A stretch of DNA of 64,000 nucleotides from Candidatus Kapaibacterium sp. Lineage in GTDB: Bacteria; Bacteroidota; Ignavibacteria; Kapaibacteriales; UBA2268. The notes under the pieces were generated by a model. The model worked only from the letters and a program-made list of their open reading frames with translations, was not told where the DNA came from and ran no database searches. Location of the stretch: assembly GCA_035445085.1 (NCBI GenBank), contig DAOMQA010000001.1, positions 118,374-182,373 on the forward strand, written 5' to 3'. Shown one piece after another: positions 1 through 64,000 of the stretch; positions within the stretch are counted from its first letter, which is position 1, and every line of letters begins with the position of its first letter. The position numbers and the translations under genes were made by a program.

Positions 1-1
1 A

Positions 2-961
2 ATGGAGTGTATTGAGAATTACCATAATTTAAAAGGATTAGTTGAGCACGCTGTTGGATTTTCAAAAAATTCCCCAATTTATGCTAAATCCCGTGAAGCT
101 TTAATAAAAGTTCAAAATGAAATAAAAGGTAAAAAACTTAAAAGAGACCAAAGAGAAGAATTATTTCAATCAATTAGAACAGCTTTCGAAGCAGTTAATT
201 CTAAACAAGATGAAGAAAGAAATAGTTTTGATGGCGAAACAAGTGATAATTTCAATAAATTAAAGAAAATTGTAGATGAAGCTATTGCTTTTGCCCAAAA
301 TACAGAAGAATTTTCTGTTGCGAGAGAACAACTTATTAATGCTCAAAGTGCTATAAAAGGTGTAAAACTCAAAAGAGAGCAACGCGATGATTTATACGCT
401 CAAATCAGAACAGTATTTGATGAACTTAATTCTAAACAGTCCGTAGATAGAACTGAATATGAATCCGAATGCAATGAAAATTACGCAAAGCTTACTCAAA
501 AAGTTGATGATTGTTTTGCTTTAGTATTAGGTGTTACTGATTTCAAGTTAATTAGAGAATCTATGATAACAGTTCAAAGTGAAGTCAAAATTGCCAAATT
601 AAAGAAAGAACAACGATCTGAATTATTCTCAAGAATTAGAGAAGCTTTTAGCCAATTTGACAAAAAGAAAGATGAGTTCTTTTCCAAAAGAAGAGAAGAA
701 CGTAAATCTAAATTAGGCGAAATAAAAGATAATTTAGTAGAAAAATTAAATAGATTTCAAGAATTATTAAATAAAGATATAGAGCAATTAGAAGTATTTA
801 AAAAGAAAATAGAGGAAGCAAACGACAACGAAGTTTTAGTTAATGATTTGAACAATAGAATTACTGCTATGAATGCCAGAATAAACGACAAAAATAAAAA
901 TATAGAAGATACCAATGCAAGAATTCAAGATATAGATAAAGAAATAGCAGAAAATCAATAG
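2..961 (+). CDS. coiled-coil repeat protein (DUF349-like ~70-aa helical repeats x4); N-terminus probably lies upstream of the window
   Basis: Four repeats of the pattern S(R/K)EALIKVQ.EIKG.KLKREQR.ELF..IR.AF...NSKQ. Charged, helical, no transmembrane segment. Confidence 0.4.
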   Translation: MECIENYHNLKGLVEHAVGFSKNSPIYAKSREALIKVQNEIKGKKLKRDQREELFQSIRTAFEAVNSKQDEERNSFDGETSDNFNKLKKIVDEAIAFAQNTEEFSVAREQLINAQSAIKGVKLKREQRDDLYAQIRTVFDELNSKQSVDRTEYESECNENYAKLTQKVDDCFALVLGVTDFKLIRESMITVQSEVKIAKLKKEQRSELFSRIREAFSQFDKKKDEFFSKRREERKSKLGEIKDNLVEKLNRFQELLNKDIEQLEVFKKKIEEANDNEVLVNDLNNRITAMNARINDKNKNIEDTNARIQDIDKEIAENQ

Positions 962-986
962 TTTTTTTAAATAATAAAAGTAATTT

Positions 987-1024
987 AGGGTTGTCTATGT
1001 AATTTTATGTAGCAACCCTTTTTT
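987..1024 (+). terminator. putative rho-independent terminator
   Basis: AGGGTTG...CAACCCT stem followed by a TTTTTT run, immediately before the coaD ATG. Confidence 0.4.
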
Positions 1025-1510
1025 ATGGAAAAAATAGCAATATATCCCGGTACATTCGACCCAATAACATTAGGTCATATCGACGTAATAGAAAGAGCAT
1101 CAAAGATATTTGATAAGATAGTAGTAGTCATAGCACGTAACTCAAAGAAAATAACACTATTTGATGAAAATGAACGCTTTGATATGGTATCAAATTCTAT
1201 TAGCCATCTATTAAATGTTCATACTTTATTGCATACAAAATTAACTGTAGAATCTGCTATTGAGTCTAATGCTATCGCAATAATTAGAGGTGTGCGAGCC
1301 GTGTCTGATTTTGAATTTGAGTTTCAACTCGCACTTATGAACAGAAAGTTAGCACCCGATATCCATACAATTTTGATGATGCCACATGAAAAATATACCT
1401 ATTTAAATTCCTCTATAGTTAGAGAATTAGCACGTTATGGGCAAGATATTTCTGAGTTTGTCCCTAAATATGTGGCGCAGAAATTGATAGCTAAATTTAA
1501 TGAAATATAA
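1025..1510 (+). CDS. coaD: phosphopantetheine adenylyltransferase
   Basis: N-terminal IAIYPGTFDPITLGHIDVIERA (the T/HxGH nucleotidyltransferase motif). Size is 161 aa. Confidence 0.9.
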   Translation: MEKIAIYPGTFDPITLGHIDVIERASKIFDKIVVVIARNSKKITLFDENERFDMVSNSISHLLNVHTLLHTKLTVESAIESNAIAIIRGVRAVSDFEFEFQLALMNRKLAPDIHTILMMPHEKYTYLNSSIVRELARYGQDISEFVPKYVAQKLIAKFNEI

Positions 1511-1526
1511 AAAGTGAACTTAAAAT

Positions 1527-2531
1527 ATGAATGCAGTAAAATTAGCACTTGTAGGAGTAGGAGAAGTAGCACAAAATTTCCACCTACCTATATACTCAAA
1601 ACTAAACAACGTATCATTAGAAGGTGTTTATGATAAAATTACATCTAAAGCGAGAGCTATCGCTGACAAGTATGAAATAAGAAATGTTTATTCAAGTTTT
1701 GAAGACTTATTGAAAAATGAAGAAATATCAACTATTGATATATGCACTAGCACCGATAAACATTTTGAATATGCAATACAAGCAATTGAAAATAATAAAA
1801 ATGTCATTATTGAGAAGCCAATCGCAAAGAACTATCAAGAAGCAAAATTGATACTAGAAGCATCAGAAAAGTATGGTACCAAAGTTATGGTTGCGAGTAA
1901 CCATAGATTTAGATATGATGCTATGGTATTGAAAAATTTTGTTCAGACTGGTGAATTAGGAGATATTTATTATATTAGAGGAACGTGGAACCAGCATAGA
2001 TACGGCAATGAGTGGCGTCAGCAAAAGGAAACCTCTGGTGGTGGTGTTTTAATGGACTTAGGTGTATCGTTAATCGATTCGCTACTGTGGATAAGTAACT
2101 TCCCACAAGTAATTTCAGCAAGTGCATCTATGTTCAAGCAAAATACAAGCGAAGTAGAGGATATTTGTATAGCCAACATTAAGTTTGACAATGGCATGAT
2201 GGTGAACTTAGAAATTAGTTGGTCCTTATTAAGCGTTCATAATACATTCGGCTTTGATATATATGGTAGTAATGGCGTTGCTAAAATTAATCCTTTACAA
2301 TTGTTCAAAAATGATGGTAATATTTTAACACCGATTACATCAATTGATACTCTTTCCAATATTGCAACACATAAGAAGTCGTTTGAAAGTCAGTTAAAAC
2401 ATTTCATCAATGGTATTTTAGGATTGCATCCTATTATTTCGTCTCCATATGAGGCAATACAAACAATGAAGATAATAGATATGCTATACCGTTCGGCAAG
2501 CGAAAATAAGCCAATCTTGAGCAATGAATAA
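1527..2531 (+). CDS. Gfo/Idh/MocA family oxidoreductase
   Basis: N-terminal Rossmann motif LALVGVGEVAQNFHLP, EKP motif and overall family architecture. Confidence 0.75.
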   Translation: MNAVKLALVGVGEVAQNFHLPIYSKLNNVSLEGVYDKITSKARAIADKYEIRNVYSSFEDLLKNEEISTIDICTSTDKHFEYAIQAIENNKNVIIEKPIAKNYQEAKLILEASEKYGTKVMVASNHRFRYDAMVLKNFVQTGELGDIYYIRGTWNQHRYGNEWRQQKETSGGGVLMDLGVSLIDSLLWISNFPQVISASASMFKQNTSEVEDICIANIKFDNGMMVNLEISWSLLSVHNTFGFDIYGSNGVAKINPLQLFKNDGNILTPITSIDTLSNIATHKKSFESQLKHFINGILGLHPIISSPYEAIQTMKIIDMLYRSASENKPILSNE

Positions 2532-2647
2532 TTGTTAAAAATAGCACTATTCCCATTGAGGGATATATTAAACTTAATGATTTCTCAAGTAATAAAATAT
2601 ATACCTTGAGTAGTTTTGAACAAAGCATAATTTAAATATAGGGCGAC

Positions 2648-3943
2648 TTGATAACTAAGCATAAAATAGTAAATGGCGATAGCCGGCTGATGTCCGAAGT
2701 GTCCGACAATTCAGTTCATTTGGCTATTACTTCTCCACCCTATTGGCAGTTGAAGGACTATGGAAACGACCATCAAATTGGCTTCCACGATAGTTATGAA
2801 AATTATATCAACAACCTGAATTTGGTTTGGAAAGAGTGTTACCGTACTCTACATAACGGTTGTAGGCTGTGCGTAAACATTGGCGACCAATTTGCACGTG
2901 CGGTTTATTATGGTCGCTATAAAGTTATTCCTATACGTGAGGAAATAATTAAGTTCTGTGAGAACATTGGCTTTGACTATATGGGCGCTACCATTTGGCA
3001 AAAAATTACCACCTCTAATACTACAGGGGGAGGTGTTCAAATGGGTTCGTATCCATATCCAAGAAATGGGATTTTGAAATTGGACTATGAATTTATTCTT
3101 GTTTTCAAAAAATTAGGTAACGCACCAAAACCCACAAGAGAACAGAAAGAACTTTCAAAAATGACCGCAGAAGAATGGAATACATTTTTTGCAGGTCATT
3201 GGAATTTTGCGGGTGCAAGGCAGAGCGGGCATATTGCAATGTTTCCCGAAGAATTACCGAGGCGTTTAATTAAAATGTTTTCTTTTGTGGGGGAAACAGT
3301 CCTCGACCCATTCGCTGGAAGCGGAACAACTGCGCTAGCTGCACGTAACTTGGACCGCAATTCGATTGGGTATGAAATCAACCCGGAATTTATCCCACTT
3401 ATTAAAATGAAATTGGAAGTTCAGCAAAAAGATTTGAATGGAACAAGCTATGAGTTTGTAGAACAAAAGCCCATCAAAACTGACTTTGATAAAAAAATCA
3501 AGGAGCAACCTTATATATTTAAAGACCCCCATACACTTAACAAAAAAATTGACGTAAAGAAGTTGCAATTTGGCTCTAAGATTGACAAAGATAGCCCAAG
3601 TGAGCGGGAAGAATTGTTTACTGTTAAAGAAGTGATTAGTGTTGGGAAAATTCGTTTAAGCAATGATTTAATTATAAAACTTATTGGTATAAAAGAAGAC
3701 CCCGTTGCCAATAGCAGAGCAATAAAATTTATCATTGATAAAACGAAGGGGAAACGGGTTTTCATGAAATATGACAAGGTCAAACATGATAGCGAAAATA
3801 ATTTACTATGCTATCTTTATCTAGCAAACAAAACATTTATCAATGCTCATCTAATTAAAAATGGTTTGGCACAGGTAGACAGCGATACGGATTTTAAATA
3901 CAAGGAGAAATTTCTAAACTTTTTGCAGGAACACAATGGATAA
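2648..3943 (+). CDS. beta-class DNA amino-methyltransferase (N4-cytosine or N6-adenine) with C-terminal SNase-like domain
   Basis: Motif IV SPPY (aa ~29) precedes motif I DPFAGSGTT (aa ~222), which is the beta-class order. The C-terminal ~150 aa resemble the thermonuclease fold (…NLLCYLYLANKTFINAHLIKNGLAQVD). The start is TTG at 2648; an alternative ATG lies at 2690. GC content is higher than the surrounding genome. Confidence 0.8.
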   Translation: MITKHKIVNGDSRLMSEVSDNSVHLAITSPPYWQLKDYGNDHQIGFHDSYENYINNLNLVWKECYRTLHNGCRLCVNIGDQFARAVYYGRYKVIPIREEIIKFCENIGFDYMGATIWQKITTSNTTGGGVQMGSYPYPRNGILKLDYEFILVFKKLGNAPKPTREQKELSKMTAEEWNTFFAGHWNFAGARQSGHIAMFPEELPRRLIKMFSFVGETVLDPFAGSGTTALAARNLDRNSIGYEINPEFIPLIKMKLEVQQKDLNGTSYEFVEQKPIKTDFDKKIKEQPYIFKDPHTLNKKIDVKKLQFGSKIDKDSPSEREELFTVKEVISVGKIRLSNDLIIKLIGIKEDPVANSRAIKFIIDKTKGKRVFMKYDKVKHDSENNLLCYLYLANKTFINAHLIKNGLAQVDSDTDFKYKEKFLNFLQEHNG

Positions 3944-4640
3944 AGATTATATATCAAGCTCAGACGGCTACAATCTAAAATTTAAGCGGGAAACACTTTT
4001 AAATTACGGGATGAATCGTTGGGGATTAAATAAAGCTTATAGTGTTGGCGCAACTTCCGAGTTAATTAGAGCTTGCGCACCTACAACATATGATGAATGG
4101 GAGCAGTTTTATTTTACGCAGGCAAAGCAGAAGAAAAAAGATGGGCTTCAGATTACAAGGGAATATATTACAAATCTTGGGCAAACGCTTTACGTCAAGC
4201 TTTCGGAAGTTGTTCAATATGAACTTGAACAAATAACAGATGAAGAATGTATTGACTACGCTTACAACTTAGTTTTAAATCGGACCTATGAAGGTTACCG
4301 CACAGAAATTGAGACTATTTATGGACAACTTGAAGATGCTATTGGTTATAAAATCGAGCCTGCACCTGATAATTGGGACAGAACATACAGTGTTGATTTT
4401 TTTGTAAAAATCAACACCAAAAGCATTGGTATCCAGATAAAGCCAATTACATCAGGACAGTCACTTAACCACTACCAATGGGCTGAAATACACCGTAAAA
4501 ATCACGAAAATTTTGAAAAAGAATTTGGCGGTAAAGTGTTTTTCGTATTTTCTAACAAGAGTTCAAGCGGGAACAAGAAAATCTACAACATAGAAGTAAT
4601 TGAGCAAATTCGAAATGAAGTACAACGATTGTTGCAATAG
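3936..4640 (+). CDS. putative Type II restriction endonuclease (partner of the upstream methyltransferase)
   Basis: The ATG overlaps the methyltransferase stop by 8 nt (translational coupling). PD-(D/E)XK-like motif SVDFF...IGIQIKP. Same elevated GC as the methyltransferase gene. No recognisable family. Confidence 0.45.
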   Translation: MDKDYISSSDGYNLKFKRETLLNYGMNRWGLNKAYSVGATSELIRACAPTTYDEWEQFYFTQAKQKKKDGLQITREYITNLGQTLYVKLSEVVQYELEQITDEECIDYAYNLVLNRTYEGYRTEIETIYGQLEDAIGYKIEPAPDNWDRTYSVDFFVKINTKSIGIQIKPITSGQSLNHYQWAEIHRKNHENFEKEFGGKVFFVFSNKSSSGNKKIYNIEVIEQIRNEVQRLLQ

Positions 4641-4663
4641 TTCTCCAATCATTATATATAAAA

Positions 4664-5083
4664 CTAAGGGTATAGTTTTTTTAAATGAGTTATGGCAAGC
4701 TCTAACATAATTTTGAGAATATCTAAGTTAATGTCTTCGATTTTTTTAATATATAAACAAGATTTCCCCATTTTATATTTGCCAATTTGAGCTAAATATT
4801 CTTCAAATTTATCGAATCCAGACATCATATATATTGTAATATTTTGCTTCCTTGGCGCTATTCCTATATAGAACCAATCTCCTTCCCTACCAGACTCGTA
4901 TTTGTATGTATAATCACCAAAGCCTATTATCGATTCACCCCACATTTTAGGCTCGCACTTAGATACATCTTTCATTATATCAATCAATAAATTACAATCT
5001 TCTATTTTCTTACTGTCCCCTAAAGAATCAATGTATTGCGCTACATCACGATTAGTTTTTATAGTTTTATTATCAGCTTTCAT
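4664..5083 (-). CDS. DUF1801 (YdhG-like) domain protein
   Basis: 139-aa protein whose pattern (…DWFYIGIAPRKQNITIYMMSG…) is typical of the DUF1801 family. Confidence 0.55.
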   Translation of the reverse strand: MKADNKTIKTNRDVAQYIDSLGDSKKIEDCNLLIDIMKDVSKCEPKMWGESIIGFGDYTYKYESGREGDWFYIGIAPRKQNITIYMMSGFDKFEEYLAQIGKYKMGKSCLYIKKIEDINLDILKIMLELAITHLKKLYP

Positions 5084-5088
5084 TTGAC

Positions 5089-8000
5089 TTAGTCTATTTT
5101 AATAATTTTTTTGAAATAATACGAATCATTTATCATTAAGTGAATATAATACGTTCCATTTGGCAGACATTTTATATTAATCTTTTGATTATTGCTTTGT
5201 AATACCAATTTATTATCGATATTATATATTTTGCATTCAAAATTATTGATAACTGATTTTGAATGTACGCTAATGTAATCAGAGCTTGGATTTGGACTTA
5301 TTCTTATTTGCTCGTCTTCTACTATATTATTAATTCTTAATTTATATATTTGATTATTTTTAAATCCGTTAAAGCTTTCTGCCCCAAACACCACTTCCAA
5401 ATCGACAATATCTAAATCTTTTATAAATTGCCCATTCTTGTCATATAATTTAACTATAAAATTATCACCAATATTTAAATAATTGTTATAATTTGCAACT
5501 TCATCATTAGCAAATATTGTAATTGTAGACAATCCATTTACAATTCTACCAGAACCAACTAAATTATTTTGATTACCGAACACTGCAAGCTCATAATCAT
5601 TTAGCTCTGAATTTGTTTCTATTATTAATGTTGAATTATTTAGGTTATTTATTTCAACTTTACTTAAATTTTTTGGTATATAATCATTTATATCTTCAGT
5701 TGTAGACTTGGATACAAGATTGTCTGGATATGTTAGCGTATCTAAGGTGGTCAAATACACTTGATATGCCTTACCTTGTACCATATTACCTATAGAATTA
5801 ATACCATAGGCTGGAATATATGTTTTCCCTGATGAGTTTTTAGCAATCACTAATTTACCTTTATTAACAATGCTTGATAAAGCGGTAGCAATATTCATTG
5901 ATGAATTTCTTAAATAAGCCAGATATGACCAGCCAGCTTTAACAATAATAGCCTCATTTTCTGGCTTTATGCTCTCCCCTATTATTTTTAGTATACAAGT
6001 ATTTTTTGCGTATACTTGATAGCCCTGATGCAAATTCCAATTTCCTATTGTATTAATGCCATAAGCTGGAATATATGTTTTCCCTATAGAATTTTTAACA
6101 ATTGAAATATCGTCAGATATGTCCATAAATATACTATCAAGTTTTATACTTCTTGGTAGTACATTACTTGATATTAAATTCCAGCCTGCATTTAAGTTAA
6201 TTTGCAGAGTATCATAGTAAAATGGAAATTTTGATATTATCGATTGCGAACTATCTATAAATTTTGATGGTCCTGAAGAATATTTAACATTGACGATGCT
6301 TTCTATTCCAGATGTAGCTTTCCAAGTCTTAACAACATAATTCTCGTTATCTGCCATGCCGTCTTTTACAAGTGTAGAGCTATTATCTCCCCATATAGTA
6401 ATATGTAAATCACTATTATCCCAAACTCCATATCCAGCACAATATAAATTTGAGTTCCTATAATAAAATATACCTACTGCATCTCCAATTTCGATAGCTT
6501 GCATATTTATTGTAGGGTTAATGGCTTTTGGTAAAATTATTTCCGAACTTTTACCAGTATTAGTAATTGGTTTCCATTTATTATAAATTGGTTCGATACC
6601 AAAGAAAGCAAGATAAATATTATCATTCTGATTCCACCTTTCATTGAGATTAAAACCAGCAATAGTGATATTATATTGGAAATTACCAGTTAGTACAAAA
6701 TTATTATTCTTCAAGAATAGTAAATTCATAGGTGTTGAATTGAATGAGTTATTTTCTGCATATGAATTTATTATTGCACCATTCTTATCTAAAATTGTAA
6801 TTAAAGATGAGTTATTACCATTATTTGTATAAATTTTACCGTTAATATTTATTAGATTTTTAAAAGAAGATGTTAAATAAATATTATCATTTTTGAAATT
6901 GAGGGAATAAGGTATATCCGAAGATGTACCCCCAATATTCTTCTTCCATATCCAATTACCAGAATTAGTGATTTTACCTAAGAATATATCATTATCACCA
7001 TTATGCAAGATATAATCGCCTTCAACTTCCATCAGTGCTTTAAAATTGCCTGCTACATATATATTACCATTATTATCTAATGTAAGGCAATTCGCCGATT
7101 CTACATAATTACTAGTGCCAATAGATTTAGCCCATTGCCATACGCCAGAAGAATTAATTTTTGCAATATACATATCATCTCCTCCGTTAGAAGTGAGAGA
7201 TATTTCGGCAAAATTAACTATATCTTCGTAGCTACCAGCAATATACAAATCATTATTAGTATCAGCGATTATTTTTGCAACATTATCGGTAGAATTACCA
7301 CCCGCCTTTACAACCCAATTTTTCACTAAAGATAAATTTGAAGATAATACAAAAATATCGTCATATATTCCAGCATTGAAGTTTGTACCATCAAAGTTTA
7401 TTGAGTTACTAAATGTTCCTGTAATAGCTATATTATTTGCATATATAGCAAGAGAATTGCAATTATCATCAGCAATTCCGCCATAAGTTTTTATTAAACT
7501 CATATTTCCATTACTATCAAACTTAGCCACCAATATGTCTTTCATGCCAGCACTTGGGTAATTTTGATTTAATACATTGATAGTATCAGAATAATAACCA
7601 GCCACATAATAATTATTCGATGAGTCAATCACAACGGAACGAAATTCATCGTCAGCAATGCTACCAATAGATTTAGCCCACAAAAACCCATTTTCAAGGT
7701 TATACTTAGCAATAAAAGCATCTTTCTTACCGACACTTTGCAAGGTAGTATTAGCAAAAGCAACATTGCCATAATAATAACCGCATAGAATTATATCTTT
7801 ATTCTTATCAACGTCAGACGCCAGCAATTTTATTATACCTTTAAAGCCATAGTTAATTTTATAATTTGTGATACTGCCTAATGAATCGATACTAACAGTG
7901 AAAATATCTGAATCACCCTTAGAGGCTATTGTATCGTTCTTTAAAATTATTTTCTCATTAAATGCTCCTACCAGAACTACATTGCTATCAATATTTGTAG

Positions 8001-9273
8001 TAATAGCAAAGGCATCTATATTGGCATTTCCACGAATTGACTTAAGATATTGAAAATTTCCATTCTTATCAATTTTAGCATAAAAGGCATTCCTCAAATT
8101 CCAAGAACGAACTGTATCAATACCATTGCTAATACTTTGTTCAAAGCCACCACTTAAATGTAAAGCATTATTAAAATAGCTAATAGAATAAATTAGTTCA
8201 TCATTAGGTCCTTTTAGTGTTTTAGCCCATTTCCAATTACCATTACTATCTAATTTTGCAATCCAAATATCTCTATTTGTTGGAATAGCTAAATTTGTAG
8301 TGTCAATTTTAAAAGTTTTAGAATAAAAACCCGCAACAAAAATATCATTATTATCATCAACAACAGAGGTGCTTATTTCATCGCTATTAGAACTCCCTGT
8401 TCGTTTAGCCCATATCCAATTACCGTTGGTGTCAATCTTTGCTACATAAGGGTCTCTACTCCCAGCTGACGTAAGGCTAATTAAGCCGAAAGTAGCCGTA
8501 GAACTAAAATATCCAGTTATTATTAGCTTCTGTTTATTTGCATCAAAATTTATATTATATGAGTCGTCCGTGGAAGAGCTTCCTGCGGATTTAGCCCATT
8601 TCCAATTTCCATTCTTATCTATTTTTGCTACAAAAATATCTTTTGAGCCTTGTGAAGTTAAAGTAGTATTGGCAAATGTTATTGAGGATTCATAATTCCC
8701 ACTTATATAGCAATAATTATTGTCAGCAGTAATAGAATTAGCACGATCGAAGCCATCTCCATCTGCATTTTTTACCCACAGCCAATTGCCATTGCTATCA
8801 AGTTTAGCTACAAATATATCAGAATTACCAAAAGATGTAATTTGGTAGTTGCCAAAATATGCTTTAGCAAAGAAATAACCCGTCAGGAACACTTCACCAT
8901 TTTGGTTTATTGCTATATCTTTTCCATAATCTGATAATTGACTACCAGCAGATTTTGCCCATTTATATTGCCCTTCTTTATTGAGTTTAGCTACAAATAT
9001 ATCTCTGCCCCCGTTACTTACTAATGTATCGTTGCCAAATACAATAATTCCTTCAAAATAGCCAGTGTGATAAATATTTCCTTGCATATCAGATTTTACT
9101 GATATTGATTGATCGTAAGTTGAATATCCAGAGCCATCATTCAAAAGATTGGGTTTATCTAATTTAAACCAATTTTGAGAAATAACTTTACTATTTGGCA
9201 ATAATAGTAGAGCAAATAAAATAATATATAATTTCACTTTAAGATATTCTACAAATCCACTTGAATTCTTCAT
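5089..9273 (-). CDS. giant secreted beta-propeller (SBBP) repeat protein with T9SS C-terminal sorting domain
   Basis: Signal peptide. About 20 repeats of the motif GxxxD.(I/A)FVAK(L/I)D.NGNW.WAK. C-terminal PNPSSDYISV...GTYYIHLM is a type-A T9SS C-terminal domain. Confidence 0.7.
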   Translation of the reverse strand: MKNSSGFVEYLKVKLYIILFALLLLPNSKVISQNWFKLDKPNLLNDGSGYSTYDQSISVKSDMQGNIYHTGYFEGIIVFGNDTLVSNGGRDIFVAKLNKEGQYKWAKSAGSQLSDYGKDIAINQNGEVFLTGYFFAKAYFGNYQITSFGNSDIFVAKLDSNGNWLWVKNADGDGFDRANSITADNNYCYISGNYESSITFANTTLTSQGSKDIFVAKIDKNGNWKWAKSAGSSSTDDSYNINFDANKQKLIITGYFSSTATFGLISLTSAGSRDPYVAKIDTNGNWIWAKRTGSSNSDEISTSVVDDNNDIFVAGFYSKTFKIDTTNLAIPTNRDIWIAKLDSNGNWKWAKTLKGPNDELIYSISYFNNALHLSGGFEQSISNGIDTVRSWNLRNAFYAKIDKNGNFQYLKSIRGNANIDAFAITTNIDSNVVLVGAFNEKIILKNDTIASKGDSDIFTVSIDSLGSITNYKINYGFKGIIKLLASDVDKNKDIILCGYYYGNVAFANTTLQSVGKKDAFIAKYNLENGFLWAKSIGSIADDEFRSVVIDSSNNYYVAGYYSDTINVLNQNYPSAGMKDILVAKFDSNGNMSLIKTYGGIADDNCNSLAIYANNIAITGTFSNSINFDGTNFNAGIYDDIFVLSSNLSLVKNWVVKAGGNSTDNVAKIIADTNNDLYIAGSYEDIVNFAEISLTSNGGDDMYIAKINSSGVWQWAKSIGTSNYVESANCLTLDNNGNIYVAGNFKALMEVEGDYILHNGDNDIFLGKITNSGNWIWKKNIGGTSSDIPYSLNFKNDNIYLTSSFKNLININGKIYTNNGNNSSLITILDKNGAIINSYAENNSFNSTPMNLLFLKNNNFVLTGNFQYNITIAGFNLNERWNQNDNIYLAFFGIEPIYNKWKPITNTGKSSEIILPKAINPTINMQAIEIGDAVGIFYYRNSNLYCAGYGVWDNSDLHITIWGDNSSTLVKDGMADNENYVVKTWKATSGIESIVNVKYSSGPSKFIDSSQSIISKFPFYYDTLQINLNAGWNLISSNVLPRSIKLDSIFMDISDDISIVKNSIGKTYIPAYGINTIGNWNLHQGYQVYAKNTCILKIIGESIKPENEAIIVKAGWSYLAYLRNSSMNIATALSSIVNKGKLVIAKNSSGKTYIPAYGINSIGNMVQGKAYQVYLTTLDTLTYPDNLVSKSTTEDINDYIPKNLSKVEINNLNNSTLIIETNSELNDYELAVFGNQNNLVGSGRIVNGLSTITIFANDEVANYNNYLNIGDNFIVKLYDKNGQFIKDLDIVDLEVVFGAESFNGFKNNQIYKLRINNIVEDEQIRISPNPSSDYISVHSKSVINNFECKIYNIDNKLVLQSNNQKINIKCLPNGTYYIHLMINDSYYFKKIIKID

Positions 9274-9334
9274 TTTTAAATATTTACCAAATTTAACTAA
9301 TCAATAATATGAAATCGCTCAAAAAATATGCCAC

Positions 9335-11818
9335 TTATGATAGTATTTTTGTACTTTGAATTTTCCATATTTCATTAGCGTATTGGTTTATCGTTCTATC
9401 AGAAGAAAATCTACCTGCTCTTGCTGTATTTAGTATTGATTTGCTTAGCCATTTTTTCCTATCCAAGTAAAGATTTGCAACGACCTTATGCATATCGGCA
9501 TAGCTTTGGAAATCGGCTAACACACAGAATCTATCTTTGTATACCAAATCGTTAAAAACCATATCGAATATACCTTGCTCTAATGAATTAAAGAAATTAG
9601 ATTTTAATAAGTCTAAGGTGGCTTTCAGTTCAGCATTAGATTCATAAATAGCAGTAGGATTATAATTATTATTTAGTGCATGAGCTATTTCGTCTGCATT
9701 CATACCAAAAATAAATATATTATCTTCACCAACTTCCTCTAACATTTCGATATTCGCCCCATCGAGTGTGCCAAGTGTAATAGCACCATTTAGCATAAAT
9801 TTCATATTTCCTGTACCTGACGCTTCAAAACCAGCCGTAGAAATTTGTTCTGATACATCTGTTGCAGGTATAATTAATTCTGCCAATGATACCGAATAGT
9901 TTTTCATAAATAAGACCTTTAACTTACCATTAATTTCAGGATCATTATTTATCACATTAGAAATAGAATTGATTAGTTTTATCGTTCTTTTAGCCATTAA
10001 ATAACCGGGGGCGGCTTTCCCAGCAAAAATTACTGTACGCGGCAAAAATGGCATATCTGGATTTTCTTTTAATTTAATGTAAGTATGAATTAATTCAATC
10101 GCATTTAACATTTGCCTTTTGTATTCATGAATTCTTTTAATTTGAACATCAACAACAGATTCATAGTTCATTTTAATATTATAGTTTTCTTCGATATGCT
10201 TAAACAGTTTATTTTTATTTTCTCTTTTTGATTCTTCCCAACGTTTTTGAAATTCACTGTCATTTGCAAATGGCTCAATTTTCTTTAGTTCATACAAATC
10301 AGTTACCCACTTATCCCCTATTGCAGATGTAATTAGATTAGATAGTGAAGTATTAGCTTTTTTAAGCCAACGGCGTTGTGTTATTCCGTTAGTTTTATTA
10401 TTGAACTTTTCAGGGAAAAGCTGATAAAAATCATTAAAAATCTTTTCTTTTAGTATTTTGGTATGTAGCTCTGCTACACCATTAACAGAAAAAGAGCCTA
10501 CAATAGCTAAGTGCGCCATTCTTATCATTTTTTCATTACCCTCTTCAATCAATGACATACGCCTAATTTTATCAATATCATTATAGAATTTCATTCTTAC
10601 AATATCTAAAAATTTAGCATTTATATCATAAATAATTTGAAGGTGACGGGGTAATAGTCTCTCAAATAAGTCCACAGACCACTTTTCAAGCGCTTCTGTA
10701 AGCACAGTATGGTTGGTATATGCAAAAGTCTTCGTAGTAATCTGCCAAGCATAATCCCAATCTAATTTTTCTTCATCAATAAAAATTCTCATAAGCTCTA
10801 CAATAGCTATAGCTGGATGAGTATCATTTAATTGAATAGTATTTTTATCGGCAAAATTCTGTATATTTTTATGTTTAACTTTGAACCTTCTAATAATGTC
10901 TTGGAGCGATGCCGACACAAAAAAATATTGTTGTTTTAAGCGTAATTCCTTGCCTGCAACTGTATTATCATTAGGATACAGCACTTTTGATATATTTTCG
11001 GTTTCAAACCTATTTTCTACTGCTTTAATGTAGTCGCCTTGATTAAAGAAATCAAAATTAAAATCTTGAGATGCTTTGGCTTCCCATAATCTAAGATTAT
11101 TACAAGTCTTATTATTGTAGCCGGGTATAGGAATATCATAAGCAAGCGCTAATACTTCATCGGTATCAACCCATTCATAATTTGTTTTACCCCATTGATT
11201 AGAATGACTAATGATATGACCATTAAATTTTACTTTGTAAGTATACTCAGGGCGTATAATTTCCCAAGGAGAACCATAACCAAGCCAATTATCAGGTTTT
11301 TCTATTTGCCAACCATTCACAATTTCTTGCTTGAATATACCGTATTCATATCTAATCCCATAGCCAAAGGCAGGCAATTCCAGAGTAGCCATACTATCAA
11401 GAAAGCAAGCAGCTAATCTACCTAAACCACCGTTGCCTAATCCCATATCGTGTTCTAATTCTTTTATTTCTTCTAAGTCAAAACCCATTTCTTTTAAAAT
11501 ATTAGCAGATTCTTCGTAAGCACCCAAATTAGTCAATGCGTTACCAAGTAGCCTGCCCATCAAAAATTCCATAGATAGATAATAGACTCTTTTAACATCT
11601 TGCTTATAATAATGATGTTGAGTTCTAAGCCAATTTCTAATTAATCTATCGCGCACAGACAGAGCCATTGCTCTATATGAATCTTCTGAAGTTAAAGTTA
11701 TTTTATCTTTTACTAATCGAAATTCTAAGTTTTCAAACATTTGGTTTCTTAACGAGTAAGAACCCGGCTTTTGCTCATCGGTAAAGAAAATAGAATCTGT
11801 TTTGATTACGTTATCCAT
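9335..11818 (-). CDS. glgP: glycogen/maltodextrin phosphorylase
   Basis: Pyridoxal-phosphate site EASGTGNMKFMLNGA. 827 aa, family GT35. Confidence 0.9.
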   Translation of the reverse strand: MDNVIKTDSIFFTDEQKPGSYSLRNQMFENLEFRLVKDKITLTSEDSYRAMALSVRDRLIRNWLRTQHHYYKQDVKRVYYLSMEFLMGRLLGNALTNLGAYEESANILKEMGFDLEEIKELEHDMGLGNGGLGRLAACFLDSMATLELPAFGYGIRYEYGIFKQEIVNGWQIEKPDNWLGYGSPWEIIRPEYTYKVKFNGHIISHSNQWGKTNYEWVDTDEVLALAYDIPIPGYNNKTCNNLRLWEAKASQDFNFDFFNQGDYIKAVENRFETENISKVLYPNDNTVAGKELRLKQQYFFVSASLQDIIRRFKVKHKNIQNFADKNTIQLNDTHPAIAIVELMRIFIDEEKLDWDYAWQITTKTFAYTNHTVLTEALEKWSVDLFERLLPRHLQIIYDINAKFLDIVRMKFYNDIDKIRRMSLIEEGNEKMIRMAHLAIVGSFSVNGVAELHTKILKEKIFNDFYQLFPEKFNNKTNGITQRRWLKKANTSLSNLITSAIGDKWVTDLYELKKIEPFANDSEFQKRWEESKRENKNKLFKHIEENYNIKMNYESVVDVQIKRIHEYKRQMLNAIELIHTYIKLKENPDMPFLPRTVIFAGKAAPGYLMAKRTIKLINSISNVINNDPEINGKLKVLFMKNYSVSLAELIIPATDVSEQISTAGFEASGTGNMKFMLNGAITLGTLDGANIEMLEEVGEDNIFIFGMNADEIAHALNNNYNPTAIYESNAELKATLDLLKSNFFNSLEQGIFDMVFNDLVYKDRFCVLADFQSYADMHKVVANLYLDRKKWLSKSILNTARAGRFSSDRTINQYANEIWKIQSTKILS

Positions 11819-11898
11819 TATATACTCTTTTAAAATACACTATGATAAAAATATAAAAATTTATAACGAACTAATTAATAATTTAATTGAGTTTATAT

Positions 11899-13926
11899 TT
11901 AGTGCAATGAAAATTCTACCCTTCTATTTTTTGACTTTGATTCGTCGGAATTATTATCCATTACAGGTCTGGTATCTCCCCATCCCTTCACTTCTATACG
12001 GGAACTGTCAATCCCAGATTTAATTAAAAAATCAGCAATTGATTGGGCTCTCTTCTTAGATAATTCCATATTATACGCTTTTGTGCCTACATTATCTGTA
12101 TGCCCTTCTATAAGGATTATTTTTTTATTCGGCTTTAGAAACTCTATTAGCCTATTTAATTCTGGCAATGACTCTGGCTTTATATCTGATTTGTCATAAT
12201 CAAAAAAGATATTATTTATAGTTATTTTATGATTGCCATCGTTAATTTCTTTAAGGCTAATTAGTTCTATATCTGCATAAAAATCTCCTACTTTATTATA
12301 ATTACGTAAATCTAAGTTTTTAGAGCTAGGGTAGTAATTTTTCTTTTCTGCAAAATAACCGTATAACTTATCTGGGCTTAAACTTATAAAATACGAGCCA
12401 TCTTTTGGATCACTCTTTACAAAACCTAAATCTTCACCAGTATTTAAATCTTCCCATCGGATAACAGCAGCTAAGGGCTGTCCTAAGGAATTGGTAACCT
12501 TCCCTCTAACTGTTATGACTGAATTTGGTTTCGCTTCTTTAGGTAATTTAATAGAATATATATCCCAAGCTCCATATCCATCTGGTTGGCTATGTTTAGC
12601 GAATAATGCGCTATCGCCTTTGACATCTATTGAATACCCCCAATCATCGCTTTCTCCGTTGATTTCTTTACCTAAATTCACTGGTTCTGACCAATTTAGC
12701 CATGTATCGTCTAAGCGAGTAGATTTGAATACATCTAAGCCACCTAAGCCCGTATGCCCATTAGAGCTAAAATATAATGTTTTGTTATCAGGGTGCAAAA
12801 ATACTGCCCTTTCAGCATAAGGAGTATTGATTATGTTTCCCATATTTATCGGGGCAGTCCAACCAGTATCTCGGTTGAATGAAATATATAGATCCATATT
12901 ACCCATTAGTGAACCGTGGTAGTATTGGGCATTCATTTCTACAAAAGGTCCTACTCCTCCCGGTCTATCGCTTGTAAATATTAAGACTTTTCCATCAGAG
13001 CTAATGTTTGCCGACTCTTCGTGATAAATAGAATTAATCGGTTTATTAATGTGCAACAGTCTATTCCACCCAAGTGAATCCTTTTCCGCAAGAAAAATAT
13101 CAAATTTACCAAAAGTCCCCGGAAATTCACCAGATAAAAACAATATAGTCCCATCAACGCTTACATTATCTACTGTTTCTTCTTCTCTTTTATTTATTTT
13201 GCTTCCTATATTTTTAGCTTGAGTCCATTGGCCGTTTATATTTTCTGAGTACCAAATATCAGCTTTGCCATAGCCTCCCTTTCTATCTGAAGAAAAGTAT
13301 AAATACCTACCATCAGGGGTAAGCGTTGGATCCCATTCACTGTACGGTGTGTTAATTATCTTGCCTAAATTTCTAACTATGAGCCCTTGGTTCTTAGCTC
13401 TGAGTATATTTATAATTGTATCGAATTTATTTTTTTTACTTGAAAATAATGGTAAATATGATTGGTATATTTTGATTGCTTCTTCATATTTATGCTGCTG
13501 TATAAAATTATCAGTTAGCCGTTGAATAGCAACAAAAGAATCATCAGATGGAGCATTGGATTTTATATAATCATCATAAATTGCAACCATTGTAGAATCA
13601 GGCGTTTGCGCCAGCATTGCTCTTTCGGAGTTCAATATTTGTGCATTAATCATAGATTTATAGCCAGGGAATAAGGGCTTATATACTTCAAGAATATATT
13701 TGGCAACGGCAGCTCTTGCCGCTATAAACTGACGATCTGTCCATTGTAACATTAGGTTATATGCACTATCGGCTGGTGCATACTGCCTTATAAACTGATC
13801 ATAGATTTTAACTTTTTCGGGTGTTATTCGTTCATAAGGGTGTATTCTTGTTTGTGAGCGTAAAATAGAACAATAAAATACAATAAAAAGTATGAGAACT
13901 ATTATTTTTGCTATTATTTTTGTCAT
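11899..13926 (-). CDS. OmpA-family protein with TolB-like (PD40) beta-propeller repeats
   Basis: Signal peptide. WD40-like/PD40 repeats. C-terminal OmpA/MotB domain (IEGHTDNVGTKAYNMELSKKRAQSIADFL). Confidence 0.75.
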   Translation of the reverse strand: MTKIIAKIIVLILFIVFYCSILRSQTRIHPYERITPEKVKIYDQFIRQYAPADSAYNLMLQWTDRQFIAARAAVAKYILEVYKPLFPGYKSMINAQILNSERAMLAQTPDSTMVAIYDDYIKSNAPSDDSFVAIQRLTDNFIQQHKYEEAIKIYQSYLPLFSSKKNKFDTIINILRAKNQGLIVRNLGKIINTPYSEWDPTLTPDGRYLYFSSDRKGGYGKADIWYSENINGQWTQAKNIGSKINKREEETVDNVSVDGTILFLSGEFPGTFGKFDIFLAEKDSLGWNRLLHINKPINSIYHEESANISSDGKVLIFTSDRPGGVGPFVEMNAQYYHGSLMGNMDLYISFNRDTGWTAPINMGNIINTPYAERAVFLHPDNKTLYFSSNGHTGLGGLDVFKSTRLDDTWLNWSEPVNLGKEINGESDDWGYSIDVKGDSALFAKHSQPDGYGAWDIYSIKLPKEAKPNSVITVRGKVTNSLGQPLAAVIRWEDLNTGEDLGFVKSDPKDGSYFISLSPDKLYGYFAEKKNYYPSSKNLDLRNYNKVGDFYADIELISLKEINDGNHKITINNIFFDYDKSDIKPESLPELNRLIEFLKPNKKIILIEGHTDNVGTKAYNMELSKKRAQSIADFLIKSGIDSSRIEVKGWGDTRPVMDNNSDESKSKNRRVEFSLH

Positions 13927-13972
13927 TATTTTTAAATATATACTATAAATATTATTATTAAACGGATAAACT

Positions 13973-14611
13973 ATGAAAAAAGTAACTCAATCTTATGTTT
14001 TTATATTATCATTCCTATGTCTCTCATTGCCATTATTCTCTACTCAAATTTTAGTACAAGGTAAAATAATAGATTCTCAATCTAAGCAAGCAATAGGAGT
14101 AAATATTGAATTTAAAGATACTAATGGCAAGAAAATTAAAACTCAATCTAACTCGCAGACAGGAGAATTTCAGCAAATATTGGAGTCTAATACTATCTAC
14201 AATGTCGTTCTAATGAGTAATGATATATTGAGAAAAGAAGTTAAGTTTCATACTTTGGATACCAATAGTTACGCAGAACAAAAAGTAAATTTTAACGTCA
14301 TCAAGCCTATTGTGGGTAGCATAATTTTAGACGATAACCTATTCGAGAATAATTCTAATACTTTGAGCAATGACAGCAAAGATAAACTTGAAGAATTGCA
14401 ATTATTATTAAGATTTAATAGAAATTTAAATGTAGATATTAAGGTCTCGAGTAAAAACAAAGATTTAATGGCTTCACGTTTAGAAGTATTGAAAAATTAT
14501 ATTAATAATTGGAAGAGGGAAAATCCCAGAATTACTATAAATGTAGGCAATACAAATTCAGACAATATTTTAGTGCAAATCAGTACTATTAAAGATTTCT
14601 TAAAGGAGTAG
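13973..14611 (+). CDS. hypothetical secreted protein (CarbopepD_reg-like N-terminus, degenerate OmpA-like C-terminus)
   Basis: Signal peptide. The fold assignments are weak pattern matches only. Confidence 0.35.
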   Translation: MKKVTQSYVFILSFLCLSLPLFSTQILVQGKIIDSQSKQAIGVNIEFKDTNGKKIKTQSNSQTGEFQQILESNTIYNVVLMSNDILRKEVKFHTLDTNSYAEQKVNFNVIKPIVGSIILDDNLFENNSNTLSNDSKDKLEELQLLLRFNRNLNVDIKVSSKNKDLMASRLEVLKNYINNWKRENPRITINVGNTNSDNILVQISTIKDFLKE

Positions 14612-14629
14612 TTTTTCAAAATATCTTTC

Positions 14630-15964
14630 TTAATCAATTGTGTATACTCTTCTCCAAAATTGAGAGCTAAATTTTGGGTCTATATATTTAGTAAATTCCT
14701 GAATATTAGGGTAAGATTTAATAAAGTCCGAAGATTTCATTCTTGCATCTTTAGCAGGGTAAATCCTACCACCAGCGCCAAATACAATTTCATCACATCG
14801 TTTGAGCAACTCAAATAGCTTTACGCCGTGCATCTTAAAGTCGATAGCTAAGGTAATACCTTCCATTGGAAAAGACATTAATCCTGGTGAGCTAATATTC
14901 CCAAATGATTTTAAAACCGTCAAAAATGATGGGTATCCAGAATCAGCAATCATTTTAAATATTTTCTTTAAATTATCAATAGCATTTGAATTAGGGATTA
15001 CAAATTGGTATTGCAAAAAGCCATCTTTGCCGTAAGCTCTATTCCAATTATTAATTTTATCCAAAGGATAAAAAAAGGTATTATAGTCAATAATACTTCT
15101 TCTTTGCTTACCAATTTGTTTATTAAAATATAAAAAGTTAAAGACTTTGGTACTTAAATTATTAATAAATGAGTATTCAAAAGGAAAATTGATTGCTTGC
15201 TTTTCGTTGGCTACATATTCAATCTGATTTTGTTCATCTGCAAAATTTCCACGTGAAAATATACCATAGCCAAGCTTATTTGTGCTTACCCAAGATACGG
15301 TATAATCATAATTTAAAGATTCATTATTAATAGCAAAAAATTCCTCAAAAGAATAAAACTTTATATTCTCGCAATCTATTAATGGTCCATTTACTTTAAT
15401 TAACTGTATTTCTGCACTAAGAATAAGACCAGTTAAGCCAAGCCCTCCGATAGTAGCTTTAAACATCTCTACGTTCTCATTTTGTGAACAATGGTATATA
15501 TTTCCATCACTTCTTAATAAATCGAAAGAAATAACATAATTACCAAAAGTTCCATATTTATGATGATTTTTCCCATGAACATCGTTAGCTATTGCGCCGC
15601 CTAAGGTAATATATTTGGTACCCGGAGTAATAGGTAAGAAATATTTTTGTGGTAAGAAAACATCAATTATTTCCTGCAAAGTAACGCCTGCTTGAGCCTT
15701 GACTACGGCAGTATTATTGTCGAATGATATAAATTTATTTATTGTACTACAATCTATTAATATATTATCAGAATTTAAACAAGAGTCCCCATAACTTTTG
15801 CTGAGTCCACGTGGCAAATAGTATTTATTATCGTTAAATTTGATATTTTTTGAATCAGCATTGATTATACATTGATTTGATGGTATTGGATATGCGCCAA
15901 AAGAATAGTATTTGCTCATCATAACAATCCCATAATCATAATGACAGCAACCATCAAAATACAA
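14630..15964 (-). CDS. FAD-linked oxidase, DprE1 (decaprenylphosphoryl-beta-D-ribose 2'-oxidase)-like
   Basis: PRGLSKSYGD and TPGTKYITLGGAIANDVHGKNHHKYGTFGNYVISFDLLRSDGNI closely track the DprE1 FAD-binding region. Confidence 0.8.
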   Translation of the reverse strand: MYFDGCCHYDYGIVMMSKYYSFGAYPIPSNQCIINADSKNIKFNDNKYYLPRGLSKSYGDSCLNSDNILIDCSTINKFISFDNNTAVVKAQAGVTLQEIIDVFLPQKYFLPITPGTKYITLGGAIANDVHGKNHHKYGTFGNYVISFDLLRSDGNIYHCSQNENVEMFKATIGGLGLTGLILSAEIQLIKVNGPLIDCENIKFYSFEEFFAINNESLNYDYTVSWVSTNKLGYGIFSRGNFADEQNQIEYVANEKQAINFPFEYSFINNLSTKVFNFLYFNKQIGKQRRSIIDYNTFFYPLDKINNWNRAYGKDGFLQYQFVIPNSNAIDNLKKIFKMIADSGYPSFLTVLKSFGNISSPGLMSFPMEGITLAIDFKMHGVKLFELLKRCDEIVFGAGGRIYPAKDARMKSSDFIKSYPNIQEFTKYIDPKFSSQFWRRVYTID

Positions 15965-17334
15965 ATATAACTTACTTTATCTTTCACAGCAAACGCAATA
16001 GGATCATCATTCATTTGTTTCCTATCAGCTAAGAGCCACAGCCTTGAGCACCAATATAAAAAAACTGGCACAATTAAATACAAAACTTTAGGATGTTGAT
16101 ATAGTTGCATTACGTTAGGACTATTAATATAAAATACAATTATAAGAATAGCAATCATACTTGAGCTAATACCAGTAACTTGTATGATATGTATATCTTC
16201 GGCTATATACCCCCTACCAGACAATACTTTTTCTTTATAATTTTTTAATTCAGCAAACCTTTTTAATGCTCCCATTGAGAAAAAGAAAAATAAAGCAAAC
16301 ACTATCAGCCATTCGGATATTACGTTATCTGAAACTACTGCACCAGCTTCAAGACGCAAAATATATAGTAGTGCCAAAGTAATAATATCAATTAAATATA
16401 ATCCCTTAAGAATACTTGTATATAAGAATGTCGTAATAGAATATATTATTAATACAAGGGTAAAATGATAGCTTAAATTTAAACTGATAGTAAAACCAAT
16501 GATAATAAGCAAGAACGAATAAAGCAATGCATTGCTTATCTTAAAATTACCAGCGGCTAAAGGTCTGTATTTTTTTGTAAAATGCAATCTATCGCTCTTC
16601 AAGTCCATCAAATCATTAAAGATATAAATAGACGATGCTATGCAACTAAAAGATAAGAAAGCAATGATTAAATCTATATATGTATTAAAATTTGTGTTAT
16701 GAGCTAATAGTGAAGGCGTAAAAATTAACAAATTTTTAACCCACTGAAATACCCTAAATTGCTGTATTAATATTGATATAGTAGAAGTACTGCTATTGTC
16801 AAATACCTTTGTAACCTTGCTAATCTTTTTGGCTTGCTCTACCAATTTATTATCATTACTAACAATTAAAGCATTATTGCTATGCTTCCATACAGCTAAA
16901 TCTTTGTAAGTATCTCCAACATAGTCATAGCCTTTCTCTCCAAATCTATTTACAAGGTAATTTGCCTTTGAAGTAGATGTTAAGTTAATTCCATAACCCG
17001 AACCTATAGCGTCGTCAAAGAATTTAAACCTTTTTTGAAATACATCTGCATACTCTTGGACGGCGGCTGTCACAAGGTAAATTATCCTCCCTTGTTTTTT
17101 CTCTTCAATCAAATAATTTCTAACTTCTTCATTTATAGGTATAGTATCAAAATCAATTTGTACTCTTTTTGACAATTGTTCCTTTAAAAACAATCTTCCT
17201 TTGAAAGCCCAACATATAATGAACAATATGTATATTGGATTTTGCTTTAAAAGCAAGGGTATTGCCTCGAGCATTAAATCCGTTTTAATCAAAGTACCGT
17301 CAAGGTCAACGCATAATGGCATATCATTATTCAT
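15919..17334 (-). CDS. HAD-family phosphatase fused to UbiA-family prenyl/phosphoribosyl transferase
   Basis: N-terminal HAD motif I (CVDLDGTL). C-terminal ~280 aa contain 8-9 transmembrane segments and a UbiA-like NDxxD motif (FNDLMDLKSD). Confidence 0.7.
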   Translation of the reverse strand: MNNDMPLCVDLDGTLIKTDLMLEAIPLLLKQNPIYILFIICWAFKGRLFLKEQLSKRVQIDFDTIPINEEVRNYLIEEKKQGRIIYLVTAAVQEYADVFQKRFKFFDDAIGSGYGINLTSTSKANYLVNRFGEKGYDYVGDTYKDLAVWKHSNNALIVSNDNKLVEQAKKISKVTKVFDNSSTSTISILIQQFRVFQWVKNLLIFTPSLLAHNTNFNTYIDLIIAFLSFSCIASSIYIFNDLMDLKSDRLHFTKKYRPLAAGNFKISNALLYSFLLIIIGFTISLNLSYHFTLVLIIYSITTFLYTSILKGLYLIDIITLALLYILRLEAGAVVSDNVISEWLIVFALFFFFSMGALKRFAELKNYKEKVLSGRGYIAEDIHIIQVTGISSSMIAILIIVFYINSPNVMQLYQHPKVLYLIVPVFLYWCSRLWLLADRKQMNDDPIAFAVKDKVSYICILMVAVIMIMGLL

Positions 17335-18458
17335 CGTAGTTTTGCTATCCTTTTTTCAAAAATTTGCAATGCAACACCAACAATTTGGTCCATATTATAA
17401 TATTTATAATCTGCTAAACGCCCGCAGAAAATGACTTTGTCTGCTATCTTATCTACTTCAATCTTATATTTTTGGAAAAGTTCATTATTCTCTGCTTTTG
17501 GAATTGGATAATACGGTTCGTTAGTTAGTTTATCGTATTGCTGTGGAAATTCATAAGCAATTGTAGTCTTGCTATGTTTTTGCTTTGTTAAATGCTTAAA
17601 TTCAGTAATGCGGGTATAATCAAAGTTATTTGGATAGTTAATTTGTGCAAGTTCTTGAAAATTATCAAAATCGAATGTTTGAAAATCAAATTTTAAGCTT
17701 CTATATGGTAATTCCCCATACATATAATCAAAATAAGTGTCGATAGGTCCAGTATAAATTAGTTTATCATATTGGATGCCGCTTTTAATATCTTCAAAAT
17801 CTGCATTAAGTAATATATGGATATTCTTGTGATTTAAGATGTTATTAAACATAGCTGTATAGCCATTTTGTGGTATCCCCTGATATGTATCTTGGAAATA
17901 TCTATCATCTCGACTAATATAAACCGGAACACGGGCAGAAACAGAGCTATCTAATTCTTCAGGCTTCATTCCCCATTGTTTTAGAGTATAGCCATGAAAA
18001 ACATTTTTATAAATATAATTTGCTAAGAAGTTTAAATCGCTGTCTTTAGTCTCTAACATTTTGAGAATAGGAATTTTAAGCCCAAAGCCATAATTTTCAA
18101 TTAATTTATTTTGTAGTTTTTCTGCATAAGCTTTTGGAAAAACTTGGTCGATACTATTTAAGTTAAATGGTACAGGTATAGCCTTACCTTCTACAATAGC
18201 TTTAACGTGGTGGATATGCCTATTCCATTTGGTAAAAATTGAAAGATAGTCCCAAACTTTCTTTGACAAAGTATGAAAAATATGAGGTCCAAACTTATGC
18301 ACTAAAATTCCATTCTCATCATAATAGTCGAAAGCATTACCAGCTATATGGCTTCTTTTATCTATAATTAGGCATTTTTTGTCTAATTGCGTTGCAATCC
18401 TTTCGGCTAACACTGAGCCAGCATACCCAGCTCCTACTATCAAATAATCGTATTTCAT
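17331..18458 (-). CDS. glf: UDP-galactopyranose mutase
   Basis: MKYDYLIVGAGYAGSVLA is a GxGxxG FAD motif. Strong collinear similarity to E. coli Glf through the RLADYKYYNMDQ region. Confidence 0.9.
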   Translation of the reverse strand: MKYDYLIVGAGYAGSVLAERIATQLDKKCLIIDKRSHIAGNAFDYYDENGILVHKFGPHIFHTLSKKVWDYLSIFTKWNRHIHHVKAIVEGKAIPVPFNLNSIDQVFPKAYAEKLQNKLIENYGFGLKIPILKMLETKDSDLNFLANYIYKNVFHGYTLKQWGMKPEELDSSVSARVPVYISRDDRYFQDTYQGIPQNGYTAMFNNILNHKNIHILLNADFEDIKSGIQYDKLIYTGPIDTYFDYMYGELPYRSLKFDFQTFDFDNFQELAQINYPNNFDYTRITEFKHLTKQKHSKTTIAYEFPQQYDKLTNEPYYPIPKAENNELFQKYKIEVDKIADKVIFCGRLADYKYYNMDQIVGVALQIFEKRIAKLR

Positions 18459-19894
18459 CGTTTAATTAATGATTTGAGTTCACTTATACTTAAAACTTTT
18501 AAAGCAAGAGACATACCAAAATATAAAACAGTACTACTAATAATTCTTAATATCGGGCTTAAGTAATCGCTTACAAAATAGATAGGAAGAAATGAAAGCA
18601 TTAATATTGGAACAAATTGTACTATTTCTTTCAAGTATATTTTAGCATGTACTTTTTTAAAGATTATAATTATGCTTACTAATACTCCAAATTCACAAAG
18701 TATAGTTGCAAAGGCAGAACCATACATTCCATATTTCGGTATTAAAACAATATTTAATATTATATTTAATATAAGTCCTATTAAATTCGCAAATACCACT
18801 TTCTTTTCTTGCTTCCACGAAATTAATGGCGCAAAATAGATTGATATTAAAAACTGAATAAGAATAGTAAATGATAATACTTTTAATATCGAATCGGTAT
18901 TGGTATATTTATCGCCTAATAATACAACTACATAATCAGCCATAAAAAACAAATACCCAAAAACTAAGAAGGCTGTTAATGATTGTAATTTAGTATATTT
19001 AGATATTATATTATCTCGTTCTTGGAATGTTTCTTTTTGAGATATTTGTGGAAAAAATGCACTTTGCAGTATGAGCGATGGCAAAATGGCGAAAAATATT
19101 ACTTGATGAGCGGCTCCATAGATTCCTGTTTCAAAGTCTCCTCTAAACATTCCAAGTAATGTAATATCAATATTATTATATAATGTTGATATTAAAAAAA
19201 TTAGACCAATTGAAAAAGCTTCACGGGATACATTAGCCCATTCTTTCAGATTGAAATTAAAAGAAAATGAATTGTATTTTTTCAAATAATAGATTAACAT
19301 TATTATAGCATTTATGCACATTGAGGCACTAATAATAACAACTGCCAAAGTTAGGTCATTGCTACTTTTAATTAACACTATAATACAAATAAAATTAAGT
19401 AAGTATACACCTATGGTGCGAATAGCAATTACTTCCATTTGTTCTATTGCCTGAAAGTACCAGTTCAGCATTATAGCGTTAGTAAATAATGTGATACCAT
19501 ATATATACACTAAGTGTTGATTTTGGGATAATTCTGGCTTATTAAGAATTAATATTTGAACAACAATAACAAGCGCCAAAAAAGATACAAAAGCTATAAA
19601 TAATCTTATACTAACTATTAAATCAACAAATTTCTTGCTTAGTAATCTATCTTTGGCTATTTCTCTGATTCCTACTTGATCGTAGCCTAAAGCAACTAGT
19701 ATAAGGAAGTATTGTACTAATGATTTTGTGAAGTTAAGTATTCCATTACTCTCTGGACCAATTACTTTTATCAAATATATAGTATAAATAATGGCAAGTC
19801 CTTTACTCGCCATTTCTGCTATTGATAAAGAAAATATATTTTTTAATAATTTTGTTTTAGAGTCCATTTTATTTAAGAATATACTTCCTTCCAA
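18455..19894 (-). CDS. Wzx-type oligosaccharide flippase (MOP superfamily)
   Basis: 479 aa with ~12-14 transmembrane helices. 4-nt overlaps with both neighbours. Confidence 0.7.
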   Translation of the reverse strand: MEGSIFLNKMDSKTKLLKNIFSLSIAEMASKGLAIIYTIYLIKVIGPESNGILNFTKSLVQYFLILVALGYDQVGIREIAKDRLLSKKFVDLIVSIRLFIAFVSFLALVIVVQILILNKPELSQNQHLVYIYGITLFTNAIMLNWYFQAIEQMEVIAIRTIGVYLLNFICIIVLIKSSNDLTLAVVIISASMCINAIIMLIYYLKKYNSFSFNFNLKEWANVSREAFSIGLIFLISTLYNNIDITLLGMFRGDFETGIYGAAHQVIFFAILPSLILQSAFFPQISQKETFQERDNIISKYTKLQSLTAFLVFGYLFFMADYVVVLLGDKYTNTDSILKVLSFTILIQFLISIYFAPLISWKQEKKVVFANLIGLILNIILNIVLIPKYGMYGSAFATILCEFGVLVSIIIIFKKVHAKIYLKEIVQFVPILMLSFLPIYFVSDYLSPILRIISSTVLYFGMSLALKVLSISELKSLIKR

Positions 19895-21600
19895 TCGTTT
19901 AGGTCCAATTCTGGAAATATAGAATTTCTTTTTTCGGTCTCTTCCAAATACTTTAGGTCATTTTGTGGCAAAACTTGCTTGTCCATATATTTTTCTAAGG
20001 AATCACATAATCTATTAAAATCAGAATGATGGTTTGCAAACCTCATCTCTGCATAATCTTTGGCTGACTCTGTATAAATTAAGAACTGCCAATCTGATGA
20101 TTGTAATAATAAAAGCTCTTTTAATATTTGTAAAAGAATTCTTTTTCCTTGAGCATCAATGTTTTCATTAAAGTATTGTCGATATAGATTATCAAACCTT
20201 AATTCATCATTATAAATACTCTCCCAAGTCCACTTATTTTCCTCATTACTCCATACTGTATGGTCATTATTAACTCCCCATGAACCTTCAGGAATAGAAA
20301 TAATTTCTTTAGGATTTATTATTCTATATTGTTCTTCAGCGGTTACCATATTAACATAGGGCGACTGGTGAAGTCCTTTAATTACAGAACGTAAAAATTC
20401 TGGACCCTCGAACCACCAATGACCAAATAATTCAGTATCAAATGGTGTAGTAACTGTAGATAATTTGCCAGACTGTGCATTATAATAATTTGAGGCATTT
20501 TCTAAATTATGAATAAAATGATTTGACTGTTTATCAATTTTATCCTTAGTCCAATCTGGATGATATAATGTTTTATACATCATATCAGCTTTGCTATCAG
20601 TAACTCTCCAATATCTATGCATAGATGGGAAATGTTTTTTATGAAAATCTAAATAATCTGGCTCGGCAGGGTAGCCAATTTGCCCGCTCCACACTTGCAT
20701 AGATAAATCGTGATGTCTTGTAAAAATTGCGGCTGTACCATATTCTATTTTTTCTGATGAAGCAACCTCATAAATCCTTAGTGGATTTTTGTCGAATTCC
20801 CAATTTTTATGAATAAAGTTAGGTGAATTAAATGGAACAAATCCTTCCTTATTATTTGCCGTAAATTCTCCTATTGGACTCATTCTTTTGAGTAAATCCT
20901 CATCTGTTACAAAATATTTTATACCGTGTGTAGCTAAAATTTGCTCAACCCCAGTTCTTAATTTTTTTGAATTAAAGGGAGTAATTGGTAAGTAGGTTTG
21001 CCATTCATACGACGGTCTATAGGCGCATTCTGGCAACCATATTCCTTTAGGCTCTCTCCCAAAGTATTTTTTATAGTTTTTAACGGCTGTAGCTACTTGT
21101 AGATTTATGCTTTTATCAAATCCTAATAAAGGGAAATACCCATGCGTGGCGCCACACGTCATAATTTCGATAGCATTTTGGTCTTGAAGCTGTTTAAGTC
21201 CATTTATTATAGATGAGTCATATTTCTTAATGTAATCTTCTTTTTTATTTGTGTACCACTCTTCCCAAAAATTGGTTAGCCAAATATGGTGTTCGTCATA
21301 GCCCCAATTTTTAAAGTTTTGCCTATCTTCTTGAGCAGATTTGATTTTTTGCTCACAGTATTCGATAAAAATTTTCTTAAAGTCTTTATGCTCTAATTGC
21401 TCGCATAAAATAGGCGATATATCTAATGTAACTTTAGGAACTATCCCTTCACTTAAGCAATCATTAAAAACGTTTAACAAAGGGATGTAGCATTCGGCAA
21501 CTGCTTCGCTAAGCCAATCTACCCCGTGGGGCCAATTGCCATGATGCAGTACCCAAGGCAAGTGAGTATGTAATATTAAAACATAATTTCCAGAGTGCAT
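19873..21600 (-). CDS. glycoside hydrolase family 57 protein (alpha-glucan branching enzyme/amylase type)
   Basis: N-terminal VLILHTHLPWV...GNWPHG is a GH57 hallmark. Confidence 0.8.
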   Translation of the reverse strand: MHSGNYVLILHTHLPWVLHHGNWPHGVDWLSEAVAECYIPLLNVFNDCLSEGIVPKVTLDISPILCEQLEHKDFKKIFIEYCEQKIKSAQEDRQNFKNWGYDEHHIWLTNFWEEWYTNKKEDYIKKYDSSIINGLKQLQDQNAIEIMTCGATHGYFPLLGFDKSINLQVATAVKNYKKYFGREPKGIWLPECAYRPSYEWQTYLPITPFNSKKLRTGVEQILATHGIKYFVTDEDLLKRMSPIGEFTANNKEGFVPFNSPNFIHKNWEFDKNPLRIYEVASSEKIEYGTAAIFTRHHDLSMQVWSGQIGYPAEPDYLDFHKKHFPSMHRYWRVTDSKADMMYKTLYHPDWTKDKIDKQSNHFIHNLENASNYYNAQSGKLSTVTTPFDTELFGHWWFEGPEFLRSVIKGLHQSPYVNMVTAEEQYRIINPKEIISIPEGSWGVNNDHTVWSNEENKWTWESIYNDELRFDNLYRQYFNENIDAQGKRILLQILKELLLLQSSDWQFLIYTESAKDYAEMRFANHHSDFNRLCDSLEKYMDKQVLPQNDLKYLEETEKRNSIFPELDLNDWKEVYS

Positions 21601-21846
21601 TATACCCCCATATTTCCTAATAAGAAAATCCTTTAAGTTTCAAAAATACTTATTTTCATCACTAATTTCAAATAATGTCAATATATAAATTAGTAGCTAT
21701 ATTAATTTGGTTTAATCAACTTCTCTATACACTCTTTTTTTACACTTCTATTGAAAAAATAAATCTGAAATAATTATTATATAATATTAGAAATATTTTT
21801 GCTAATTTAGAATTGGTTTAATTATCAATACGGTCTAATAATTATT

Positions 21847-22836
21847 ATGCAAGAAGATGAATTATTTTATCAAAAAAAAGTATTTAACTCTATATCCGAC
21901 CCTAGCAGTCTATTTACCACTACAAGTGGCAAAAGATTGCAGTTTTTATCGCCAGGTAAAATCAAAAGAACTGGACCTGACTTTGAAGATATTGCTATTT
22001 TGATAAACGGCTTTTTAGTTGTTGGCGATTGTGAATTTCATATAAATAGTTCAGATTGGGTAGGACATCGGCACGAGGACAACGATAAGTATAAAACGGT
22101 TATCTTGCATATAGTGTTGAATAATGATACACAAATCAAAGGTGCTTTTGAGACATTAGTTTTAAGCAAAGAATTATTGCAAGATAGCTCTGACACTAAT
22201 ACTGAAGAATCGACCCCAGAAGTAGAAGAAATACAAAATTTTGCCTTATTAAGGCTTTTAAGAAAAACATCTGTGGCAAAAAATCTCTTAAATCATCATT
22301 CTTTACAAGATACCTTACAAATCTTGTCGCAAGAATTTATTCATCAATATGAATCAAAGCTACATCGCCCTAAATATAAACAAGCAAATTTAAGTAATTT
22401 AATTGACTCTATTTCTGATTCGGAACTATACAACTTTGTAGTAGCAATATCAGAAAATAAGAGTATTTCTATTCCTGACAAACTACAATCATTAGTAAGA
22501 ACAAAACTTTTGAACGAAGGTCCACACCTAAGACGAGAATTAATACTAAACGCTGTTATCCCCTTAGTTTTATCTTTAGCTAACGACGAAAATCGTATAA
22601 ATATTTTTGTATGGTATTGGTCTACCCCAGCTCTAAATTCCTATGGCATATTGAATAGAAAATTTCCTAATAAACCACAAAACTTCCTATGGCAACAGCA
22701 AGGAATGTTAGAATATTTACGCGAATATGGCAAACGTACAAATATTATAGCAGAATCATTTAGACGCTATGACTTCTTTGAAGTTCTTAGCTTCTACAAG
22801 CATGGTAGATTACCTTTAGAGTTATTAGAAAATTAG
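21847..22836 (+). CDS. hypothetical protein
   Basis: ORF only. Preceded by a 247-bp AT-rich divergent intergenic region containing a TATTTTTG motif at 21794-21801, a candidate Bacteroidota -7 promoter element. Confidence 0.45.
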   Translation: MQEDELFYQKKVFNSISDPSSLFTTTSGKRLQFLSPGKIKRTGPDFEDIAILINGFLVVGDCEFHINSSDWVGHRHEDNDKYKTVILHIVLNNDTQIKGAFETLVLSKELLQDSSDTNTEESTPEVEEIQNFALLRLLRKTSVAKNLLNHHSLQDTLQILSQEFIHQYESKLHRPKYKQANLSNLIDSISDSELYNFVVAISENKSISIPDKLQSLVRTKLLNEGPHLRRELILNAVIPLVLSLANDENRINIFVWYWSTPALNSYGILNRKFPNKPQNFLWQQQGMLEYLREYGKRTNIIAESFRRYDFFEVLSFYKHGRLPLELLEN

Positions 22837-23813
22837 CCAATAATTTTAACAATTTCTTCGGCAACCCTTAGTGCTTCGGATGCTTCGTTAGCATTCACTG
22901 CAATAGGTATATTATCTTGTATTGCTGCAACAAAAGCGTTTTGCTCTTCAGCTATTGCATTAATTTTGTCTATGTGTGGTTTTTCAAAGTATATATTTCT
23001 ATTATTAGAACCAGTATCAATAGACCCCAACATCATAGCAGGTACCCCATCAGTAGAATTTAGCCCTTCATCATATATTTTATATATTTCTACATTCTGC
23101 TCTTGAAAATCTAAAGAAATATAAGCATCTTTCTGGAATATACGCATTTTTCGCATAGGATTTGCTGATATTCTGGAGGCTGTAATATTTGCTGTAAGAC
23201 CATTCTCAAATTTTAACCTAGCGTTGGCTATATCTATACTATCGCTTAATACAGAAACTCCATTAGCATCAATATTAGTTATTTTTGATTTTGCAAGCCA
23301 GAGGATAATGTCTATATCGTGTATCATTAAATCATGAATAACAGACACATCTAAAGCTCGAGGTTTGAATTGACTCAATCTATGTGCTTCAATAAAAAGC
23401 GGATTGATATTATATGCCTTAATTGCTTTAATTGCGGGATTAAACCTTTCTACATGCCCTACTTGAATTAGTACTTTATTTTTTTTAGCACTTTCAATTA
23501 AATCGATAGATTCTTGATAAGTATTTGTAATTGGTTTTTCAATTAAGCAATGTTTACCACTTTGTATACATTGCTTAGCTACTTCCCAATGATAAATCGT
23601 AGGAACAGCAATAGTTGTAGCATCAGAATTTTCAATTACCTCCTCAATAGAATTGAAATTTGTGCAATTATAATCATTAGATATTTTATTTGATTTTTCT
23701 TTATCTACATCAAAAATACCAACCAATTCGACATTAGGGTTTAGCGACCATAATTTAGTATGAATACTGCCAAGGTGGCCAGCTCCAACTACAGATACCT
23801 TCAGTTTTGACAT
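22833..23813 (-). CDS. Gfo/Idh/MocA family oxidoreductase
   Basis: Rossmann motif VSVVGAGHLGSIH and EKP motif. Confidence 0.75.
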   Translation of the reverse strand: MSKLKVSVVGAGHLGSIHTKLWSLNPNVELVGIFDVDKEKSNKISNDYNCTNFNSIEEVIENSDATTIAVPTIYHWEVAKQCIQSGKHCLIEKPITNTYQESIDLIESAKKNKVLIQVGHVERFNPAIKAIKAYNINPLFIEAHRLSQFKPRALDVSVIHDLMIHDIDIILWLAKSKITNIDANGVSVLSDSIDIANARLKFENGLTANITASRISANPMRKMRIFQKDAYISLDFQEQNVEIYKIYDEGLNSTDGVPAMMLGSIDTGSNNRNIYFEKPHIDKINAIAEEQNAFVAAIQDNIPIAVNANEASEALRVAEEIVKIIG

Positions 23814-23865
23814 TTTTTAACTTTTAGTTTAAATTATAAATAAGCATCGTTACATGGACGAATGA

Positions 23866-24762
23866 TTAAGATTTTGGATGTGCTTTTTTATATTGCTCTT
23901 TTAATCTTTCAATTGATAGATGCGTGTAAATCTGTGTTGTATTAAGCGATGAGTGCCCCAGCATTTCGCCTACACTTCTAATATCAGCCCCATTATCTAA
24001 TAAGTGTGTTGCAAATGTATGCCTTAAGGTATGCGGGCTTTTTTTGCTTACTTCGGTTTTACCTTGCATTCGACTCTTAATTATCTTATAAGCCATTGCT
24101 GGACTTAGCCTTTTTCCTTTCTTATCAATAAACAATGGGCATTCATAGTTAGACTTAGTTAAAGCAAGTAATGTTTTTTTATAATCATAATATAAGTTAA
24201 TAAATGTATGAGTTATTGGCACTACTCTTTCTTTGTTGCCCTTCCCTACAACTCTAATTATTGCCTCACTTGCATTAATACTATCTATATTAAGCTGCAA
24301 TGCCTCGCTTATACGTAAACCAGAGCCATATAATAATTCGATTAAAGTTCTATCGCGAATATCCCAAATATTATCAAGTTCAATATCATTTATGATGTTG
24401 AGTATCTCACTCTTTTGAATGTATTGTGGTAGCCTTTTGGCTTTTTTGGGAGATAGCACTGCTTGAGCAGGGTTATGTACTATTATTTCTTTCTTCTTAA
24501 GATACTTAAAAAATGATTTTACAGCTGAAATGCGTTGCTTTAAAGTAGCACGCTTATAGCCTTTATCATCTAACCAACCAAGGTATGGTTTGATATCTTC
24601 ACTTTCTATACACTCAATTTGTGGTGATGCTTCATAAAATTCTTTAAAGAAAGAAATGAACTCTTCTAATCCATATTTATAAGAAATAATTGTGTTGTGC
24701 GAATAAGATTTCTCGCTTTGGCAATACACCAAAAATTTTATAATCAATTGTTCAATGTTCAT
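23866..24762 (-). CDS. tyrosine site-specific recombinase, XerC/XerD-like
   Basis: Catalytic-region motifs (R…HTLRHTFATHLL…GHSSLNTTQIYTHL). The ORF-track start at 24855 adds 31 improbable residues; the second Met (MNIEQLIIKF) at 24762 is the likely start. Confidence 0.8.
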   Translation of the reverse strand: MNIEQLIIKFLVYCQSEKSYSHNTIISYKYGLEEFISFFKEFYEASPQIECIESEDIKPYLGWLDDKGYKRATLKQRISAVKSFFKYLKKKEIIVHNPAQAVLSPKKAKRLPQYIQKSEILNIINDIELDNIWDIRDRTLIELLYGSGLRISEALQLNIDSINASEAIIRVVGKGNKERVVPITHTFINLYYDYKKTLLALTKSNYECPLFIDKKGKRLSPAMAYKIIKSRMQGKTEVSKKSPHTLRHTFATHLLDNGADIRSVGEMLGHSSLNTTQIYTHLSIERLKEQYKKAHPKS

Positions 24763-24879
24763 AATCCAAATACAACAAAAAGTAAGCCAAAAATAATTCT
24801 TTAAAAATTGAAATATGCTTGAAAAAATACAATAATATAATGTATATTTATTCATTACTAAATTGATTAAACGATTTAT

Positions 24880-27800
24880 TTGTTTGTGGTGTATATGAAA
24901 TATATTTACATTTTGTGTATCTTAATATTATCTTCAATTATCGATATTTTAGCGCAGCCAGCAATTTCTTATATTACGCCCGATATAGGCGCTCCTGGAA
25001 TGGCAGTATACGTAGAATTTATAGGACCACATAATAAGAAAAATAACTTTGGAATAGATGGCGTATATATTGCCAAATCTCAAGATACGGAGATAATTCT
25101 ATCTGACAACTCAGATATAGGTAAGGTAAAATTAGGACCTCTCGTAGTCAGTTGGGAGGGTAGAATGATTTCTACTATAATCTATATAAATGATAATTTA
25201 AATCCAGATAAATATGACGCCTTATCAGCAAACCCTAATTATCAAATAGAATTACAAGTAAAAGTAAATGGACAAGTTTCTAATTCACAAACATTTTATA
25301 TCGTAAAATCAAGACCATTTATTGACTTAACAAGTGCAGCATATTCAAAGGATTCGGTTTTTGGTGCTAATAATTTAGGCAAGCGTTCTCCACGTGGCGT
25401 CTTGATATTTGATTCTATCAAATTAGCTCCACGTAAATATTGGGTAAGCTCTGAAGATTGCGATCCTAATGTTGCTGGTAACCAAGCCTTTTTACCTTTT
25501 AACTTATTAGTTAAAGGGAAAATTTACGGTACTGCAAATGCTTCTATAATTAGTGTTAATGGTGGCGAAGTTCTTGAAAATGGCAAATTAAACAATATAG
25601 TTCAAGATGCTCCTGCTGGTGGTGGTGCTGGTGGTGGAAGTTTTGCCGATATATTTGGTATGGGCATTAGAGGCGGGAACGGTTTTACTGGCGGTGGCGC
25701 CGGTGGAAGAAATAAAAGCGGTAATCCTTTTTCAAGTGATAAATTTACTGACCCCTCGGATGGTTCAGGTCCAAGATTAGACAATAACTATGGTGGTTAT
25801 AGCTTAAACGGTGTGCCCGGTCCTAAACAAGCTGCTTATGAAGCTGCTGCTGGTGGCACAGGGCACCCCTTTGGTCGCTCTGGTGAAGGATGTGGCGATG
25901 GTGGAGCTTGTGAACCGACAGGTAGAGAAGGTGGAGGTAGTGGCTGGAAGCAAAACTCACCCGGAGGTAGTGGCGGCTATGCAACGGAAGGTAGTAGTAC
26001 TACAATCGATAGTATTAACGGCGGTAAGCCTTATGGAAATATAATGGTCGTACCTATTGCAGGCGGTTCTGGAGGTGCTGGAGGCAACCCTCAATGTTTT
26101 CCATCTGGCACTAGTGCTGCTGGTGGCGGAGGTGGAGGAGCTATCAGACTAAGCGCCTTATCTATTGAAGGAATAAACTTTGAAGCAAGAGGAGCTAATG
26201 GAGCTACAAATGCTTGCGATAATAGCTTAGGTGGCAGTGGCTCTGGAGGGCATATTGGTATTCAATCTAAGCTAAAAATTAATAAATTAAGAATTAATGT
26301 AGATGGTGGTAATAATAGTGTTACTTTTGGTGGTAGTGGAAGGGTAAGGTTCGACTATCCATCTGCTTTAGATTTAAACCTATCTACTGCTAATGCAAGC
26401 TCATATAGAGGACCAACAACAGATACTTCCCATATTATTATGTCAAATCATATTTTGACAGGCACTCAAGCTAACGGCAAAACTTCACATTTATACATAA
26501 GTAAAGATAGTGATGACTGGAGATTATTAGCAACTCTGACCGATGAAAATTGGTCTTATGATCTAACAAGTTTTTTGAATAAGAGGTCTGGTATATATTA
26601 TGTAGCGGTTGCTACTATTGTCAATAATCCTGTAATAACAGAATATGCAGCCGAACCTCACGAAGTATTATCTGCGGCGGCAACCAATATCCTAAAATTA
26701 GATTTAAGACCATTTGTAAATGGAATTAAGAATGTAGAAGCAAGAAAAATATATTGTGTCGGCGAGACAATGGTATTATCGGCAAAAATATGGAATCAAG
26801 CAAACGCAGAAGCAAATTTAGAATTACAGTTTTCTGATGCTAATTGGTTGATGGGAAATAATGGGTTTAAAATATTAGGTCCTGAAACAAACGGTATTTA
26901 TGGTATCAAACCAGGTGATACATCGGAAATTTTAGTAGAATATACTATGCCTGTAGGAGCAGACCCAAGTCAAAAAGCTACAAATACATTAATAATACCT
27001 TCAAACGATCCTGAATATCCATTAGGAACAGATTGGAGAATAGTATTTACAATCGATGAGGCGTTTACTCCTAAACTAACTTATGTTGGAACGCCCAATT
27101 TAAGTTTTATAGATACGAGGGTTGGCGATTCTAATACATTATCATACTCTATGAAAAATACTGGCGATGCAAACTTATATCTATCTTATATTCAAAGTAT
27201 TCCTGCGCCATATTCATTAGTGTCCACAGCTCCAGTATTACCTACTCTTTTAAAAGTTGGCGACGAAATCCAAGTAAACCTAAAATTCTCACCTAAAACA
27301 AAGGGTGATTTTTCAAGTATAATTACTCTAATTGCCGCAGGAACCGATACGACTTGCCAATTAGAACAACACACTGAAGTGAAAGGCAAAGCCGTTGTTA
27401 CTGATATTGATGTACCCTTACAAATTAATTTAGGTTTAATACCTTATTGTCAGGATAGTGTTATTTTTGCAATTCCAGTAAAAAACGAGTCTTCAGCTAC
27501 ATTTAAAATAACTTCAAAGTCAAAACTGATAGGTCAAGATGCAGATTTATTTACAGTAGTAAGCGATCAACAAGATGAATTAATAGTACAACCTGGCGAG
27601 GGTACTATATACAAAATTAAATTTAACCCTGTAAAATCAAGAAAAGGACCTATAAGTGCTCAATTCTTCTTTACAACCGATGACACAAATTTTGATACAA
27701 TATATGTAGATATAACGGCAGAAATAGTTGGCTTTGAAGCTAAAGCAAACCCAAGCACTATTAATTTAGGTAATGTAGCAGTCGGCTTTGAAATTAATTC

Positions 27801-29457
27801 AAGTTTCGACATCAATAATAGTGCTAAGCTCAACAATAAAATTGCATTAATAAGCTCACAATCAAATTTTGCACAAATACAAGCATTAGCTGATAGTACG
27901 CTTTTAGCAGTAAATGGTGGTAAGACTATTGATTTTTCGTTATATCCCCAAAAAGCTGGTCTTATAGATGACTCAATCACTGTGTATTTTAATGAACCTT
28001 GCTTTGATTCTTTAGTTGTTTATATCAAGGGTAATGCTATTTTGTCAAAACCGTTAGTATATTTTGATAGTGATATTATAATAAAAGATACTAACAATAC
28101 TGACACACGGGAAACCTCATTCGGATATTTTTCAGTTTGTGAATCTCAAAAGTTTAGAAAATTAACAGAGTATATCAACTCGTCCGAAGCGCCGTATATA
28201 GTCTTAAAAGAGGAATTGATAAATGATGCTGGCGGTAGATACAAGCTCTTAAGTAGTTCTTTAGTTCTTCCAGATACTATTTCCCCAAGCGGTAGCACTA
28301 AATTCCCCGGAGCTATAATTGAATTTAATCCAACTGGAGCGTCGGTTGGCGATATTGTAGGCATTTATAGAATTACGATTTATATCAATGGTACGATTAA
28401 AGAGTATGATATTACCTTGAGATCAAGGATATATAGTGGTAAATTTACGATTAGTGAAAATCCTATTAGCATCTTAGGCGTTGTAGGAACAAATACTCAG
28501 AAGAATTTTACAATTACTAATAATGGTCCTGAAGCTTTAATTATTAACAATCATATAGCACCTTTTAATTCAAGCGTATTTATAATTACTCCAAATCCAG
28601 ATGGTTTAATTATACCAATGGGGCAAAGCCAAGTTTTCCAAATTAGCTTTAACCCAACGTTAATTACAACATACTTAGATAGTATTACATTTATAGGTAC
28701 AAACTCAAATTGTGATACGACCTTCGTTGTACTATTAAATGGTAAAGGCGAGCCTTCCAAAGAATTACTTGTATATATACCAGCAATAACAAGCAACCCA
28801 TCAAGTAGGAACTTTAAATTACCTATATATGGCAAATTCAAAAAAGCTACCGATAGTATGGATAATATGAATATATTTTTCAAGTTGAGACTAAATAGGA
28901 GCCTTTATTATCCTGAAAACATTGAAGGTGGAATTATTGATAATAATCAAATTGATGGACGTGATAGAGTTTTAGATTTAGAATTTAATAATATTAAGGT
29001 AAGCCCAAGCGATACGCTAATTGGCAACTTGATTGGAACAACTATGCTTGGAGATAGTAAATTTACGGATTTGATAATTTCGGATTTAGATATATTAGAA
29101 CGCAACTTAGTTAGCACAATTGAGGGAGTAAACGGTAAATTAACAATTGAAATTTGTGAAGAGGGTGATAGCCGCTTATTAGAGCATAATTTAAACCCAT
29201 TTAGAACCATAATAAATCCAAATCCAGCTCAAGATGTTGTCAATATTACCATAAATACCTTAGAGAGAGGCAAACATATTGCTGTAATAAGTGATTTGTC
29301 TGGTAGAGAATTATTTAAGATAGATTGGAATCCGATAAATAGTGGCGAAGAAAAGCAATTCCTATTAGATGTTAGCAACTTTGATTCTGGCATTTATTTT
29401 ATCCAAGTATATTCGCCTAATGATGTAATTTATTCAAAAATTAATATAATAAAATAA
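24880..29457 (+). CDS. giant secreted protein with Gly-rich low-complexity region, multiple Ig-like/beta-sandwich repeats and T9SS C-terminal sorting domain
   Basis: Signal peptide. Gly-rich stretch at aa ~245-480. C-terminal NPNPAQDVVNITIN…SGIYFIQVYSPN is a type-A T9SS C-terminal domain. Confidence 0.65.
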   Translation: MFVVYMKYIYILCILILSSIIDILAQPAISYITPDIGAPGMAVYVEFIGPHNKKNNFGIDGVYIAKSQDTEIILSDNSDIGKVKLGPLVVSWEGRMISTIIYINDNLNPDKYDALSANPNYQIELQVKVNGQVSNSQTFYIVKSRPFIDLTSAAYSKDSVFGANNLGKRSPRGVLIFDSIKLAPRKYWVSSEDCDPNVAGNQAFLPFNLLVKGKIYGTANASIISVNGGEVLENGKLNNIVQDAPAGGGAGGGSFADIFGMGIRGGNGFTGGGAGGRNKSGNPFSSDKFTDPSDGSGPRLDNNYGGYSLNGVPGPKQAAYEAAAGGTGHPFGRSGEGCGDGGACEPTGREGGGSGWKQNSPGGSGGYATEGSSTTIDSINGGKPYGNIMVVPIAGGSGGAGGNPQCFPSGTSAAGGGGGGAIRLSALSIEGINFEARGANGATNACDNSLGGSGSGGHIGIQSKLKINKLRINVDGGNNSVTFGGSGRVRFDYPSALDLNLSTANASSYRGPTTDTSHIIMSNHILTGTQANGKTSHLYISKDSDDWRLLATLTDENWSYDLTSFLNKRSGIYYVAVATIVNNPVITEYAAEPHEVLSAAATNILKLDLRPFVNGIKNVEARKIYCVGETMVLSAKIWNQANAEANLELQFSDANWLMGNNGFKILGPETNGIYGIKPGDTSEILVEYTMPVGADPSQKATNTLIIPSNDPEYPLGTDWRIVFTIDEAFTPKLTYVGTPNLSFIDTRVGDSNTLSYSMKNTGDANLYLSYIQSIPAPYSLVSTAPVLPTLLKVGDEIQVNLKFSPKTKGDFSSIITLIAAGTDTTCQLEQHTEVKGKAVVTDIDVPLQINLGLIPYCQDSVIFAIPVKNESSATFKITSKSKLIGQDADLFTVVSDQQDELIVQPGEGTIYKIKFNPVKSRKGPISAQFFFTTDDTNFDTIYVDITAEIVGFEAKANPSTINLGNVAVGFEINSSFDINNSAKLNNKIALISSQSNFAQIQALADSTLLAVNGGKTIDFSLYPQKAGLIDDSITVYFNEPCFDSLVVYIKGNAILSKPLVYFDSDIIIKDTNNTDTRETSFGYFSVCESQKFRKLTEYINSSEAPYIVLKEELINDAGGRYKLLSSSLVLPDTISPSGSTKFPGAIIEFNPTGASVGDIVGIYRITIYINGTIKEYDITLRSRIYSGKFTISENPISILGVVGTNTQKNFTITNNGPEALIINNHIAPFNSSVFIITPNPDGLIIPMGQSQVFQISFNPTLITTYLDSITFIGTNSNCDTTFVVLLNGKGEPSKELLVYIPAITSNPSSRNFKLPIYGKFKKATDSMDNMNIFFKLRLNRSLYYPENIEGGIIDNNQIDGRDRVLDLEFNNIKVSPSDTLIGNLIGTTMLGDSKFTDLIISDLDILERNLVSTIEGVNGKLTIEICEEGDSRLLEHNLNPFRTIINPNPAQDVVNITINTLERGKHIAVISDLSGRELFKIDWNPINSGEEKQFLLDVSNFDSGIYFIQVYSPNDVIYSKINIIK
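25600..26350 (+). repeat. Gly-codon-rich low-complexity coding segment (local GC spike)
   Basis: Runs of GGT/GGC/GGA codons (…GGGAGGGS…GGSGGAGG…AAGGGGGGA…). These produce a PPAPP mirror ORF on the opposite strand. Confidence 0.6.
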
Positions 29458-29468
29458 TTAAGGTACCA

Positions 29469-31628
29469 ATGAAATTTATATTAGCTCTTTTAAGTTGTAT
29501 AATTTTATTCAATTTTAAGTTATTATCTCAAGATTCATTAATTGTAGAGCCAAAAATTCCAGTTTTCTATATTGGTGCATTTTTGGGCTTAAATTTTAAC
29601 ATACATAATGCAGATTTTGGTAAACTACCTGGTTATCCAAGCTGTTGCCCACAATTTACTGGTGGCAGCGGTATGGGCTATGCGATAGGTATTGCTACAG
29701 ATTATCCATTATCTGATAAATTTTCGCTAGATACAAGATTTGCATTCACTTCTTTGAACGGTCTTATGACCAAACAGCAAGTAATAGGTAACACTGAAAT
29801 TAGGGACGCTAACCCACCTTATGAAACCAGTGCAATCACAGATGCTATATCAGAATACGAAATAGATGCTTCTATTCAAGCAATTGGCTTAGAAACAGCA
29901 ATAAAATATGAATTTAATCAAGGCTTTTCAGTTTTAACGGGACTCCGATTTGGCTTTTTACATTCATCGACATTTAATCAAAAAGAAAAGCTAATTAGCC
30001 CTAACAATGTTGTATTTAAAGAAAATTATACTTTAGTCCGCAATGAATTCAAACTTAAGGATATACCAGAAACGAATACTTTGCAGCTCCATTATTTAAT
30101 TGGGCTATCTTATAAGACCAAATTTAAAAATTCTATTACCATAGAACCAAATTTTAGATACTATATGCCTTTCACCAATATTTCAAGTGTAAACTGGAGC
30201 GTATCTCAATTACAGCTATCAGTAGCTGCAATGTTCCCATTATATAAGCCAATCGAAGTTAGGACCATTCGTGAAGAGATATTTAATAGGGATACGTCAG
30301 TAATTTATATAGTTGGATTAAATGAACAAACAGTAAACTTAGTGTCTACTAATGAAGAACTAAAAAGCAATAAAATAAGTGAATCTACAATATTAGAGCA
30401 AAAGATAATTAATGAGAAATATGAATTAAGAATGCCTAAAGAATCTATTTTATTAGCTAATATACAAGCAATAGGTATCAATGAAGATGGTAGCGAAACT
30501 CCTAACCCCAAAATTGTGATAGAAGAAACTGAGATTTACGAAACATTCCCTTTACTGCCGTATATATTTTTTAGCGAAAATGATGCTAATTTAGTAAATA
30601 CAGCTCAAAAATTACTTAAAAATTATCAAACAAAAGATTTTAAAGAATCAAGCATAGAACAAAACACCTATGAGGTATATTATAATCTTTTGAATGTAAT
30701 TGGCTCTAGAATGTTGGACAATCCGCACAGCAAAATTACTATTGTAGGTACCAATAACAATAGCGGTGCAGAAAAACGTAATATAAAACTTTCAAAAGAA
30801 AGAGCGGAAGTTGTAAAAGATTATTTAGTTAATATTTGGAACATCGATGCTCGTCGCATATCTTTAGATAGTAGGAATTTACCTAAAAAGCACGCAAATA
30901 ATGATTATAAAGAAGGTTTAGAAGAAAATAGAAGGGCAGAAATTTACTCGGATGATTTTGAACTATTAAAGCCTATAACAATATTAGAATTAGAAAAATC
31001 CGCTACCCCGCCGCAAATAAAGCTAATTCCTAATATAACATCTGATCTCGGAATTAAGAAATGGGATATAGGTATTTATCAAGACAAACAAGTAATTAGG
31101 AAGTTCACTGACAAAGATGACAAGCTAATTTGGGATATAGAAAATGGTATCATCCCTGCTTTAGAAAAACCTATCGACATAGAATTGACAGTAGAAGATG
31201 TGTCGGGCAAGAAAGAAAGCGTAGTAAAATCGCTCGAAATCAAACAGCTAACTATTAAGAAAAAACGCGATGAATTTGTAGATGACAAAAGAATTGAAAA
31301 ATTTGCCCTCATATTATTTGATTATGACAGAGCAGAATTGAAACAAGAGCATAAACAAATTTTGCAAGATATTAGAGCGAGAATAAAGCCTGAAAGTATA
31401 GTAACAATTTCTGGCTATGCAGATGGAACAGGCGAGAAAGAGTATAATAAAGATTTGTCATCGCGAAGAACAAAAAATGTACTTAAAGAGTTAAACTTAC
31501 CCGAAGATAAAGCTATTATTAAGAATATTGGCTCGGACCAACTATTATTTGATAACTCTACAAGCTACGGTAGAAGTTTCTGCCGTACAGTAACTATCTT
31601 GATAGAAACACCAATTAAAGCAAAATAA
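29469..31628 (+). CDS. OmpA-family outer-membrane protein with two OmpA-like domains
   Basis: Signal peptide. N-terminal beta-barrel-like region. Two G(T/Y)xDxxGxxxxNxxLSxxRA-type OmpA motifs, at aa ~430 and ~650. Confidence 0.6.
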   Translation: MKFILALLSCIILFNFKLLSQDSLIVEPKIPVFYIGAFLGLNFNIHNADFGKLPGYPSCCPQFTGGSGMGYAIGIATDYPLSDKFSLDTRFAFTSLNGLMTKQQVIGNTEIRDANPPYETSAITDAISEYEIDASIQAIGLETAIKYEFNQGFSVLTGLRFGFLHSSTFNQKEKLISPNNVVFKENYTLVRNEFKLKDIPETNTLQLHYLIGLSYKTKFKNSITIEPNFRYYMPFTNISSVNWSVSQLQLSVAAMFPLYKPIEVRTIREEIFNRDTSVIYIVGLNEQTVNLVSTNEELKSNKISESTILEQKIINEKYELRMPKESILLANIQAIGINEDGSETPNPKIVIEETEIYETFPLLPYIFFSENDANLVNTAQKLLKNYQTKDFKESSIEQNTYEVYYNLLNVIGSRMLDNPHSKITIVGTNNNSGAEKRNIKLSKERAEVVKDYLVNIWNIDARRISLDSRNLPKKHANNDYKEGLEENRRAEIYSDDFELLKPITILELEKSATPPQIKLIPNITSDLGIKKWDIGIYQDKQVIRKFTDKDDKLIWDIENGIIPALEKPIDIELTVEDVSGKKESVVKSLEIKQLTIKKKRDEFVDDKRIEKFALILFDYDRAELKQEHKQILQDIRARIKPESIVTISGYADGTGEKEYNKDLSSRRTKNVLKELNLPEDKAIIKNIGSDQLLFDNSTSYGRSFCRTVTILIETPIKAK

Positions 31629-31688
31629 GGTAACAAAAAGAAAGTTTTCACGTTATAATTTTAGGTATAATCAAAAGGATTCATAAAA

Positions 31689-34600
31689 ATGCGTAATATT
31701 TTTATAATATTATCCTTGTTTCTATTTACTTCTATCTTAGAAGCTCAAGAAACAAGACTATTGCGATATCCCAATACTTCAGCTGATGAGATCACCTTTG
31801 TTTATGGTGGTGATATTTATACAGTGGGGATAAAAGGAGGAATAGCACGACGACTTACAAGTTCTGAAGGATATGAACAATATCCACGATATTCTCCAGA
31901 CGGTTCTACAATTGCTTTTGTAGGCGAATATGATGGTAATATGGAGATATATACTATGCCCTCCATTGGCGGCACGCCTAAAAGAATCACCTATTCTTAT
32001 GTGCAACCAAATGTAGCAGACAGGCAAGGACCAGATAAGATAATAATGCAATGGACAAAGGACGGTAACGATATTCTATTTCGTTCAAGAGAAAAGAGCT
32101 GGAATATATTAGTAGGTCATTTACAATTAGTCAATAAGGATGGTGGTTTACCTACTCCAATAGAGGTTGCTCGCGGTGGTTTTGCATCTTTTAGCCCAGA
32201 TGGCAAAAAGATGGCTTATAATAGAATTTTTAGAGAATATAGAACTTGGAAAAGATATAGTGGCGGTCAAGCAGACGATATTTATATTTTTGATTTTGCT
32301 ACCAAAAAGTTAGAAAACATCTCTAATACTAAATTTCAGGATATTATCCCTATGTGGTCTGGTGATAAAATTTATTACCTATCTGATAGAGACTTTACGA
32401 TGAATATTTTTTGTTATGATTTAAAAACTAAGCAAACAAAAAAAATCACTAATTTTGATAATTATGATGTAAAATTCCCTTCATTAGGAAAGCACCATAT
32501 AGCCTTTGAGAATGGTGGTTATATTTATTTACTTGATTTAGCTACTGACGAATTTAAAAAAATACCTATAACGGTGCAAGAAGATTTCCCTGATATGAGG
32601 CCTAGCTTAGTAAAAGTAAGCAATAGAATCATAAATGGAGATATTGCTCCTAATGGCAAAAGAGCTATTTTTACAGCAAGAGGCGATATTTTTAATTTCC
32701 CAGCGGAGAACGGTAACGTTCTAAATTTAACTAATTCTAATGATGTTCATGATAGAAATGCAGTTTGGTCGCCAGATGGCAAATACATTGCTTTTATCAG
32801 CGATAGAAGTGGCACAGATGAAATTTATTTGATGGATCAGGATGGCAAGAATATAAGTCAATTAACAAATAATGGGAAATTTTATCGTTATTCTTTAAAA
32901 TGGTCGCCAAATAGTAAGTATTTATTAACACACGATAATACAAGAAATTTTTATTATATAGATATAGCAAGTAAGAAGCAAGTAGAGATTACTAAATCAA
33001 AGAGTTGGAATATAAGCGATTATACTTGGTCTAGCGATAGCAAATGGATAGCTTACACGGGCTTTGCAAACCCTAAGATAGGACAAATTATCTTATATTC
33101 TCTCGATAAGTCTGAAAACTACCCAGTTACAGATGGATTTTATTCCGCATATAGTCCAGAATTTTCTGCTGACAACAAATTTTTATATTACGTTGCTGAC
33201 AAAACCTTTAACCCTTCGTTTGGTAATTTTGAGTATAACTTCCAATATAATAATATGAGTAGTATTTTTGGTGTTACACTTCAAGATACTATATTGCAAC
33301 CATTTGCAATATATAAAAATGATGTAGTTGAAAGCCAATTAGATGTAAAGGATAAAAAAGATACAGATAAAAAAATAAATAAAGATAAAGATAATTTAGA
33401 TTTAAATCTTAGAATAGATTTAAATGGTATCAAAGATAGAGAATTTGAATTACCAATAACAGCGTCTAATTATGGTTCGCTATATTCGGCAAAGGGAAAT
33501 AGATTATACTATTCAAGAATGCAACGCGGCAGTGGAAGTAAGCTATATTATTATGATTTTGATAACTTAGAAGAAAAAGAAGTTGGTGATGTTTCATCTT
33601 ATACTATTTCGTTTGATGGAAAAACAATACTATATACTAATAGAGGCGAATACTATATTACTAAATTAGGTGATAAATTAAACGGGAAAGACGGCAAAAT
33701 CGATGTCAATAAAATGGAAGTGATGTTGGATAAGCGATTAGAATGGAAGCAAGTTTATAATGAATCTTGGCGTCACTTTAGAGATTTCTTTTATGATCCT
33801 AATATGCACGGTTATGACTGGAATCAGTTAAGGGATAAATATGCTGAATTATTGCCTTATGTAGTTCATCGTAGCGATCTAACTTATATTATTGGTGAAT
33901 TAATTGGAGAATTAGATGCTGGGCATGCTTATGTAACAGGTGGCGATATGCCAAAAGTTAAGGCTATGCCAATAGCGTCATTAGCTGCTGATTACGAATA
34001 TGATACTAAGAGTGGATATTATAAGATTACTAAAATATATGAAGGAATGAATTGGGAAACAGATATGCGTTCTCCATTCACCGAACCCGGCATGAATGTA
34101 AAAGTTGGCGATTATATTATCAAAATAGACGGCGTACCATTAACGCAATCTTTAACCCCTTCATCTCAATTAATTAATAAAGCTGATAAGTTTATTAGTA
34201 TAACTATTAACAATAAGCCTTCTTTAGATGGCGCAAGGGAAATATTTGTAAAGCCAATCAAATCAGATATTGATATTAGATATTATAATTGGGTAGAACA
34301 TAATAGAAAGTATGTTGATTCGGTAACTAATGGTAGAGTAGCATATGTGCATATCCCAGATATGATGCCTAATAATGGTTTAAATTGGTTTGCACGATAT
34401 TTCTATCCGCAAATTGATAAGGAAGCTTTGATTGTGGACGATAGATATAATGGAGGAGGTAATGTCTCGCCTATGGTAATAGAAAGGCTAAGAAGAGAAT
34501 TGGTAATTGCTAAATATGCAAGGAATTCGGAGACAATAACTACAAATCCAGATGCTGTAATGACTGGACCGATGGTTTGCTTGATTAATGAACAATCAAT

Positions 34601-34958
34601 GTCTGATGGTGATTTATTCCCTTATCAATTTCATACATTAGGTTTGGGTCCACTTATCGGTAAAAGAACTTGGGGAGGAGTTGTAGGTATTTATGGCTCA
34701 TTACCATTGTTAGATGGTTCATCGGTAAATCGCCCAGAAGTAGCTAACTTTGGAGCTGATGGTAATTGGGTATTAGAAGATGTTGGTATGAAGCCAGATA
34801 TTGATGTGGACAACGATCCATATTTAGAATTTATTGGACAAGATCAACAATTAGATAGAGGTATTGAAGAAGTACTTAAATTGATTAAAACAAGTAAGAA
34901 AACTAAATTACCGCAAAGACCACCGTTTCCTGATAAAAAACGTGATTTTGGTAAATAA
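31689..34958 (+). CDS. tricorn protease homolog (S41 peptidase with N-terminal beta-propellers)
   Basis: C-terminal VDDRYNGGGNVSP and GKRTWGGVVGI match the tricorn catalytic-domain signatures. 1089 aa. Confidence 0.85.
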   Translation: MRNIFIILSLFLFTSILEAQETRLLRYPNTSADEITFVYGGDIYTVGIKGGIARRLTSSEGYEQYPRYSPDGSTIAFVGEYDGNMEIYTMPSIGGTPKRITYSYVQPNVADRQGPDKIIMQWTKDGNDILFRSREKSWNILVGHLQLVNKDGGLPTPIEVARGGFASFSPDGKKMAYNRIFREYRTWKRYSGGQADDIYIFDFATKKLENISNTKFQDIIPMWSGDKIYYLSDRDFTMNIFCYDLKTKQTKKITNFDNYDVKFPSLGKHHIAFENGGYIYLLDLATDEFKKIPITVQEDFPDMRPSLVKVSNRIINGDIAPNGKRAIFTARGDIFNFPAENGNVLNLTNSNDVHDRNAVWSPDGKYIAFISDRSGTDEIYLMDQDGKNISQLTNNGKFYRYSLKWSPNSKYLLTHDNTRNFYYIDIASKKQVEITKSKSWNISDYTWSSDSKWIAYTGFANPKIGQIILYSLDKSENYPVTDGFYSAYSPEFSADNKFLYYVADKTFNPSFGNFEYNFQYNNMSSIFGVTLQDTILQPFAIYKNDVVESQLDVKDKKDTDKKINKDKDNLDLNLRIDLNGIKDREFELPITASNYGSLYSAKGNRLYYSRMQRGSGSKLYYYDFDNLEEKEVGDVSSYTISFDGKTILYTNRGEYYITKLGDKLNGKDGKIDVNKMEVMLDKRLEWKQVYNESWRHFRDFFYDPNMHGYDWNQLRDKYAELLPYVVHRSDLTYIIGELIGELDAGHAYVTGGDMPKVKAMPIASLAADYEYDTKSGYYKITKIYEGMNWETDMRSPFTEPGMNVKVGDYIIKIDGVPLTQSLTPSSQLINKADKFISITINNKPSLDGAREIFVKPIKSDIDIRYYNWVEHNRKYVDSVTNGRVAYVHIPDMMPNNGLNWFARYFYPQIDKEALIVDDRYNGGGNVSPMVIERLRRELVIAKYARNSETITTNPDAVMTGPMVCLINEQSMSDGDLFPYQFHTLGLGPLIGKRTWGGVVGIYGSLPLLDGSSVNRPEVANFGADGNWVLEDVGMKPDIDVDNDPYLEFIGQDQQLDRGIEEVLKLIKTSKKTKLPQRPPFPDKKRDFGK

Positions 34959-34964
34959 ACAAAA

Positions 34965-35003
34965 AAGAGAAGTAGTTCACATATGGACTACTTCTCTGCT
35001 TTT
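34965..35003. terminator. bidirectional hairpin terminator between convergent genes
   Basis: GAGAAGTAGT…ACTACTTCTC stem followed by a T-run. It lies between the tricorn protease (+) and fumC (-) 3' ends. Confidence 0.5.
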
Positions 35004-35019
35004 ATATCTAAATGAGCAA

Positions 35020-36417
35020 TTAAATGTTTGGGCCTAACATATCTTCAGGTCGCACCTTCTCATCAAATTCTTCTGCTGTTAATAATCCCAAATCTATTGT
35101 AGCTTGCTTTAATGTTAGATGGTCTTTGTGAGCATGCTTAGCAATTTTAGCCGCATTATCATATCCTATGTGTGGATTTAAAGCAGTAACTAACATTAAA
35201 GTATCATCAACATAATGTTGTATTTTTGTTGGAATCGGCTCAATACCTTCGGCGCAATGTTCTTCGAACATTAGCATACTATCAGCAAGTAAGCGAGCCG
35301 ATTGTAGGAAATTATAAATCATAACAGGTTTGAATACATTTAATTCAAAATTACCTTGTGTGCCTGCAAAGTTAATAGCAGCATCATTACCCATAACTTG
35401 TACAACAACCATCGTCATTGCTTCTGATTGAGTAGGGTTTACTTTCCCCGGCATAATAGACGAACCCGGTTCATTTTCTGGGATAGATATTTCACCTAAT
35501 CCACAGCGAGGACCAGAAGCTAACCAACGAACATCATTTGCAATTTTCATTAATGATGCAGCTAATGTCTTTAGAGCGCCGTGAGCAAATACAATAGCAT
35601 CGTGGGCTGCTAACGCTTCAAATTTGTTTGGGGCAGATACAAAAGGTAAATTAGCTAATTCTGAAATAACTTTTGCAGATTTAACGGCAAATTCTGGATG
35701 TGTATTTAGTCCTGTACCTACAGCAGTACCACCTAAGGCTAACTCGTATAGTCCGGGTAAAACAACATTTATTCTAACAATCGCATTATCTAACTGCTGC
35801 ACATAAGCAGACATTTCCTGACCTAATGTTAGTGGTACTGCGTCCATTAAGTGAGTTCTACCTACTTTAATAATCTTATCAAACTGTTTTGCTTTGCTAT
35901 CTAATGTATTACGTAATTTAGTAATAGCTGGTATAACTTTATTCTTAAGTATATCTGCTGCCGCAATATGCATAGCAGTTGGGAAGGTATCGTTAGAACT
36001 TTGTGATTTATTTACATCGTCATTTGGGTGAATAGGTTTTTTAGAACCTAACTCTCCACCAGCAATTTCAATAGCACGATTTGAAATTACTTCATTTGTA
36101 TTCATATTCGATTGCGTACCTGAACCAGTTTGCCATACTGATAAAGGAAAATGGCTATCTAACTTACCTTCAATGACTTCGTCAGCTGCCTGCGTAATAA
36201 GTTTTGCTTTGTCTGAAGCTAACACTCCAAGCTCTGCATTAGTTATTGCTGCCGCCTTTTTTAAAATCCCCATAGCTCTTATTAACTCACGTGGCATCCT
36301 TTCGTCGCCAATCTTAAAGTGTATTAAAGAGCGTGCTGATTGAGCGCCATAATATACATTATTGGGTACTTCAATTTCACCCATTGTATCTTTTTCAATT
36401 CTAAAATTCTGTTCCAT
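35020..36417 (-). CDS. fumC: fumarate hydratase class II
   Basis: [16 protein letters not shown] signature and overall fumarase/aspartase-family layout. Confidence 0.85.
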
Positions 36418-36432
36418 TATTGTCTATCTTAT

Positions 36433-39400
36433 TTAATTATTTAAAAAAGTTGAGTTTACATTATTATTTTTTTCTATAGGGGATTTCATAAATCCTGCTT
36501 TTTCAATTATTGTATTTCCAAAAGCTACTAATTCTTCTCTTTTAAACTTGAATTCATATATCCAAGCACTATCGTTACAATTAGGTTTTGCCAATCTTGT
36601 TAATAAAAGTTTGCATTGAAATTCATCTTGTTCCGGAAATAGATAACTCATTATATAAGCATATACCTGCATCTGAAGATTATAGTGAGAAGCTATATCA
36701 GATGGCGTGTTAACTTTATTTGTTTTCCAATCACAAATCACTACCTTATTATTTTCAATCATCAAAAAGTCAATTGTAGTAAGTAAAATATCATTATTCA
36801 CTGGCATTGAGTACGTAACCTCAAACTTAGCTTTCTTAATTAGTTCATAGTTGCTTTTTATGAATTTAGTCTGAGCCACATTAGTACATTCCTTAATTAT
36901 TCGCTCTTTAATACCATTATCTATTTTCGACGAAAATATCGGCTCTAAATTATCTATTAAGCTGTTTAATAATTTAAAGTCCATATTATCTACCTCTGGT
37001 AACCAAGATAGGATATGCTGCAGTATATGATGTATATATGAACCGGCAAGACTGCCTGCAATCTGATCTTCATCTTTTTCGGTATCCGCAAATTGCATTT
37101 CTATTTTAGAATCTGAATCGGGAGCAAAACCAAAAAAATATTTATAATCATACTCTAAGCCATCAGTAAAGAAAGATGTTATTTTGGTAGCCGACAAAAC
37201 GTCATTGATTTCAAAACTTTGTATAACATCATCTTTTATTACTTTCTTTGTATATTCCTCTACTTCATTTTGGATATTTTGGACGTAAAATTTAGAAATA
37301 ATCGGTATATTCAGATTTAATTCAATATCTGTTTGCTTACCATTATAGTAGATTGGAAAATTATTATTGACAATTGAAATATTCATTATATTGCCATCTA
37401 ATATCGTTCTCAAACTTTCATTATAATCAGCATCTTTAAAACTTTCAAATTGCTCTAATATTACTTTAAAGAAATTACGTGGCTGATGAAAACCATTCTT
37501 ACCTTCTTTAATACTTGCGCTAATAATTAAATGGTCCTTAGCTCGCGATAGAGCTACATATAATAAACGTAAGTTTTCTGCATCATTAGCCAAATTTTGA
37601 TTTATTTTGATTAAGTTATGCGCTATTGTAGTTATAACATTTTCAGTAATACCGTCTTCTGGTGCAGCAAATTTAATATTTACCCCTAAGTCTTTTTCAA
37701 TAATTTCTACTCTATTGCTATCCTGATAATTAGCATCTGCTAATATAACAATTGGAAATTCTAAGCCTTTACTTGCGTGAATAGTTAAAATTTTCACTGA
37801 ATTTTCATCCGAAAATACACCTGCTTCTGGTTCAGAAGAGCTTGCCATTAACGTATTTATCTGCTGAGTTAAATCACTAATATTTCTAAAACCTTTAGCA
37901 GTAAACTCTCTCACATAATCTATAAATCTATTAATATTTGCTTTTATTTGCTTGGCTCTATGCGAGTCCGTAATTGCAACAAGTAAGGATGTTCTCTCTA
38001 CAAGAAGACTTAAAAATGTATCTAATGGTAATTTATCAGCTAACTCTTTAAATTCAATAATAATATCATAAGCTCTTTTGATAAGGAAATTATTTTTATC
38101 CTTTTCATAATACTTTACAAATTTATTCCAAAAATTTTCTTTATTACTCATTAACGAAATATTCAATATATCTATGTCTTTCAAATTAAACATATTAGAT
38201 TTTAGAAGGCCTATCAAATCTATATCATTATTATCTGCAAAGAATTTCAAAGCGCTTGTTAATTCTATAATTTCCATCGTTTGGAAGAAGCCAGAGCCCG
38301 CAGAAATCTCATAGGGTATACTTCTTTTTAATAATTCGTTACCTAAAGAAGGAAATTGAGTTCTTTTACGCATTATTATAGCAATATCAGAATAATTTGG
38401 TGCTACTTTCGCATCACCTTTAATTAAATCAAACTGGTTATTTTCATTTTGAACTATATAATTGATGTAGTCAGCTATATTTTGAATTTCGGCTTGTTCT
38501 ACTTGTTCGTTATCACTTTCATTATCCTCACTCTCTACTATATCAGTATTTTCAGCAATACTATTATCTTGCCCTTGGTCCATTGTTATAAAACTAAGTA
38601 GTATTCTAATGCTGCCCACATGCTCTAATTCTTTATTATTCAGGCTTACCCTTCCATTTACAAATTCTTTGTAGTCTACATCAAATTTAGATATATCGCT
38701 TTTCATTGAGTTTTGTAAAATATAATTAATAAACCCAGTTATCGAAGGTAGCATTCTAAAACTTTCTTTTAGGCTAATAATTCCATTATCTTCTAATTCT
38801 TTGAAGTGTTCCTTATTATGTTTTTCAATATTTTTTTTGAGTTCGTTAAATACCCTTACATCTGCCGACCTAAAGCCATATATACTTTGCTTGTCATCGC
38901 CTACAATAAAAAGAATAGTTTTGGCTGTATATGAGTTTGATTGGCTATCTTCTACTATATTTTTAATTATTTCATATTGTATTTGATTTGTATCTTGAAA
39001 CTCATCAACCATTAAGTACTTAATTTTACTTCTAATTTTCTCTCTTACATTATGGCTATTATTTTGTAGTAATTCTAAAGTTTTAAGGAGTATGTCGTCA
39101 AAAGTAAGAGCCGGTAATTTTAATTTTAGATTACTAAAATGTTCATTAATCTGCTGTGTTAAATCTACTAATTTTTTAACGTGTGATGTATATTTTATGC
39201 ATAATTTTTCGAGATTATCTATTTCATTATTAATATTATTAAGCTCGTTCTTCTTTAGTTTATCAATTGATAGCGGTGTACCAACAAATAATTTATCTAA
39301 ATTCTTCATATGTTTAGATAATATTGGGTAGCTTTTAGTAATCATTGAAACTAAATAAGATCTTCCAACTTTTGTATGCAATGCTTTCAGTAATTTAATA

Positions 39401-40200
39401 TATAGCCTTATTAAATCTTTAAATTCTGTAGTATCTGTTATATTTATATTTAAAACCTCGTTGTATACCATTACCTCGCTTTCTTTAAATTCTTTACTTG
39501 CCTCCTTGTTAGATTGTTCTACAATATTTTGTATCTGCATAAGTGTATTTTTAAGTTGAGCTGTAAAACTATCTAAATAAAAATTTACAATGTCCTCTTC
39601 GCTCTTCTCGTAAAACTGATAAATTAGTCTTGCATTTTCATTACTTACAAGTAGGTTAAATATAAACTCCCTAATAGATGTATAGCCAAAAACTGCTACT
39701 ATTTCCATATAAAAAGTACGTTTGTCAAGAGATGCAAAGTCATCGTCGATTATTTTCCCAAAAATCTCATCAATTGATTGCTCAATTAATATATTCCTAT
39801 CATAATCATCTAAATCTTGATAATTATACGCTACTCCTGCCTCGATAGGATATTCTTTTAAAAGTTGCCCGCAAAATGAATGTATGGTAGATATCCGTGC
39901 ATAAATCATATTATTGCGTATGTGTTCTAATTTGTATCGCTTATCATTATCTTCTACCCTATTTATTTCATTATTTAATTCTTTTATGATTCTCATTCGC
40001 ATTTCGGCAGCAGCTTTCTTAGTAAACGTTATAGCTACTATATCTTCAATCTTTGCTCTATTATTAATGACCTCTTCATAAATGATTCTTAGGTATCTTT
40101 CCACTAATATTCTAGTTTTTCCAGAGCCAGCATTGGCAGTTACAGCTTGATGATGTTTATAATCAAGACATTTCTTTTGGTCTATTGTAAATTTTTCCAT
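36433..40200 (-). CDS. UvrD/PcrA-family helicase with C-terminal PD-(D/E)XK nuclease domain (AddA-like)
   Basis: Walker A TANAGSGKTRIL. 1255 aa. C-terminal …IDFLMIENNKVVICDWKTNK nuclease motif. Confidence 0.8.
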   Translation of the reverse strand: MEKFTIDQKKCLDYKHHQAVTANAGSGKTRILVERYLRIIYEEVINNRAKIEDIVAITFTKKAAAEMRMRIIKELNNEINRVEDNDKRYKLEHIRNNMIYARISTIHSFCGQLLKEYPIEAGVAYNYQDLDDYDRNILIEQSIDEIFGKIIDDDFASLDKRTFYMEIVAVFGYTSIREFIFNLLVSNENARLIYQFYEKSEEDIVNFYLDSFTAQLKNTLMQIQNIVEQSNKEASKEFKESEVMVYNEVLNINITDTTEFKDLIRLYIKLLKALHTKVGRSYLVSMITKSYPILSKHMKNLDKLFVGTPLSIDKLKKNELNNINNEIDNLEKLCIKYTSHVKKLVDLTQQINEHFSNLKLKLPALTFDDILLKTLELLQNNSHNVREKIRSKIKYLMVDEFQDTNQIQYEIIKNIVEDSQSNSYTAKTILFIVGDDKQSIYGFRSADVRVFNELKKNIEKHNKEHFKELEDNGIISLKESFRMLPSITGFINYILQNSMKSDISKFDVDYKEFVNGRVSLNNKELEHVGSIRILLSFITMDQGQDNSIAENTDIVESEDNESDNEQVEQAEIQNIADYINYIVQNENNQFDLIKGDAKVAPNYSDIAIIMRKRTQFPSLGNELLKRSIPYEISAGSGFFQTMEIIELTSALKFFADNNDIDLIGLLKSNMFNLKDIDILNISLMSNKENFWNKFVKYYEKDKNNFLIKRAYDIIIEFKELADKLPLDTFLSLLVERTSLLVAITDSHRAKQIKANINRFIDYVREFTAKGFRNISDLTQQINTLMASSSEPEAGVFSDENSVKILTIHASKGLEFPIVILADANYQDSNRVEIIEKDLGVNIKFAAPEDGITENVITTIAHNLIKINQNLANDAENLRLLYVALSRAKDHLIISASIKEGKNGFHQPRNFFKVILEQFESFKDADYNESLRTILDGNIMNISIVNNNFPIYYNGKQTDIELNLNIPIISKFYVQNIQNEVEEYTKKVIKDDVIQSFEINDVLSATKITSFFTDGLEYDYKYFFGFAPDSDSKIEMQFADTEKDEDQIAGSLAGSYIHHILQHILSWLPEVDNMDFKLLNSLIDNLEPIFSSKIDNGIKERIIKECTNVAQTKFIKSNYELIKKAKFEVTYSMPVNNDILLTTIDFLMIENNKVVICDWKTNKVNTPSDIASHYNLQMQVYAYIMSYLFPEQDEFQCKLLLTRLAKPNCNDSAWIYEFKFKREELVAFGNTIIEKAGFMKSPIEKNNNVNSTFLNN

Positions 40201-40250
40201 AATCTATTTTTTTTATTCAAAAATAATACTTACTTTTGTAATACAAACAT

Positions 40251-40323
<73 letters not shown>

Positions 40324-40332
40324 CAAAATAAA

Positions 40333-40366
40333 GGTCTTTTGCAAGTCGGCAAAAGACTTTTTTTAT
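40333..40366 (+). terminator. rho-independent terminator
   Basis: GTCTTTTGC-aagtcg-GCAAAAGAC hairpin followed by a T7 run, directly downstream of the tRNA. Confidence 0.7.
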
Positions 40367-40438
40367 TTTAATATCTAAAATAACAGAAATTATGAGTATT
40401 TTTGAAATTTCTAATTAGTAATTAATAAAGAAATTGAA

Positions 40439-41959
40439 ATGAAATTTCATCTTAATGACAAAAACGTAATGTTAAGCTCGCCCGATACTGATAAAGCACG
40501 TCCAAATTGCGCCGTCGTTGGAGTTTATGGGCATCCAGAAGCCGCTGTATATGTTTTTTATGCTTTACACTCATTGCAACATAGAGGTCAAGAAGCAAGT
40601 GGTATCACTAGTGTATATTTTGATGAAAAGAAAAATAAAAAAAAGTATGCCTACCATAAAGGGGAAGGCTTGGTTATGGATGTATTTAATAAAGGAAATA
40701 TCCTAACCGATGTATTAAAAGGTGATATGGCAATAGGTCATAATCGGTATTCTACTACTGGTTCGTCATCATCATTAAATATACAGCCTTTTAATATGAT
40801 ATATAATAAAGGCTTATTAACTTTAGCGCATAATGGTAATCTTACTAATACCAAAACATTACGTAATCAGTTGATAAATGAAGGTTCTATATTCCAAACT
40901 ACTACCGATAGCGAATTATTTTTACATTTAGTAGCAAAAAGTAAAGAAGAAAAAGTTATAGATAAGATTTTATATGCTTTACGCACTGCACGTGGCGCAT
41001 ATTCTTTAACAATGCTAACAGATAACGAAATGTATGCTGCCAGAGACCCGCACGGTGTACGTCCACTCAATATCGGTAGAATCAAAGTAAATGGAAAATA
41101 TGCCTATATTGCTGCTTCTGAATCTGCGGCATTTGACATAATTTCGGCTGAATATATACGAAGTGTTCATCATAATGAATTAGTTGTAATAGATAGAAAT
41201 ACAATAGAAACGGGTGAAATAAAATCTTATAAGATTCAAGAACAGACTCCCGAAGCCAAGCATTGTATATTTGAATATGTGTATTTTGCTAGACCTGACA
41301 GTAAAATTTTTGGTCATTCCGTAGATAAAGTTCGCAGGAAATTAGGCAAATTATTAGCTGAAGAAAGCCCTGTTATTGACGATGATAAAATAAGAGCCAT
41401 TCCAGTGCCAGATAGTGCTAATACTGCTACAATCGGCTTTGCGCGTATGAATAATCAACTTAATTCGCCAACAGTTTTTGAATTAGGTTTAATACGCTCT
41501 CATTATGTTGGCAGAACATTTATTTCGCCTGGACAAAGCTCCAGAGAACTTAAGGTTAAAACAAAATTTAATACTGTTAAAGGTGTAATCCAAAATAGAA
41601 TAGTAGTTCTTATAGATGATTCGATAGTACGTGGCACAACTTCAAAATCATTAGTAAAGTTAGTACGCGATGCTGGACCAGCAAAAATCCATATGAGAAT
41701 TACTTCACCTCCCGTAAAATATCCTTGCTATTATGGGATGGATTTCCCTAGCGCTGAAGAATTAATAGCCAATCACTATACAACTGAAGACGAGATAGGA
41801 AAAGCAATTGGAGTAGATTCACTAAAATATTTATCTCCCGAAAGTTTATTGGCAGCAGTGCCAAAAGATGAAGGCATAGGCTATTGTACAGCTTGTTTTA
41901 CTGGTAAATACCCTATTCCAATTGAGGATAGTAGTTTGAATGCGAATACAAACGACTGA
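40439..41959 (+). CDS. purF: amidophosphoribosyltransferase
   Basis: N-terminal CAVVGVYGH catalytic cysteine, PRTase motif and Ntn-amidotransferase layout. Confidence 0.9.
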   Translation: MKFHLNDKNVMLSSPDTDKARPNCAVVGVYGHPEAAVYVFYALHSLQHRGQEASGITSVYFDEKKNKKKYAYHKGEGLVMDVFNKGNILTDVLKGDMAIGHNRYSTTGSSSSLNIQPFNMIYNKGLLTLAHNGNLTNTKTLRNQLINEGSIFQTTTDSELFLHLVAKSKEEKVIDKILYALRTARGAYSLTMLTDNEMYAARDPHGVRPLNIGRIKVNGKYAYIAASESAAFDIISAEYIRSVHHNELVVIDRNTIETGEIKSYKIQEQTPEAKHCIFEYVYFARPDSKIFGHSVDKVRRKLGKLLAEESPVIDDDKIRAIPVPDSANTATIGFARMNNQLNSPTVFELGLIRSHYVGRTFISPGQSSRELKVKTKFNTVKGVIQNRIVVLIDDSIVRGTTSKSLVKLVRDAGPAKIHMRITSPPVKYPCYYGMDFPSAEELIANHYTTEDEIGKAIGVDSLKYLSPESLLAAVPKDEGIGYCTACFTGKYPIPIEDSSLNANTND

Positions 41960-42311
41960 CATAACAAGAAAGATTGGCTTTGAATTTGAACAAGAGGCAG
42001 TAGAATTTCTCTTAAGTAAAGGTTATGAAATTATTAAAACAAACTTTGTTTATGGACGAGTAGGCGAAATAGATATAATAGCAAAAGATAAAGACTATTT
42101 AGTATTTGTAGAAGTTAGGTTTCGTAAAGACAATAGTTATGGAGGGGCAGAATATTCAATTACCCCCTCTAAAATTAAAAAGATAAGAATAGCAGCAGAA
42201 GCGTTTTTATATATAAATAAAATACAAAACCAAAATTGTCGGTTTGATTTTATTGGAATTTCAAAGGTAGATAGCAAGCTAATTTTTAATCATTTAATAA
42301 ATGCTTTTTAA
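41940..42311 (+). CDS. YraN-family (UPF0102) endonuclease
   Basis: 123 aa with a GEIDIIAKD…VFVEVRFR motif. Overlaps the purF 3' end by 20 nt. Confidence 0.65.
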   Translation: MRIQTTDITRKIGFEFEQEAVEFLLSKGYEIIKTNFVYGRVGEIDIIAKDKDYLVFVEVRFRKDNSYGGAEYSITPSKIKKIRIAAEAFLYINKIQNQNCRFDFIGISKVDSKLIFNHLINAF

Positions 42312-42412
42312 GTTAATTCTAAAATAAAATTAATCTTAATACTTTAAAATAATGATATATATACAATTTTTATAAATAATTGAAATTTAATAAAATATTA
42401 TAGGATATTAAA

Positions 42413-43357
42413 ATGAGCGTATTAGTTGGAAAAGATACACGATTGATAGTACAAGGGATAACAGGCTCTGAAGGTACTTTTCATACTTCACAGATGATAG
42501 AATATGGAACGAATGTAGTAGGTGGCGTTACACCTGGAAAGGGTGGACAAACCTATGAAGGCAAAGCTAATGTTACATTTTTAAAACCAATACCTGTATT
42601 CAATACTGTAAAAGATGCTGTAAAAGAAACTCAAGCAAATGCTAGTGTAATTTTTGTGCCTCCTGCAGGTGCAGCAGATGCTATATTAGAAGCAATTGAT
42701 GCTGGAATAGCAGTAATTATGTGTATTACCGAAGGCATACCTGTAAAAGATATGATACCCGTAAAAGAAGCCTTAAAACGAAGCAAATCAGTATTAATAG
42801 GTCCTAATTGCCCTGGTGTTATTACCCCTGGCGAAGCTAAAATAGGAATTATGCCTGGCTTTATTCACCAAAAAGGGAATGTTGGCGTTGTTTCACGTTC
42901 AGGCACTTTAACGTACGAAGCTGTAAAGCAATTATCTGATTTAGGCATTGGGCAATCAACTTGTATCGGTATCGGCGGGGACCCAATTATTGGCACTCAA
43001 CACATTGACGCAATTAAATTATTCAATGAAGACCCCGACACGGAAGCAATCGTAATGATTGGAGAAATTGGTGGTAGCGCAGAAGAAGAAGCTGCCGCTT
43101 ATATAAAAGAGCACGTTACAAAACCAGTTGTTTCCTTTATAGCAGGAAGAACAGCACCTCCTGGCAGAAGAATGGGGCATGCTGGTGCTATCATCTCTGG
43201 TGGTAAAGGAACTGCCGAAGATAAAATCAAGGCTTTGAAAGAAGCTGGAATTTATGTAGTTGATACGCCTGCTTTAATAGGCAAAACTGTAGCTGAAGCA
43301 ATGAAAGCAGGGAAAAAAACAACAAAAAAGGTAGTAGCTAAGAAAGCTACAAAATAA
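42413..43357 (+). CDS. sucD: succinate--CoA ligase subunit alpha
   Basis: [12 protein letters not shown]…GPNCPG…SRSGTLTYE motifs. Carries an unusual ~20-aa lysine-rich C-terminal tail. Confidence 0.9.
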
Positions 43358-43389
43358 TTATATAATCATATTCATTTTAAGGAAAAAAA

Positions 43390-43818
43390 ATGTCAAATAA
43401 GACTTTAGCAATTATTAAACCAGATGCAGTAGCAAAAAATGCGGCAGGTGCAATTATTAGCAAAATTCAAGAAGCTGGATTTAAAGTATTAGCAATGAAA
43501 TTAACTAAAATTACTGAACCTATAGCTAAAGAATTTTACGCTATTCATAAAGAAAGACCATTCTTTGGCGATTTAGTAAAATATATGACTAGTGGACCTG
43601 TTGTTCCTATAGCTTTAGAAAATGACAATGCAGTAGAGGAATTTAGAAAACTAATCGGTGCTACAGATCCATTAAAAGCAGAAGCTGGAACAATTAGAGC
43701 TTTGTTTGGCACTAACATTGAAGCAAATGCAATTCACGGCTCTGATTCTGATGAAAATGCTAATAGAGAAATTGCATTCTTTTTTAGTGAAAGCGAAGTT
43801 GTATCAATTAATAATTAA
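43390..43818 (+). CDS. ndk: nucleoside diphosphate kinase
   Basis: TLAIIKPDAV…NAIHGSDS motifs. Confidence 0.9.
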   Translation: MSNKTLAIIKPDAVAKNAAGAIISKIQEAGFKVLAMKLTKITEPIAKEFYAIHKERPFFGDLVKYMTSGPVVPIALENDNAVEEFRKLIGATDPLKAEAGTIRALFGTNIEANAIHGSDSDENANREIAFFFSESEVVSINN

Positions 43819-44366
43819 TGAAGAAAAAGTATAGTCAAATATCAAGTAATATTTTGGCAACTAATCCTTATTGGGTTTATAAGAAGGATAGATATACTTT
43901 ACCTGATTTTACTGAAGGGGATTATCATTATATCGAAACGACAGGTTCGGTAATAATTATTCCCCTTTTATCTTATGATACGATTATAATGGTAAAGCAA
44001 TTTAGATACTTAAATCAAAAGGTTAGTTTAGAATTTCCGGGTGGTAGCAATAAAATAAGTTTATCATCAGAAAATAATGCAAAAAGAGAGTTAGCAGAAG
44101 AAATTGGATATTATCCAAACAAGTTAATAAAAATAGGTACTTTTAATCCATTTATAGGTGTAACAAATGAATTTTGTAACGTCTATGTTGGTTTGGAGCT
44201 AATTAGTAAAAAGTTAGAAGCTGACAAAAGCGAAGAATTTGAAATTGTGAATTTAAATATAAATTCTATTGATGATAAAATTCAAGAATGTGAAATTTGG
44301 AGCGGAATGACTTTGGCTACTTGGGCTTTGTTTAAAAATTCTATATATTATAAAAGGGGTTATTAG
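43818..44366 (+). CDS. NUDIX hydrolase
   Basis: Nudix box GGSNKISLSSENNAKRELAEEIGY. The start overlaps the ndk stop. Confidence 0.65.
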   Translation: MKKKYSQISSNILATNPYWVYKKDRYTLPDFTEGDYHYIETTGSVIIIPLLSYDTIIMVKQFRYLNQKVSLEFPGGSNKISLSSENNAKRELAEEIGYYPNKLIKIGTFNPFIGVTNEFCNVYVGLELISKKLEADKSEEFEIVNLNINSIDDKIQECEIWSGMTLATWALFKNSIYYKRGY

Positions 44367-44367
44367 A

Positions 44368-45339
44368 ATGTATAAAATCATAATTGTTCTTATTCTTTGC
44401 GGTCTTAGTGTTTCATTCGCTCAAGAAAAAACAACGATTAAGCCATCTAAAAATATTGTTAAATATACTTTAAAGAGTAATTTTCCAGTTAATGTTCAGC
44501 ATTTATATGAATTAATTGACACAAGCAAAACTACGCGCATATTTAGCGATAGCACTAGCCAAACTTATGATAGGGTAGTAAAATATTATTTCTCCGTCTG
44601 GGCGTCGAGCGCTCCAAGCTCTGATAAAGTTCAAGAGGTATCCGTAAGCGTTGATTCATTAGAATATACTATGTATTCTGGAGGGGCTACAGTTTTTTAT
44701 AACTCTCAATCGGACGATATAAGACCACCTAAAATAGATGATTTTAATAATTACGTAGCAACATTAGGTTTGGAATTTGACCTTGCGTATTCAGCTTATG
44801 ACGAAGTTGGAGATATAAAAGGATCATTATACGAAAGTAAGATTAATATGCTAAAAGATCCTAAGACTATGATATCAGACTCAATTTTATCATTTGTTTG
44901 GAATGATAAATTAGGTAAAGCTTCGCTTACTACTTATTTTGACGTAGTAAAAAATATTTATCCGCAAAATAAAGTTGCAATTGATTCTACTTGGATAAAA
45001 AATATAAACTATGATTTGGAAGGAGCAACAATTTCGGACTCAGTTCAATTTGTCCTCAAAAATTTTAATATGAAAAACTATATTATTGAAGGTAGTACTA
45101 TAAATGCTCATTCCCTAGCAAATGATCAAGCAGTCTTAGGTTCGATTCGTAGTATAGCACACGTAATCGGCGCTAATGGGCATTCTAATTATAATATCAA
45201 ACTTAGCTTAAGAGGAAACGTAGAAGAATTAAATATTATTTCTGATTTTGATATTGATTATAAAATTAGGAATGACTCTATTAAACAAAAAGTTCATTCA
45301 AGTCGTACTTGGAAACTATTTGGAATGTATAAGATATAA
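44368..45339 (+). CDS. hypothetical secreted/lipoprotein
   Basis: Signal peptide only. Confidence 0.4.
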   Translation: MYKIIIVLILCGLSVSFAQEKTTIKPSKNIVKYTLKSNFPVNVQHLYELIDTSKTTRIFSDSTSQTYDRVVKYYFSVWASSAPSSDKVQEVSVSVDSLEYTMYSGGATVFYNSQSDDIRPPKIDDFNNYVATLGLEFDLAYSAYDEVGDIKGSLYESKINMLKDPKTMISDSILSFVWNDKLGKASLTTYFDVVKNIYPQNKVAIDSTWIKNINYDLEGATISDSVQFVLKNFNMKNYIIEGSTINAHSLANDQAVLGSIRSIAHVIGANGHSNYNIKLSLRGNVEELNIISDFDIDYKIRNDSIKQKVHSSRTWKLFGMYKI

Positions 45340-45498
45340 AATATTAAAAAAAGTTTTTAATCTAAAATAAAATAGTTATATTAGTTACTTATTGTAGTGT
45401 AATTACTTTATTTTTTTACAGGGGGCGAAATTTGATGCAATTTCAGTAGCAGGAGGTATTTAGCTACTTAGAAAATCATTTAAATTTCATAAAAATAT

Positions 45499-47814
45499 AT
45501 GGCAAAAAGTAATTTTAATATAAAAAACTTTTTTAATGCAGGCGATATACTTGCAGTTGTTGTAATTATCGCTGGTGTATCAATAGCAGTATTCGTGGAA
45601 GATATTGCTGTAAAAATGATAGGTGTAAGTATTGGTTTGCTTGGCACAATCGCTTTATTTATGTTTATATCACGAAGATTGAGTGATATTGTTGATACTA
45701 ATGCAATTAAAAAGAAACCCACAACAAAACAATACGAAGTAACAACAGTTCAGGATTCGAATGCAACAAGAACAACTTTTGAGAATTTTGATATTAAATT
45801 TGGCGACAACGATTTAATACCATTCACTCCTATCAGTATTCAAGAAAATCCTATACAAACGCCACAGAATGTTAATGAAGAAATTTTACAAGATACTAAT
45901 ACAGATCAAGATTCTTTTACTATTAAAGGTAAATCAAAGACTGATATTATTAATTCAACAACTAATGAAGTTATTAACGAAATTCCAAAGCCAGACATAC
46001 CATTGGTGGACAAGCAATACCAATTTGGTGATAGTATTTCGTCTGTTAAAATCATCGGAAAAATCAAGCGAAAAGCTGTTGATTCAGAAATAAATAACGA
46101 ACAAATTAAATTTGATAGCCCAAGTGGTGTATCAGGAGCAATTAACAAAAGTGACAGAGTTACTACTATAAACAAGCAAATTGACAAGCAAGTAACAAAA
46201 GAAAGCCAAGATATAAATACTAATATAGTAAATGACCCTGCACAGGTTGCAATCGCTAGTTCGAATACAGAATTAACAAGCACTGAAGCGAATAAAAACA
46301 AGAATACATTTCCCACCCATTTCTTTTTTGAATCTGATATATTAATAGGTGATGAACCCAAGCAGGAGTTTGAATATTTTGTATCAAGGATACTATTAAT
46401 AATAAAATCAGTAACTGACAGTTGTTCGGTGTTATTAGTTTTAGTAGATAATAATGTCGAAAATTTTTCAATTGAAGCCTTTACTACAGATAAAGAACTT
46501 AATATTGAATCGAAGAAAAAAATTCCAATTTCAAATGATATTATCTCTCAAATAATTAAAAATTCTAAACCAGAAATTTTATCTGAAATTAATCCATCTG
46601 CCGTAAAAGACCTAATCCCATATTATGCTGAAGAAGTTGAAATTAAATCATTTATTGGTATCCCTATTATTTGGAATGATATAGTAATTGGGGTAATGTG
46701 TGCAGATTCTATAAACTTAGACTGTTTTGATTCTGCTACTGTGTCCTTTATGGGTCAATTCTCAAAATTAATATCTGGATTAGTTAAAAGCTATACTCAT
46801 AAAATCGATTTAATCGAAGCAGCCAAAACATTAGATACGATTAATAAATTCCAAAATATGGTATTAAGTGAAAACCTCACTAAAGAATCATTATACTCAT
46901 CTATCGTAAGCGAAGTCAAGCGAATGTATGGTGCTTATACTGTTGGAATTGCAACCTATAATTATGATACTGAAAGCTGGGCTATCAATATATACGATAA
47001 CGGTATAGAACAATTTTTTGATATGGAAATTGATTTTAATGGTTCTTTGCTTGGTAAATGTATAGTTGATGGCGAAACAATTTATTTGTCTGGGATAGAG
47101 ATAGTTAATATCAAACGTGTTAATAATAAGGAAACAAAATTCTTATCTGGAGAATTTTTAGCTACTCCTTTACGTACTCATAATGGGGTGTATGGAGCCA
47201 TATTCATCGAAAGCTCACCTAAAGAGCGTTTAAGTGATTTTAATATTTCTATTCTACAAGTATTGAGTAATCATATCGCAGTTAGCTTAGAACGATTTAA
47301 TTTAATCAATTTATATAGAACTTCTTGTATAGTAGATAGAAGTTCAGGATTATACAATTATACAGCTTTCTACAAAAGATTAAACGAAGAAATTGATAGA
47401 TTTGAGACAAGTGAAAACTCCAATTTGGCTTTATGTATGTTCCGTATAGATAAATACGCTTCTTTAGACCCTAACTTATATGCAGACAGATTAGATATGG
47501 CAGTAAGTAACGCTATAGAATTATCAAAGAACTATGCCAAATCTTATGAAATTATAGGAAGAATAGACAGTGAGACTTTTGCAATCATATTTATTAATCA
47601 TAAGAACAGTGATTTAAAATTGATTGCAGAGCGTTTTAGGAATGAGGTTGCTAATTCAATTATTGAGTTTGACAATACTAAATTTAGTGTTACTATTAGT
47701 ATAGGGCTTGCCTCCTACCAAAAGAGATTGGGTATAAACGCCTTAGTGTCTAATTCAATAACTGCATTAACAAGATCTATGCAATATACAAATCATGTGC
47801 AGGTATATAATTAA
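45499..47814 (+). CDS. membrane-anchored GAF-domain sensor with degenerate GGDEF domain
   Basis: Two N-terminal transmembrane helices, tandem GAF-like regions, and a C-terminal GGDEF-fold in which the GG(D/E)EF motif is replaced by RIDSETF. Confidence 0.55.
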   Translation: MAKSNFNIKNFFNAGDILAVVVIIAGVSIAVFVEDIAVKMIGVSIGLLGTIALFMFISRRLSDIVDTNAIKKKPTTKQYEVTTVQDSNATRTTFENFDIKFGDNDLIPFTPISIQENPIQTPQNVNEEILQDTNTDQDSFTIKGKSKTDIINSTTNEVINEIPKPDIPLVDKQYQFGDSISSVKIIGKIKRKAVDSEINNEQIKFDSPSGVSGAINKSDRVTTINKQIDKQVTKESQDINTNIVNDPAQVAIASSNTELTSTEANKNKNTFPTHFFFESDILIGDEPKQEFEYFVSRILLIIKSVTDSCSVLLVLVDNNVENFSIEAFTTDKELNIESKKKIPISNDIISQIIKNSKPEILSEINPSAVKDLIPYYAEEVEIKSFIGIPIIWNDIVIGVMCADSINLDCFDSATVSFMGQFSKLISGLVKSYTHKIDLIEAAKTLDTINKFQNMVLSENLTKESLYSSIVSEVKRMYGAYTVGIATYNYDTESWAINIYDNGIEQFFDMEIDFNGSLLGKCIVDGETIYLSGIEIVNIKRVNNKETKFLSGEFLATPLRTHNGVYGAIFIESSPKERLSDFNISILQVLSNHIAVSLERFNLINLYRTSCIVDRSSGLYNYTAFYKRLNEEIDRFETSENSNLALCMFRIDKYASLDPNLYADRLDMAVSNAIELSKNYAKSYEIIGRIDSETFAIIFINHKNSDLKLIAERFRNEVANSIIEFDNTKFSVTISIGLASYQKRLGINALVSNSITALTRSMQYTNHVQVYN

Positions 47815-47819
47815 ATAAT

Positions 47820-49955
47820 ATGGTAAAATCTGAAATCATAAATGCATTGCTACATTTGTTTAGCTCTGGGGATGTATTGCAACTGCAGGATATATCAAAA
47901 GAGTTAAAAATAAAATCTGATAGCGATGAATATAATTTACTAAAAGAAGTTTTAAATGAAGCGGTACAGTCTGGTGTATTAGAAAAATCGAGCAGAAGAA
48001 GATATAGTCGCCCTTTATCTTTTAGCGAAAATTCTATTACTGGTATTTTGAGAATAGAACATAATAAAGGTATCATCGAAACAAATCACGCAGAATTACC
48101 CTTAATTAGTATCAATTTGGATAGGTTAAATACGGCATTAGATGGCGATTTAGTAAAAGTTCAATTGCTTGCACAAAGGAAAGGACGGCGAGCTCACGGT
48201 GAAGTATTGGAAATATTAGAGAGAAGTAACACTCCTATATCTGGTACTTTAGATTACAATGGTTACTTTTATTTTATTATACCTGATGACGAAAAGTATT
48301 ACGTAGATTTCTTAATCCCAGAGAAGAAACTTAATAAGGCACGGATTGGCGAGAAGGTTTTTGCTAAATTACTTCAATGGAACGACCCTAATCAAAATCC
48401 GACAGCCGAAATTGTTGATATAATTGGAAAAGCTGGTTTGCCAGCTGTTGAATACGATTCTATAATAAAGGAGTTTAACTTAAGTACCGAATTTCCAAAA
48501 GATGTAATTAAATACGCTAAAGCCAAGAAAGCACCTACATCGCGAGTACCAAAGGGTCGCTTAGATTTAAGAGACAAATTAATCATTACAATTGATCCAG
48601 TAGATGCTAAGGATTTTGACGATGCTTTATCGTTAGATTTTTTGGACAATGGCAATAGAGTATTAGGTGTTCATATTGCCGACGTAAGTCATTATGTCGT
48701 AGAAAACTCTGAACTAGATATAGAAGCCAGATTTAGAGGTAATAGTGTATATTTGGTAGATAGAGTTATTCCTATGTTGCCCGAAGAATTATCGAATGAA
48801 ATATGCTCATTACAGCCGAATAAAATTAGATTTGCCTTTTCGATATTTATAGAAATAAACGCACAAGGCAAAGTTGGATCTTATAAATTAAATGAATCGT
48901 CTATAAAAAGCAAACGTAGATATACGTATGAAGAAGCGTTAGAAATAATAGAAAGTGGTAATGGTGAGAATAGCGAATTATTATTGAATTTATATAATTT
49001 ATCTACACAACTCAAGGCAAATAGATTTAAGAAAGGCGGTATAAACTTTGACACTGTTGAATATAGATTTACTTTAGATGATAATAAATTTCCTGTTGAT
49101 GTGTATCAAAAGTCATCGACAAAATCAACATCTCTGGTAGAAGAATGTATGCTTTTGGCAAACGAATGTGTAGCAGAATTTATTTCTAAGAAGTCTTTAG
49201 AATATAAGCAGCGAGCAATACTACCTTTTCTGTACCGAATTCACGAAGCTCCTGATAATAAAAAGATGCGAGAAGTACTTAATTTTATTAGTGGTTTTAA
49301 TTATAAACAATTCAAAAAAATTAACTCCTCTCAAGATATAAATAAGATATTGGCATTTTTTGAAGATAAACCAGAGAAGACTATAGTTAATCAAGTCTTA
49401 ATTAGAGCTATGGCGAAAGCAATATATTCGCATAATAATTTAGGACATTATGGTTTAGGCTTTAACTTTTATTCACACTTTACTTCACCTATTCGTAGGT
49501 ACCCAGATTTAGTAATTCATAGGGTATTAAAAGAATATATAAGTAATCTACCAAATAATGAGCGTTTATCTTACTTAAGACAGTTTATGAAAGATGTGGG
49601 TGTACACACGTCAAACACAGAAAGGTTGGCTATGGAAGCAGAGCGTGCCTCTGTAAAGTTTACTCATACGGTAATGGCTCAGCAGTATGTAGGTGAGGAT
49701 TTTACTGGTACAATAACTGGTGTAACAAGCTTTGGTTTATTTGTACAATTAGACAAAATTTACGCTGAAGGTTTGCTACATATTAGAGATATCGATGATG
49801 ATTATTATGTATTTGATGAACCTAACTATTGCCTGATTGGACGAAGCACGAAGAAAAAATATTCTATAGGTCAAGCATTGAACGTTAGGATAGTGCGTGT
49901 AAACTTAGAGAAAAGAAATATAGATTTAATTTTACTTAATAAAAAAAGAAAATAA
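47820..49955 (+). CDS. rnr: ribonuclease R
   Basis: RNB catalytic domain (…DPVDAKDFDDALS…) and C-terminal S1 domain. 711 aa. Confidence 0.9.
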   Translation: MVKSEIINALLHLFSSGDVLQLQDISKELKIKSDSDEYNLLKEVLNEAVQSGVLEKSSRRRYSRPLSFSENSITGILRIEHNKGIIETNHAELPLISINLDRLNTALDGDLVKVQLLAQRKGRRAHGEVLEILERSNTPISGTLDYNGYFYFIIPDDEKYYVDFLIPEKKLNKARIGEKVFAKLLQWNDPNQNPTAEIVDIIGKAGLPAVEYDSIIKEFNLSTEFPKDVIKYAKAKKAPTSRVPKGRLDLRDKLIITIDPVDAKDFDDALSLDFLDNGNRVLGVHIADVSHYVVENSELDIEARFRGNSVYLVDRVIPMLPEELSNEICSLQPNKIRFAFSIFIEINAQGKVGSYKLNESSIKSKRRYTYEEALEIIESGNGENSELLLNLYNLSTQLKANRFKKGGINFDTVEYRFTLDDNKFPVDVYQKSSTKSTSLVEECMLLANECVAEFISKKSLEYKQRAILPFLYRIHEAPDNKKMREVLNFISGFNYKQFKKINSSQDINKILAFFEDKPEKTIVNQVLIRAMAKAIYSHNNLGHYGLGFNFYSHFTSPIRRYPDLVIHRVLKEYISNLPNNERLSYLRQFMKDVGVHTSNTERLAMEAERASVKFTHTVMAQQYVGEDFTGTITGVTSFGLFVQLDKIYAEGLLHIRDIDDDYYVFDEPNYCLIGRSTKKKYSIGQALNVRIVRVNLEKRNIDLILLNKKRK

Positions 49956-49957
49956 CA

Positions 49958-50596
49958 ATGTTTACGGGTCTAATTGAAGAGCTTGGTACAATTGAAAGTA
50001 TCATTCAAATTGGCAAATCACGAAAAATACAGATTAAAGCAAGTAAAATAATGTCTGATATAAGTATTGATGATTCAATTTCTATTGATGGTGTCTGCCA
50101 GACAGTTATAGCATACGAGCAAAATTACTTTATAGTTGAAGCTGTAGAAGAAACTATGGAGAAAACAAATTTTAAATTGCTTAGACCAAACAAAGTAGTA
50201 AACCTTGAACGAGCAGCTAAATTTGGTGGTAAAATTGGTGGGCACATAGTTCAGGGACATGTTGATTGCACGGGTAAATTAATTTCTATAGAAAAGCAAT
50301 CGTTAGGCTATCTTTTAAGTATTGAATTTCCCTATAAATATAGGAAATACATCGTAGAGCATGGTTCAGTTTGTATTAATGGGATTAGCTTGACAGTAGC
50401 ACGACTTAATGAATCAACTTTAACTGTAGCTATCATTCCCCATACTTGGGATATGACCAATCTAAAATATAATTCTATTGGAACCCTTCTAAACTTAGAA
50501 TTTGACTTATTCGCAAAGTATGTAGAGAATATGATGAAATATAGGGATAATACTCACAGTACACTCAATAAATATATAGAACAACCCAATATATAA
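49958..50596 (+). CDS. ribE: riboflavin synthase
   Basis: MFTGLIEELGTI…SIDGVCQTV with the duplicated lumazine-binding repeat. Confidence 0.9.
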   Translation: MFTGLIEELGTIESIIQIGKSRKIQIKASKIMSDISIDDSISIDGVCQTVIAYEQNYFIVEAVEETMEKTNFKLLRPNKVVNLERAAKFGGKIGGHIVQGHVDCTGKLISIEKQSLGYLLSIEFPYKYRKYIVEHGSVCINGISLTVARLNESTLTVAIIPHTWDMTNLKYNSIGTLLNLEFDLFAKYVENMMKYRDNTHSTLNKYIEQPNI

Positions 50597-50715
50597 AGAT
50601 AGAACATTTGCTTTTATATACATGAAGCTTTATACTTGGCATTGAGTTTTTTTACTAGTGACTTTAGGTTTTGCGAATTCTGGCGTGAACTTTTGTCGAA
50701 ACTGTTTAGCAAGGC

Positions 50716-51408
50716 TTATTTCTTTTTTGTCAGCCACCCCATATAAATTGAAGATTGGAAAAAACGAAGAGGTTTTTCAAATCCAGCATCTTGTAACAGT
50801 TCCGAAAGTCGTTCCTCTGAAACAGCATAAAGTTCATTTTCTATTCGGTTTTGACGATAGTTAATTTGTTCTTCATCTAAACCATCTGGCAAAAGAAGTT
50901 TGAGAATTTGTAAATTTTGTTTGATTTGATCTTTGCCACCAGTTATGTCCAGAAGTACAAATACTGCTCCTGAAATTAATCGGTCGGCAATGTCTTTCAG
51001 TAAATTTAGTTTACTACCATTATCATCAAGAAAATGCAAAACCAATAAAAGCGTCGCAACATTATATTTTTTCTCAATGTCAAGATCAGATACTAAACCA
51101 TTAATTATATTTACGTTGTCAAATTTTTGAAACTTGTCGTTAGCTTGTTTAATCATTTCAGGTGAAGGGTCAATACCTGTTATTGCCCAATTTTCAGGCT
51201 CAGATGTACCTATAAATCTTTCAATTTCGTTTCCAGTCCCACAACCAACTACTAACAATTCCTTTTTACCTTTTTTGTCTAAGAGTTTAGGTAAATGGTC
51301 TAAAAAATAGTGATAGTTAGGTATCCATATTTTTACAAACTTATCATAAGCTGCAGCTCTTTCATTTTCAAATATTTCTACTTTTTTCATTCCCTCTGCC
51401 GTTTGCAT
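50716..51408 (-). CDS. class I SAM-dependent methyltransferase
   Basis: Motif I LVVGCGTGNE. Confidence 0.7.
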   Translation of the reverse strand: MQTAEGMKKVEIFENERAAAYDKFVKIWIPNYHYFLDHLPKLLDKKGKKELLVVGCGTGNEIERFIGTSEPENWAITGIDPSPEMIKQANDKFQKFDNVNIINGLVSDLDIEKKYNVATLLLVLHFLDDNGSKLNLLKDIADRLISGAVFVLLDITGGKDQIKQNLQILKLLLPDGLDEEQINYRQNRIENELYAVSEERLSELLQDAGFEKPLRFFQSSIYMGWLTKKK

Positions 51409-51592
51409 AATGTCGATTTAAATTAAATATCTACCCATTTATCTACATACTCTCAATAAATGATATACAACACCACAAAAGTACTATTTTAAAACAAAAT
51501 CATTACTGTAATACTTGTCAAAGCAGTCCAAACCTTTTCTTTATTTACATTTATTTCAATATTTGTTGTTTTTATTAGTTCTTTATTAATTT

Positions 51593-52141
51593 TTATGTTG
51601 TTTGTTTCGCTATTTTCAAAAGCTCATTTGTGGTTTTCCAATTTCTTGTTGTTGCACCTACTTTTAACTTTGCTTCCAAGAAATTATTGCTCAATTTTGA
51701 TTTTCCATATCCGTTTGGACAATACAAGTAAGCAACGTTATCGACAAAAAATATCTCCTCTCCGTTTAATTTTTTCTCTTCTATTACTTTTAAGTCAATT
51801 TTTTGCGATTGTGAAAATAGAAAAGTAATATGTACAAAAGCAGTATCCTTATCGCTATCTTTTATAAATGGATTATTCTCAATTACTTGCTTTAAGTTAT
51901 CAACAGTCAAAACAATTACGGGAACGTTAAAGCCAAAATCCTTTTCTATTTGCTGGGTTATTATTTGTGATAGCTCATCAGGTTGTGCTTTGTTTCCCAT
52001 GAAAATGACGTTCCCACTTTGCACATAAGTTGTAACGCTACGAAAACCTAAATTATCATACAATTTCCGTAAAGCATCCATTTTTATGGGCTTCTGCCCA
52101 CTTACATTAATACCCCTTAGTAGTGAAATATATGTTGTCAT
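51593..52141 (-). CDS. DUF1697 domain protein
   Basis: N-terminal YISLLRGINVSGQKPIKM is typical of DUF1697. Confidence 0.55.
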   Translation of the reverse strand: MTTYISLLRGINVSGQKPIKMDALRKLYDNLGFRSVTTYVQSGNVIFMGNKAQPDELSQIITQQIEKDFGFNVPVIVLTVDNLKQVIENNPFIKDSDKDTAFVHITFLFSQSQKIDLKVIEEKKLNGEEIFFVDNVAYLYCPNGYGKSKLSNNFLEAKLKVGATTRNWKTTNELLKIAKQTT

Positions 52142-52266
52142 TATTGCCTCGATTGCTTATAATAGTTTTGATATTGCCAAAGACTTATCTATTTTTCAGT
52201 TTCATTCTATTGTATATCTATCTATAAATTTGTTTATTAGCGTATTCTAATGTCCGTAAAAGATAT

Positions 52267-52303
52267 AAGGGACTATACCCAAAAGATAGTCCCTTATTTA
52301 TTT
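52267..52303 (-). terminator. hairpin terminator downstream of typA
   Basis: AAGGGACTAT…ATAGTCCCTT 10-bp stem with flanking T/A-rich runs. Confidence 0.45.
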
Positions 52304-52338
52304 CTTATAATTTATATGTAAAGACATATATTATATAC

Positions 52339-54150
52339 TTATTCTTTAGTTTTTGGCTTTCTGTTTTTATAATCTAACTCTACCTTTCTTAAGCGAATAT
52401 TTTGCGGAGTAACTTCCATTAGTTCGTCATCTGCAATAAATTCTATTGCTTGATCTAATGTCATCAAACGTGGTGGCTTTAATGTTACAGTAGAATCAGA
52501 CCCTGAGGCTCTCATATTTGTTAATTTCTTTTCTCTCGTTATATTTATATCTAAATCGCCATTTTTATTTCTTTCGCCTACAATCATTCCCATATAAACC
52601 ATAGTCCCAACGGGAGTAAATAATTCTCCTCTATCTTCCATACCTTCGCAAGCATAAGCAGTAACTCTACCTGTTCTATCAGCAACTAAAGCACCGCTAT
52701 TACGTTGCGGAATATTTCCAAACCAAGGCTCATACCCATAAAAATTAGTGTTTAATATGCCAGAACCACGCGTATCGGTCATAAATTGCGAACGAAATCC
52801 AATTAAACCTCTTGATGGAATTTTAAATTCAATGTCTACTCGACCATGCCCATTATTGAGCATATTAGTCATTAAACCTTTGCGGGAAGATAATTTTTCT
52901 GTTGCAACCCCAACATATTCTTCTGGAACGTCAATAAATACGTGTTCTACTGGTTCACATATTTGTCCTTCTATTTCCTTTGTAATAACTTGTGGCTTAG
53001 AAACCATAAATTCAAAACCTTCTCTTCTCATTGTTTCAATTAAGATTGACATCTGTAGTTCGCCCCTACCTCTAACTTCAAAAGCGTCAGCTCTATCTGT
53101 AGGCAACACCTGTATAGATACATTCCTTAAAAGCTCTTTGTCAAGTCTTGCTTTAATATGACGAGTAGTCAAAAATTGCCCTTCAGTGCCTGCAAATGGG
53201 CTATTATTTACATAGAATACCATTGCTACTGTTGGGTCATCTACAACAATTCTTGGTAATGGTGCAGGGTCATCGTTAGCAGAAATTGTATCCCCAATTT
53301 TTGCACTTTCTATACCTGCAATTGCTATAATGTCTCCTGATTCGATGGTATTTACCATTTTCTTACTAAGCCCCGAGAAAGTATAGAGGGCTGAGAACTT
53401 TTTGTTATTTAAAATTCCTTCAGAAGTACAAAGAGCATAGTTTTTATTCATCTCAAGTATACCGTTAGATAGGCGACCGATCAAAATCTGCCCAACATAA
53501 GAATCATAATCTAAACTTGATACTAAAAACTGTGGGGTAGCATCGTTGCTAGCAATAGGACCGGGTATAAAATTAATAATTTCATCAAATAAAATTTGAA
53601 AATCTCCGGCCTCTCCATCTAATTCTTTAAAGCACTTTCCTTCTTTTGCAATAGTATACAATATTGGGAATTCAATTTGCTCATCATTTGCATCCAGATC
53701 TATAAATAAATCATAAATTTCATTTATTACTTCTTGAACCCTTGCATCGTGCCTGTCTATTTTGTTGATAACTACTATGATAGGGAGATTTTTAGCTAAC
53801 GCTTTTTTTACAACAAATCGCGTTTGCGGTAAAGGACCTTCACTTGCATCTACCAATAATATAGCTCCATCAACAATACTTAATGAACGTTCTACCTCTC
53901 CACCAAAATCGGCGTGACCAGGTGTGTCCATTATGTTGATTTTTATATCATGGTAAAAGATAGCTGTGTTTTTTGCAGTAATAGTAATTCCACGTTCTCT
54001 TTCTAAGTCCATAGAATCCATTACGCGTTCGTCTACTTGTTGATTTTCTCTAAATGTTCCGCTTTGTCGTAACATCTGATCAACTAAAGTAGTTTTACCA
54101 TGATCAACGTGTGCAATAATGGCAATATTTCTGAAGTTGTTTTTTCTCAT
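52339..54150 (-). CDS. typA: translational GTPase TypA/BipA
   Basis: [18 protein letters not shown]1 motif. EF-G-like domain order. 603 aa. Confidence 0.9.
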
Positions 54151-54303
54151 TTACTTATAATATCAATTTAAAAAGAAGGTTATGACGTATATATTTTAAA
54201 ATAAATATATTTTTTATTAATAAACAGATATTTGTAAAATAAAAATATAATATATTTGTTTCTATAACTTAAATTTTGTTTACTTAAATATTAGAGGTTA
54301 TTT

Positions 54304-56001
54304 ATGAAATATTTAATTCAATTTTGTATTGTTTTAATTACTTTCAACTATCTGTGGGCTCAACCAACTATCACTAATAAGATGACCCCACAAATAGGTG
54401 AGAAGTATGCTTACTCTTATTACGATACTGTAGGGGTAAAGCAAGGAAATGCTGGAGCAAATGTATTGTGGGATTTTTCAACATTGGTCAAACTACAAGG
54501 AAGCGAACAAACTGTAAACTTTGAAATAGTATCTCCAAATACTACTCCATATGCTAATACTTTTGCAGGCGCTAACTATGCTTATAAGCAAAAAGATGCA
54601 GAGAATCAAACTGATTCTTATGTATATTACAAATCTTCGTCAGATAGGATTGAAAGATTAGGGGTTGGATTTGCAGAAGGTGCCGAAATATTATCTGATT
54701 GGGAACTTGTCCAAAAATTTCCTTTTACTTATGAAGATTCTTTTAGTGATGCGTTCAAAGGTACTATCGATGTAGTTGCAGAAGGGCAATCTTTTAATCT
54801 GAAAAGAGGAGGAAGTATAGCTATTACTGCCGATGCTTACGGCACTTTAAAACTACCGTCAGGTACATTTAGCAATGTATTGAGATTAAAAGTTATCCAA
54901 AGTATATCTGACACATTGCCTCCACCAATACCTGGAATGTCTGGTGGAATGATGAACACCAATACAGAATCCTATATATGGGTATCAAACGATTTTAAAT
55001 TTGCAATTTTATCAATCTCTCAAGTACAGTCAGAAGTAATTATAAGCGGTATGCCAACTAATAAAGTTAAGGCAGCAAATGTACAAGTATACGACTTTAC
55101 GCCTCCTACTACATCTACTCTGTCTACTCCTAAAATTTTAGCTCCTGAAAATGGTCAAAGTGGATTACAGATACCAGTTAAGTTAGAATGGGAAGCATCA
55201 AACCTAAGTAAAACTACAAAGAATAGTGATGAAATTCAGGAATCACCTCTATATACTGTATATGTTGCTGATAACGAAGATTTTACTGATAATGATCAAC
55301 TTCAAATATTTGAAGGTTTAACAGCAACAACAATAGAAGTTGATAATTTAGTAGAAGGAACAAAATATTATTGGAAAGTAAAAGCGTATATCGGTGATAC
55401 CGAAAGCGAATGGTCTGATATTAATAATTTTACAACAAAGCTACCTAAACCACAAGCTGCCGTTTTAATTAGCCCAGAAAATGGTGCAAGTAATGTTGCA
55501 TTCAATGGTTTAACTCTAAAATGGAAGTCAAATAATTTAGTTGCTGCTACTAGGATTGTTCTTAATGGTCCAAGTAAGATAGAAGAAATATTGAATAATG
55601 AATCTACTTATAATATTTCTGGCTTAGAGCCAAACAGCACTTATACTTGGAAAGTAATGTTTTATAATGAAGAGGGAGATAGCTCGGATTGGTCTGATGA
55701 ATGGACCTTTGTTACTTCTCCAGAAACAAGCGTTGATGATAATAGCGGATCTAATTCATTTATTATAAAAAATAATATATTAAATAATTCTATTTCTATA
55801 GATTATACATCTCAATATTTCTTTAATTCTACGATTTCTATTTTTGATTTAAATGGTAACGTAACTTTTAATACGAATGTAGAAGTTAAACATGGTAACA
55901 ATCATTTTGATATAAATTTACCAAAGATTAGTGCTGGAGTATATTTATTACAAATGAATACTAATAATAGCATATTAAGAAAATCAATAATTATTGAATA
56001 A
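54304..56001 (+). CDS. secreted fibronectin-III-repeat protein with T9SS C-terminal sorting domain
   Basis: Signal peptide. Repeated ~90-aa W…Y.W.V motifs. C-terminal …AGVYLLQMNTNNSILRKSIIIE. Confidence 0.55.
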   Translation: MKYLIQFCIVLITFNYLWAQPTITNKMTPQIGEKYAYSYYDTVGVKQGNAGANVLWDFSTLVKLQGSEQTVNFEIVSPNTTPYANTFAGANYAYKQKDAENQTDSYVYYKSSSDRIERLGVGFAEGAEILSDWELVQKFPFTYEDSFSDAFKGTIDVVAEGQSFNLKRGGSIAITADAYGTLKLPSGTFSNVLRLKVIQSISDTLPPPIPGMSGGMMNTNTESYIWVSNDFKFAILSISQVQSEVIISGMPTNKVKAANVQVYDFTPPTTSTLSTPKILAPENGQSGLQIPVKLEWEASNLSKTTKNSDEIQESPLYTVYVADNEDFTDNDQLQIFEGLTATTIEVDNLVEGTKYYWKVKAYIGDTESEWSDINNFTTKLPKPQAAVLISPENGASNVAFNGLTLKWKSNNLVAATRIVLNGPSKIEEILNNESTYNISGLEPNSTYTWKVMFYNEEGDSSDWSDEWTFVTSPETSVDDNSGSNSFIIKNNILNNSISIDYTSQYFFNSTISIFDLNGNVTFNTNVEVKHGNNHFDINLPKISAGVYLLQMNTNNSILRKSIIIE

Positions 56002-56026
56002 TAAAAATTAGCTTAATAAAATAACT

Positions 56027-56067
56027 AAAAAGGACTTACCTTGAATTGAAGGTAAGTCCTTTTTTAA
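56027..56067. terminator. bidirectional hairpin terminator
   Basis: AAAAAGGACTTACCTT-gaattg-AAGGTAAGTCCTTTTTT between convergent genes. Confidence 0.6.
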
Positions 56068-56087
56068 TTAAATTGCTTAAAAGTATA

Positions 56088-56492
56088 TTAGCCGTTAGCT
56101 TTTGCTGCTGCTTCCGCTTTAGCTTTTGCTTCTTTACGTTTAGCTCTTAATTGCTTTCTTCTGTCGTATCTTTTTGCTACAACGTCTTTATGCTTAACAA
56201 CTGCTTCTTCTATTTCAGCTGAAGACTTACCTTTAATAGCAAGGTGCTTTCTTAAAAGTACACCTTCGTAGCTTAATAAATGATTTAAAGTAGGAGTAGC
56301 TTGAGCACCTACATTTAACCAATACAAAGCACGTTCGTGATTTAATACAATAGTATTTGGGTGGTTGTTAGGATTATAATATCCTAATCTTTCCAAATAT
56401 GAACCATCACGGCGAGCGCGGTCAGATACAGCTACAATATCATATACTGGATAGTGTGCTCTACCTTTTCTTCTTAATCTTAATTTAACCAT
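56088..56492 (-). CDS. rpsP: 30S ribosomal protein S16 (with Lys/Ala-rich C-terminal extension)
   Basis: MVKLRLRRKGRAHYPVYDIV. The ORF-track start at 56546 is 18 codons too long; the MVKL Met is at 56492. Confidence 0.85.
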   Translation of the reverse strand: MVKLRLRRKGRAHYPVYDIVAVSDRARRDGSYLERLGYYNPNNHPNTIVLNHERALYWLNVGAQATPTLNHLLSYEGVLLRKHLAIKGKSSAEIEEAVVKHKDVVAKRYDRRKQLRAKRKEAKAKAEAAAKANG

Positions 56493-56594
56493 TTTAAAAA
56501 ACCTATATATTATAATTGAGAAAAAATTAAATTTGTCATCCTTCAATATTCAGGTTAGAACCTATGGAATGCCCAAATCTCATTTATTTATTTT

Positions 56595-57923
56595 TTACTT
56601 TTTCATACCTGGCATCTTAGGCATAAATCTACTTTTCTTGCCTAAGGCTACACTTTTCATTAATTTTTGCATCTCTTCAAATTGCTTTAGTAATCTATTT
56701 ACATCTTGAATATTAGAGCCACTACCTTTAGCAATTCTCATTCTACGAGAGCCATTTATCAATTTTGGATTCTTTCTTTCTTGCTTGGTCATAGAATATA
56801 TTATTGCTTCAACTTTTTTGAAGGCAGTATCATCAATATTAACATTCTTAAGTTGCTTATCCATGCCCGGAATCATACCTAACAAATCACGTAAAGAGCC
56901 CATTTTTTGAATCATTTTTAATTGGTCCAAGAAATCGTCAAACGTAAATTGATTTTTCTTTATTTTTTCTTCTAATTCTTGCGCCTGTTTCTGGTCGAAC
57001 TGTTGTTCTGCTTTTTCAACTAAAGTAAGAACATCCCCCATGCCTAATATACGTGAAGCTATACGCTCAGGGTGGAAAGGCTCTAAGTTATCTAACTTTT
57101 CGCCAGTACTTACATACTTAATTGGCTTCCCAACTACTTCAAGGACAGATAAAGCAGCACCGCCACGAGTATCACCGTCTAATTTAGTAAGCACTACACC
57201 AGTTAAATTCAGGGCTTCATGAAATGCTTTAGCAGTCGTTACGGCATCTTGTCCAATCATTGCATCGCAAACAAACAATACTTCAGTTGGCTTAACAGAT
57301 GAAGCAATGTTTTTTACTTCATTCATCATCTCTTCGTCTATTGTTAATCGGCCCGCTGTATCTATAATTACTATATCTCTACCAAATTTTTTGGCGTACG
57401 ATACTGCATTGTTTGAGATTGCAACAGCATCTTTTATGTCTTCAGAGAAAACAGGTATTTTAATTTGCTCTGCTAATTGCTTTAATTGCAAAATAGCCGC
57501 TGGGCGATAAATATCAGCAGCAACTAATAACGGCTGACGCCCTTTCTTTCTTAAACTTTTAGCTAACTTAGCACAAAATGTAGTCTTACCCGACCCTTGT
57601 AAACCAGCTACCATTATGACCGTTGGAGCTTGAGAAGAAAAGGTCAAATCTGACATCTTTTTTCCCATCAATTCAATCAAGCCATCATGAACGATTTTAA
57701 CAATCAATTGCTCAGGCAACAACTTACCTTTTACTTCCTGCCCAATAGCCTTTTGCTTAATATCTTCTACAAATTTTTTAACAACATTGAAATTAACATC
57801 TGCTTCTAATAAAGCTTTCCTAATTTCAACTAAGGCTTCAGCAATATTTTCTTCACTTATCACTGCTTGGCCGCGGAACTTTTTGACCGCTAACTCAAGC
57901 TTCTCTTGCAAACTCTCAAACAT
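56595..57923 (-). CDS. ffh: signal recognition particle protein
   Basis: GLQGSGKTT and DTAGR NG-domain motifs plus a Met-rich M domain. Confidence 0.9.
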   Translation of the reverse strand: MFESLQEKLELAVKKFRGQAVISEENIAEALVEIRKALLEADVNFNVVKKFVEDIKQKAIGQEVKGKLLPEQLIVKIVHDGLIELMGKKMSDLTFSSQAPTVIMVAGLQGSGKTTFCAKLAKSLRKKGRQPLLVAADIYRPAAILQLKQLAEQIKIPVFSEDIKDAVAISNNAVSYAKKFGRDIVIIDTAGRLTIDEEMMNEVKNIASSVKPTEVLFVCDAMIGQDAVTTAKAFHEALNLTGVVLTKLDGDTRGGAALSVLEVVGKPIKYVSTGEKLDNLEPFHPERIASRILGMGDVLTLVEKAEQQFDQKQAQELEEKIKKNQFTFDDFLDQLKMIQKMGSLRDLLGMIPGMDKQLKNVNIDDTAFKKVEAIIYSMTKQERKNPKLINGSRRMRIAKGSGSNIQDVNRLLKQFEEMQKLMKSVALGKKSRFMPKMPGMKK

Positions 57924-57986
57924 TTTATTTTATTTACATTTTTTCAAGGACTACAAATATAATATTTTTTAATGAATTATTGCAAA

Positions 57987-59444
57987 TTAAAATGGTGCAT
58001 CTTCATATTCATTATCGTCGTTATCCCAATTATTATTCATATCAGGGGGTAATTCTTCGTAACCCATCTCTAAATTATCAAATCGAGCGCAACTTTTATC
58101 AAAAGCTACCCTGACAATCCCCGTAGGTCCGTTTCTTTGTTTGCCAATGATTAGCTCACCAGTTCCTTCGGTAGGAGTGCCGTCCTCATAAGTCATCATA
58201 TTGTATTGTTCGGGACGATTTACAAACATAACAACATCGGCGTCTTGTTCTATAGAACCAGATTCCCTCAAATCAGACAATAAAGGTCGCTTGTCTTTGC
58301 CAGGTCTTGTTTCTATCGAACGGTTTAATTGAGCTAAGGCTACAACTGGAATATTTAATTCTTTTGCTATCTGTTTTAATGATGAAGAAATAAAAGAAAT
58401 TTCACGTTCTCTACTTTCTGATTTTGGAGCTGTCATTAATTGCAAATAATCCACAAATACGCATTCTACTTTATGCTCAGCAACTAGTCGTCTACATTTA
58501 GCTCGCAATTCCATTACAGAAAGCATTGGACTGTCGTCAATAAAAATTGGTGAATCTGAAAGCCGCCCAACTGAACGGATAATTAAATCATTTTCTGTAT
58601 GGTTAATTCTACCTGTTCTTATTTTATGCTGATCTAACTTAGCATCTGAAGAGATTAACCTCGTTACTATCTGTATACCAGCCATTTCTATCGAGAATAA
58701 AGCCACAGGTACTCTTTCCCGAACACCCATATTACGTAAAAAAGATAAAGCTAAAGCTGTTTTGCCCATAGATGGACGCGCTGCTATTATAATTAAGTCA
58801 GATCTTTGAAAGCCGCCAAGCATATCATCTAATCGAGCAAAACCCGTTGTTATACCAGTTAAGCCCGTTTTGTCTTGCTCTGCCATTTTACTAATTATTT
58901 TATAGGTATCTTTTGCTAATTTATTGATTGGAGTAAATGATTTTTTTAATCTTTTTTCTGCTATTTCAAAGATATGTTTTTCTGCTTTATCTATTTCTTC
59001 AATGGCATCGCTTGAGTCATCGTAACAGCCTTCTATTATATTGGTAGAAGTGGTAATCAATAGCCTTTTTAAATATTTTTCTTGAACAATACGTGCATAT
59101 TGCTCTATGTTTGCACTTGTTGGAGTTATATCTAATAATTCAGTGAGATATGATACCCCCCCAACGGCTTCTAATTTACCTTGGGAATTTAGTTCTTCTC
59201 TTACAGTTAAAATATCTGGTGCAAACCCTCTATCGCTTATACTTATAATGGCATGATATATATCTTGGTGTCTGTTATGATAAAAACTATCTTGGCTTAG
59301 AATTTCAACTGTCTTAGAAATTGCTAACCTATCAAGCATCATGGCACAAAGCACGCCTTGCTCTGCCTCGTTAGAATGAGGTGGAATACGGTTAGAAATT
59401 ACTTCTACTCTCTTACTTTTAATCTTTTCTTTCTTTTCAGCCAT
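57987..59444 (-). CDS. dnaB: replicative DNA helicase
   Basis: Walker A GARPSMGKT, DnaB N-terminal domain. 485 aa, so no intein. Confidence 0.9.
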   Translation of the reverse strand: MAEKKEKIKSKRVEVISNRIPPHSNEAEQGVLCAMMLDRLAISKTVEILSQDSFYHNRHQDIYHAIISISDRGFAPDILTVREELNSQGKLEAVGGVSYLTELLDITPTSANIEQYARIVQEKYLKRLLITTSTNIIEGCYDDSSDAIEEIDKAEKHIFEIAEKRLKKSFTPINKLAKDTYKIISKMAEQDKTGLTGITTGFARLDDMLGGFQRSDLIIIAARPSMGKTALALSFLRNMGVRERVPVALFSIEMAGIQIVTRLISSDAKLDQHKIRTGRINHTENDLIIRSVGRLSDSPIFIDDSPMLSVMELRAKCRRLVAEHKVECVFVDYLQLMTAPKSESREREISFISSSLKQIAKELNIPVVALAQLNRSIETRPGKDKRPLLSDLRESGSIEQDADVVMFVNRPEQYNMMTYEDGTPTEGTGELIIGKQRNGPTGIVRVAFDKSCARFDNLEMGYEELPPDMNNNWDNDDNEYEDAPF

Positions 59445-59779
59445 AGCTATAATGTTCTTGTAAATATTATGAACGTAATAAGACTATTTTGTATAATAAT
59501 ATTTTACTTTATTAATGAATATTATAAATTGCACTACAATCACTTTAAGCAGATATAACTATACAATAACAACTCAAGTTGTTGCCATTACAATCAGAGT
59601 ATGCAAAAAAGTTGCCCTAACTCCCAAAGTGCTTAATAGCAGCTCCCAAATAAGATTTTACGATAATATGCAAGAAAAATATATTATAGTAGATGCTAAC
59701 AAACTGCACAATAGAAGACAAAGGCAATTATTATACGATAATATTAACATATATAAATTAATTTTAATCGAAGTATTTA

Positions 59780-59818
59780 AAAAAAACAGATTGAATATAC
59801 TCATTCACTCTGTTTTTT
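59780..59818 (-). terminator. rho-independent terminator downstream of hutH
   Basis: CAGATTGAAT…ATTCACTCTG stem flanked by an A-run and a T-run. Confidence 0.5.
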
Positions 59819-59841
59819 AAGCTTATATTAATTTATATTTA

Positions 59842-61365
59842 CTACTCTAAAGAGCCAATCTCATTTTCTACAGCGTCTAATATTTTGCAAGATTTTACTA
59901 ATTCTTTCATAGTATTATGATCTTTAAATAATGGGCGGTCAATATCAAGAAATTCTATATGTTCGCGTATAATATTATGGGCTGCCGATGTTCCTTTTCC
60001 TGTAGTATAATCGCGTAAATCAAGGGCTTGGGCTGCTGCCATAAATTCAATACCAAGAATGCCGTAAGCATTGTCAATAATTTGTTGATTTTTCCATATA
60101 GTATTCATTCCCATAGATACAAAATCCTCTTGGTCTGCCGCCGCCGGAATAGATTGTACATAAGCAGGATTTGATAATAGTCTTTGTTCTACAATTAATG
60201 TATCGGCAGTATATTGGCTTAGCATCATACCAGAGAACATTCCCGCTCCTTTTGTTAAAAAGGCTGGCAAACCTTGGCTAAGAGCTGGGTTTAAGAGTCT
60301 ATTTAGTCTACGTTCCGATAGCACACATACCATAGTAAGTGAAGCACCTGCCGCATCAACGGGCAAAGATACCGGCGTTCCTTGGAAATTAGCACCTGTG
60401 AGAGTTTCATTTGTATCAGGTAAAAATATTGGATTATCAGCAACGCCATTCAATTCTATTTCGACTTGCGAACGTGCATAACTAAGCATATCGTGCGCCG
60501 CACCTATAATTTGCGGAGTGGAACGCAATGAATAGGCGTCTTGTACCTTTGTTTTTATCTTGCCACTTACCAAATCGCTACCGCTAATTATATTTTTAAT
60601 TGACTTGGCTGAACGAACAGCACCGCCAAAGCCGCGAATTTGATGAAGGCGCTCATCATAAGGCTTCATATTTGCCATCAATGCTTCGATAGACATTGCG
60701 GCGGCTATTTCAGCCATTTTCAAAATTTTATTTATATCATAAATTTGCAAGGAGGCAATAGCTGTAATGAAATTTGAACCATTTATAGAGGCTAAACCAT
60801 CGCGTGCTTGTAGTCCGGGTATATCTATACCTGCTTTTTCCATAGCAATTCTAGTAGGCATTCTTGCTCCTTGATAGAATGATTCGCCTTCGCCCATTAA
60901 AGATAAGGCTATTTGCGACATTGGCGCTAAATCACCAGAGGCACCGACTGACCCCTTTTGACATACTATTGGAGTTACACCTTTATTGAGCATTTCAACA
61001 TAAGTTTGTGTAATTTCTGGTCTGCAACCAGAATTGCCATGAGCATGTACGTTGATCCTCGAAGCCATTGCACCACGAACGAAAGGTATAGGCATAGGGT
61101 CGCCAATACCAGCAGCATGGTTATATATAAGGTATTTTTGAAATTCCTTGATTTGTTCATCATTTAAAACTATTTCTGAAAATTCACCAATACCAGTATT
61201 TACGCCATACATTATTTCTTGTTTTGCTATCTTATCTTCTAATACTTTCCTACATTTTTTAATTAAATCTAATGATTCTAAGGATAGTTCTATACTTTCA
61301 TTGTTGCGAGAAATATCAACTATTTTTTCTATTGTAAGATTATAACCATCTAATATTATTGCCAT
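59842..61365 (-). CDS. hutH: histidine ammonia-lyase
   Basis: GSVGASGDLAPMS (Ala-Ser-Gly MIO-forming triad). Confidence 0.85.
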   Translation of the reverse strand: MAIILDGYNLTIEKIVDISRNNESIELSLESLDLIKKCRKVLEDKIAKQEIMYGVNTGIGEFSEIVLNDEQIKEFQKYLIYNHAAGIGDPMPIPFVRGAMASRINVHAHGNSGCRPEITQTYVEMLNKGVTPIVCQKGSVGASGDLAPMSQIALSLMGEGESFYQGARMPTRIAMEKAGIDIPGLQARDGLASINGSNFITAIASLQIYDINKILKMAEIAAAMSIEALMANMKPYDERLHQIRGFGGAVRSAKSIKNIISGSDLVSGKIKTKVQDAYSLRSTPQIIGAAHDMLSYARSQVEIELNGVADNPIFLPDTNETLTGANFQGTPVSLPVDAAGASLTMVCVLSERRLNRLLNPALSQGLPAFLTKGAGMFSGMMLSQYTADTLIVEQRLLSNPAYVQSIPAAADQEDFVSMGMNTIWKNQQIIDNAYGILGIEFMAAAQALDLRDYTTGKGTSAAHNIIREHIEFLDIDRPLFKDHNTMKELVKSCKILDAVENEIGSLE

Positions 61366-61508
61366 TTTACCCTCTATTTTTGTATTTAAGTATTTCGCAA
61401 AAATAGCATTTTTTTTATTACTATATAAGTGAATGGTTAATTTTTAGCAATGAATTGTAAGCTATTTATGTTAAATTGCAGATTGGAAGTGAGTAATTTT
61501 TAATTTTA

Positions 61509-61593
61509 AAATCGTCTGAACTAAGATTCGCAGGATGAAAAAGATGAACACAATCGTCTAAACCAGGATTCGCAGGATGAACAAGATAAACAG
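61509..61593 (+). repeat. ~42-bp imperfect tandem direct repeat x2
   Basis: The unit aatcgtct(g/a)aac(t/c)a(a/g)gattcgcaggatgaa(a/c)aaga occurs twice in tandem, ~75 bp upstream of the GIY-YIG gene. Confidence 0.6.
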
Positions 61594-61666
61594 GATGTAA
61601 AAAAGAATACAAACAATCATGCTAATCCTAAAATCAAGTAAATCATGATTCTGACAAAAAAAATAA

Positions 61667-62182
61667 ATGAAAGGTTATATGTACATATTGGAATGTAGCA
61701 ATGGTAGTTATTATACCGGAAGTACCATTGATTTACAACGGCGTTTTGAACAACATCAAAATGGCGAAGGGGCTAATCATACCAAAAAGTATTTGCCAGT
61801 TAAATTAGTCTATTACGAAGAATTTCAACGAATAGATGAAGCATTTAATCGCGAGAAACAAGTACAAGGCTGGAGTAGAAAAAAGAAAGAAGCACTGATT
61901 AATGGAACATCGGAATTATTACCAAAATTAGCTATTGCGTATCGAGACAAAAACGGTGGTTTCGAGGACCTCAACCACCAGCGAGAACCAATGTCGCCTG
62001 AGGTTCTCGAAGGCAAGGCTATCGAAGGCAAGGCTATCGAAGGCGAAAACGGTGGTTTCGAGGACCTCAACCACCGGACAGACGAGAGCCTCAACCACCA
62101 ACACGAGCCGCCGACGCCTGAGGTTCTCGAAGGCAAGGCTATCGAAGGCGAAGTAACAACAATTAAAAAGAATACACAATGA
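61667..62182 (+). CDS. GIY-YIG nuclease family protein with repeat-derived C-terminal extension
   Basis: N-terminal ~95 aa (GYMYILECSNGSYYTGSTIDLQRRFEQH…) match the small GIY-YIG family. The last ~75 aa are encoded by GC-rich repeat units. Its TGA stop overlaps the hsdS ATG (ATGA). Confidence 0.7.
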   Translation: MKGYMYILECSNGSYYTGSTIDLQRRFEQHQNGEGANHTKKYLPVKLVYYEEFQRIDEAFNREKQVQGWSRKKKEALINGTSELLPKLAIAYRDKNGGFEDLNHQREPMSPEVLEGKAIEGKAIEGENGGFEDLNHRTDESLNHQHEPPTPEVLEGKAIEGEVTTIKKNTQ

Positions 62183-62400
62183 ACAATATACAAAAATTAC
62201 TGGGGGCTGAGGTTCTCGAAGGCAAAAACGGTGGTTTCGAGAACCTCAACCACCGGAAGCAAGACATCGACGAGGACCTCAACCACCAGCGAGAACCAAT
62301 GTCGCCTGAGGTTCTCGAAGGCGAGGTTCTCGAAGGCGAGGTTCTCGAAGGCGAGGTTCTCGAAGGCAAGGCTATCGAAGGCAAGGCTATCGAAGCCCCA
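61955..62400 (+). repeat. GC-rich in-frame repeat block (25-nt palindromic units plus 15-nt tandem units)
   Basis: GGTGGTTTCGAG(G/A)ACCTCAACCACC at 61955, 62051, 62230, with partial copies at 62086 and 62272. Tandem 15-nt units gaggttctcgaaggc/aaggctatcgaaggc at 62000-62044 and 62308-62397. About 55% GC against ~30% background. Confidence 0.85.
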
Positions 62401-63651
62401 AATAACGTGCAATGGAAAACGCTGGGGGAAGTGGTTTCAACAGTTACGGCATCAACAAAATTAAAAAAAGAAGCTTATCGGGAAAAAGGTAAAATTCCAA
62501 TTATTGACCAAGGAATTGAATTTATTGCTGGTTATACTGATGGTTTGTTAACTACAGTTCAGAAAGGAGAATATGTTATTTTTGGTGACCATTCAGAGCA
62601 TATTAAATATGTTGATTTCGAATTCATTCAGGGAGCTGATGGATTGAAAATATTAAAATCAAATTCAAATTCAAATGAAACAAAGTATATCTATTATGCA
62701 TTTCTAAATTTCTATCGAAAAGAATTAAATTATAAACGTCATTGGTCAACAGCAAAAGAAATAAAAATCCCCATCCCCCCGATCGCCGTCCAACAAGAAA
62801 TTGTACGCATATTGGATAAATTTACAGAGCTAACAGCGGAGCTAACAGCGGAGCTAACAGCGGAGCTAACAGCCAGAAAAAAACAGTATCAGTATTATCG
62901 TGAGAAATTATTGTCGCCTGAGGTTCTCGAAGGCAAAAACGGTGGTTTCGAGAGCCTCAACCACCGGAAGCAAGACGAGAACCTCAACCACCAGCACAAG
63001 ACGCCGACGCCTGAGGTTCTCGAAGGCGAGGCTCTCGAAGGCGAGGTTCTCGAAGCCCAAAATAAGGTACAATGGAAAACGCTGGGAGAGGTGGCTTTAC
63101 AAACTTCAAATATTCGTTGGCGTGATACAGAAAATTCATATAGATATATTGACCTAACTTCTGTTTGTCGAGAAACAAATACAATTATTGAGACAACCGA
63201 AATTTCTAAAGAAAATGCACCAAGTAGAGCACAAAAAATAGTACTTAAAAATGATGTAATTTTCGCAACAACAAGACCTACACAAATGAGATTATGTTTA
63301 ATCGATGATGAATATTCTGGACAAATCGCAAGTACAGGTTATTGCGTTTTGAGACCTAAAAAAGAAGAAGTTTTATCAAAATGGATATATTTTAATCTAA
63401 CCAAATCAGATTTTAGAAGCTATCTTGAAGAAAATCAAAGTGGTTCTGCGTATCCAGCTATTTCAGATTCAAAACTTAAAGAATTCAAAATCCCCATCCC
63501 TCCCCTTGCAGAGCAAGAACGCATTGTGCGGATATTGGATAAATTTGATACCTTAGTTAATTCCATCAGCGAGGGTTTGCCTAAGGAGATAGAGCTAAGG
63601 CAAAAGCAGTATGAATATTATCGGGATAAATTATTAAATTTTAATGCTTAA
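62179..63651 (+). CDS. hsdS: Type I restriction-modification specificity subunit (HsdS), two target-recognition domains
   Basis: Two halves, each with NxVQWKTLGEV…(target-recognition domain)…IPIPP(I/L)A(V/E)Q(Q/E)(E/R)IVRILDKF…KQY(Q/E)YYR(E/D)KLL. No hsdM or hsdR within the window. Confidence 0.85.
   Translation: MNNIQKLLGAEVLEGKNGGFENLNHRKQDIDEDLNHQREPMSPEVLEGEVLEGEVLEGEVLEGKAIEGKAIEAPNNVQWKTLGEVVSTVTASTKLKKEAYREKGKIPIIDQGIEFIAGYTDGLLTTVQKGEYVIFGDHSEHIKYVDFEFIQGADGLKILKSNSNSNETKYIYYAFLNFYRKELNYKRHWSTAKEIKIPIPPIAVQQEIVRILDKFTELTAELTAELTAELTARKKQYQYYREKLLSPEVLEGKNGGFESLNHRKQDENLNHQHKTPTPEVLEGEALEGEVLEAQNKVQWKTLGEVALQTSNIRWRDTENSYRYIDLTSVCRETNTIIETTEISKENAPSRAQKIVLKNDVIFATTRPTQMRLCLIDDEYSGQIASTGYCVLRPKKEEVLSKWIYFNLTKSDFRSYLEENQSGSAYPAISDSKLKEFKIPIPPLAEQERIVRILDKFDTLVNSISEGLPKEIELRQKQYEYYRDKLLNFNA
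62827..62874 (+). repeat. 12-nt tandem repeat x4 (gagctaacagcg) encoding ELTA/TAEL in the HsdS central conserved region
   Basis: Three perfect units plus one terminal variant (…cagcc). The protein reads FTELTAELTAELTAELTARKK. Confidence 0.9.
62915..63060 (+). repeat. second copy of the GC-rich repeat block, inserted between the HsdS central region and TRD2
   Basis: Palindromic unit at 62941-62965, partial at 62976-62991, and gaggttctcgaaggc-type 15-mers. Confidence 0.85.
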
Positions 63652-63681
63652 TTGTTGATGATGAGTATATTTAATAACTTT

Positions 63682-63713
63682 AACCCTGAATTATATTTTT
63701 TATAATCAGGGTT
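63682..63713. terminator. inverted repeat / possible terminator downstream of hsdS
   Basis: AACCCTGA-(16 nt AT loop)-TCAGGGTT. Confidence 0.3.
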
Positions 63714-63756
63714 GTATATAAATATTATATTATCTTGAAAACTTTATGGAGTTTTT

Positions 63757-64000
63757 CTAATTCTTAGCTATAAAATATCGTATGTATTCTTGCTTGTTGT
63801 TGCTACAATAATACTTAATACCTACTACTTTCCCATTATTTATAATTTCGTATAAATAGTTAAAATTAGCGTCTGTAAATACGTGATTAAAACTTATTTC
63901 ATTTTCACTATACTGGCTTGCTATTGTATCTGGTAATGATAGGTCAATAAAATACGAGTAAGCTGACTTAACTATTTGATTTTGTATGGTAGTATCTTGT
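63757..64000 (-). CDS. 3' end of a minus-strand gene truncated by the window edge (hypothetical)
   Basis: An open frame of ~80 codons with no in-window start and stop TAG at ~63757, found by manual translation. Absent from the ORF track because it lacks a Met. Confidence 0.3.
   Translation of the reverse strand, partial: QDTTIQNQIVKSAYSYFIDLSLPDTIASQYSENEISFNHVFTDANFNYLYEIINNGKVVGIKYYCSNNKQEYIRYFIAKN

Follow-up and report, generated by a model that had tools for sequence, protein, structure and literature searches.

A probable MjaI/MthZI-kind restriction-modification cassette in a Kapabacteria genome, with a degenerate staphylococcal-nuclease-fold domain on its methyltransferase

Two overlapping genes in a 64,000-nucleotide stretch of Kapabacteria DNA (the window, meaning the whole stretch that was analysed) very probably constitute a Type IIP restriction-modification cassette of the MjaI/MthZI kind, still intact, which arrived horizontally as a mobile unit. 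The pair consists of an amino-methyltransferase (M) and a restriction endonuclease (R), and it is a known kind of system, an ordinary defence cassette apart from a dead nuclease-like domain on the methylase. Its significance lies mainly in annotation, as the impression of an orphan endonuclease is corrected and a probable specificity (CTAG, with N4-methylcytosine, m4C) is assigned, which could aid methylome-based binning or genetic studies in Kapabacteria and FCB-group bacteria. The cassette is highly mobile and very conserved, being common to several FCB-group lineages (Bacteroidota, Ignavibacteria, Rhodothermia and Chloroherpetonaceae), and the degenerate staphylococcal nuclease (SNase)-fold domain is the one feature that might merit experimental attention.

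The two genes and their products

M matched Pfam N6_N4_Mtase (PF01555; E = 7e-42) and, over its full length, PADLOC MTase_II (594 bits). The FAGSG residues (222-226) lie C-terminal to SPPY (29-32), and because motif IV precedes motif I in this way M belongs to the beta class. Over residues 1-256, the interval between motifs IV and I included, M shares 33% identity with M.MthZI of plasmid pFZ1 (E = 4e-36), and it is 40% identical to a haloarchaeal plasmid methylase. The NCBI gene call for M is 417 amino acids long (P0122), but the TTG start is preferred here because the N-terminal 14 residues are kept in full-length homologues.

R matched Pfam RE_MjaI (PF09568) with E = 1e-37 and 130 bits (cut-off 22.7), across profile positions 2-161 of 164, and PADLOC REase_II at 1.8e-35, and its exact sequence is already named "MjaI family restriction endonuclease" at NCBI; the opinion of an earlier, sequence-only reading of this DNA, that the endonuclease had no obvious family resemblance, does not hold. 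Comparison of R with R.MthZI of pFZ1 by hhalign gave a probability of 98.5% at about 20% identity, a similarity detectable at the profile level only, while R found no match among PDB sequences, nor by tblastn among plasmid records, although pFZ1 carries a member of the family. Specificity may shift at such levels of identity to the MthZI enzymes (~20% for R, 33% for M).

In an alignment of 32 R family sequences D154 was invariant, E124 was present in at least 90%, and Q167 and K169 were the majority residues, and the VD…QIK motif that the sequence-only reading had called PD-(D/E)XK-like (VD being residues 153-154 and QIK 167-169) turns out to be the catalytic motif that the family conserves. 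The AlphaFold model of R (pLDDT 91.4) has PD-(D/E)XK topology with an alpha-beta-beta-beta-alpha-beta core (helix 102-136, strands 140-142, 155-159 and 162-171, helix 179-197, strand 201-208). Its top Foldseek matches were Hjc resolvases, bunyavirus cap-snatching endonucleases and the R2 endonuclease, and nucleases of the PD-(D/E)XK superfamily dominate these matches. The MjaI family has previously been placed in this superfamily (PMC2441816, PMC3424549).

The same reading had proposed a Type II pair made up of a beta-class amino-methyltransferase (SPPY … DPFAGSGTT) and a 234-amino-acid protein overlapping it by 8 nt, set between coaD/oxidoreductase genes and a DUF1801 gene. The layout and the flanks are as it described them (Table 1), the class follows from the motif order and the Pfam match, and the proposal of a Type II pair is supported by the Pfam and PADLOC families of both proteins and by the PD-(D/E)XK core in the R model. 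The pairing of M with R is kept in seven hosts.

Table 1. Features of the cassette and its surroundings, in window coordinates
Feature	Position	Strand	Remarks
Cytidylyltransferase-like (coaD-type) gene	1025-1510		Flank of cassette
GFO/IDH/MocA oxidoreductase gene	1527-2531		Flank of cassette
Candidate Bacteroidota-type -7 promoter element	2611-2618	+	TAGTTTTG; matches TAnnTTTG; 30 nt upstream of M start; weak
M gene	2648-3943	+	431-aa beta-class N4/N6 DNA amino-methyltransferase with C-terminal SNase-fold domain; TTG start
Methyltransferase catalytic and target-recognition region	2714-3406	+	M residues 23-253; Pfam N6_N4_Mtase
Motif IV, SPPY (catalytic)	2732-2743	+	M residues 29-32; aligns with SPPY of TTHA0409 and M.MthZI
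Motif I, DPFAGSGTT (AdoMet binding)	3305-3331	+	M residues 220-228; nearly invariant among homologues
CTAG sites inside M gene	3335-3338 and 3821-3824	.	Candidate self-sites that would need methylation
Staphylococcal-nuclease-fold (OB-fold) domain, M C-terminus	3614-3937	+	About residues 323-430; without canonical catalytic residues
M/R overlap	3936-3943	+	8 nt, end of M and R start codon (ATGGATAA)
R gene	3936-4640	+	234-aa MjaI-family Type II restriction endonuclease
Predicted PD-(D/E)XK catalytic residues	4305-4442	+	E124 4305-4307; D154 4395-4397; Q167-I-K169 4434-4442
DUF1801 gene	4664-5083	-	Flank of cassette

The overlap of M and R, which is also present in L019/L020, suggests translational coupling, in which M would probably be translated first and translation of R would follow. 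No ORF lies between or beside M and R in the window, and the variant of the cassette seen here lacks a controller gene of the small HTH (C-protein) type. In some relatives (L017/18, L023) M and R are separated by an ORF of 120/121 amino acids, and no Pfam match was found for the copy in L017. ORFs of 129-131 amino acids upstream of M in L019 and L026 were considered as parts of the cassette and rejected, as they are unrelated. The weak candidate -7 element upstream of M may be a promoter element, to judge by the pattern of Bacteroides promoters; there are 154 occurrences of TAnnTTTG in the window, where 102 +/- 10 would be expected, and the chance of one plus-strand match in the 116-nt spacer is about 0.14.

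Probable CTAG specificity

M would most likely place m4C in CTAG sites of the host, and R would most likely cut unmethylated C^TAG in incoming DNA, a chemistry and activity that we infer from the characterised relatives. For MjaI, activity at CTAG has been proven (PMC2615612), MthZI cuts C/TAG, and M.MjaI, M.MthZI and M.BfaI are all beta-class m4C CTAG methylases (PMC11033074, PMC5867850). HVO_0794 also counts among the CTAG-specific m4C methyltransferases. From the homology to the MjaI/MthZI enzymes and from the depletion of CTAG, we regard CTAG as the likely specificity of the cassette.

Site avoidance gives indirect support. The window contains 31 CTAG sites against 171 expected (observed/expected, O/E, 0.18; a 5.5-fold depletion), and GGCC, GATC and CATG are likewise depleted, GGCC (O/E 0.12) even more so than CTAG. 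Across the seven cassette hosts CTAG had a geometric-mean O/E of 0.17, the lowest of the 16 four-nucleotide palindromes, with weaker depletion in hosts L025 (O/E 0.65) and L022 (0.41). Host L019 has a single CTAG against 15 expected, with GATC, GGCC and CATG near expectation. CTAG avoidance was, however, also seen in loci with no known cassette (L008, L015/16 and L006), and it is common in bacteria.

The reading that survives best beside CTAG is that this is a genuine MjaI-family system which recognises some other site, the bacterial clade having diverged from the archaeal prototypes. The low identity of both proteins to the MthZI enzymes, the stronger depletion of GGCC in the window and the occurrence of CTAG depletion irrespective of the cassette would all fit with this, but the characterised members named in the literature consulted (MjaI and MthZI, with M.BfaI on the methylase side) are without exception CTAG enzymes, no cassette host has a CTAG O/E above 0.65 while the mean across the seven is the lowest of any palindrome, and the other depleted palindromes are at expectation in L019, and so we consider a different site unlikely.

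Acquisition and integrity of the cassette

The GC content of M is 37.0% and that of R 35.7%, compared to 32.2% for the whole window and 28-33% for the flanking genes. The figure of 40-45% against flanks of ~30% given by the sequence-only reading was overstated; 39-41% was reached only by 400-nt windows inside M. Third-position GC (GC3) was 0.36 for M and 0.32 for R against a mean of 0.248 (sd 0.047) for the ORFs of the window (z = 2.4 and 1.6 respectively), and GC3 is the clearer compositional signal of the two.

Homologues of R and M that are 80-88% identical were found in Hydrotalea, Ignavibacteria, Rhodothermia, Chloroherpetonaceae, Bacteroidales and Saprospiraceae (M is 84% identical in Hydrotalea flava, and R is 84-86% identical to many homologues of the same length), and the unit of M, with its SNase-fold domain, and R occurs in seven unrelated contexts, two of which have transposases or an integrase next to it. 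The proposed horizontal acquisition is supported by these cross-phylum homologues, by the unrelated contexts and by the raised GC3, and the cassette moves among FCB-group bacteria and was very probably acquired in this way by the Kapabacteria genome. An earlier report describes PF09568 passing horizontally between FCB bacteria and Methanothermobacter (PMC3424549).

A search for an empty site, carried out in the genome and metagenome collections with the oxidoreductase as query, found nearest relatives of 47-64% identity (64% at best, and 54% in the genome collection) in which the downstream region was not syntenic; no relative with an empty site was found and no insertion junction could be defined. 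A search around the cassette for terminators likewise gave nothing convincing. We consider it improbable that the pair is ancestral to the lineage. M homologues of 86% identity in other Kapaibacterium MAGs (P0198, P0229), the modest size of the GC shift, the lack of an adjoining integrase or other mobile-element genes in the window and the lack of convincing direct or inverted repeats around the cassette are what might be expected of an ancestral pair; against this, M and R are equally similar to proteins from other phyla while the housekeeping gene beside them is far less similar to Kapaibacteria-related sequences, different genes lie downstream of the oxidoreductase in the relatives L006, L007 and L011, other hosts carry the cassette at unrelated sites, and transfer of the R family has the precedent cited above.

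Slightly less probable again is that the acquired cassette is decaying, with R inactive and M left as a de facto orphan methyltransferase. Members of the family do decay, as loci L026-L028 retain only an ORF for the SNase-like domain together with 28 codons of R, the two CTAG sites within M are unmutated, and M of the window carries Gly at a position where at least 90% of homologues have Glu (consensus E333). However, R is full length and free of frameshifts, with E124, D154, Q167 and K169 intact and with its many close homologues of equal length, the M-R overlap is preserved, and CTAG is strongly depleted.

The SNase-fold domain of M and comparison with known systems

The C-terminal domain of M, which the sequence-only reading had overlooked, matched Pfam SNase (PF00565) with E = 1.4e-6 and 29.1 bits (cut-off 21). 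The AlphaFold model of M has a pLDDT of 85-90 across the domain, and Foldseek matched it to SNase structures with E = 4e-7, TM 0.62/0.74 and an rmsd of 2.2 A. The domain is very strongly conserved among M homologues, more so than the linker, and some of these homologues are named "thermonuclease family protein" at NCBI. When the domain alone served as query, most matches were fragments from the same methylase family, and no independent family emerged.

Active SNase has the Ca2+ ligands D21, D40 and T41 and the catalytic residues R35, E43 and R87. As hhalign of the M domain against SNase gave an alignment limited to the C-terminal 43 columns, the N-terminal half was placed by manual alignment, using the known SNase sequence and the strands of the model. 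The equivalent of D21 in M is Gly and that of R87 is Asn, and the positions matching D40/T41/E43 read K-E-D-P-V and vary in homologues (KENP, KQDL, KSLP, KADN and others); because these equivalents are replaced or variable, the canonical Ca2+ site and the general base are missing. That the domain is nevertheless a working nuclease, and M a bifunctional methylase-nuclease, is scarcely credible, since the above-threshold Pfam match, the confident structural match, the thermonuclease names and the strong conservation are outweighed by the Asn at R87, the Gly at D21 and the variable D40/T41/E43 region.

By analogy with CcrM of Caulobacter crescentus, a beta-class enzyme with an added C-terminal domain which serves as a functional precedent, the SNase-fold domain is probably an accessory module for DNA binding. 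The C-terminal domain of CcrM binds DNA non-specifically and holds the non-target strand (PMC6787082, PMC10406627), and the SNase-fold domain of M could do the same. CcrM is, however, an orphan m6A GANTC enzyme whose C-terminal domain does not have the SNase fold, and its similarity to M is confined to the catalytic core (E = 4e-6). Alternatively, the domain could bind the promoter of the cassette, so that M would time R expression where the intervening ORF is absent. We suggest only tentatively that a dead SNase-fold domain, fused to M throughout the bacterial clade, represents an undescribed functional module.

Among solved structures, TTHA0409 (M.TthA0409) of Thermus thermophilus HB8 (PDB 2zie/2zif/2zig), a dimeric beta-class enzyme (PMC7544214), comes closest to the catalytic part of M. 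Residues 5-256 of M match it with E = 6e-56 (against PDB 2zie), with SPPY and FAG(S/T)GTT in common, but TTHA0409 has 297 amino acids and, unlike M, no SNase-like domain; a literature search for its specificity found none reported.

As a system, the cassette resembles MthZI of Methanothermobacter plasmid pFZ1 (NC_001337) and MjaI of Methanocaldococcus jannaschii (MJ0984/MJ0985), which likewise combine a beta-class SPPY methyltransferase with a PF09568 PD-(D/E)XK endonuclease, M.MthZI on pFZ1 being paired with an "MjaI family" enzyme. The pFZ1 genes are convergent, whereas those of the cassette are co-directional and overlap, and the archaeal methylases have 303-364 amino acids with no extra domain reported (PMC5867850), compared to the 431 of M with its SNase-fold domain. 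A bacterial (Bacteroidota) CTAG system, to which the cassette is likened by description, is BfaI of Bacteroides fragilis (M.BfaI, GenBank ADQ20483), the methylase of which belongs to the beta class, forms m4C and is a homologue of M.MthZI and M.MjaI (PMC5867850), and the CTAG site with m4C protection of the MthZI and MjaI systems is likely to be common to the cassette described here.

The methyltransferase and endonuclease genes

Both open reading frames of the restriction-modification pair proposed in a reading made from the sequence alone were found as described (see table), the gene for the 234-aa endonuclease (R) sharing 8 nt with that of the methyltransferase (M), and annotation of the neighbours agreed with the position given for the pair between coaD-type and oxidoreductase genes and a DUF1801 gene. 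The M and R pair (the cassette) has no controller gene in the window. As annotated at NCBI, M is a 417-aa protein (P0122) that begins at Met15, but the 14 residues upstream (window 2648-2689), which include a GDSR motif, are conserved in full-length M homologues, and so the TTG is likely, on this conservation, to be the true start.

Features of the cassette, its flanks and a second locus in the window
Feature	Position	Strand	Remarks
Promoter candidate	2611-2618		TAnnTTTG match, weak
M, methyltransferase	2648-3943	+	431 aa, TTG start at 2648
R, endonuclease	3936-4640	+	234 aa
Cassette flanks			cytidylyltransferase-like (coaD-type) gene and GFO/IDH/MocA oxidoreductase; DUF1801 gene downstream, convergent
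GIY-YIG domain protein	61667-62182		Pfam 7.5e-19
HsdS, Type I R-M specificity subunit	62179-63651		Methylase_S 1e-36; overlaps GIY-YIG gene

R had been thought to show no obvious family resemblance, which is not the case: Pfam PF09568 (RE_MjaI) matched it with E = 1e-37 over almost the whole profile, a PADLOC Type II REase model matched at 1.8e-35, and an identical sequence at NCBI is named 'MjaI family restriction endonuclease'. A word-indexed search at E <= 0.001 yielded 1,123 proteins (the best 120 of the 1,123 being 72-86% identical), and a scan of a cluster-representative library yielded 396 representatives at the same threshold. An AlphaFold2 model of R, made from a 32-sequence alignment with relatives 26-65% identical, was confident (mean pLDDT 91.4) and showed a helical N-terminal half followed by an alpha-beta-beta-beta-alpha-beta core, with D154 (of VD, residues 153-154) at the start of the second strand and the QxK of QIK (residues 167-169) within the third. 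In the family alignment D154 was invariant, E124 was present in 90% or more of sequences and Q167-x-K169 was the majority pattern. As modelled, D154 and QxK occupy the canonical PD-(D/E)XK placement, and the predicted core topology together with this conservation upholds the motif that had been suggested for R.

In M, motif IV (SPPY, residues 29-32) precedes motif I (DPFAGSGTT, residues 220-228), which is the beta-class order; this and a Pfam N6_N4_Mtase match (7e-42) bear out the earlier assignment to the beta-class amino-methyltransferases. Among solved structures the nearest to M is TTHA0409, a beta-class enzyme from Thermus (6e-56).

A second, C-terminal Pfam match in M, above the family cut-off, was to SNase. 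Residues about 323-430 (AlphaFold pLDDT 85-90; order beta-beta-beta-alpha-beta-beta-alpha-alpha) matched SNase structures in Foldseek (E = 4e-7, TM 0.62/0.74, rmsd 2.2 A) and in the model form a staphylococcal-nuclease OB fold. The canonical SNase catalytic set was not found in this domain by alignment, the N-terminal half being aligned manually with the known SNase sequence and the strands of the M model as guides: Asn replaces the R87 equivalent, the V39-D40-T41-P42-E43 stretch is K-E-D-P-V (and is variable among homologues), and in the loop of the D21 region residues 332-333 (window 3641-3646) are Val-Gly where homologues have Pro-Glu; the D21 equivalent is Gly here, whereas 90% or more of the homologues carry Glu. 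Conservation throughout the clade is strong both for the domain and for a motif just before it, PYIFKDPHxLDKKIDVKKLQFGS. We infer that the domain is probably a non-catalytic DNA-binding accessory, for which the C-terminal non-specific DNA-binding domain of CcrM, also a beta-class enzyme, is a precedent (PMC6787082, PMC10406627). This conserved, catalytically degenerate domain is the only mildly unusual feature of the cassette, and as one PADLOC Type II methylase model spans full-length M (594 bits) the architecture is not new to curated resources.

Mobility and variants of the cassette

The GC content of 40-45% earlier ascribed to both genes was not reproduced, as M has 37.0% and R 35.7% against 32.2% for the window, and only short stretches within M reach about 41%. 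Third-codon-position GC (GC3) is the clearer signal (M 0.36 and R 0.32, compared to a mean of 0.248, sd 0.047, for 38 ORFs). Homologues sharing 80-88% identity with M and R are present in Hydrotalea (Chitinophagaceae), Bacteroidales, Saprospiraceae, Ignavibacteria, Rhodothermia and Chloroherpetonaceae, and the unit of M (with its SNase domain) and R was found in seven contexts unrelated to one another, with IS1595/DDE transposases or an integrase next to it in two. Horizontal transfer of PF09568 between FCB-group bacteria and Methanothermobacter has been noted previously (PMC3424549). Mobility of the cassette is well supported by these cross-lineage homologues, the seven contexts, the raised GC3 and this precedent, in keeping with the horizontal acquisition first proposed. 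No flanking repeats or mobile-element genes were found around the cassette in the window, and searching the adjacent oxidoreductase against metagenomes (best 64% identity) and a genome collection (best 54%) found no empty-site relative, its relatives sitting on Kapaibacterium-type contigs with different downstream genes.

In some relatives, on loci from other contigs, a third gene lies between M and R (L017/L018 5642-6004, L023 9636-10001, L022 9639-9863); it is absent from the window cassette. Its conserved 120/121-aa product, MP(I/V)N(F/Y)(S/T)QQQRQALL..., shortened to 74 aa in L022, may be a regulator; a Pfam search of the L017 protein gave no match. In one host (L022, 14403-20699) the surroundings of the cassette resemble a defence island, its neighbours being IS1595 transposase fragments, a second N6_N4 methylase and MksE/JetB/SbcC-type (Wadjet-like) genes. 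A decayed relic at L026 3880-4570 (also in L027 and L028) retains of M only the linker and SNase-like domain, as a 143-aa ORF (P0471), and of R only the first 28 codons, after which the sequence is unrelated; the remainder of R and the catalytic part of M have been deleted.

Three Logan contigs with an identical R gene, from three sequencing runs (L001, L003, L004), share an end inside M at about 2809, and two more end at about 3634 and 3756; these ends probably reflect branching of the assembly graph, since several co-resident organisms have near-identical M genes. Elsewhere in the window, the GIY-YIG and HsdS genes have GC3 values (0.40 and 0.34) among its highest; 61667-63651 looks like a second restriction system continuing past the window end, and was probably likewise acquired.

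Likely specificity and comparison with known CTAG systems

The window contains 31 CTAG sites where 171 would be expected (observed/expected, O/E, 0.18). Across all 16 four-nucleotide palindromes in the window and loci from six other cassette hosts, CTAG had the lowest geometric-mean O/E (0.17). Avoidance of CTAG is, however, widespread and extends to loci for which no cassette is known. One host locus (L019) had 1 CTAG against 15 expected, with GATC, GGCC and CATG near expectation; depletion was weaker in two others (L025, O/E 0.65; L022, 0.41). GGCC (0.12), GATC (0.29) and CATG (0.32) are also strongly depleted in the window, which suggests that the genome has, or once had, HaeIII-, MboI/DpnII- and NlaIII-type systems. 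We consider CTAG/m4C a quite probable specificity for the cassette.

M would be transcribed first and, because R begins within its last codons, synthesis of R is probably coupled to that of M and lags behind it. M would then methylate CTAG in host DNA, probably at N4 of cytosine, while unmodified CTAG in incoming DNA would be cut by R using Mg2+ at an E124/D154/Q167/K169 site, R probably acting as a homodimer by analogy with other Type IIP enzymes.

The Pfam and PADLOC matches of M and R support a Type II pair, and the cassette is a standard one of a known, named family, already annotated as such, and so a new but unremarkable member. Activity of the CTAG enzyme MjaI (Methanocaldococcus jannaschii) has been shown by experiment (PMC2615612), MthZI (Methanothermobacter) cleaves C/TAG, and the methylases M.MjaI, M.MthZI and M.BfaI (the last from Bacteroides fragilis), 303-364 aa long, belong to the beta class and form m4C in CTAG (PMC11033074, PMC5867850). 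On plasmid pFZ1 (NC_001337) the neighbour of M.MthZI bears the annotation MjaI family restriction endonuclease; M and M.MthZI share 33% identity across residues 1-256 of M (E = 4e-36), whereas the likeness of R to R.MthZI is detectable at profile level only (hhalign 98.5%, about 20% identity).

Follow-up and report, generated by a model that had tools for sequence, protein, structure and literature searches.

A Kapabacteria operon encoding a HAD–UbiA fusion and a DprE1-like oxidase in the absence of a neighbouring DprE2-like gene

Introduction

ORF15 of C. youngae is a characterised HAD–UbiA fusion that acts as a polyprenyl-phosphoribofuranose synthase (Kelly et al., PNAS 2024, PMC11127046). 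It produces farnesyl-P-Ribf from PRPP in vitro, and removal of the 5-phosphate is the task of its HAD domain (PMC11127046). Araf-containing glycans correlate with DprE1/E2 adjoining synthases of this type, and the pairing of HAD–UbiA with DprE1/E2 outside the Corynebacterineae has already been published (PMC11127046).

Here we describe a related locus within a 64-kb stretch (hereafter the window) of a 363-kb contig from an uncultured Kapabacteria bacterium. The locus is a recognisable member of the described pathway, incomplete here in that the usual DprE2 partner is missing. The idea of a fused HAD–UbiA enzyme paired with DprE1 outside the Corynebacterineae is correct but not new; the modest novelty is that the window, like at least four genomes related to it, has no DprE2-like SDR beside DprE1. 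We consider it fairly probable that the operon provides the activated furanose donors from which a glycan of the envelope or surface is built.

Results

Architecture of the operon

Five co-directional ORFs on the minus strand span positions 14630–21600, with coordinates exactly as previously given (Table 1). A sequence-only reading had named them GH57, Wzx, Glf, HAD–UbiA and DprE1-like, and both the ORFs and the domain matches agree. It had also described overlaps of 4–46 nt. The Wzx/Glf, Glf/HAD–UbiA and HAD–UbiA/DprE1 junctions indeed share an ATGA, giving three 4-nt overlaps, whereas the 46- and 22-nt values arose because the maximal ORFs use TTG codons further upstream, and they vanish with the probable ATG starts; at the remaining junction, the GH57 stop codon TAA (19873–19875) is separated from the Wzx ATG at 19867 by a 5-nt gap.

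A spacer of 246 nt lies ahead of the operon, and a convergent gene (13973–14611) comes after it. The spacer contains a promoter-like motif, which we take to be the Bacteroidetes sigma-A type consensus and which occurs four times in the window as compared with 1.8 ± 1.3 times in shuffles. The GTATTTTTGAA core and its upstream TTTG are kept before GH57 in three related loci (L006, L028 and L029; L numbers denote loci of other genomes), while the remaining spacer has diverged. The ATGA junctions and this conserved motif uphold the earlier proposal of a single operon, and the five genes form a predicted single transcription unit.

Table 1 Features of the operon and their positions in the window.
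Feature	Coordinates	Strand	Basis or remark
Promoter-like motif TTTG-N20-TAtTTTTG	21641–21672	−	41 nt upstream of GH57 ATG, within the spacer
GH57-family alpha-1,4-glucan branching-enzyme homologue, 575 aa, first operon gene	19873–21600	−	Pfam Glyco_hydro_57 and BE_C
Wzx/MOP-family polysaccharide flippase, 470 aa	18455–19867	−	ATG 19867, alternative TTG start 19894; Pfam Polysacc_synt, 117 bits
UDP-galactopyranose mutase Glf, 375 aa	17331–18458	−	GLF domain; TIGR00031, 425 bits (cutoff 304)
HAD-family phosphatase domain (PRP-type), N-terminal, ~aa 1–185	16780–17334	−	Weak Pfam HAD match and motifs
UbiA-fold polyprenyl-phosphate phosphoribosyltransferase (PPPRS) domain, C-terminal, ~aa 186–471	15919–16779	−	NF006088, Rv3806c match
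DprE1-like FAD-dependent polyprenyl-phospho-ribofuranose 2'-oxidase, 430 aa, last operon gene	14630–15922	−	FAD_binding_4, NF053785

The HAD–UbiA fusion retains the phosphoribose-binding site

As a whole, the protein encoded by the HAD–UbiA ORF (15919–17334) scored 532 bits with NF006088, against a cutoff of 351. In its HAD domain the DxDGT nucleophile motif is intact (motif I, D10-L-D12-G-T), and motif IV reads G140-D141-xxx-D145. Among PDB entries, the UbiA domain matched Rv3806c best (8j8j, E = 9e-22), followed by archaeal DGGGP synthase (5e-5), and it conserves N240, D241, D244, D248, R359 and E362. The PRPP/phosphoribose contacts of Rv3806c have been named in a study that found phosphoribose-binding sites not to be conserved among UbiA prenyltransferases (PMC10994848). 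Ten of the eleven contacts are kept here (R22, K28, Y70, N73, D77, K87, R90, Y138, K143 and Y157). The exception is Q135, a ribose O3 contact, which is Thr in the window, as it is in each of the other six HAD-fused sequences of the alignment. The domain matches Rv3806c, and a menaquinone/ubiquinone-type prenyltransferase is not favoured.

The DprE1-like protein retains the catalytic residues

The ATGA overlap places the start of the DprE1-like gene at 15922, as opposed to the maximal ORF of 14630–15964; the NCBI call HRP01117.1 (429 aa) begins one codon later and is otherwise identical. The protein scored 345 bits with the DprE1 model NF053785, which is below the NCBIfam equivalog cutoff of 500 bits, and the second family reached 52 bits. 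It shares 36% identity with M. tuberculosis DprE1, and its top PDB matches are all DprE1 of M. tuberculosis or M. smegmatis (E = 4e-74), followed by cytokinin dehydrogenase (1e-8). Y60, H132, K134, Q334, Q336, K367 and K418, which we take to be the DprE1 active site, are all retained. C387, presumably the benzothiazinone target, is replaced by Ala and N385 by Thr, as in every non-actinobacterial homologue examined. With DprE1 matches far ahead of other FAD oxidases and the catalytic residues kept, an unrelated PCMH oxidase is not favoured. The comparisons of oxidase and UbiA domain, both favourable, lend support to the earlier proposal of a lipid-linked furanose glycan of the Araf/Galf type.

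GH57, Wzx and Glf

The GH57 protein matched Pfam GH57 (1.7e-40) and BE_C (7e-22) and, in the PDB, most closely the GH57 branching enzyme of T. kodakarensis (3n8t, E = 4.6e-118); its scores on the NCBIfam branching-enzyme models, 442 and 395 bits, lie under their equivalog cutoffs. Most simply, it would be an alpha-glucan branching enzyme that shares the transcript and probably has no part in the furanose chemistry. Glycogen phosphorylase is encoded elsewhere in the window, at 9335–11818. The Wzx protein has at least nine hydrophobic segments in a crude hydropathy scan, and its sole PDB match (E = 0.0017) is to a flippase for teichoic-acid subunits. For Glf, the top PDB match is the UDP-galactopyranose mutase 3hdq (E = 4.8e-117). 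All five genes of the operon fit their families, with scores that stand well clear of the next family, and the sequence thereby shows both these enzyme-family assignments and the operon structure.

DprE2-like genes in the window and in related loci

The sequence-only reading had stated that the operon contains no DprE2-like SDR, which is true and holds for all 64 kb of the window: three DprE2-like SDRs used as tblastn queries gave a best E of about 2, and the adh_short domain is absent from all scanned ORFs. No SDR, GT-C-like polytopic protein, small 4-TM flippase or other glycosyltransferase was found within these 64 kb, so that reduction, flipping and transfer (steps 4, 6 and 7 below) are without a candidate gene of these kinds. 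Nor was an SDR from the MAG of the window among the best 120 database matches listed for the DprE2-like queries.

The core of HAD–UbiA, DprE1 and DprE2 occurs in many phyla, and in L001, L002 and L007 it stands without Wzx, Glf and GH57. A DprE2-like SDR adjoins DprE1, is fused to it or lies 4 kb off in 19 of 22 loci of other genomes, and also in L003. The SDRs of L001, L002 and L003 score above the cutoff of NF005489, with DprE2 as best PDB match (4e-31). The order GH57–Wzx–Glf–HAD–UbiA–DprE1 recurs in L006, L028 and L029, and in L003 with the SDR added at the end, persisting down to ~54% DprE1 identity. No SDR follows DprE1 in the window, L006, L029, L030 or L040, and the downstream genes differ in each. 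Unlinked DprE2-like SDR genes are present in the low-GC FCB-type contigs L031–L038.

In five SDR-less genomes (the window, L006, L028, L029 and L030), the DprE1-like gene is intact and agrees with DprE2-linked relatives at every active-site column; the clade carries just two specific substitutions at otherwise conserved columns. The intact gene and unchanged active site speak for an oxidase that still works, not for a relic.

Discussion

In the pathway that we propose, the UbiA-fold domain would place PRPP-derived ribofuranose-5-phosphate on a polyprenyl phosphate carrier that is probably undecaprenyl-P (step 1), and the fused HAD domain would take off the 5-phosphate to give polyprenyl-P-beta-D-ribofuranose (step 2). 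The DprE1-like flavoenzyme would oxidise the 2'-OH to a 2'-keto intermediate (step 3), which a reductase encoded outside the locus would convert to polyprenyl-P-D-arabinofuranose (step 4); the likeliest such enzyme is an unlinked SDR of the DprE2 type. In parallel, Glf would convert UDP-Galp to UDP-Galf (step 5). The MOP/Wzx-type protein may flip a lipid-linked sugar or a lipid-linked oligosaccharide so that it faces the periplasm (step 6), and transferases encoded elsewhere, a GT-C type enzyme adding the pentofuranose and a Leloir enzyme adding Galf, would assemble the final glycan (step 7). The lipid, the final sugar (Araf over Ribf or a keto-sugar), the substrate of the flippase and the acceptor glycan are the parts of this scheme that we infer. 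In Corynebacterium and M. tuberculosis, a DprE2 paralogue that is not linked to the locus (Rv2073c/NCgl1429) can stand in for DprE2. Because of this precedent and the unlinked DprE2-like SDRs of L031–L038, an unlinked reductase is plausible for the operon in the window.

Alternatively, DprE1 might operate in this clade without a DprE2-type partner, with a non-homologous reductase finishing the epimerisation or with a lipid-linked 2-keto-pentofuranose as the product, serving as a donor or as precursor of another sugar such as an amino- or branched pentofuranose. The SDR is absent in the window, L006, L029, L030 and L040 while DprE1 keeps all catalytic residues, which contrasts with the 19 of 22 loci and L003, and the MAG contributes no SDR to the 120 matches listed. 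Yet the shared active-site columns and only two clade-specific substitutions give no sign of a changed reaction, similar genomes do carry unlinked DprE2-like genes, and our view covers 64 kb of a 363-kb contig. Moreover, no candidate for a replacement enzyme is conserved beside the operon; a nearby GFO/IDH/MocA gene keeps its position in L006 and L028, though not in L029. We regard this alternative as unlikely. It is very unlikely that the pathway ends at polyprenyl-P-ribofuranose, giving a Ribf glycan like that of C. youngae O1, with the DprE1-like gene dispensable or being lost after loss of DprE2. Epimerase-free HAD–UbiA systems adding Ribf do exist (PMC11127046; Vibrio plasmid L041), and DprE2 is absent in the window, but the DprE1-like ORF is full length, free of frameshifts and catalytically complete. 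It is kept in at least five diverged genomes at ~69% identity to the window protein, unlike a decaying gene, and an active DprE1 with no reductase to follow it would use up the Ribf donor.

The five genes might also be neighbours with no common product, GH57 belonging to glycogen metabolism, Wzx and Glf to an ordinary Wzx/Wzy-type Galf polysaccharide, and HAD–UbiA and DprE1 to a separate module for periplasmic pentofuranose modification. The closeness of GH57 to solved branching enzymes, the glycogen phosphorylase at 9335–11818 and the separable modules implied by L001, L002 and L007 fit such a view. However, three stop/start overlaps, a single conserved promoter-like site and a gene order shared by L003, L006, L028 and L029 to ~54% DprE1 identity make it quite unlikely, and it overlaps with the favoured furanose-donor reading, where GH57 is already a passenger.

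Among related loci, L003 (GCA_942492935.1, FCB group) has the same five genes in order and orientation (54–66% protein identity), and the Kapabacteria loci L001 and L002 share the HAD–UbiA–DprE1 core; all three differ from the window in having a DprE2-like SDR directly after DprE1. Compared with the Corynebacterineae DPA pathway (UbiA Rv3806c, Rv3807c, DprE1 Rv3790 and DprE2 Rv3791), the transferase and oxidase are homologous, with conserved substrate-binding and catalytic residues, and the predicted chemistry is identical as far as the 2'-keto intermediate. The window differs in its fused HAD phosphatase, in place of the unrelated Rv3807c, in its probable undecaprenyl rather than decaprenyl lipid, and in the lack of an adjacent DprE2 and nearby Emb/Aft-type arabinosyltransferases. 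The D-Araf pilin glycosylation system of P. aeruginosa PA7/Pa5196 (homologues of Rv3806c, DprE1 and DprE2, plus TfpW) likewise offers a Gram-negative route from PRPP through polyprenyl-P-Ribf to Araf with DprE1-type oxidation (PMC11127046; bioRxiv 10.1101/2020.04.19.049825). Unlike the window, its synthase is without a fused HAD domain (PMC11127046), and the cluster includes DprE2 as well as TfpW, a GT-C oligosaccharyltransferase of its own. C. youngae O1/O2, the source of the ORF15-type synthase, is an enterobacterium rather than a member of the Kapabacteria (FCB group). In the "three-component" systems of pentofuranose glycosylation (PMC11127046) a small 4-TM flippase and a GT-C (GT136-like) protein are employed, where the window has neither, but a 470-aa MOP/Wzx protein and Glf. 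Of the DprE1/E2 epimerase pair, the window encodes the oxidase half only. The logic is nevertheless the same, an auxiliary epimerase module (DprE1/E2) turning a Ribf donor into Araf, and ORF15 and the HAD–UbiA protein of the window have the same two domains, a HAD phosphoribose phosphatase at the N terminus and a UbiA-fold PRPP:polyprenyl-P phosphoribosyltransferase at the C terminus, with the same motifs in loop II (N/D-rich) and loop IV (R/E).

Results

ORF calling recovered the five minus-strand genes that the sequence-only reading had delimited in 14630-21600, at exactly the same coordinates, in an AT-rich window (~31% G+C). The overlaps of 4-46 nt claimed between them were borne out in part. 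With the probable ATG starts, the Wzx/Glf, Glf/HAD-UbiA and HAD-UbiA/DprE1 junctions each consist of a shared ATGA with a 4-nt overlap, whereas overlaps of 46 and 22 nt appear only if the maximal ORFs are read from their upstream TTG codons. A 5-nt gap separates the end of GH57 from the Wzx ATG.

Genes of the operon, all coordinates in window numbering
Gene	Position	Strand	Basis and remarks
GH57 + BE_C	19873-21600	-	Pfam domains
Wzx/MOP protein, Polysacc_synt	18455-19894 (maximal ORF)	-	Pfam; ATG-start form 18455-19867, 470 aa
UDP-galactopyranose mutase Glf	17331-18458	-	TIGR00031
HAD-UbiA fusion	15919-17334	-	NF006088
DprE1-like FAD_binding_4 oxidase	14630-15964 (maximal ORF)	-	NF053785; ATG-start form 14630-15922

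The operon is bounded by a 246-nt spacer upstream and a convergent gene (13973-14611) downstream. The spacer contains TTTG-N20-TAtTTTTG at 21672-21641 (-), 41 nt 5' of the GH57 ATG, a match to the Bacteroidetes -33/-7 promoter consensus. This promoter-like motif occurs four times in the window (1.8 +/- 1.3 in shuffles), and the core before GH57 is kept in three related loci (L006, L028 and L029; TTTG-N19-20-TAtTTTTG), the remaining spacer having diverged. Another copy, at 15993-15962, was considered as an internal promoter before DprE1; it is conserved in no relative and was therefore treated as chance. The single terminator-like hairpin inside the operon lies within the Wzx gene, is below shuffle expectation and was not accepted as a terminator. 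No Rfam family was found within 13000-23000.

The oxidase matched Pfam FAD_binding_4 (E 3.6e-21) and scored 345 bits over 390 residues with the DprE1 model NF053785, the next family reaching 52 bits. This score falls short of the 500 bits that NCBIfam sets as equivalog cutoff, a value apparently tuned to actinobacterial sequences. In a search of all PDB sequences, DprE1 of M. tuberculosis or M. smegmatis took the first nine places (E = 4e-74 to 2e-69), and the best non-DprE1 match was cytokinin dehydrogenase (1e-8). The protein, which is identical to HRP01117.1, shares 36% identity with M. tuberculosis DprE1. We aligned both with 15 homologues. Y60, H132, K134, Q334, Q336 and K418 (M. tuberculosis numbering), which form the active site in DprE1 structures, are kept in the window oxidase and all 15 homologues; the same alignment showed K367 in the window oxidase. 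C387 is replaced by Ala and N385 by Thr, two changes that all examined non-actinobacterial homologues share. The PDB comparison and the kept catalytic residues agree with the DprE1 homologue proposed earlier. The protein is apparently functional, and is predicted to convert polyprenyl-P-ribose to the 2'-keto sugar.

The adjacent gene had been described as a fusion of a UbiA transferase with a HAD phosphatase. Indeed, the two-domain model NF006088 scored 532 bits, above its cutoff of 351, and covered residues 2-469. The N-terminal domain carries the HAD motifs D10-L-D12-G-T14 and G140-D141-xxx-D145, read from the window fusion itself; the loop-I nucleophile in ORF15, a HAD-UbiA synthase of C. 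youngae, is D18 (PMC11127046). The UbiA loop motifs N240, D241, D244, D248 and R359/E362 are also present. In the comparison that the sequence-only reading had called for, the best PDB match of the UbiA domain was the mycobacterial Rv3806c (8j8j, 9e-22), followed by archaeal DGGGP synthase (5e-5). The PRPP/phosphoribose contacts of Rv3806c are listed in its structure paper, according to which conservation of the phosphoribose-binding sites does not extend to UbiA prenyltransferases (PMC10994848). Ten of the 11 are kept in the fusion (R22, K28, Y70, N73, D77, K87, R90, Y138, K143 and Y157); the eleventh, Q135, is Thr there and in each of the six further HAD-fused sequences of the alignment. The PDB ranking and the conserved residues thus argue against both alternatives named beforehand, an oxidase grouping with unrelated PCMH oxidases and a UbiA domain of the menaquinone/ubiquinone type. 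We predict from these residues that the fusion makes polyprenyl-P-Ribf from PRPP. Full-length homologues are frequently found on plasmids of Rhizobium, Vibrio and roseobacters. Phage copies were considered and set aside, with only one match, partial and weak.

The remaining genes of the operon fitted their proposed families to different degrees. Glf exceeded the TIGR00031 cutoff (425 vs 304 bits) and matched PDB 3hdq at 4.8e-117, confirming the UDP-Galf mutase. The Wzx/MOP protein contains a Polysacc_synt domain (117 bits vs a Pfam cutoff of 28) and at least nine hydrophobic segments in a crude hydropathy scan, consistent with the claimed flippase, and it reached 45 bits with the NCBIfam Wzx_EPS equivalog (cutoff 800); we regard it as a putative flippase. 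The GH57 protein has GH57 catalytic and BE_C domains and a branching enzyme as its best solved homologue (3n8t, 5e-118), and falls below the NCBIfam equivalog cutoffs (442 vs 1000 bits; 395 vs 920 bits). Its promoter-proximal position in the operon is conserved, and a glycogen phosphorylase lies 2.8 kb past the operon end. We read it as a co-transcribed alpha-glucan gene encoding a predicted branching enzyme.

DprE2, the SDR reductase that usually accompanies DprE1, had been reported missing from the operon, and a Pfam scan found no adh_short protein in the operon or in the whole 64-kb window. Consistently, tblastn of three DprE2-like SDRs from other loci (L001, L003 and L004) against the whole window for a remnant gave only chance matches (E >= 1.8). 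Searches of 5.8 billion proteins with the DprE2-like SDRs of L003 and L031 placed no SDR of this MAG among the 120 matches listed, and a cluster look-up returned an accession for the window DprE1-like protein (HRP01117.1) and none for SDR candidates.

To place this absence in context, we drew on the DprE1-like family, which comprises no fewer than 8000 proteins in the database (E < 1e-20), and compared 40 loci, 22 of them genome_contigs loci over many phyla. In 18 of these 22, a DprE2-like SDR lies no more than ~110 nt downstream of DprE1 or is fused to it; one has the SDR 4 kb away, and three lack it. The linked SDRs score above the NF005489 cutoff, with DprE2 as second-best model, and their best PDB match is DprE2 (4e-31 vs 2e-17 for the next). 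The same module appeared among database matches from Ignavibacteria, Sphingobacteriia, Acidobacteriota, Chloroflexota and many Proteobacteria. A syntenic FCB-group locus from a 4.5-Mb low-GC genome (L003, GCA_942492935.1) has GH57, Wzx, Glf, HAD-UbiA and DprE1 in the order of the window, followed directly by a DprE2-like SDR. The closest relatives (L006, L029, L030 and L040; ~69% identity to the window DprE1) share the operon of the window, which in them likewise stops at DprE1. L005 and the window come from one organism, and L028, of the same group, is uninformative on the SDR as its contig stops 187 nt past DprE1. No SDR follows DprE1 in the DprE2-less relatives with enough downstream sequence, and the downstream genes differ per locus, indicating that loss of DprE2 from the operon is a stable feature of the clade. 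The absence is neither an assembly artefact nor a recent lesion.

The compared loci also showed other arrangements. In several, the gene after DprE2 encodes a protein of 455-546 aa that has 7-9 TM segments, lacks a Pfam match and is probably a GT-C component. Apparent DprE1-DprE2 fusions, single in-frame ORFs of ~668-670 aa, occur in three Bacteroidota MAGs, namely a Bacteroidetes bacterium, a Sphingobacteriia and an Aquirufa MAG (L018 3196-5202, L019 9890-11896 and L021 10001-12013). In three Kapabacteria-type loci with HADUbiA-DprE1-DprE2, the gene immediately after DprE2 encodes a PdxB-like D-2-hydroxyacid dehydrogenase of 361-363 aa that scores below the PdxB equivalog cutoff (L001 12041-13132, L002 3642-4733 and L007 12012-13097). 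A Gammaproteobacteria MAG (L016) and an Acidobacteriaceae MAG (L017) encode DprE1-like proteins 37-41% identical to that of the window, with no UbiA or DprE2-like gene within 10 kb; the neighbor in L016 is a phosphoglucomutase gene. These two proteins may act on a different substrate.

Two further components were sought in the window. No credible small multi-TM ORF that could serve as a small (~4-TM) flippase with the synthase was found in the 64 kb; an antisense 151-aa ORF (45906-46361) inside a GGDEF gene was taken as spurious. The only polytopic proteins in the window are the HAD-UbiA fusion and the 470-aa MOP/Wzx protein. For a GT-C enzyme, there was no other polytopic protein of at least 400 aa, tblastn with the 7-9-TM DprE2 neighbors from other loci returned nothing in the window, and no glycosyltransferase of any kind is encoded in the 64 kb.

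Elsewhere in the window, an N6/N4 DNA methylase gene, whose product has a staphylococcal-nuclease-like domain at its C-terminus, overlaps an MjaI-family restriction endonuclease gene (2648-4640), and a GIY-YIG nuclease-domain protein precedes a type I restriction-modification specificity (S) subunit at 61667-63651. Large secreted repeat-rich proteins are encoded at 5089-9273 (-) and 24880-29457 (+). The large secreted protein at 54304-56001 (+) carries a T9SS C-terminal sorting domain; T9SS sorting domains in the window fit with the FCB group.

Discussion

The mycobacterial cell wall is the best-known setting of D-arabinofuranose and galactofuranose, and DprE1 is a validated drug target there; to our knowledge, animals have neither sugar. 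The conserved DprE1 and PRPP-site residues support the lipid-linked furanose pathway proposed for this FCB bacterium, as a prediction from sequence and with an incomplete locus. We propose that the UbiA domain would transfer phosphoribose from PRPP to polyprenyl-P, yielding polyprenyl-P-Ribf-5-P, from which the HAD domain would remove the phosphate to give polyprenyl-P-Ribf. The DprE1-like oxidase would then form the 2'-keto intermediate, and a reductase encoded in trans would convert it to polyprenyl-P-Araf. In parallel, Glf would make UDP-Galf, the MOP/Wzx-type protein would flip a lipid-linked saccharide, and transferases encoded elsewhere would complete the glycan. The family assignments and the operon structure rest on tool results; we infer which lipid, end sugar, flippase substrate and acceptor are involved.

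How the pathway is completed depends on the reductase, and the missing DprE2 gene is most likely located elsewhere in the genome. An unlinked location is precedented: low-GC FCB-type contigs (L031-L038; for example, L031 8001-8738) have a DprE2-like SDR, 60% identical to that of L003, away from any DprE1. The conserved neighborhood consists of ManC, Cob adenosyltransferase, dCMP deaminase, the SDR, OmpA and RNase R, and the arrangement is widespread in metagenomes (36 blocks of the collection). Assigning these contigs to the DprE2-less clade was rejected, as they have no flanking genes in common with it; the L031 RNase R is 55% identical to that of the window, and no SDR lies near the latter. 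A tie through co-phylogeny also failed, because the L003 DprE1 is 63-65% identical to many DprE2-linked sequences and only 54% identical to those of the window clade.

It is improbable, in our judgment, that DprE1 operates free of DprE2 in this clade, through a non-homologous reductase or toward a non-Araf pentofuranose, with polyprenyl-P-pentofuranose exported by the MOP/Wzx protein; if true, the pentofuranose donor pathway would here have a variant architecture. The active-site columns of DprE1 are identical between the DprE2-less and DprE2-linked groups, giving no sign of an altered reaction. Neofunctionalisation of DprE1 in the DprE2-less clade was likewise rejected, as clade-specific changes at conserved columns number just two (M. 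tuberculosis H145 to Y and P276 to N), and neither affects the active site. Upstream of the operon, a DUF2851 gene and a GFO/IDH/MocA gene (21847-23813) form a pair that is also present in L006 (66%) and L028 (82%), and not in L029. The GFO/IDH/MocA oxidoreductase (22833-23813), UDP-GlcNAc 3-dehydrogenase-like but below cutoff, was dismissed as a substitute reductase, being found in L006 and L028 but not L029 and lying outside the operon beyond a divergent gene. The clade-wide absence of DprE2 from the operon offers a natural test of whether a trans-encoded reductase or another enzyme can take over the reduction. Potential for real novelty lies only in this absence beside an apparently functional DprE1 and a MOP-type flippase.

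The locus suggests that the chemistry from PRPP through polyprenyl-P-Ribf and the 2'-keto sugar to Araf is also encoded in deep-branching uncultured FCB-group bacteria, and leads us to predict that Kapabacteria have a surface glycan with Araf, Galf or both. It does not overturn current understanding; it is an FCB/Kapabacteria example of an already known pathway type, incomplete at the locus. It also backs Kelly et al., who see lipid-linked pentofuranose donors as a strategy used generally by bacteria (PMC11127046).

The HAD-UbiA enzyme type is already known, and the idea of the sequence-only reading is in this respect not new. C. youngae ORF15, which has the same architecture, makes farnesyl-P-ribofuranose from PRPP in vitro (Kelly, Duong, Nothof, Lowary, Whitfield, PNAS 2024, PMC11127046), and mutation of its HAD nucleophile yields the 5-phosphate product. 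In three-component periplasmic pentofuranose glycosylation, such synthases are partnered by a small flippase and a GT136 enzyme of the GT-C type, and Araf glycans correlate with DprE1/E2 homologues adjoining the synthase (PMC11127046). The D-Araf pilin system of P. aeruginosa is an older Gram-negative example. A text search of one supplement of that paper returned no FCB-group examples. At locus level, the window operon has the polyprenyl-phosphate phosphoribosyltransferase (PPPRS) domain and lacks the other two of the three components, and DprE2 is also absent. On the Vibrio alfacsensis plasmid pYa108 (L041, 103071-106332), a HAD-UbiA synthase is followed by an EamA transporter of 122 aa and a hypothetical membrane protein of 486 aa, all adjacent within an XrtA/exosortase polysaccharide locus; this resembles a three-component pentofuranose system carried on a plasmid and lacking the epimerase. 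The plasmid locus has the textbook layout, with the small EamA protein beside the synthase, whereas the window operon has no small transporter.

Follow-up and report, generated by a model that had tools for sequence, protein, structure and literature searches.

The hsdS gene near the 3' end of the 64,000-nucleotide window (the whole stretch of DNA that was analysed) is, on balance, probably a canonical type IC specificity gene carrying a mobile, operon-compatible cassette of a nuclease gene plus hairpins. This cassette would consist of an Slx1/UPF0213-like GIY-YIG gene of about 95 aa and an array of G+C-rich DNA hairpins. Four G+C-rich composite hairpin modules, overlooked by the first-pass annotation, are found at the locus: M1 and M2 form the tail of the GIY-YIG open reading frame, and M3 and M4 are in-frame insertions within hsdS. 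On this reading the window would be annotated as carrying an intact, orphan type IC hsdS with two foreign in-frame inserts, and the label of a novel two-component system would be inappropriate for the GIY-YIG/hsdS pair. A literature search found no published description of such a cassette, the sole precedent being a 2006 note of a GIY-YIG domain within an HsdR (PMC1564403). What the first-pass annotation observed at this locus was confirmed, and its interpretation was partly supported.

Organization of the GIY-YIG/hsdS locus

The GIY-YIG ORF (61667-62182, forward strand; 171 aa) matches Pfam PF01541 on aa 2-74 (E 7.5e-19; model positions 1-76 of 78), and the hsdS that follows (62179-63651, forward strand; 490 aa, frame intact) matches PF01420 in two stretches (E 1e-36). 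As first annotated, the stop of the former and the start of the latter overlap in an ATGA on the forward strand (62179-62182); ORF calls and the sequence itself agree on this point. The upstream neighbor is hutH, in divergent orientation (59842-61365), and the approximately 350 bp 3' of hsdS holds as its sole ORF 80 codons on the minus strand, for which no homologue was found among 5.8 billion proteins. The reported absence of hsdM and hsdR from the window was borne out by tblastn with three HsdM/HsdR families (0 matches); Pfam searches of the ten largest window ORFs likewise detected neither gene, and the 62 kb 5' of hsdS are free of both. The description of hsdS as solitary thus applies to the window alone.

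A type IC hsdS with two in-frame insertions

The first-pass annotation noted two directly repeated halves in hsdS; these are the normal TRD1-CR1-TRD2-CR2 order of a type IC HsdS, as in EcoR124I/II, EcoDXXI and EcoprrI. Also shared with these proteins are near-identical helices (ILDKF..TAEL..RKKQYxYYRxxLL and ILDKFDTLxNSIxEGLPxEIELRQKQYEYYR) and, with EcoR124II and EcoDXXI, three full TAEL copies in CR1. The latter arise from a perfect 12-nt repeat (62827-62873, forward strand; 3.9 copies, TRF, 100% matches) that encodes TEL-TAEL-TAEL-TAEL-TA; TAEL copy number determines spacer length in type IC HsdS (PMC3874165). The best solved-structure match is EcoR124 HsdS (7bst, 1.3e-52), to which the TAEL/RKKQYxYYR and EGLPxEIELRQKQYEYYR segments align, and the PADLOC model Specificity_I matches from aa 73 onward (1e-88). 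On the forward strand, TRD1 spans 62398-62778 (homologue alignment; pLDDT 93-97), the central conserved helix CR1 62779-62913 (alignment to EcoR124), TRD2 63058-63501 and CR2, the conserved helix at the C-terminus, 63502-63648 (both from alignment, EcoR124 match and AF2). The AF2 model places the TRDs at aa 74-200 and 294-441 and the helices at aa 202-244 and 443-486, so that two TRDs alternate with two conserved helical regions, as befits a type IC subunit. The closest relatives of this hsdS adjoin an HsdR with an EcoR124_C domain; they belong to ordinary hsdM-hsdS-hsdR operons in which hsdM and hsdS overlap by ATGA and a GIY-YIG gene is missing. Unlike these, the window gene is encoded without hsdM and hsdR within 64 kb, and its coupled upstream gene is GIY-YIG rather than hsdM.

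Judged by its sequence, hsdS is a canonical type IC gene apart from two insertions. Insertion 1, module M3 (62206-62397, forward strand; 192 nt, in frame, aa 10-73), separates the N-terminal MNNIQKLLG from the beginning of TRD1, has a GC content of 53-59%, contains a 15-nt repeat in 5.9 copies, and combines a pLDDT of 31-41 with a DNA fold at z = -5.2. Insertion 2, module M4 (62914-63057, forward strand; 144 nt, in frame, aa 246-293; pLDDT 41-57), occupies the CR1-to-TRD2 junction straight after YYREKLL and is 93% identical to M3 across 72 nt. The two occupy equivalent junctions, one ahead of each TRD, and are present in none of 51 homologues. These G+C-rich inserts of 64 and 48 aa, which distinguish the window protein from other type IC subunits, are predicted to be disordered linkers around a core that appears intact, so HsdS may still function if an HsdM exists elsewhere. 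The direct repeats cited in the first-pass annotation exist (62395-62436 versus 63055-63096, 36/42 identical; 62763-62823 versus 63486-63546, 47/61), but the roughly 40-bp pair at 62395 and 63055 represents the 3' edges of the two inserted modules plus conserved TRD starts. A candidate relic of a third half-gene, MNNIQKLL, was rejected, as the homologue alignment identifies it as the usual type IC N-terminus (M..xEKLLxG).

Hairpin modules and their conserved core

The modules have a GC content of 53-62%, compared to 32% for the window, and sequence comparison identifies all four as copies of one unit, with 80-93% identity and long identical stretches. The 15-mer GAGGTTCTCGAAGGC occurs 12 times in the window (0.03 expected) and the 25-mer GGTGGTTTCGAGNNCCTCAACCACC 4 times (0 expected), every copy being confined to 61955-63057; within the window, hairpins are restricted to the GIY-YIG/hsdS locus. 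Hairpin A (GGTGGTT-TC-GAG-GAC-CTC-AACCACC; 61955-61979) folds into an 8-bp outer stem and an inner GAG/CTC stem, with further copies at 62051-62075, 62230-62254 and 62941-62965 and half copies (GAGNNCCTCAACCACC) at 62084-62099, 62272-62287 and 62977-62992. Hairpin B (stem, TGAGGTTCTCGAA, stem; 61993-62017), whose stems covary, recurs from positions 62113, 62202, 62301, 62913 and 63006, with 15-nt slippage repeats after each; all of these lie on the forward strand. The hairpin B loop is the reverse complement of the hairpin A loop, and a conserved 13-nt core, TGAGGNNCTCGAA, is found in either orientation between variable complementary stems. Across 236 unique instances with 124 stem combinations, stem pairing was 77% Watson-Crick versus 50% with shuffled partners, and DNA folds of the four segments gave z = -3.6 to -5.2 in three.

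Several other readings of the hairpins were rejected. Structure at the RNA level was discarded on the near-equal frequency of G.T and A.C stem mismatches (45 versus 55), which leaves no RNA-specific signature. Rfam gave no match across 61300-64000 at E up to 1 and only tRNA-Asn in a related cassette (L126, 5600-6900), and a known RNA motif was dismissed on the grounds that no family other than tRNA was returned. Pairing of A and B loops into one long stem was also set aside, as neighboring A and B hairpins in several loci show no covariation at their variable NN positions; covariation is seen within the stem of each individual hairpin. A functional repeat peptide (PEVLEG/NGGFExLNH) was ruled out on the ground that the frame in which these hairpins are read differs at other loci, with PEVLEG, VVSRASTT and GVRLSN all occurring.

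Of the 245 hairpin cores in 468 kb of related loci, 234 are no more than 600 bp away from a GIY-YIG gene. Reference genomes contain hairpin A at at least 119 loci, and there most matches (113/131) are found away from any GIY-YIG gene, mostly in Treponema. At least six copies are present in the Treponema MAG Tb.RUG.193 and four in one Flavobacterium MAG; the hairpins are thus dispersed short palindromes with many copies per genome, in the manner of REP/RAYT elements or MITEs. Hairpins at CR1/TRD2 junctions occur in four other hsdS genes, at the same site in one (L159) and at equivalent junctions in three (L146, L191 and L157).

The GIY-YIG nuclease and its relatives

The nuclease domain (61667-61951, forward strand; PF01541) is UPF0213- or bacterial Slx1-like, with PDB matches to 1zg2 (4e-16) and 1ywl (5e-11). 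In the alignment to 1zg2, read by eye, the catalytic positions (two Tyr, one Arg and one Glu) fall in YILEC, YYTGST, RR..H and E63. From the precedent of eukaryotic Slx1 (cited in PMC1564403), we infer a structure-specific nuclease activity for this protein. Homologues number 6492, with named hosts including Flavobacteriales, Bacteroidales, Chitinispirillaceae, Kuenenia and Treponema; protein identity is 72-84% in the metagenome set, defined as the 80 loci of the closest relatives, and 60-80% in reference-genome loci from several phyla. One 97-aa protein recurs identically in a 983-bp, 97%-identical unit in two differing genomic contexts, a unit whose left end is blurred because it starts at a tRNA-Asn gene. 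Strong purifying selection acts on the nuclease domain, a finding also consistent with a host function. In three assemblies of the present species a stop takes the place of Glu63, and its strains differ in the number of modules.

The protein resembles other members of the Slx1-like/UPF0213 group (COG2827, YhbQ, BH0048, EF2693) in its minimal GIY-YIG domain of about 95 aa. These were described in 2006 as mostly vertically inherited repair nucleases, with one such domain recently inserted into an HsdR (PMC1564403). In contrast, the cassette clade is near-identical across phyla, has its own hairpin arrays, and is joined to operons by stop/start overlap; its translated tails vary and reach 229 codons. 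No sequence-specific DNA-binding module was found, only the 95-aa catalytic domain being conserved while tails vary in sequence and frame, and the NCBIfam group I intron endonuclease model scored 18.7 bits against a cut-off of 56. Assignment to a known defence or phage family was rejected, as PADLOC and PHROG gave no match. Carriage by phages or plasmids was likewise rejected: a search of 2.9 million viral contigs returned neither the GIY-YIG gene nor hairpin A, and plasmids yielded no close relative. Among the loci examined, none has a transposase next to the cassette, whose own protein is a GIY-YIG nuclease and not a Y1 (IS200/IS605-type) enzyme.

Translational coupling and genomic contexts

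The GIY-YIG ORF ends in a 76-codon tail (61952-62182, forward strand) made up of M1 (about 61945-62046), M2 (about 62036-62150) and an A+T-rich spacer, with its TGA at 62180-62182. Co-translation with hsdS, as proposed in the first-pass annotation, gains support from the open frames of related loci: the array is usually kept as an open frame, up to 229 codons long, that ends on the ATG of a close co-directional downstream gene. Of 42 loci, 24 have a nuclease ORF, or as in L158 and L172 a relay ORF, that ends between -10 and +4 nt from the ATG of the next gene; 13 related loci have an ATGA junction with that gene, and in 11 the gene on the upstream side is overlapped by ATGA. Relatives that no co-directional gene follows close their frame 0-15 codons past the domain. 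Tails of at most 15 codons are found in 24 loci, most of which have no co-directional downstream ORF of at least 100 codons, L158 and L172 using relay ORFs, and hairpins lie downstream in 20 of these 24. Between hisD and hisC, the cassette is joined to hisC just as it is to hsdS here; this identical junction indicates that coupling is a property of the cassette rather than something peculiar to hsdS. The suggestion that coupling hints at a non-canonical partnership therefore fared poorly, given also the housekeeping and tRNA contexts and the premature stop in three same-species assemblies.

The adjacency of the two genes had also been regarded as possibly coincidental, on the view that small GIY-YIG genes are abundant in these genomes. 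That abundance went unconfirmed (the window holds exactly one), and coincidence sits poorly with the metagenome set, in which 35 of 80 loci lie in type I R-M operons, all co-directional with the R-M genes and 26 with hsdS downstream. These operons represent at least two R-M families, and two more metagenome loci adjoin type IIG/ISP enzymes. Other cassettes lie between hisD and hisC, beside tRNA-Asn or near further housekeeping genes, and R-M and non-R-M contexts are interspersed on the GIY-YIG tree. At one locus (L121), HsdR contains GIY-YIG as an in-frame insertion, and GIY-YIG is also fused to HsdS; a comparable insertion was reported for MCA0838 in 2006 (PMC1564403). In five loci (L181, L183, L200, L207 and L209) the left edge of the cassette carries a remnant of the N-terminal end of a type IC hsdS, even in L200, where no R-M gene was detected. 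No filled/empty pair of one site was recovered, and the GIY-less operons that exist in the same hsdS family are too diverged to define an empty site; mobility and element borders are accordingly what we infer from these comparisons.

A model for the cassette

We propose that ribosomes would unfold the hairpins as they translate the tail and would then start anew at the overlapping ATG, which would make the insertion non-polar and tolerable at what may formerly have been a native hsdM/hsdS ATGA junction. The hairpins would serve as the cis-acting DNA substrate of the putative structure-specific nuclease, and breaks at them could lead to slippage, module duplication and gene conversion. Such events may have placed two modules in frame into hsdS at the two helix-to-TRD junctions, possibly the only permissive sites in the gene. 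More speculatively, the GIY-YIG gene and its hairpins might represent an unrecognized class of bacterial mobile element, in which the nuclease mobilizes its cognate hairpins, as linked arrays and solo copies, much as a different enzyme does in RAYT/REP systems, integrates seamlessly at operon stop/start junctions, remains harmless via read-through coupling, prefers the hsdM/hsdS junction, and drives the replacement or remodeling of type I specificity genes. A purely selfish model leaves unexplained the strong bias toward the position directly upstream of hsdS.

That bias is in keeping with a different and rather unlikely explanation, namely that the GIY-YIG protein is a functional type I R-M accessory. 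It would be expressed together with HsdS/HsdM as their partner, serving either as an additional or substitute nuclease or as a latent effector of abortive infection that the R-M complex guards (cf. PrrC/EcoprrI), and coupling would fix its stoichiometry with HsdS. Accessory genes such as prrC are known from within type I operons (PMC3874165), and the frequency of type I contexts, the conserved coupled junctions, the direct GIY-YIG-HsdS fusion ORF and the strongly conserved nuclease domain would all suit such a role. An accessory of this kind would not, however, be expected to couple equally well between hisD and hisC, to lie beside tRNA-Asn and unrelated genes, or to have become a pseudogene in three assemblies of the same species, and the nearest hsdS relatives work in operons without GIY-YIG. 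The window offers no HsdM/HsdR partner, PADLOC has no model for the protein, and tail peptides vary in frame and sequence by locus, so that no conserved interaction motif is apparent.

Specificity shuffling, with the nuclease cutting the hairpins that bracket TRD1 (in the upstream array and at the CR1/TRD2 junction) and thereby promoting TRD swap or conversion, or TRD1 co-conversion during homing into a GIY-less hsdS, appears distinctly improbable. Hairpins do flank TRD1-CR1 on both sides here and in L146, L159 and L191, and one ends a half-size hsdS in L157; in most loci they lie only upstream of hsdS, and the helix-to-TRD junction may merely be the sole insertion-tolerant site. M3 and M4 are homogenized together with 42 nt of adjoining TRD starts (36/42). 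The near-identical operons L137 and L153 differ in their TRDs, with GIY, array and CRs 89-94% identical, but both TRDs differ, the breakpoints are conserved regions, and TRD exchange is common among related type I systems that have no such cassette. The hsdS remnant riding at the cassette edge in five loci would accord with co-conversion, yet a second hsdS copy or silent cassette was seen in no locus. An assembly artefact or coincidence, in which the MAG was misjoined across repeats so that hsdS derives from a complete operon elsewhere, or the repeats are low-complexity coding sequence, is very improbable. Only the MAG assembly links the GIY-YIG side to hsdS, all six Logan short-read contigs of the species end inside M1, the modules share long identical stretches, and the exact GIY-YIG and HsdS proteins are absent from a gene index in which neighboring NCBI MAG genes are present. 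Against a misjoin, the GIY-YIG gene of one strain (L004) is followed directly by M2-type sequence, the GIY-array-hsdS order recurs in more than 20 independent assemblies, and modules at 80-93% identity are diverged enough to be resolved; covarying stems without a conserved peptide frame argue against selection on a protein repeat. We retain the mobile cassette as the preferred explanation.

Relation to known mobile elements and implications

The proposed cassette resembles free-standing homing endonucleases (T4 seg/mob, I-TevI relatives) in being a small GIY-YIG gene between or inside conserved genes whose expression is kept, in its patchy distribution and in carrying host flank (the hsdS N-terminal remnant). 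It differs in lacking a DNA-binding domain, intron or intein, in its repeated hairpins and in not being found in viral contigs. With REP/RAYT elements and bacterial MITEs it shares short imperfect palindromes with variable stems, inverted pairs (A and B) and many solo copies distant from the protein gene, with few gene-linked clusters. Its protein, in contrast, is a GIY-YIG nuclease instead of a Y1 transposase, its hairpins conserve the loop rather than the stem, and its arrays are translated. Rickettsia palindromic elements (RPEs) are palindromes inserted in frame that add surface or disordered segments while sparing the host protein. The in-frame palindromic insertions described here are similar, but the cassette repeats are linked to a nuclease gene, stand out by their high G+C content against an A+T-rich genome, and have no fixed frame.

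If correct, this model would make the widespread "GIY-YIG nuclease family protein" the engine of a cross-phylum selfish cassette that rewrites R-M operons and places translated hairpins within proteins. The model would account for short-read assembly breaks at cassette loci, for the erratic lengths of GIY-YIG ORFs (96-245 aa), and for the odd G+C-rich inserts or whole nuclease domain in some HsdS and HsdR proteins. The locus provides a testable case of an inserted gene that may preserve host operon expression via a frame kept open across structured DNA, and the core between complementary stems offers a simple marker for finding further cassettes.

Other features of the locus

Thirty nucleotides past the hsdS stop lies a stable A+T-rich hairpin (63681-63713; RNA fold -21.6 kcal/mol, z = -3.6), a possible transcript end, though it has no T-tract and a consensus terminator scan called no terminator there. 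In the hutH/GIY-YIG intergenic region, a 42-nt tandem repeat (61510-61592; TRF, 87% matches) is distinct from the hairpin modules. Two copies of this repeat are present in the window and in L001, L004 and L005, and one copy in L002, L003 and L006.

Organization of the GIY-YIG/hsdS locus

Both of the co-directional open reading frames (ORFs) described in the first-pass annotation are present, with the GIY-YIG stop and hsdS start sharing ATGA, as seen by ORF, Pfam and sequence analysis. The GIY-YIG ORF (61667-62182, plus strand) has 171 codons, of which the first 74 residues constitute the Pfam GIY-YIG domain (E 7.5e-19), while the hsdS ORF (62179-63651, plus strand) has 490 codons and contains two Methylase_S stretches (E 1e-36). 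The gene upstream of GIY-YIG, hutH, is divergent. The absence of hsdM and hsdR from the window, claimed in the same annotation, also holds: tblastn with HsdM and HsdR of three families and Pfam analysis of the ten largest ORFs uncovered no restriction-modification (R-M) genes in the 64 kb, and within the window there is no hint of hsdM or hsdR in one transcript with hsdS. Downstream of hsdS lie a stable A+T-rich hairpin (63681-63713, z = -3.6) and an open frame of 80 codons on the minus strand (63757-64000), which is located in 25%-GC DNA and runs past the window end. This frame has no homologues in a collection of 5.8 billion proteins, with none of which it has even a five-residue word in common, and is probably not a gene.

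A G+C-rich hairpin module occurs at this locus in four direct-orientation copies. M1 (about 61945-62046) and M2 (about 62036-62150) make up the 76-codon tail of the GIY-YIG ORF, and M3 (about 62200-62398) and M4 (about 62911-63058) correspond to two inserts within hsdS. Each module has hairpin A (GGTGGTTTCGAGNNCCTCAACCACC) both in full and as a half copy, together with hairpin B (stem TCGCC/GGCGA enclosing TGAGGTTCTCGAA) and 15-nt slippage repeats of the hairpin B arm. Module GC content is 53-62% versus 32% for the window, to which may be added that the two hairpin motifs are confined to the modules within the 64 kb (12 and 4 matches versus 0.03 and 0 expected). As single-stranded DNA, three of the four module segments fold far better than shuffled sequences (z = -3.6 to -5.2); in the predicted fold of hairpin A, an inner GAG/CTC stem caps an 8-bp stem.

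A type IC hsdS gene with two inserts

Judged by its homologues, the hsdS gene of the window is an ordinary type IC gene carrying two foreign inserts. Among solved structures, its closest relative is that of the EcoR124 specificity subunit (7bst, 1.3e-52), whose conserved helices it nearly matches. Proteins of 375-410 aa from Moraxella, Proteus, Histophilus, Flavobacterium, Leptospira and Neisseria are among the 120 homologues listed. HsdS is collinear with 51 aligned homologues except for two segments found in none of them: aa 10-73 (62206-62397, 192 nt) and aa 246-293 (62914-63057, 144 nt). The first follows the family's N-terminal M..KLLxG and precedes the VxWKxLGE start of target-recognition domain (TRD) 1; the second follows the YYREKLL with which the central helix ends and precedes the same VxWKxLGE motif opening TRD2. 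The two sites are therefore equivalent in the two HsdS halves. In an AlphaFold model built from 52 sequences, pLDDT is 93-97 in both TRDs, 77-92 in the helices and 31-57 in the inserts. Because type IC S subunits still function when split into their two halves (Loenen et al., PMC3874165), a floppy linker at the helix/TRD junctions would plausibly be tolerated.

The two directly repeated halves noted in the first-pass annotation are normal conserved regions of the type IC family, of which the 62763/63486 repeat (47/61 identical) is a part. The near-identical repeat at 62395/63055 does exist (36/42), consisting of the 3' edge of M3 and M4 together with the first 14 codons of each TRD, and looks like a single insertion that may have been copied into the other half by intragenic conversion. 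A perfect 12-nt repeat, GAGCTAACAGCG (3.9 copies, 62827-62873), codes for three full TAEL units in the central helix, where homologues vary by exactly one four-residue unit; the TAEL repeat is the known spacer-length device of EcoR124I/II (PMC3874165). It had drawn no mention in the earlier annotation. Within TRD1, a 6-nt microsatellite (AAATTC, 3.7 copies, 62655-62676) encodes SNSNSN at the position of a short variable loop in homologues.

Distribution of the nuclease and hairpins

The nuclease is a minimal bacterial GIY-YIG protein of the Slx1-like/UPF0213 group (1zg2, 4e-16; 1ywl, 5e-11) and has 6492 homologues at E < 1e-5, ranging from 96 to 245 aa because of their variable tails. Over the domain, the top homologues reach 75-89% identity even though they come from sources including Flavobacteriales, Bacteroidales, Chitinispirillaceae and Kuenenia, and Treponema relatives show 60-70% identity. 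None was found in 2.9 million viral contigs, all plasmid matches fall below 50% identity, and neither PADLOC nor PHROG contains a family for it. An identical 97-aa nuclease is carried in two unrelated neighborhoods (L126, 5751-6733; L127, 5752-6733) by a 983-bp, 97%-identical unit containing tRNA-Asn(GTT), a terminator, an A+B hairpin pair, GIY-YIG, a second A+B pair and ~370 bp of unassigned DNA.

Comparison across loci shows that the hairpins are a genuine DNA structure, conserved and linked to the GIY-YIG nuclease gene. The hairpin A 25-mer occurs at no fewer than 119 reference-genome loci, in hosts including Treponema, Flavobacterium, Bacteroidales, Planctomycetia, Kapaibacterium, Chitinispirillaceae and Limnohabitans. 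No Rfam family matches the hairpins. The nuclease protein was also used to retrieve 80 metagenome loci. These contain 245 matches, on either strand, to the core pattern GAG[GC]NN[CT]TCGAA, and 234 of them are no more than 600 bp away from the GIY-YIG gene. Across 236 unique instances, a constant loop is flanked by 124 different stem combinations, and six stem positions are Watson-Crick paired in 77%, versus 50% for shuffled partners and 10-46% for shifted registers. G.T and A.C stem mismatches are about equal in frequency in these instances, which gives no transcript-specific signature and makes a DNA-level palindrome the simplest reading. In reference genomes, 113 of 131 hairpin A matches are >800 nt from any GIY-YIG ORF, so solo copies exist, mostly in Treponema. 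In Treponema (L012, L029, L031, L036, L100, L102 and others), solo hairpin A is paired with a second hairpin, GGTCATTGAGCCTGTCGAAATGACC, inside small, MITE-like intergenic elements with outer inverted repeats GGGGCTGTC...GACAGCCCC and several copies per MAG.

Recurrent association with type I R-M operons

The link between GIY-YIG and hsdS is recurrent. Type I R-M operons contain 35 of the 80 closest metagenomic nuclease relatives, always on the strand of the R-M genes and in the order hsdM-GIY-hsdS-hsdR or hsdR-GIY-hsdS-hsdM; hsdS lies downstream in 26 of these loci and is the immediate next gene in 23. The hsdM genes of these operons fall into at least two families, one being type IC, with an EcoR124_C HsdR. 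Two further metagenome loci adjoin type IIG/ISP enzymes, and three reference-genome loci (L079, L097, L062) have the same type I linkage. The Bacteroidota MAG locus L121 encodes, in one operon, a 523-aa GIY-YIG-HsdS fusion (1072-2643) and an HsdR (4291-5907) whose helicase motif I and DECH are separated by a second, in-frame GIY-YIG; a close orthologue in L097 lacks this insertion. In 2006, Dunin-Horkawicz et al. (PMC1564403) noted a comparable case, an HsdR with a "very recently inserted" GIY-YIG. The L121 hsdR has a 1-nt frameshift near 5905.

The closest hsdS relatives reside in plain hsdM-hsdS-hsdR operons with an hsdM/hsdS ATGA overlap and no nuclease gene. In a nuclease tree, which at 95 aa is weak evidence, R-M and non-R-M contexts are interspersed. 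In five loci (L181, L183, L200, L207, L209), the left end of the cassette (the nuclease gene plus its hairpin array) bears a short remnant of a type IC hsdS N-terminus (MNKIEQFIQQFPVL). The remnant sits ~45 nt before the GIY-YIG ATG, which its stop overlaps, and looks like host flank carried along with the cassette. L200 has this remnant though no R-M gene was detected there.

Reading-frame coupling across the hairpin array

Among 42 loci with a co-directional downstream ORF, 24 have a frame open across the whole hairpin array, ending -10 to +4 nt from the downstream ATG. This is the GIY-YIG frame in most coupled loci, and in L158 and L172 a relay ORF, separate from GIY-YIG and spanning the array. 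Coupled tails reach up to 229 codons, with exact ATGA overlap at 13 junctions; the upstream gene overlaps the nuclease start by ATGA in eleven loci. Tails of ≤15 codons occur in 24 loci, 20 of which still have hairpins downstream, and most of these short-tail loci, the relay users L158 and L172 aside, have no co-directional downstream ORF of ≥100 codons. The hairpin-encoded peptide frame varies among loci, and the conserved trait appears to be an open frame as such rather than any protein motif. At L151 (3626-4049), a cassette of about 420 bp (GIY-YIG, one A and one B hairpin) sits between hisD and hisC, and the GIY stop overlaps the hisC start (ATGTTTGA) in the same junction type as before hsdS. 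The earlier proposal of co-translation thus gains support from the 24 open-frame junctions, while the hisC junction shows that hsdS is not singled out as partner; by this pattern, coupling is a property of the cassette and not of hsdS. Translation through the structured array would enable expression of the downstream gene, and the cassette could then occupy a native coupled hsdM/hsdS junction without polarity.

Origin of the arrangement

The account we favor, and consider somewhat probable, is that a mobile nuclease-plus-hairpin cassette, habitual in type I operons, reached a type IC hsdS and that its modules then duplicated and spread. The cassette would have landed upstream of hsdS in a Kapabacteria genome, or both may have arrived together; module duplication would have given M1 and M2, and in-frame spread to two permissive hsdS junctions M3 and M4. 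The sequence comparisons show how the locus is built, that the cassette is conserved, that hairpins and nuclease gene occur together, how coupling is patterned, that the cassette has several genomic contexts, and that it decays and varies between strains. Action of the nuclease on the hairpins, the way the cassette moves and the cause of its bias towards hsdS are inferred. The cassette may be likened to free-standing homing-type nuclease genes and its hairpins to REP-like palindromes. Both gene families are already known, and both the TAEL repeat device and the half-gene architecture of hsdS are long established. A literature search, mostly outside subscription journals, found no match for the combination of a cross-phylum Slx1-like GIY-YIG gene with a cognate covarying hairpin array, seamless operon insertion via read-through coupling with strong preference for the site before hsdS, and in-frame hairpin inserts in HsdS; an earlier description is thus possible.

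A genuine accessory role of the nuclease in type I restriction is unlikely. Three of six short-read assemblies from this species (L002, L003, L006) have a TAG stop in place of the GAG codon of Glu63 (equivalent to window 61853-61855), the residue that aligns with the catalytic Glu, so GIY-YIG is a pseudogene in those populations. A function in TRD shuffling, in favor of which hairpins bracket TRD1 in the window hsdS and in four other hsdS genes, seems more doubtful still, and an assembly mis-join across the repeats is the most improbable of these accounts. Module number varies among strains of the species in the short-read assemblies. A 42-nt tandem repeat upstream of GIY-YIG (61510-61592), unrelated to the hairpin modules, is present in two copies in the window, L001, L004 and L005, and in one copy in L002, L003 and L006.

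Follow-up and report, generated by a model that had tools for sequence, protein, structure and literature searches.

A TAEL-type repeat as the probable spacer-length module of an EcoR124-like HsdS in a Kapabacteria genome

The 12-nt tandem repeat at 62827-62874 of the window (the whole 64-kb stretch of DNA that was analysed, from a metagenome-assembled genome of Candidatus Kapabacteria, to which exact matches of neighbouring proteins assign it) is best explained, with good confidence, as the module that sets spacer length in a Type IC-like HsdS of the EcoR124 family. Its position and number of units are those of a known kind of repeat, of which it is an ordinary member. The unusual feature of this locus is the set of hairpin and GIY-YIG insertions, more so than the TAEL tract. 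The repeat is one more case of a well-documented mechanism and its value is mainly practical: it lets the target gap be predicted for an uncharacterised Type I specificity subunit from an uncultured Kapabacteria lineage. As a family-wide by-product, the central linker was found to hold only 1 to 4 units across about 300 members.

An EcoR124-like specificity subunit

The gene that carries the repeat had been named hsdS in the earlier note, and this identity is borne out by two Methylase_S stretches (Pfam PF01420, E=1e-36), by the PADLOC Specificity_I model (E=1e-88), and by alignment with EcoR124II at the TAEL repeat. The features of the locus are as follows, with the evidence in brackets.

61667-62182, plus strand: GIY-YIG nuclease gene, domain at 61667-61945 (Pfam GIY-YIG, E=7.5e-19)
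62179-63651, plus strand: hsdS, Type I restriction-modification specificity subunit, 490 aa (Pfam, PADLOC, homologues)
62206-62403, plus strand: insertion 1, in frame, 198 nt, 56% GC, between 'KLLG' (N-terminal) and 'NVQWKTLGEV'
62407-62778, plus strand: target recognition domain (TRD) 1, aa 77-200 (pLDDT >90; alignment with EcoR124II TRD1; relatives of 66-74% identity)
62782-62910, plus strand: central conserved helix, aa 202-244, which contains the repeat, one strand of the predicted coiled-coil spacer (AlphaFold2, pLDDT 85-96)
62827-62874, plus strand: 12-nt tandem repeat, three copies of GAGCTAACAGCG and one of GAGCTAACAGCC (Tandem Repeats Finder, sequence, translation, alignment with the EcoR124II TAEL)
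62917-63063, plus strand: insertion 2, in frame, 147 nt, 57% GC, between 'EKLLS' (central) and 'KVQWKTLGEV'
63067-63501, plus strand: TRD2, aa 297-441 (pLDDT >90; match to TRD1 of PDB 5ybb/3okg, E=6e-35)
63505-63639, plus strand: C-terminal conserved helix, aa 443-487, predicted partner of the central helix, with a linker, DTLVNSISEGLPKEIEL, of 17 aa (AlphaFold2 model)
63757-64000, minus strand: convergent open reading frame that runs past the window end (six-frame translation)

When solved structures were searched (phmmer against PDB), the top match was the HsdS of EcoR124II, PDB 7bst (E=1.3e-52), with EcoKI, of Type IA, at 5.6e-4. In the alignment, LDKF-TELTAELTAELTAELTA-RKKQY of the query is set against LDKF-TALTAELTAELNM-RKKQY of EcoR124II, and as printed LDKFTELTAELTAELTAELTARKKQY stands over LDKFTALTAEL----TAELNMRKKQY. 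The query repeat lies over the EcoR124II TAEL and is thus homologous to this classical repeat, with one 4-aa unit more than EcoR124II has. It is characteristic of Type IC that four-residue units such as TAEL, LEAT, SEAL or TSEL are repeated in tandem in the central region (PMC10030836), and such a repeat, (ELTA)4, is present in the central conserved region here. Assignment of the gene to the EcoR124 (Type IC-like) family is supported by these comparisons.

An AlphaFold2 model of the protein, built from an alignment of 60 sequences (mean pLDDT 80), predicts two confident TRDs and two long helices, residues 202-244 and 443-487, with helix pLDDT of 81-97. The central helix region and the C-terminal conserved region also share a direct repeat (D4). 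As modelled, the two helices appear able to form the antiparallel coiled-coil spacer.

Four units of a TAEL-type repeat

According to Tandem Repeats Finder, the tract has a period of 12 with 3.9 copies at 62827-62873, 100% matches and no indels, and the unit is GAGCTAACAGCG. The fourth unit, GAGCTAACAGCC at 62863-62874, differs from the three GAGCTAACAGCG copies before it only in its last base. The earlier description of four near-perfect 12-nt units at 62827-62874 is therefore exact. By chance, about 4e-15 runs with a period of 12 and 35 or more matching positions would be expected in this 32%-GC window. The tract is in frame with the open reading frame at 62179-63651 (plus strand) and codes for FTELTAELTAELTAELTARKKQY, that is (ELTA)4, at aa 217-232; the surrounding protein reads ...ILDKF-TELTAELTAELTAELTA-RKKQYQYYREKLLS. 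[quoted passage not shown]

Gain and loss of units among relatives

The linker was measured from L-D-x-F to R-K-K-Q-Y in 246 homologues from two protein searches. Central linkers of 5, 9, 13 and 17 aa, corresponding to 1 to 4 units, were found in 4, 13, 58 and 51 homologues, respectively, and none was longer. Four units make up about 40% of the central linkers, a frequency about that of three units, the state that a review has termed 'optimal'. In the C-terminal helix the equivalent linker measures 17 aa in 116 of 119 homologues. Four units give 17 aa, so that the central linker then equals that of its partner helix in length; this 4-unit state is as common as the 3-unit one.

At the DNA level, 57 distinct central regions were read, from 80 related genome loci and from metagenome loci. 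At least 12 of the 57, in unrelated taxa, carry TELTAELTAELTAELTA with at least 35 positions of perfect period-12 identity, as in the window; the taxa with a perfect fourfold repeat include Clostridium, Snodgrassella, Haloimpatiens, Fusibacter, Saprospiraceae and Gemmiger. Among the genes compared, a perfect fourfold repeat is thus common and not special. Adjacent units within genes are identical in DNA in 59 of 139 pairs, and synonymous differences separate the units of different genes (GAGCTTACAGCA, GAGCTGACCGCC and GAACTTACGGCG, among others). The window unit GAGCTAACAGCG is unique among the genes compared. Units that are alike within genes and unlike between them amount to concerted evolution, and hence to a turnover of units faster than point mutation; the homogenised DNA within genes indicates that this turnover is continuing.

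Further evidence is a pair of metagenomic hsdS alleles, L122 (Ga0116187) with four units and L201 (Ga0116185) with three, which are exactly one 12-nt unit apart and otherwise show 1387 matches and 2 mismatches (99.9% identical). Judged from such comparisons, gain and loss of units is real and recurrent in the EcoR124-like family on evolutionary time scales. The earlier note had proposed that copy number could vary, and at the level of the family it does, as seen in the quantised linkers of the 246 homologues, the identity of units within genes, and the one-unit difference between L122 and L201. For the window gene itself, a search with TRD1 and the central region for partial strain variants gave a best match of 74% identity and no orthologues, and a scan of species-representative genome contigs gave a closest relative 49-50% identical.

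From repeat number to target gap

The 12-bp TAEL sequence is present twice in EcoR124I, which recognises GAA N6 RTCG, and three times in EcoR124II, which recognises GAA N7 RTCG (Loenen et al., PMC3874165); the rule quoted in the earlier note, two versus three TAEL for N6 versus N7, agrees with this literature. In gonococcal strains, one or two LEAT repeats correspond to methylation of GAC N6 TGC or GAC N7 TGC (Sánchez-Busó et al., PMC6789123). The rule that one unit equals one bp of gap is established for EcoR124I/II and NgoAV. In the window gene, (ELTA)4 would form just over four alpha-helical turns of the central conserved helix. This helix is predicted to pair antiparallel with the C-terminal helix, and the pair would fix the distance and twist between the two TRDs; each 4-aa unit would therefore widen the non-specific gap between the two halves of the target by one bp. 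The four units give a central linker of 17 aa, a length not commonly exceeded among family members. We infer a gap one bp above that of a 3-unit allele, roughly N7-N8, the absolute value depending on the TRDs. TAEL copy numbers were reportedly also engineered by Gubler and Bickle in 1991/1992.

In-frame hairpin insertions

Homologues are 375-420 aa long and extend over no more than 89% of the query; the HsdS of the window exceeds them by about 100 aa because it contains two in-frame insertions. Insertion 1 consists of hairpin repeats, including GAGGTTCTCGAAGGC x5.9, and insertion 2 comes from the same family. The element comprises a core, GGTGGTTTCGAGRRCCTCAACCACC, with arrays of CCTGAGGTTCTCGAAGGC or of GAGGTTCTCGAAGGC. 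The genome has 32% GC, against 53-57% in the four copies of the element: the GIY-YIG tail holds two of them and hsdS the other two, and no others were found elsewhere in the 64-kb window. Including flank, insertions 1 and 2 are 93% identical (direct repeat D3). Their sites are equivalent in structure: each follows 'KLL', where a conserved helix ends, and precedes 'VQWKTLGEV', where a TRD begins. Both have a length divisible by three and no stops in 4 of 6 frames, and both fold as stable hairpins (z=-6.3 for insertion 1, folded as DNA, and z=-2.8 for insertion 2). In the AlphaFold2 model they are disordered, with pLDDT <50 for residues 1-70 and 259-286. Insertion 1 is absent from homologues. 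No Rfam family was matched at E<=1 in 61300-64000.

The insertions hold in-frame arrays with a 15-nt period, namely GAGGTTCTCGAAGGC x5.9 at 62308-62395 and x2.9 at 63013-63055, and TCGAAGGCAAGGCTA x2.5 is found at 62007-62044. These arrays encode EVLEG/KAIEG repeats in hsdS and in the GIY-YIG tail. As they have more copies (up to x5.9), they would be at least as likely to slip as the TAEL tract; such slippage would alter only the length of a disordered linker.

GIY-YIG genes and hairpins elsewhere

The stop codon of the GIY-YIG gene overlaps the start of hsdS (ATGA). Its 77-aa tail is made of two further hairpin-repeat units (61946-62178), and its relatives are mostly 96-97 aa long. Over 120 metagenome contigs, from a wide range of habitats, carry the 25-nt hairpin core, and of 124 distinct core contexts about one fifth fall within long open frames. 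On 20 of the core contigs there is a GIY-YIG gene with 73-84% identity to that of the window, often with '...LPKLAxAYRDL' just ahead of the hairpin, and 12 of these 20 also carry Type I genes, with a recurrent order of hsdM, GIY-YIG, hairpins, hsdS. Loci with this order are L183, L201, L138, L159, L104/L173/L164, L105/L174, L161 and L130. L122, L183 and L201 have the hairpin, again in frame, at the central junction that it occupies in the window, but their hsdS is a different one and the hairpin is read in another frame. None of the 80 related loci that are free of hairpins has a GIY-YIG gene.

The GIY-YIG family is large, with more than 6900 relatives, mostly of 96-97 aa and many of them 80-93% identical, in varied contexts. 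In unbiased contexts, close homologues were seen to follow an MmeI-like methyltransferase and RadC, UvrC-SSB, or MnmE, or to lie near hsdM. A role as a dedicated Type I accessory gene was rejected in view of these contexts, and the gene looks like a dispersed multi-copy gene, probably mobile, rather than a dedicated Type I component. It is tentatively suggested, as a reading that we hold to be rather doubtful, that the hairpins and the GIY-YIG gene constitute an undescribed nuclease-associated palindromic mobile element, which may favour Type I specificity genes and add disordered linkers or portable homology for TRD exchange. If true, GIY-YIG-linked hairpins in hsdS would be a new way for selfish repeats to remodel a defence gene. 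Nothing relevant on GIY-YIG with hsdS, or on in-frame palindromic repeats in Bacteroidota, was found in the searchable literature.

A solitary hsdS

Partner genes are usual among relatives: hsdM lies within 10 kb in 71 of 80 related loci, and hsdR in 74. In the window, HsdM and HsdR of Flavobacterium piscinae (L008) gave no tblastn match over 64 kb at E<=1e-5, and Pfam revealed neither gene among the 28 largest open reading frames; the hsdM-hsdS-hsdR locus of Type IC systems is thus absent from the 64-kb window. Upstream of hsdS lie a divergent hutH and the GIY-YIG nuclease gene. The convergent open reading frame downstream means that no co-directional hsdR follows hsdS. A terminator scan returned no sites. 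Because hsdM and hsdR are missing from the 64 kb, the activity of HsdS and any effect on the methylome would depend on partner genes, maybe elsewhere in the genome, and the activity of this solitary, repeat-invaded hsdS is uncertain.

The alternative to be weighed most seriously is that the tract is a relic in an inactive orphan, which has lost its hsdM and hsdR partners and is being colonised by repeats, so that the TAEL tract has no present function. It is suggested by the 64 kb with neither partner, by the convergent gene downstream, and by the two foreign insertions, 66 and 49 codons long and in frame, which may bear on assembly with HsdM. The exact HsdS is also absent from a collection of 15 billion proteins in which neighbours from the same contig are present, as would fit an uncalled gene or a pseudogene. 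The open reading frame of 490 codons is nevertheless intact, both insertions being stop-free multiples of three, and both TRDs (pLDDT >90) and both helices (81-97) are modelled. Moreover, a similarly invaded hsdS stands in a complete hsdM-GIY-hsdS-hsdR operon in L201, and there is a precedent in Lactococcus, where solitary hsdS genes use HsdM and HsdR encoded elsewhere. Decay of this kind is a substantial possibility, if not the one we would expect, and a spacer module in a gene of intact frame is the reading preferred here.

Rate of change and assembly

Slipped-strand mispairing or unequal recombination could add or remove a unit in frame, a change made possible by the identity of the units in DNA. 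Four copies of a 12-nt unit are a short tract, in which slippage far below that of classical phase-variable tracts is expected. A true phase-variable switch (phasevarion), in which the tract changes length at high frequency and subpopulations differ in methylation specificity, is unlikely in the window. The perfect identity of the units, the near-identical alleles one unit apart in the sibling metagenomes Ga0116187 and Ga0116185, and the published strain-level variation in Neisseria and Xylella would all agree with a switch. Against these stand the mere four copies of a long unit and the partner methyltransferase not found in the window, and for Atack et al. (PMC7383803) the use of in-frame tracts of this kind in specificity switching is still a hypothesis awaiting test. 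Inversion-type (shufflon) switching was excluded as a separate candidate, there being no second hsdS copy and no inverted arms: both hsdS halves matched only hsdS itself when compared with the window by tblastn, and no inverted repeats of hsdS length were detected in it.

An assembly artefact, with an error in the copy number or throughout the repeat-rich hsdS, is very improbable. In its favour, the source is a metagenome-assembled genome, and the hairpin repeats of the GIY-YIG gene interrupt each of six short-read contigs that come from other samples. Against it, the 48-nt TAEL tract is below read length with unique flanks, the reading frame is preserved through all repeats, and the same architecture is seen in independent metagenome contigs. 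The six contigs (L001-L006, Logan contigs from six SRA runs with identical hutH) end inside or just before these repeats. The exact GIY-YIG protein, like the exact HsdS, is absent from the protein collection, and the breaking of short-read assemblies by the repeats may be the reason for both absences.

Other genes and repeats of the window

A 42-nt tandem repeat (two copies, 87% identity) is located at 61510-61592, between the divergent hutH and GIY-YIG genes. The open reading frame at 2648-3943 (plus strand) combines an N6_N4_Mtase domain (PF01555) with a C-terminal staphylococcal-nuclease (SNase) domain; this methyltransferase fusion is unrelated to hsdS and lies 58 kb away. Por_Secre_tail sorting domains (type IX secretion) are present in three large secreted proteins, at 5089-9273 (minus strand), 24880-29457 (plus strand) and 54304-56001 (plus strand), and are consistent with an origin in the FCB group (Kapabacteria).

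Comparison with known systems

The closest known systems are EcoR124I and EcoR124II (7bst). The conserved regions LDKF...RKKQY.YYR..LL and the domain order are the same, and so is the tetra-amino-acid repeat (TAEL/ELTA), encoded by 12 nt at an equal position in the central helix; EcoR124I has two units, EcoR124II three, and the window hsdS four. Unlike EcoR124, the window gene is interrupted at its helix-to-TRD junctions by disordered insertions (66 and 49 residues), and hsdM and hsdR are not adjacent. The hosts also differ, being a Kapabacteria metagenome-assembled genome here and an enterobacterial plasmid for EcoR124.

In hsdS of NgoAV (Neisseria, LEAT) and XfaII (Xylella, LEAE), the number of 12-nt units in the central region varies naturally among strains, and in NgoAV unit changes come with 1-bp changes of the spacer. 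Xylella strains with one TRD allele hold 0.75-3.75 LEAE units, with the exception of Hib4, whose 11.75 units are beyond the usual range (bioRxiv 10.1101/2022.09.01.506293). The usual published range of 0.75-3.75 agrees with the 1-4 units among the homologues in this study. NgoAV and XfaII stand in complete operons and have methylome data, which sets them apart from the window hsdS.

The metagenomic hsdS of L122, L201, L183 and L159 are of one family with the window gene and hold 3 or 4 perfect units (TELEAELEA...). They share with the window a GIY-YIG gene upstream and a hairpin repeat in frame at the central hsdS junction. They differ from the window in having other TRDs and a full hsdM-GIY-hsdS-hsdR operon. 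The hairpin frame also differs, reading VVSRASTT in L122, L183 and L201 and GGFENLNH in the window.

For the hairpin insertions, the Rickettsia palindromic elements (RPE) and REP/RAYT are analogues only. Both are short palindromic repeats that spread within a genome. RPEs enter protein genes without disturbing the reading frame, and each REP system has its own nuclease or transposase gene. Unlike either, the repeats of the window are GC-rich in a 32%-GC genome, accompany a GIY-YIG nuclease of about 97 aa, form arrays with a tandem 15-nt period, and sit at hsdS junctions that are symmetric.
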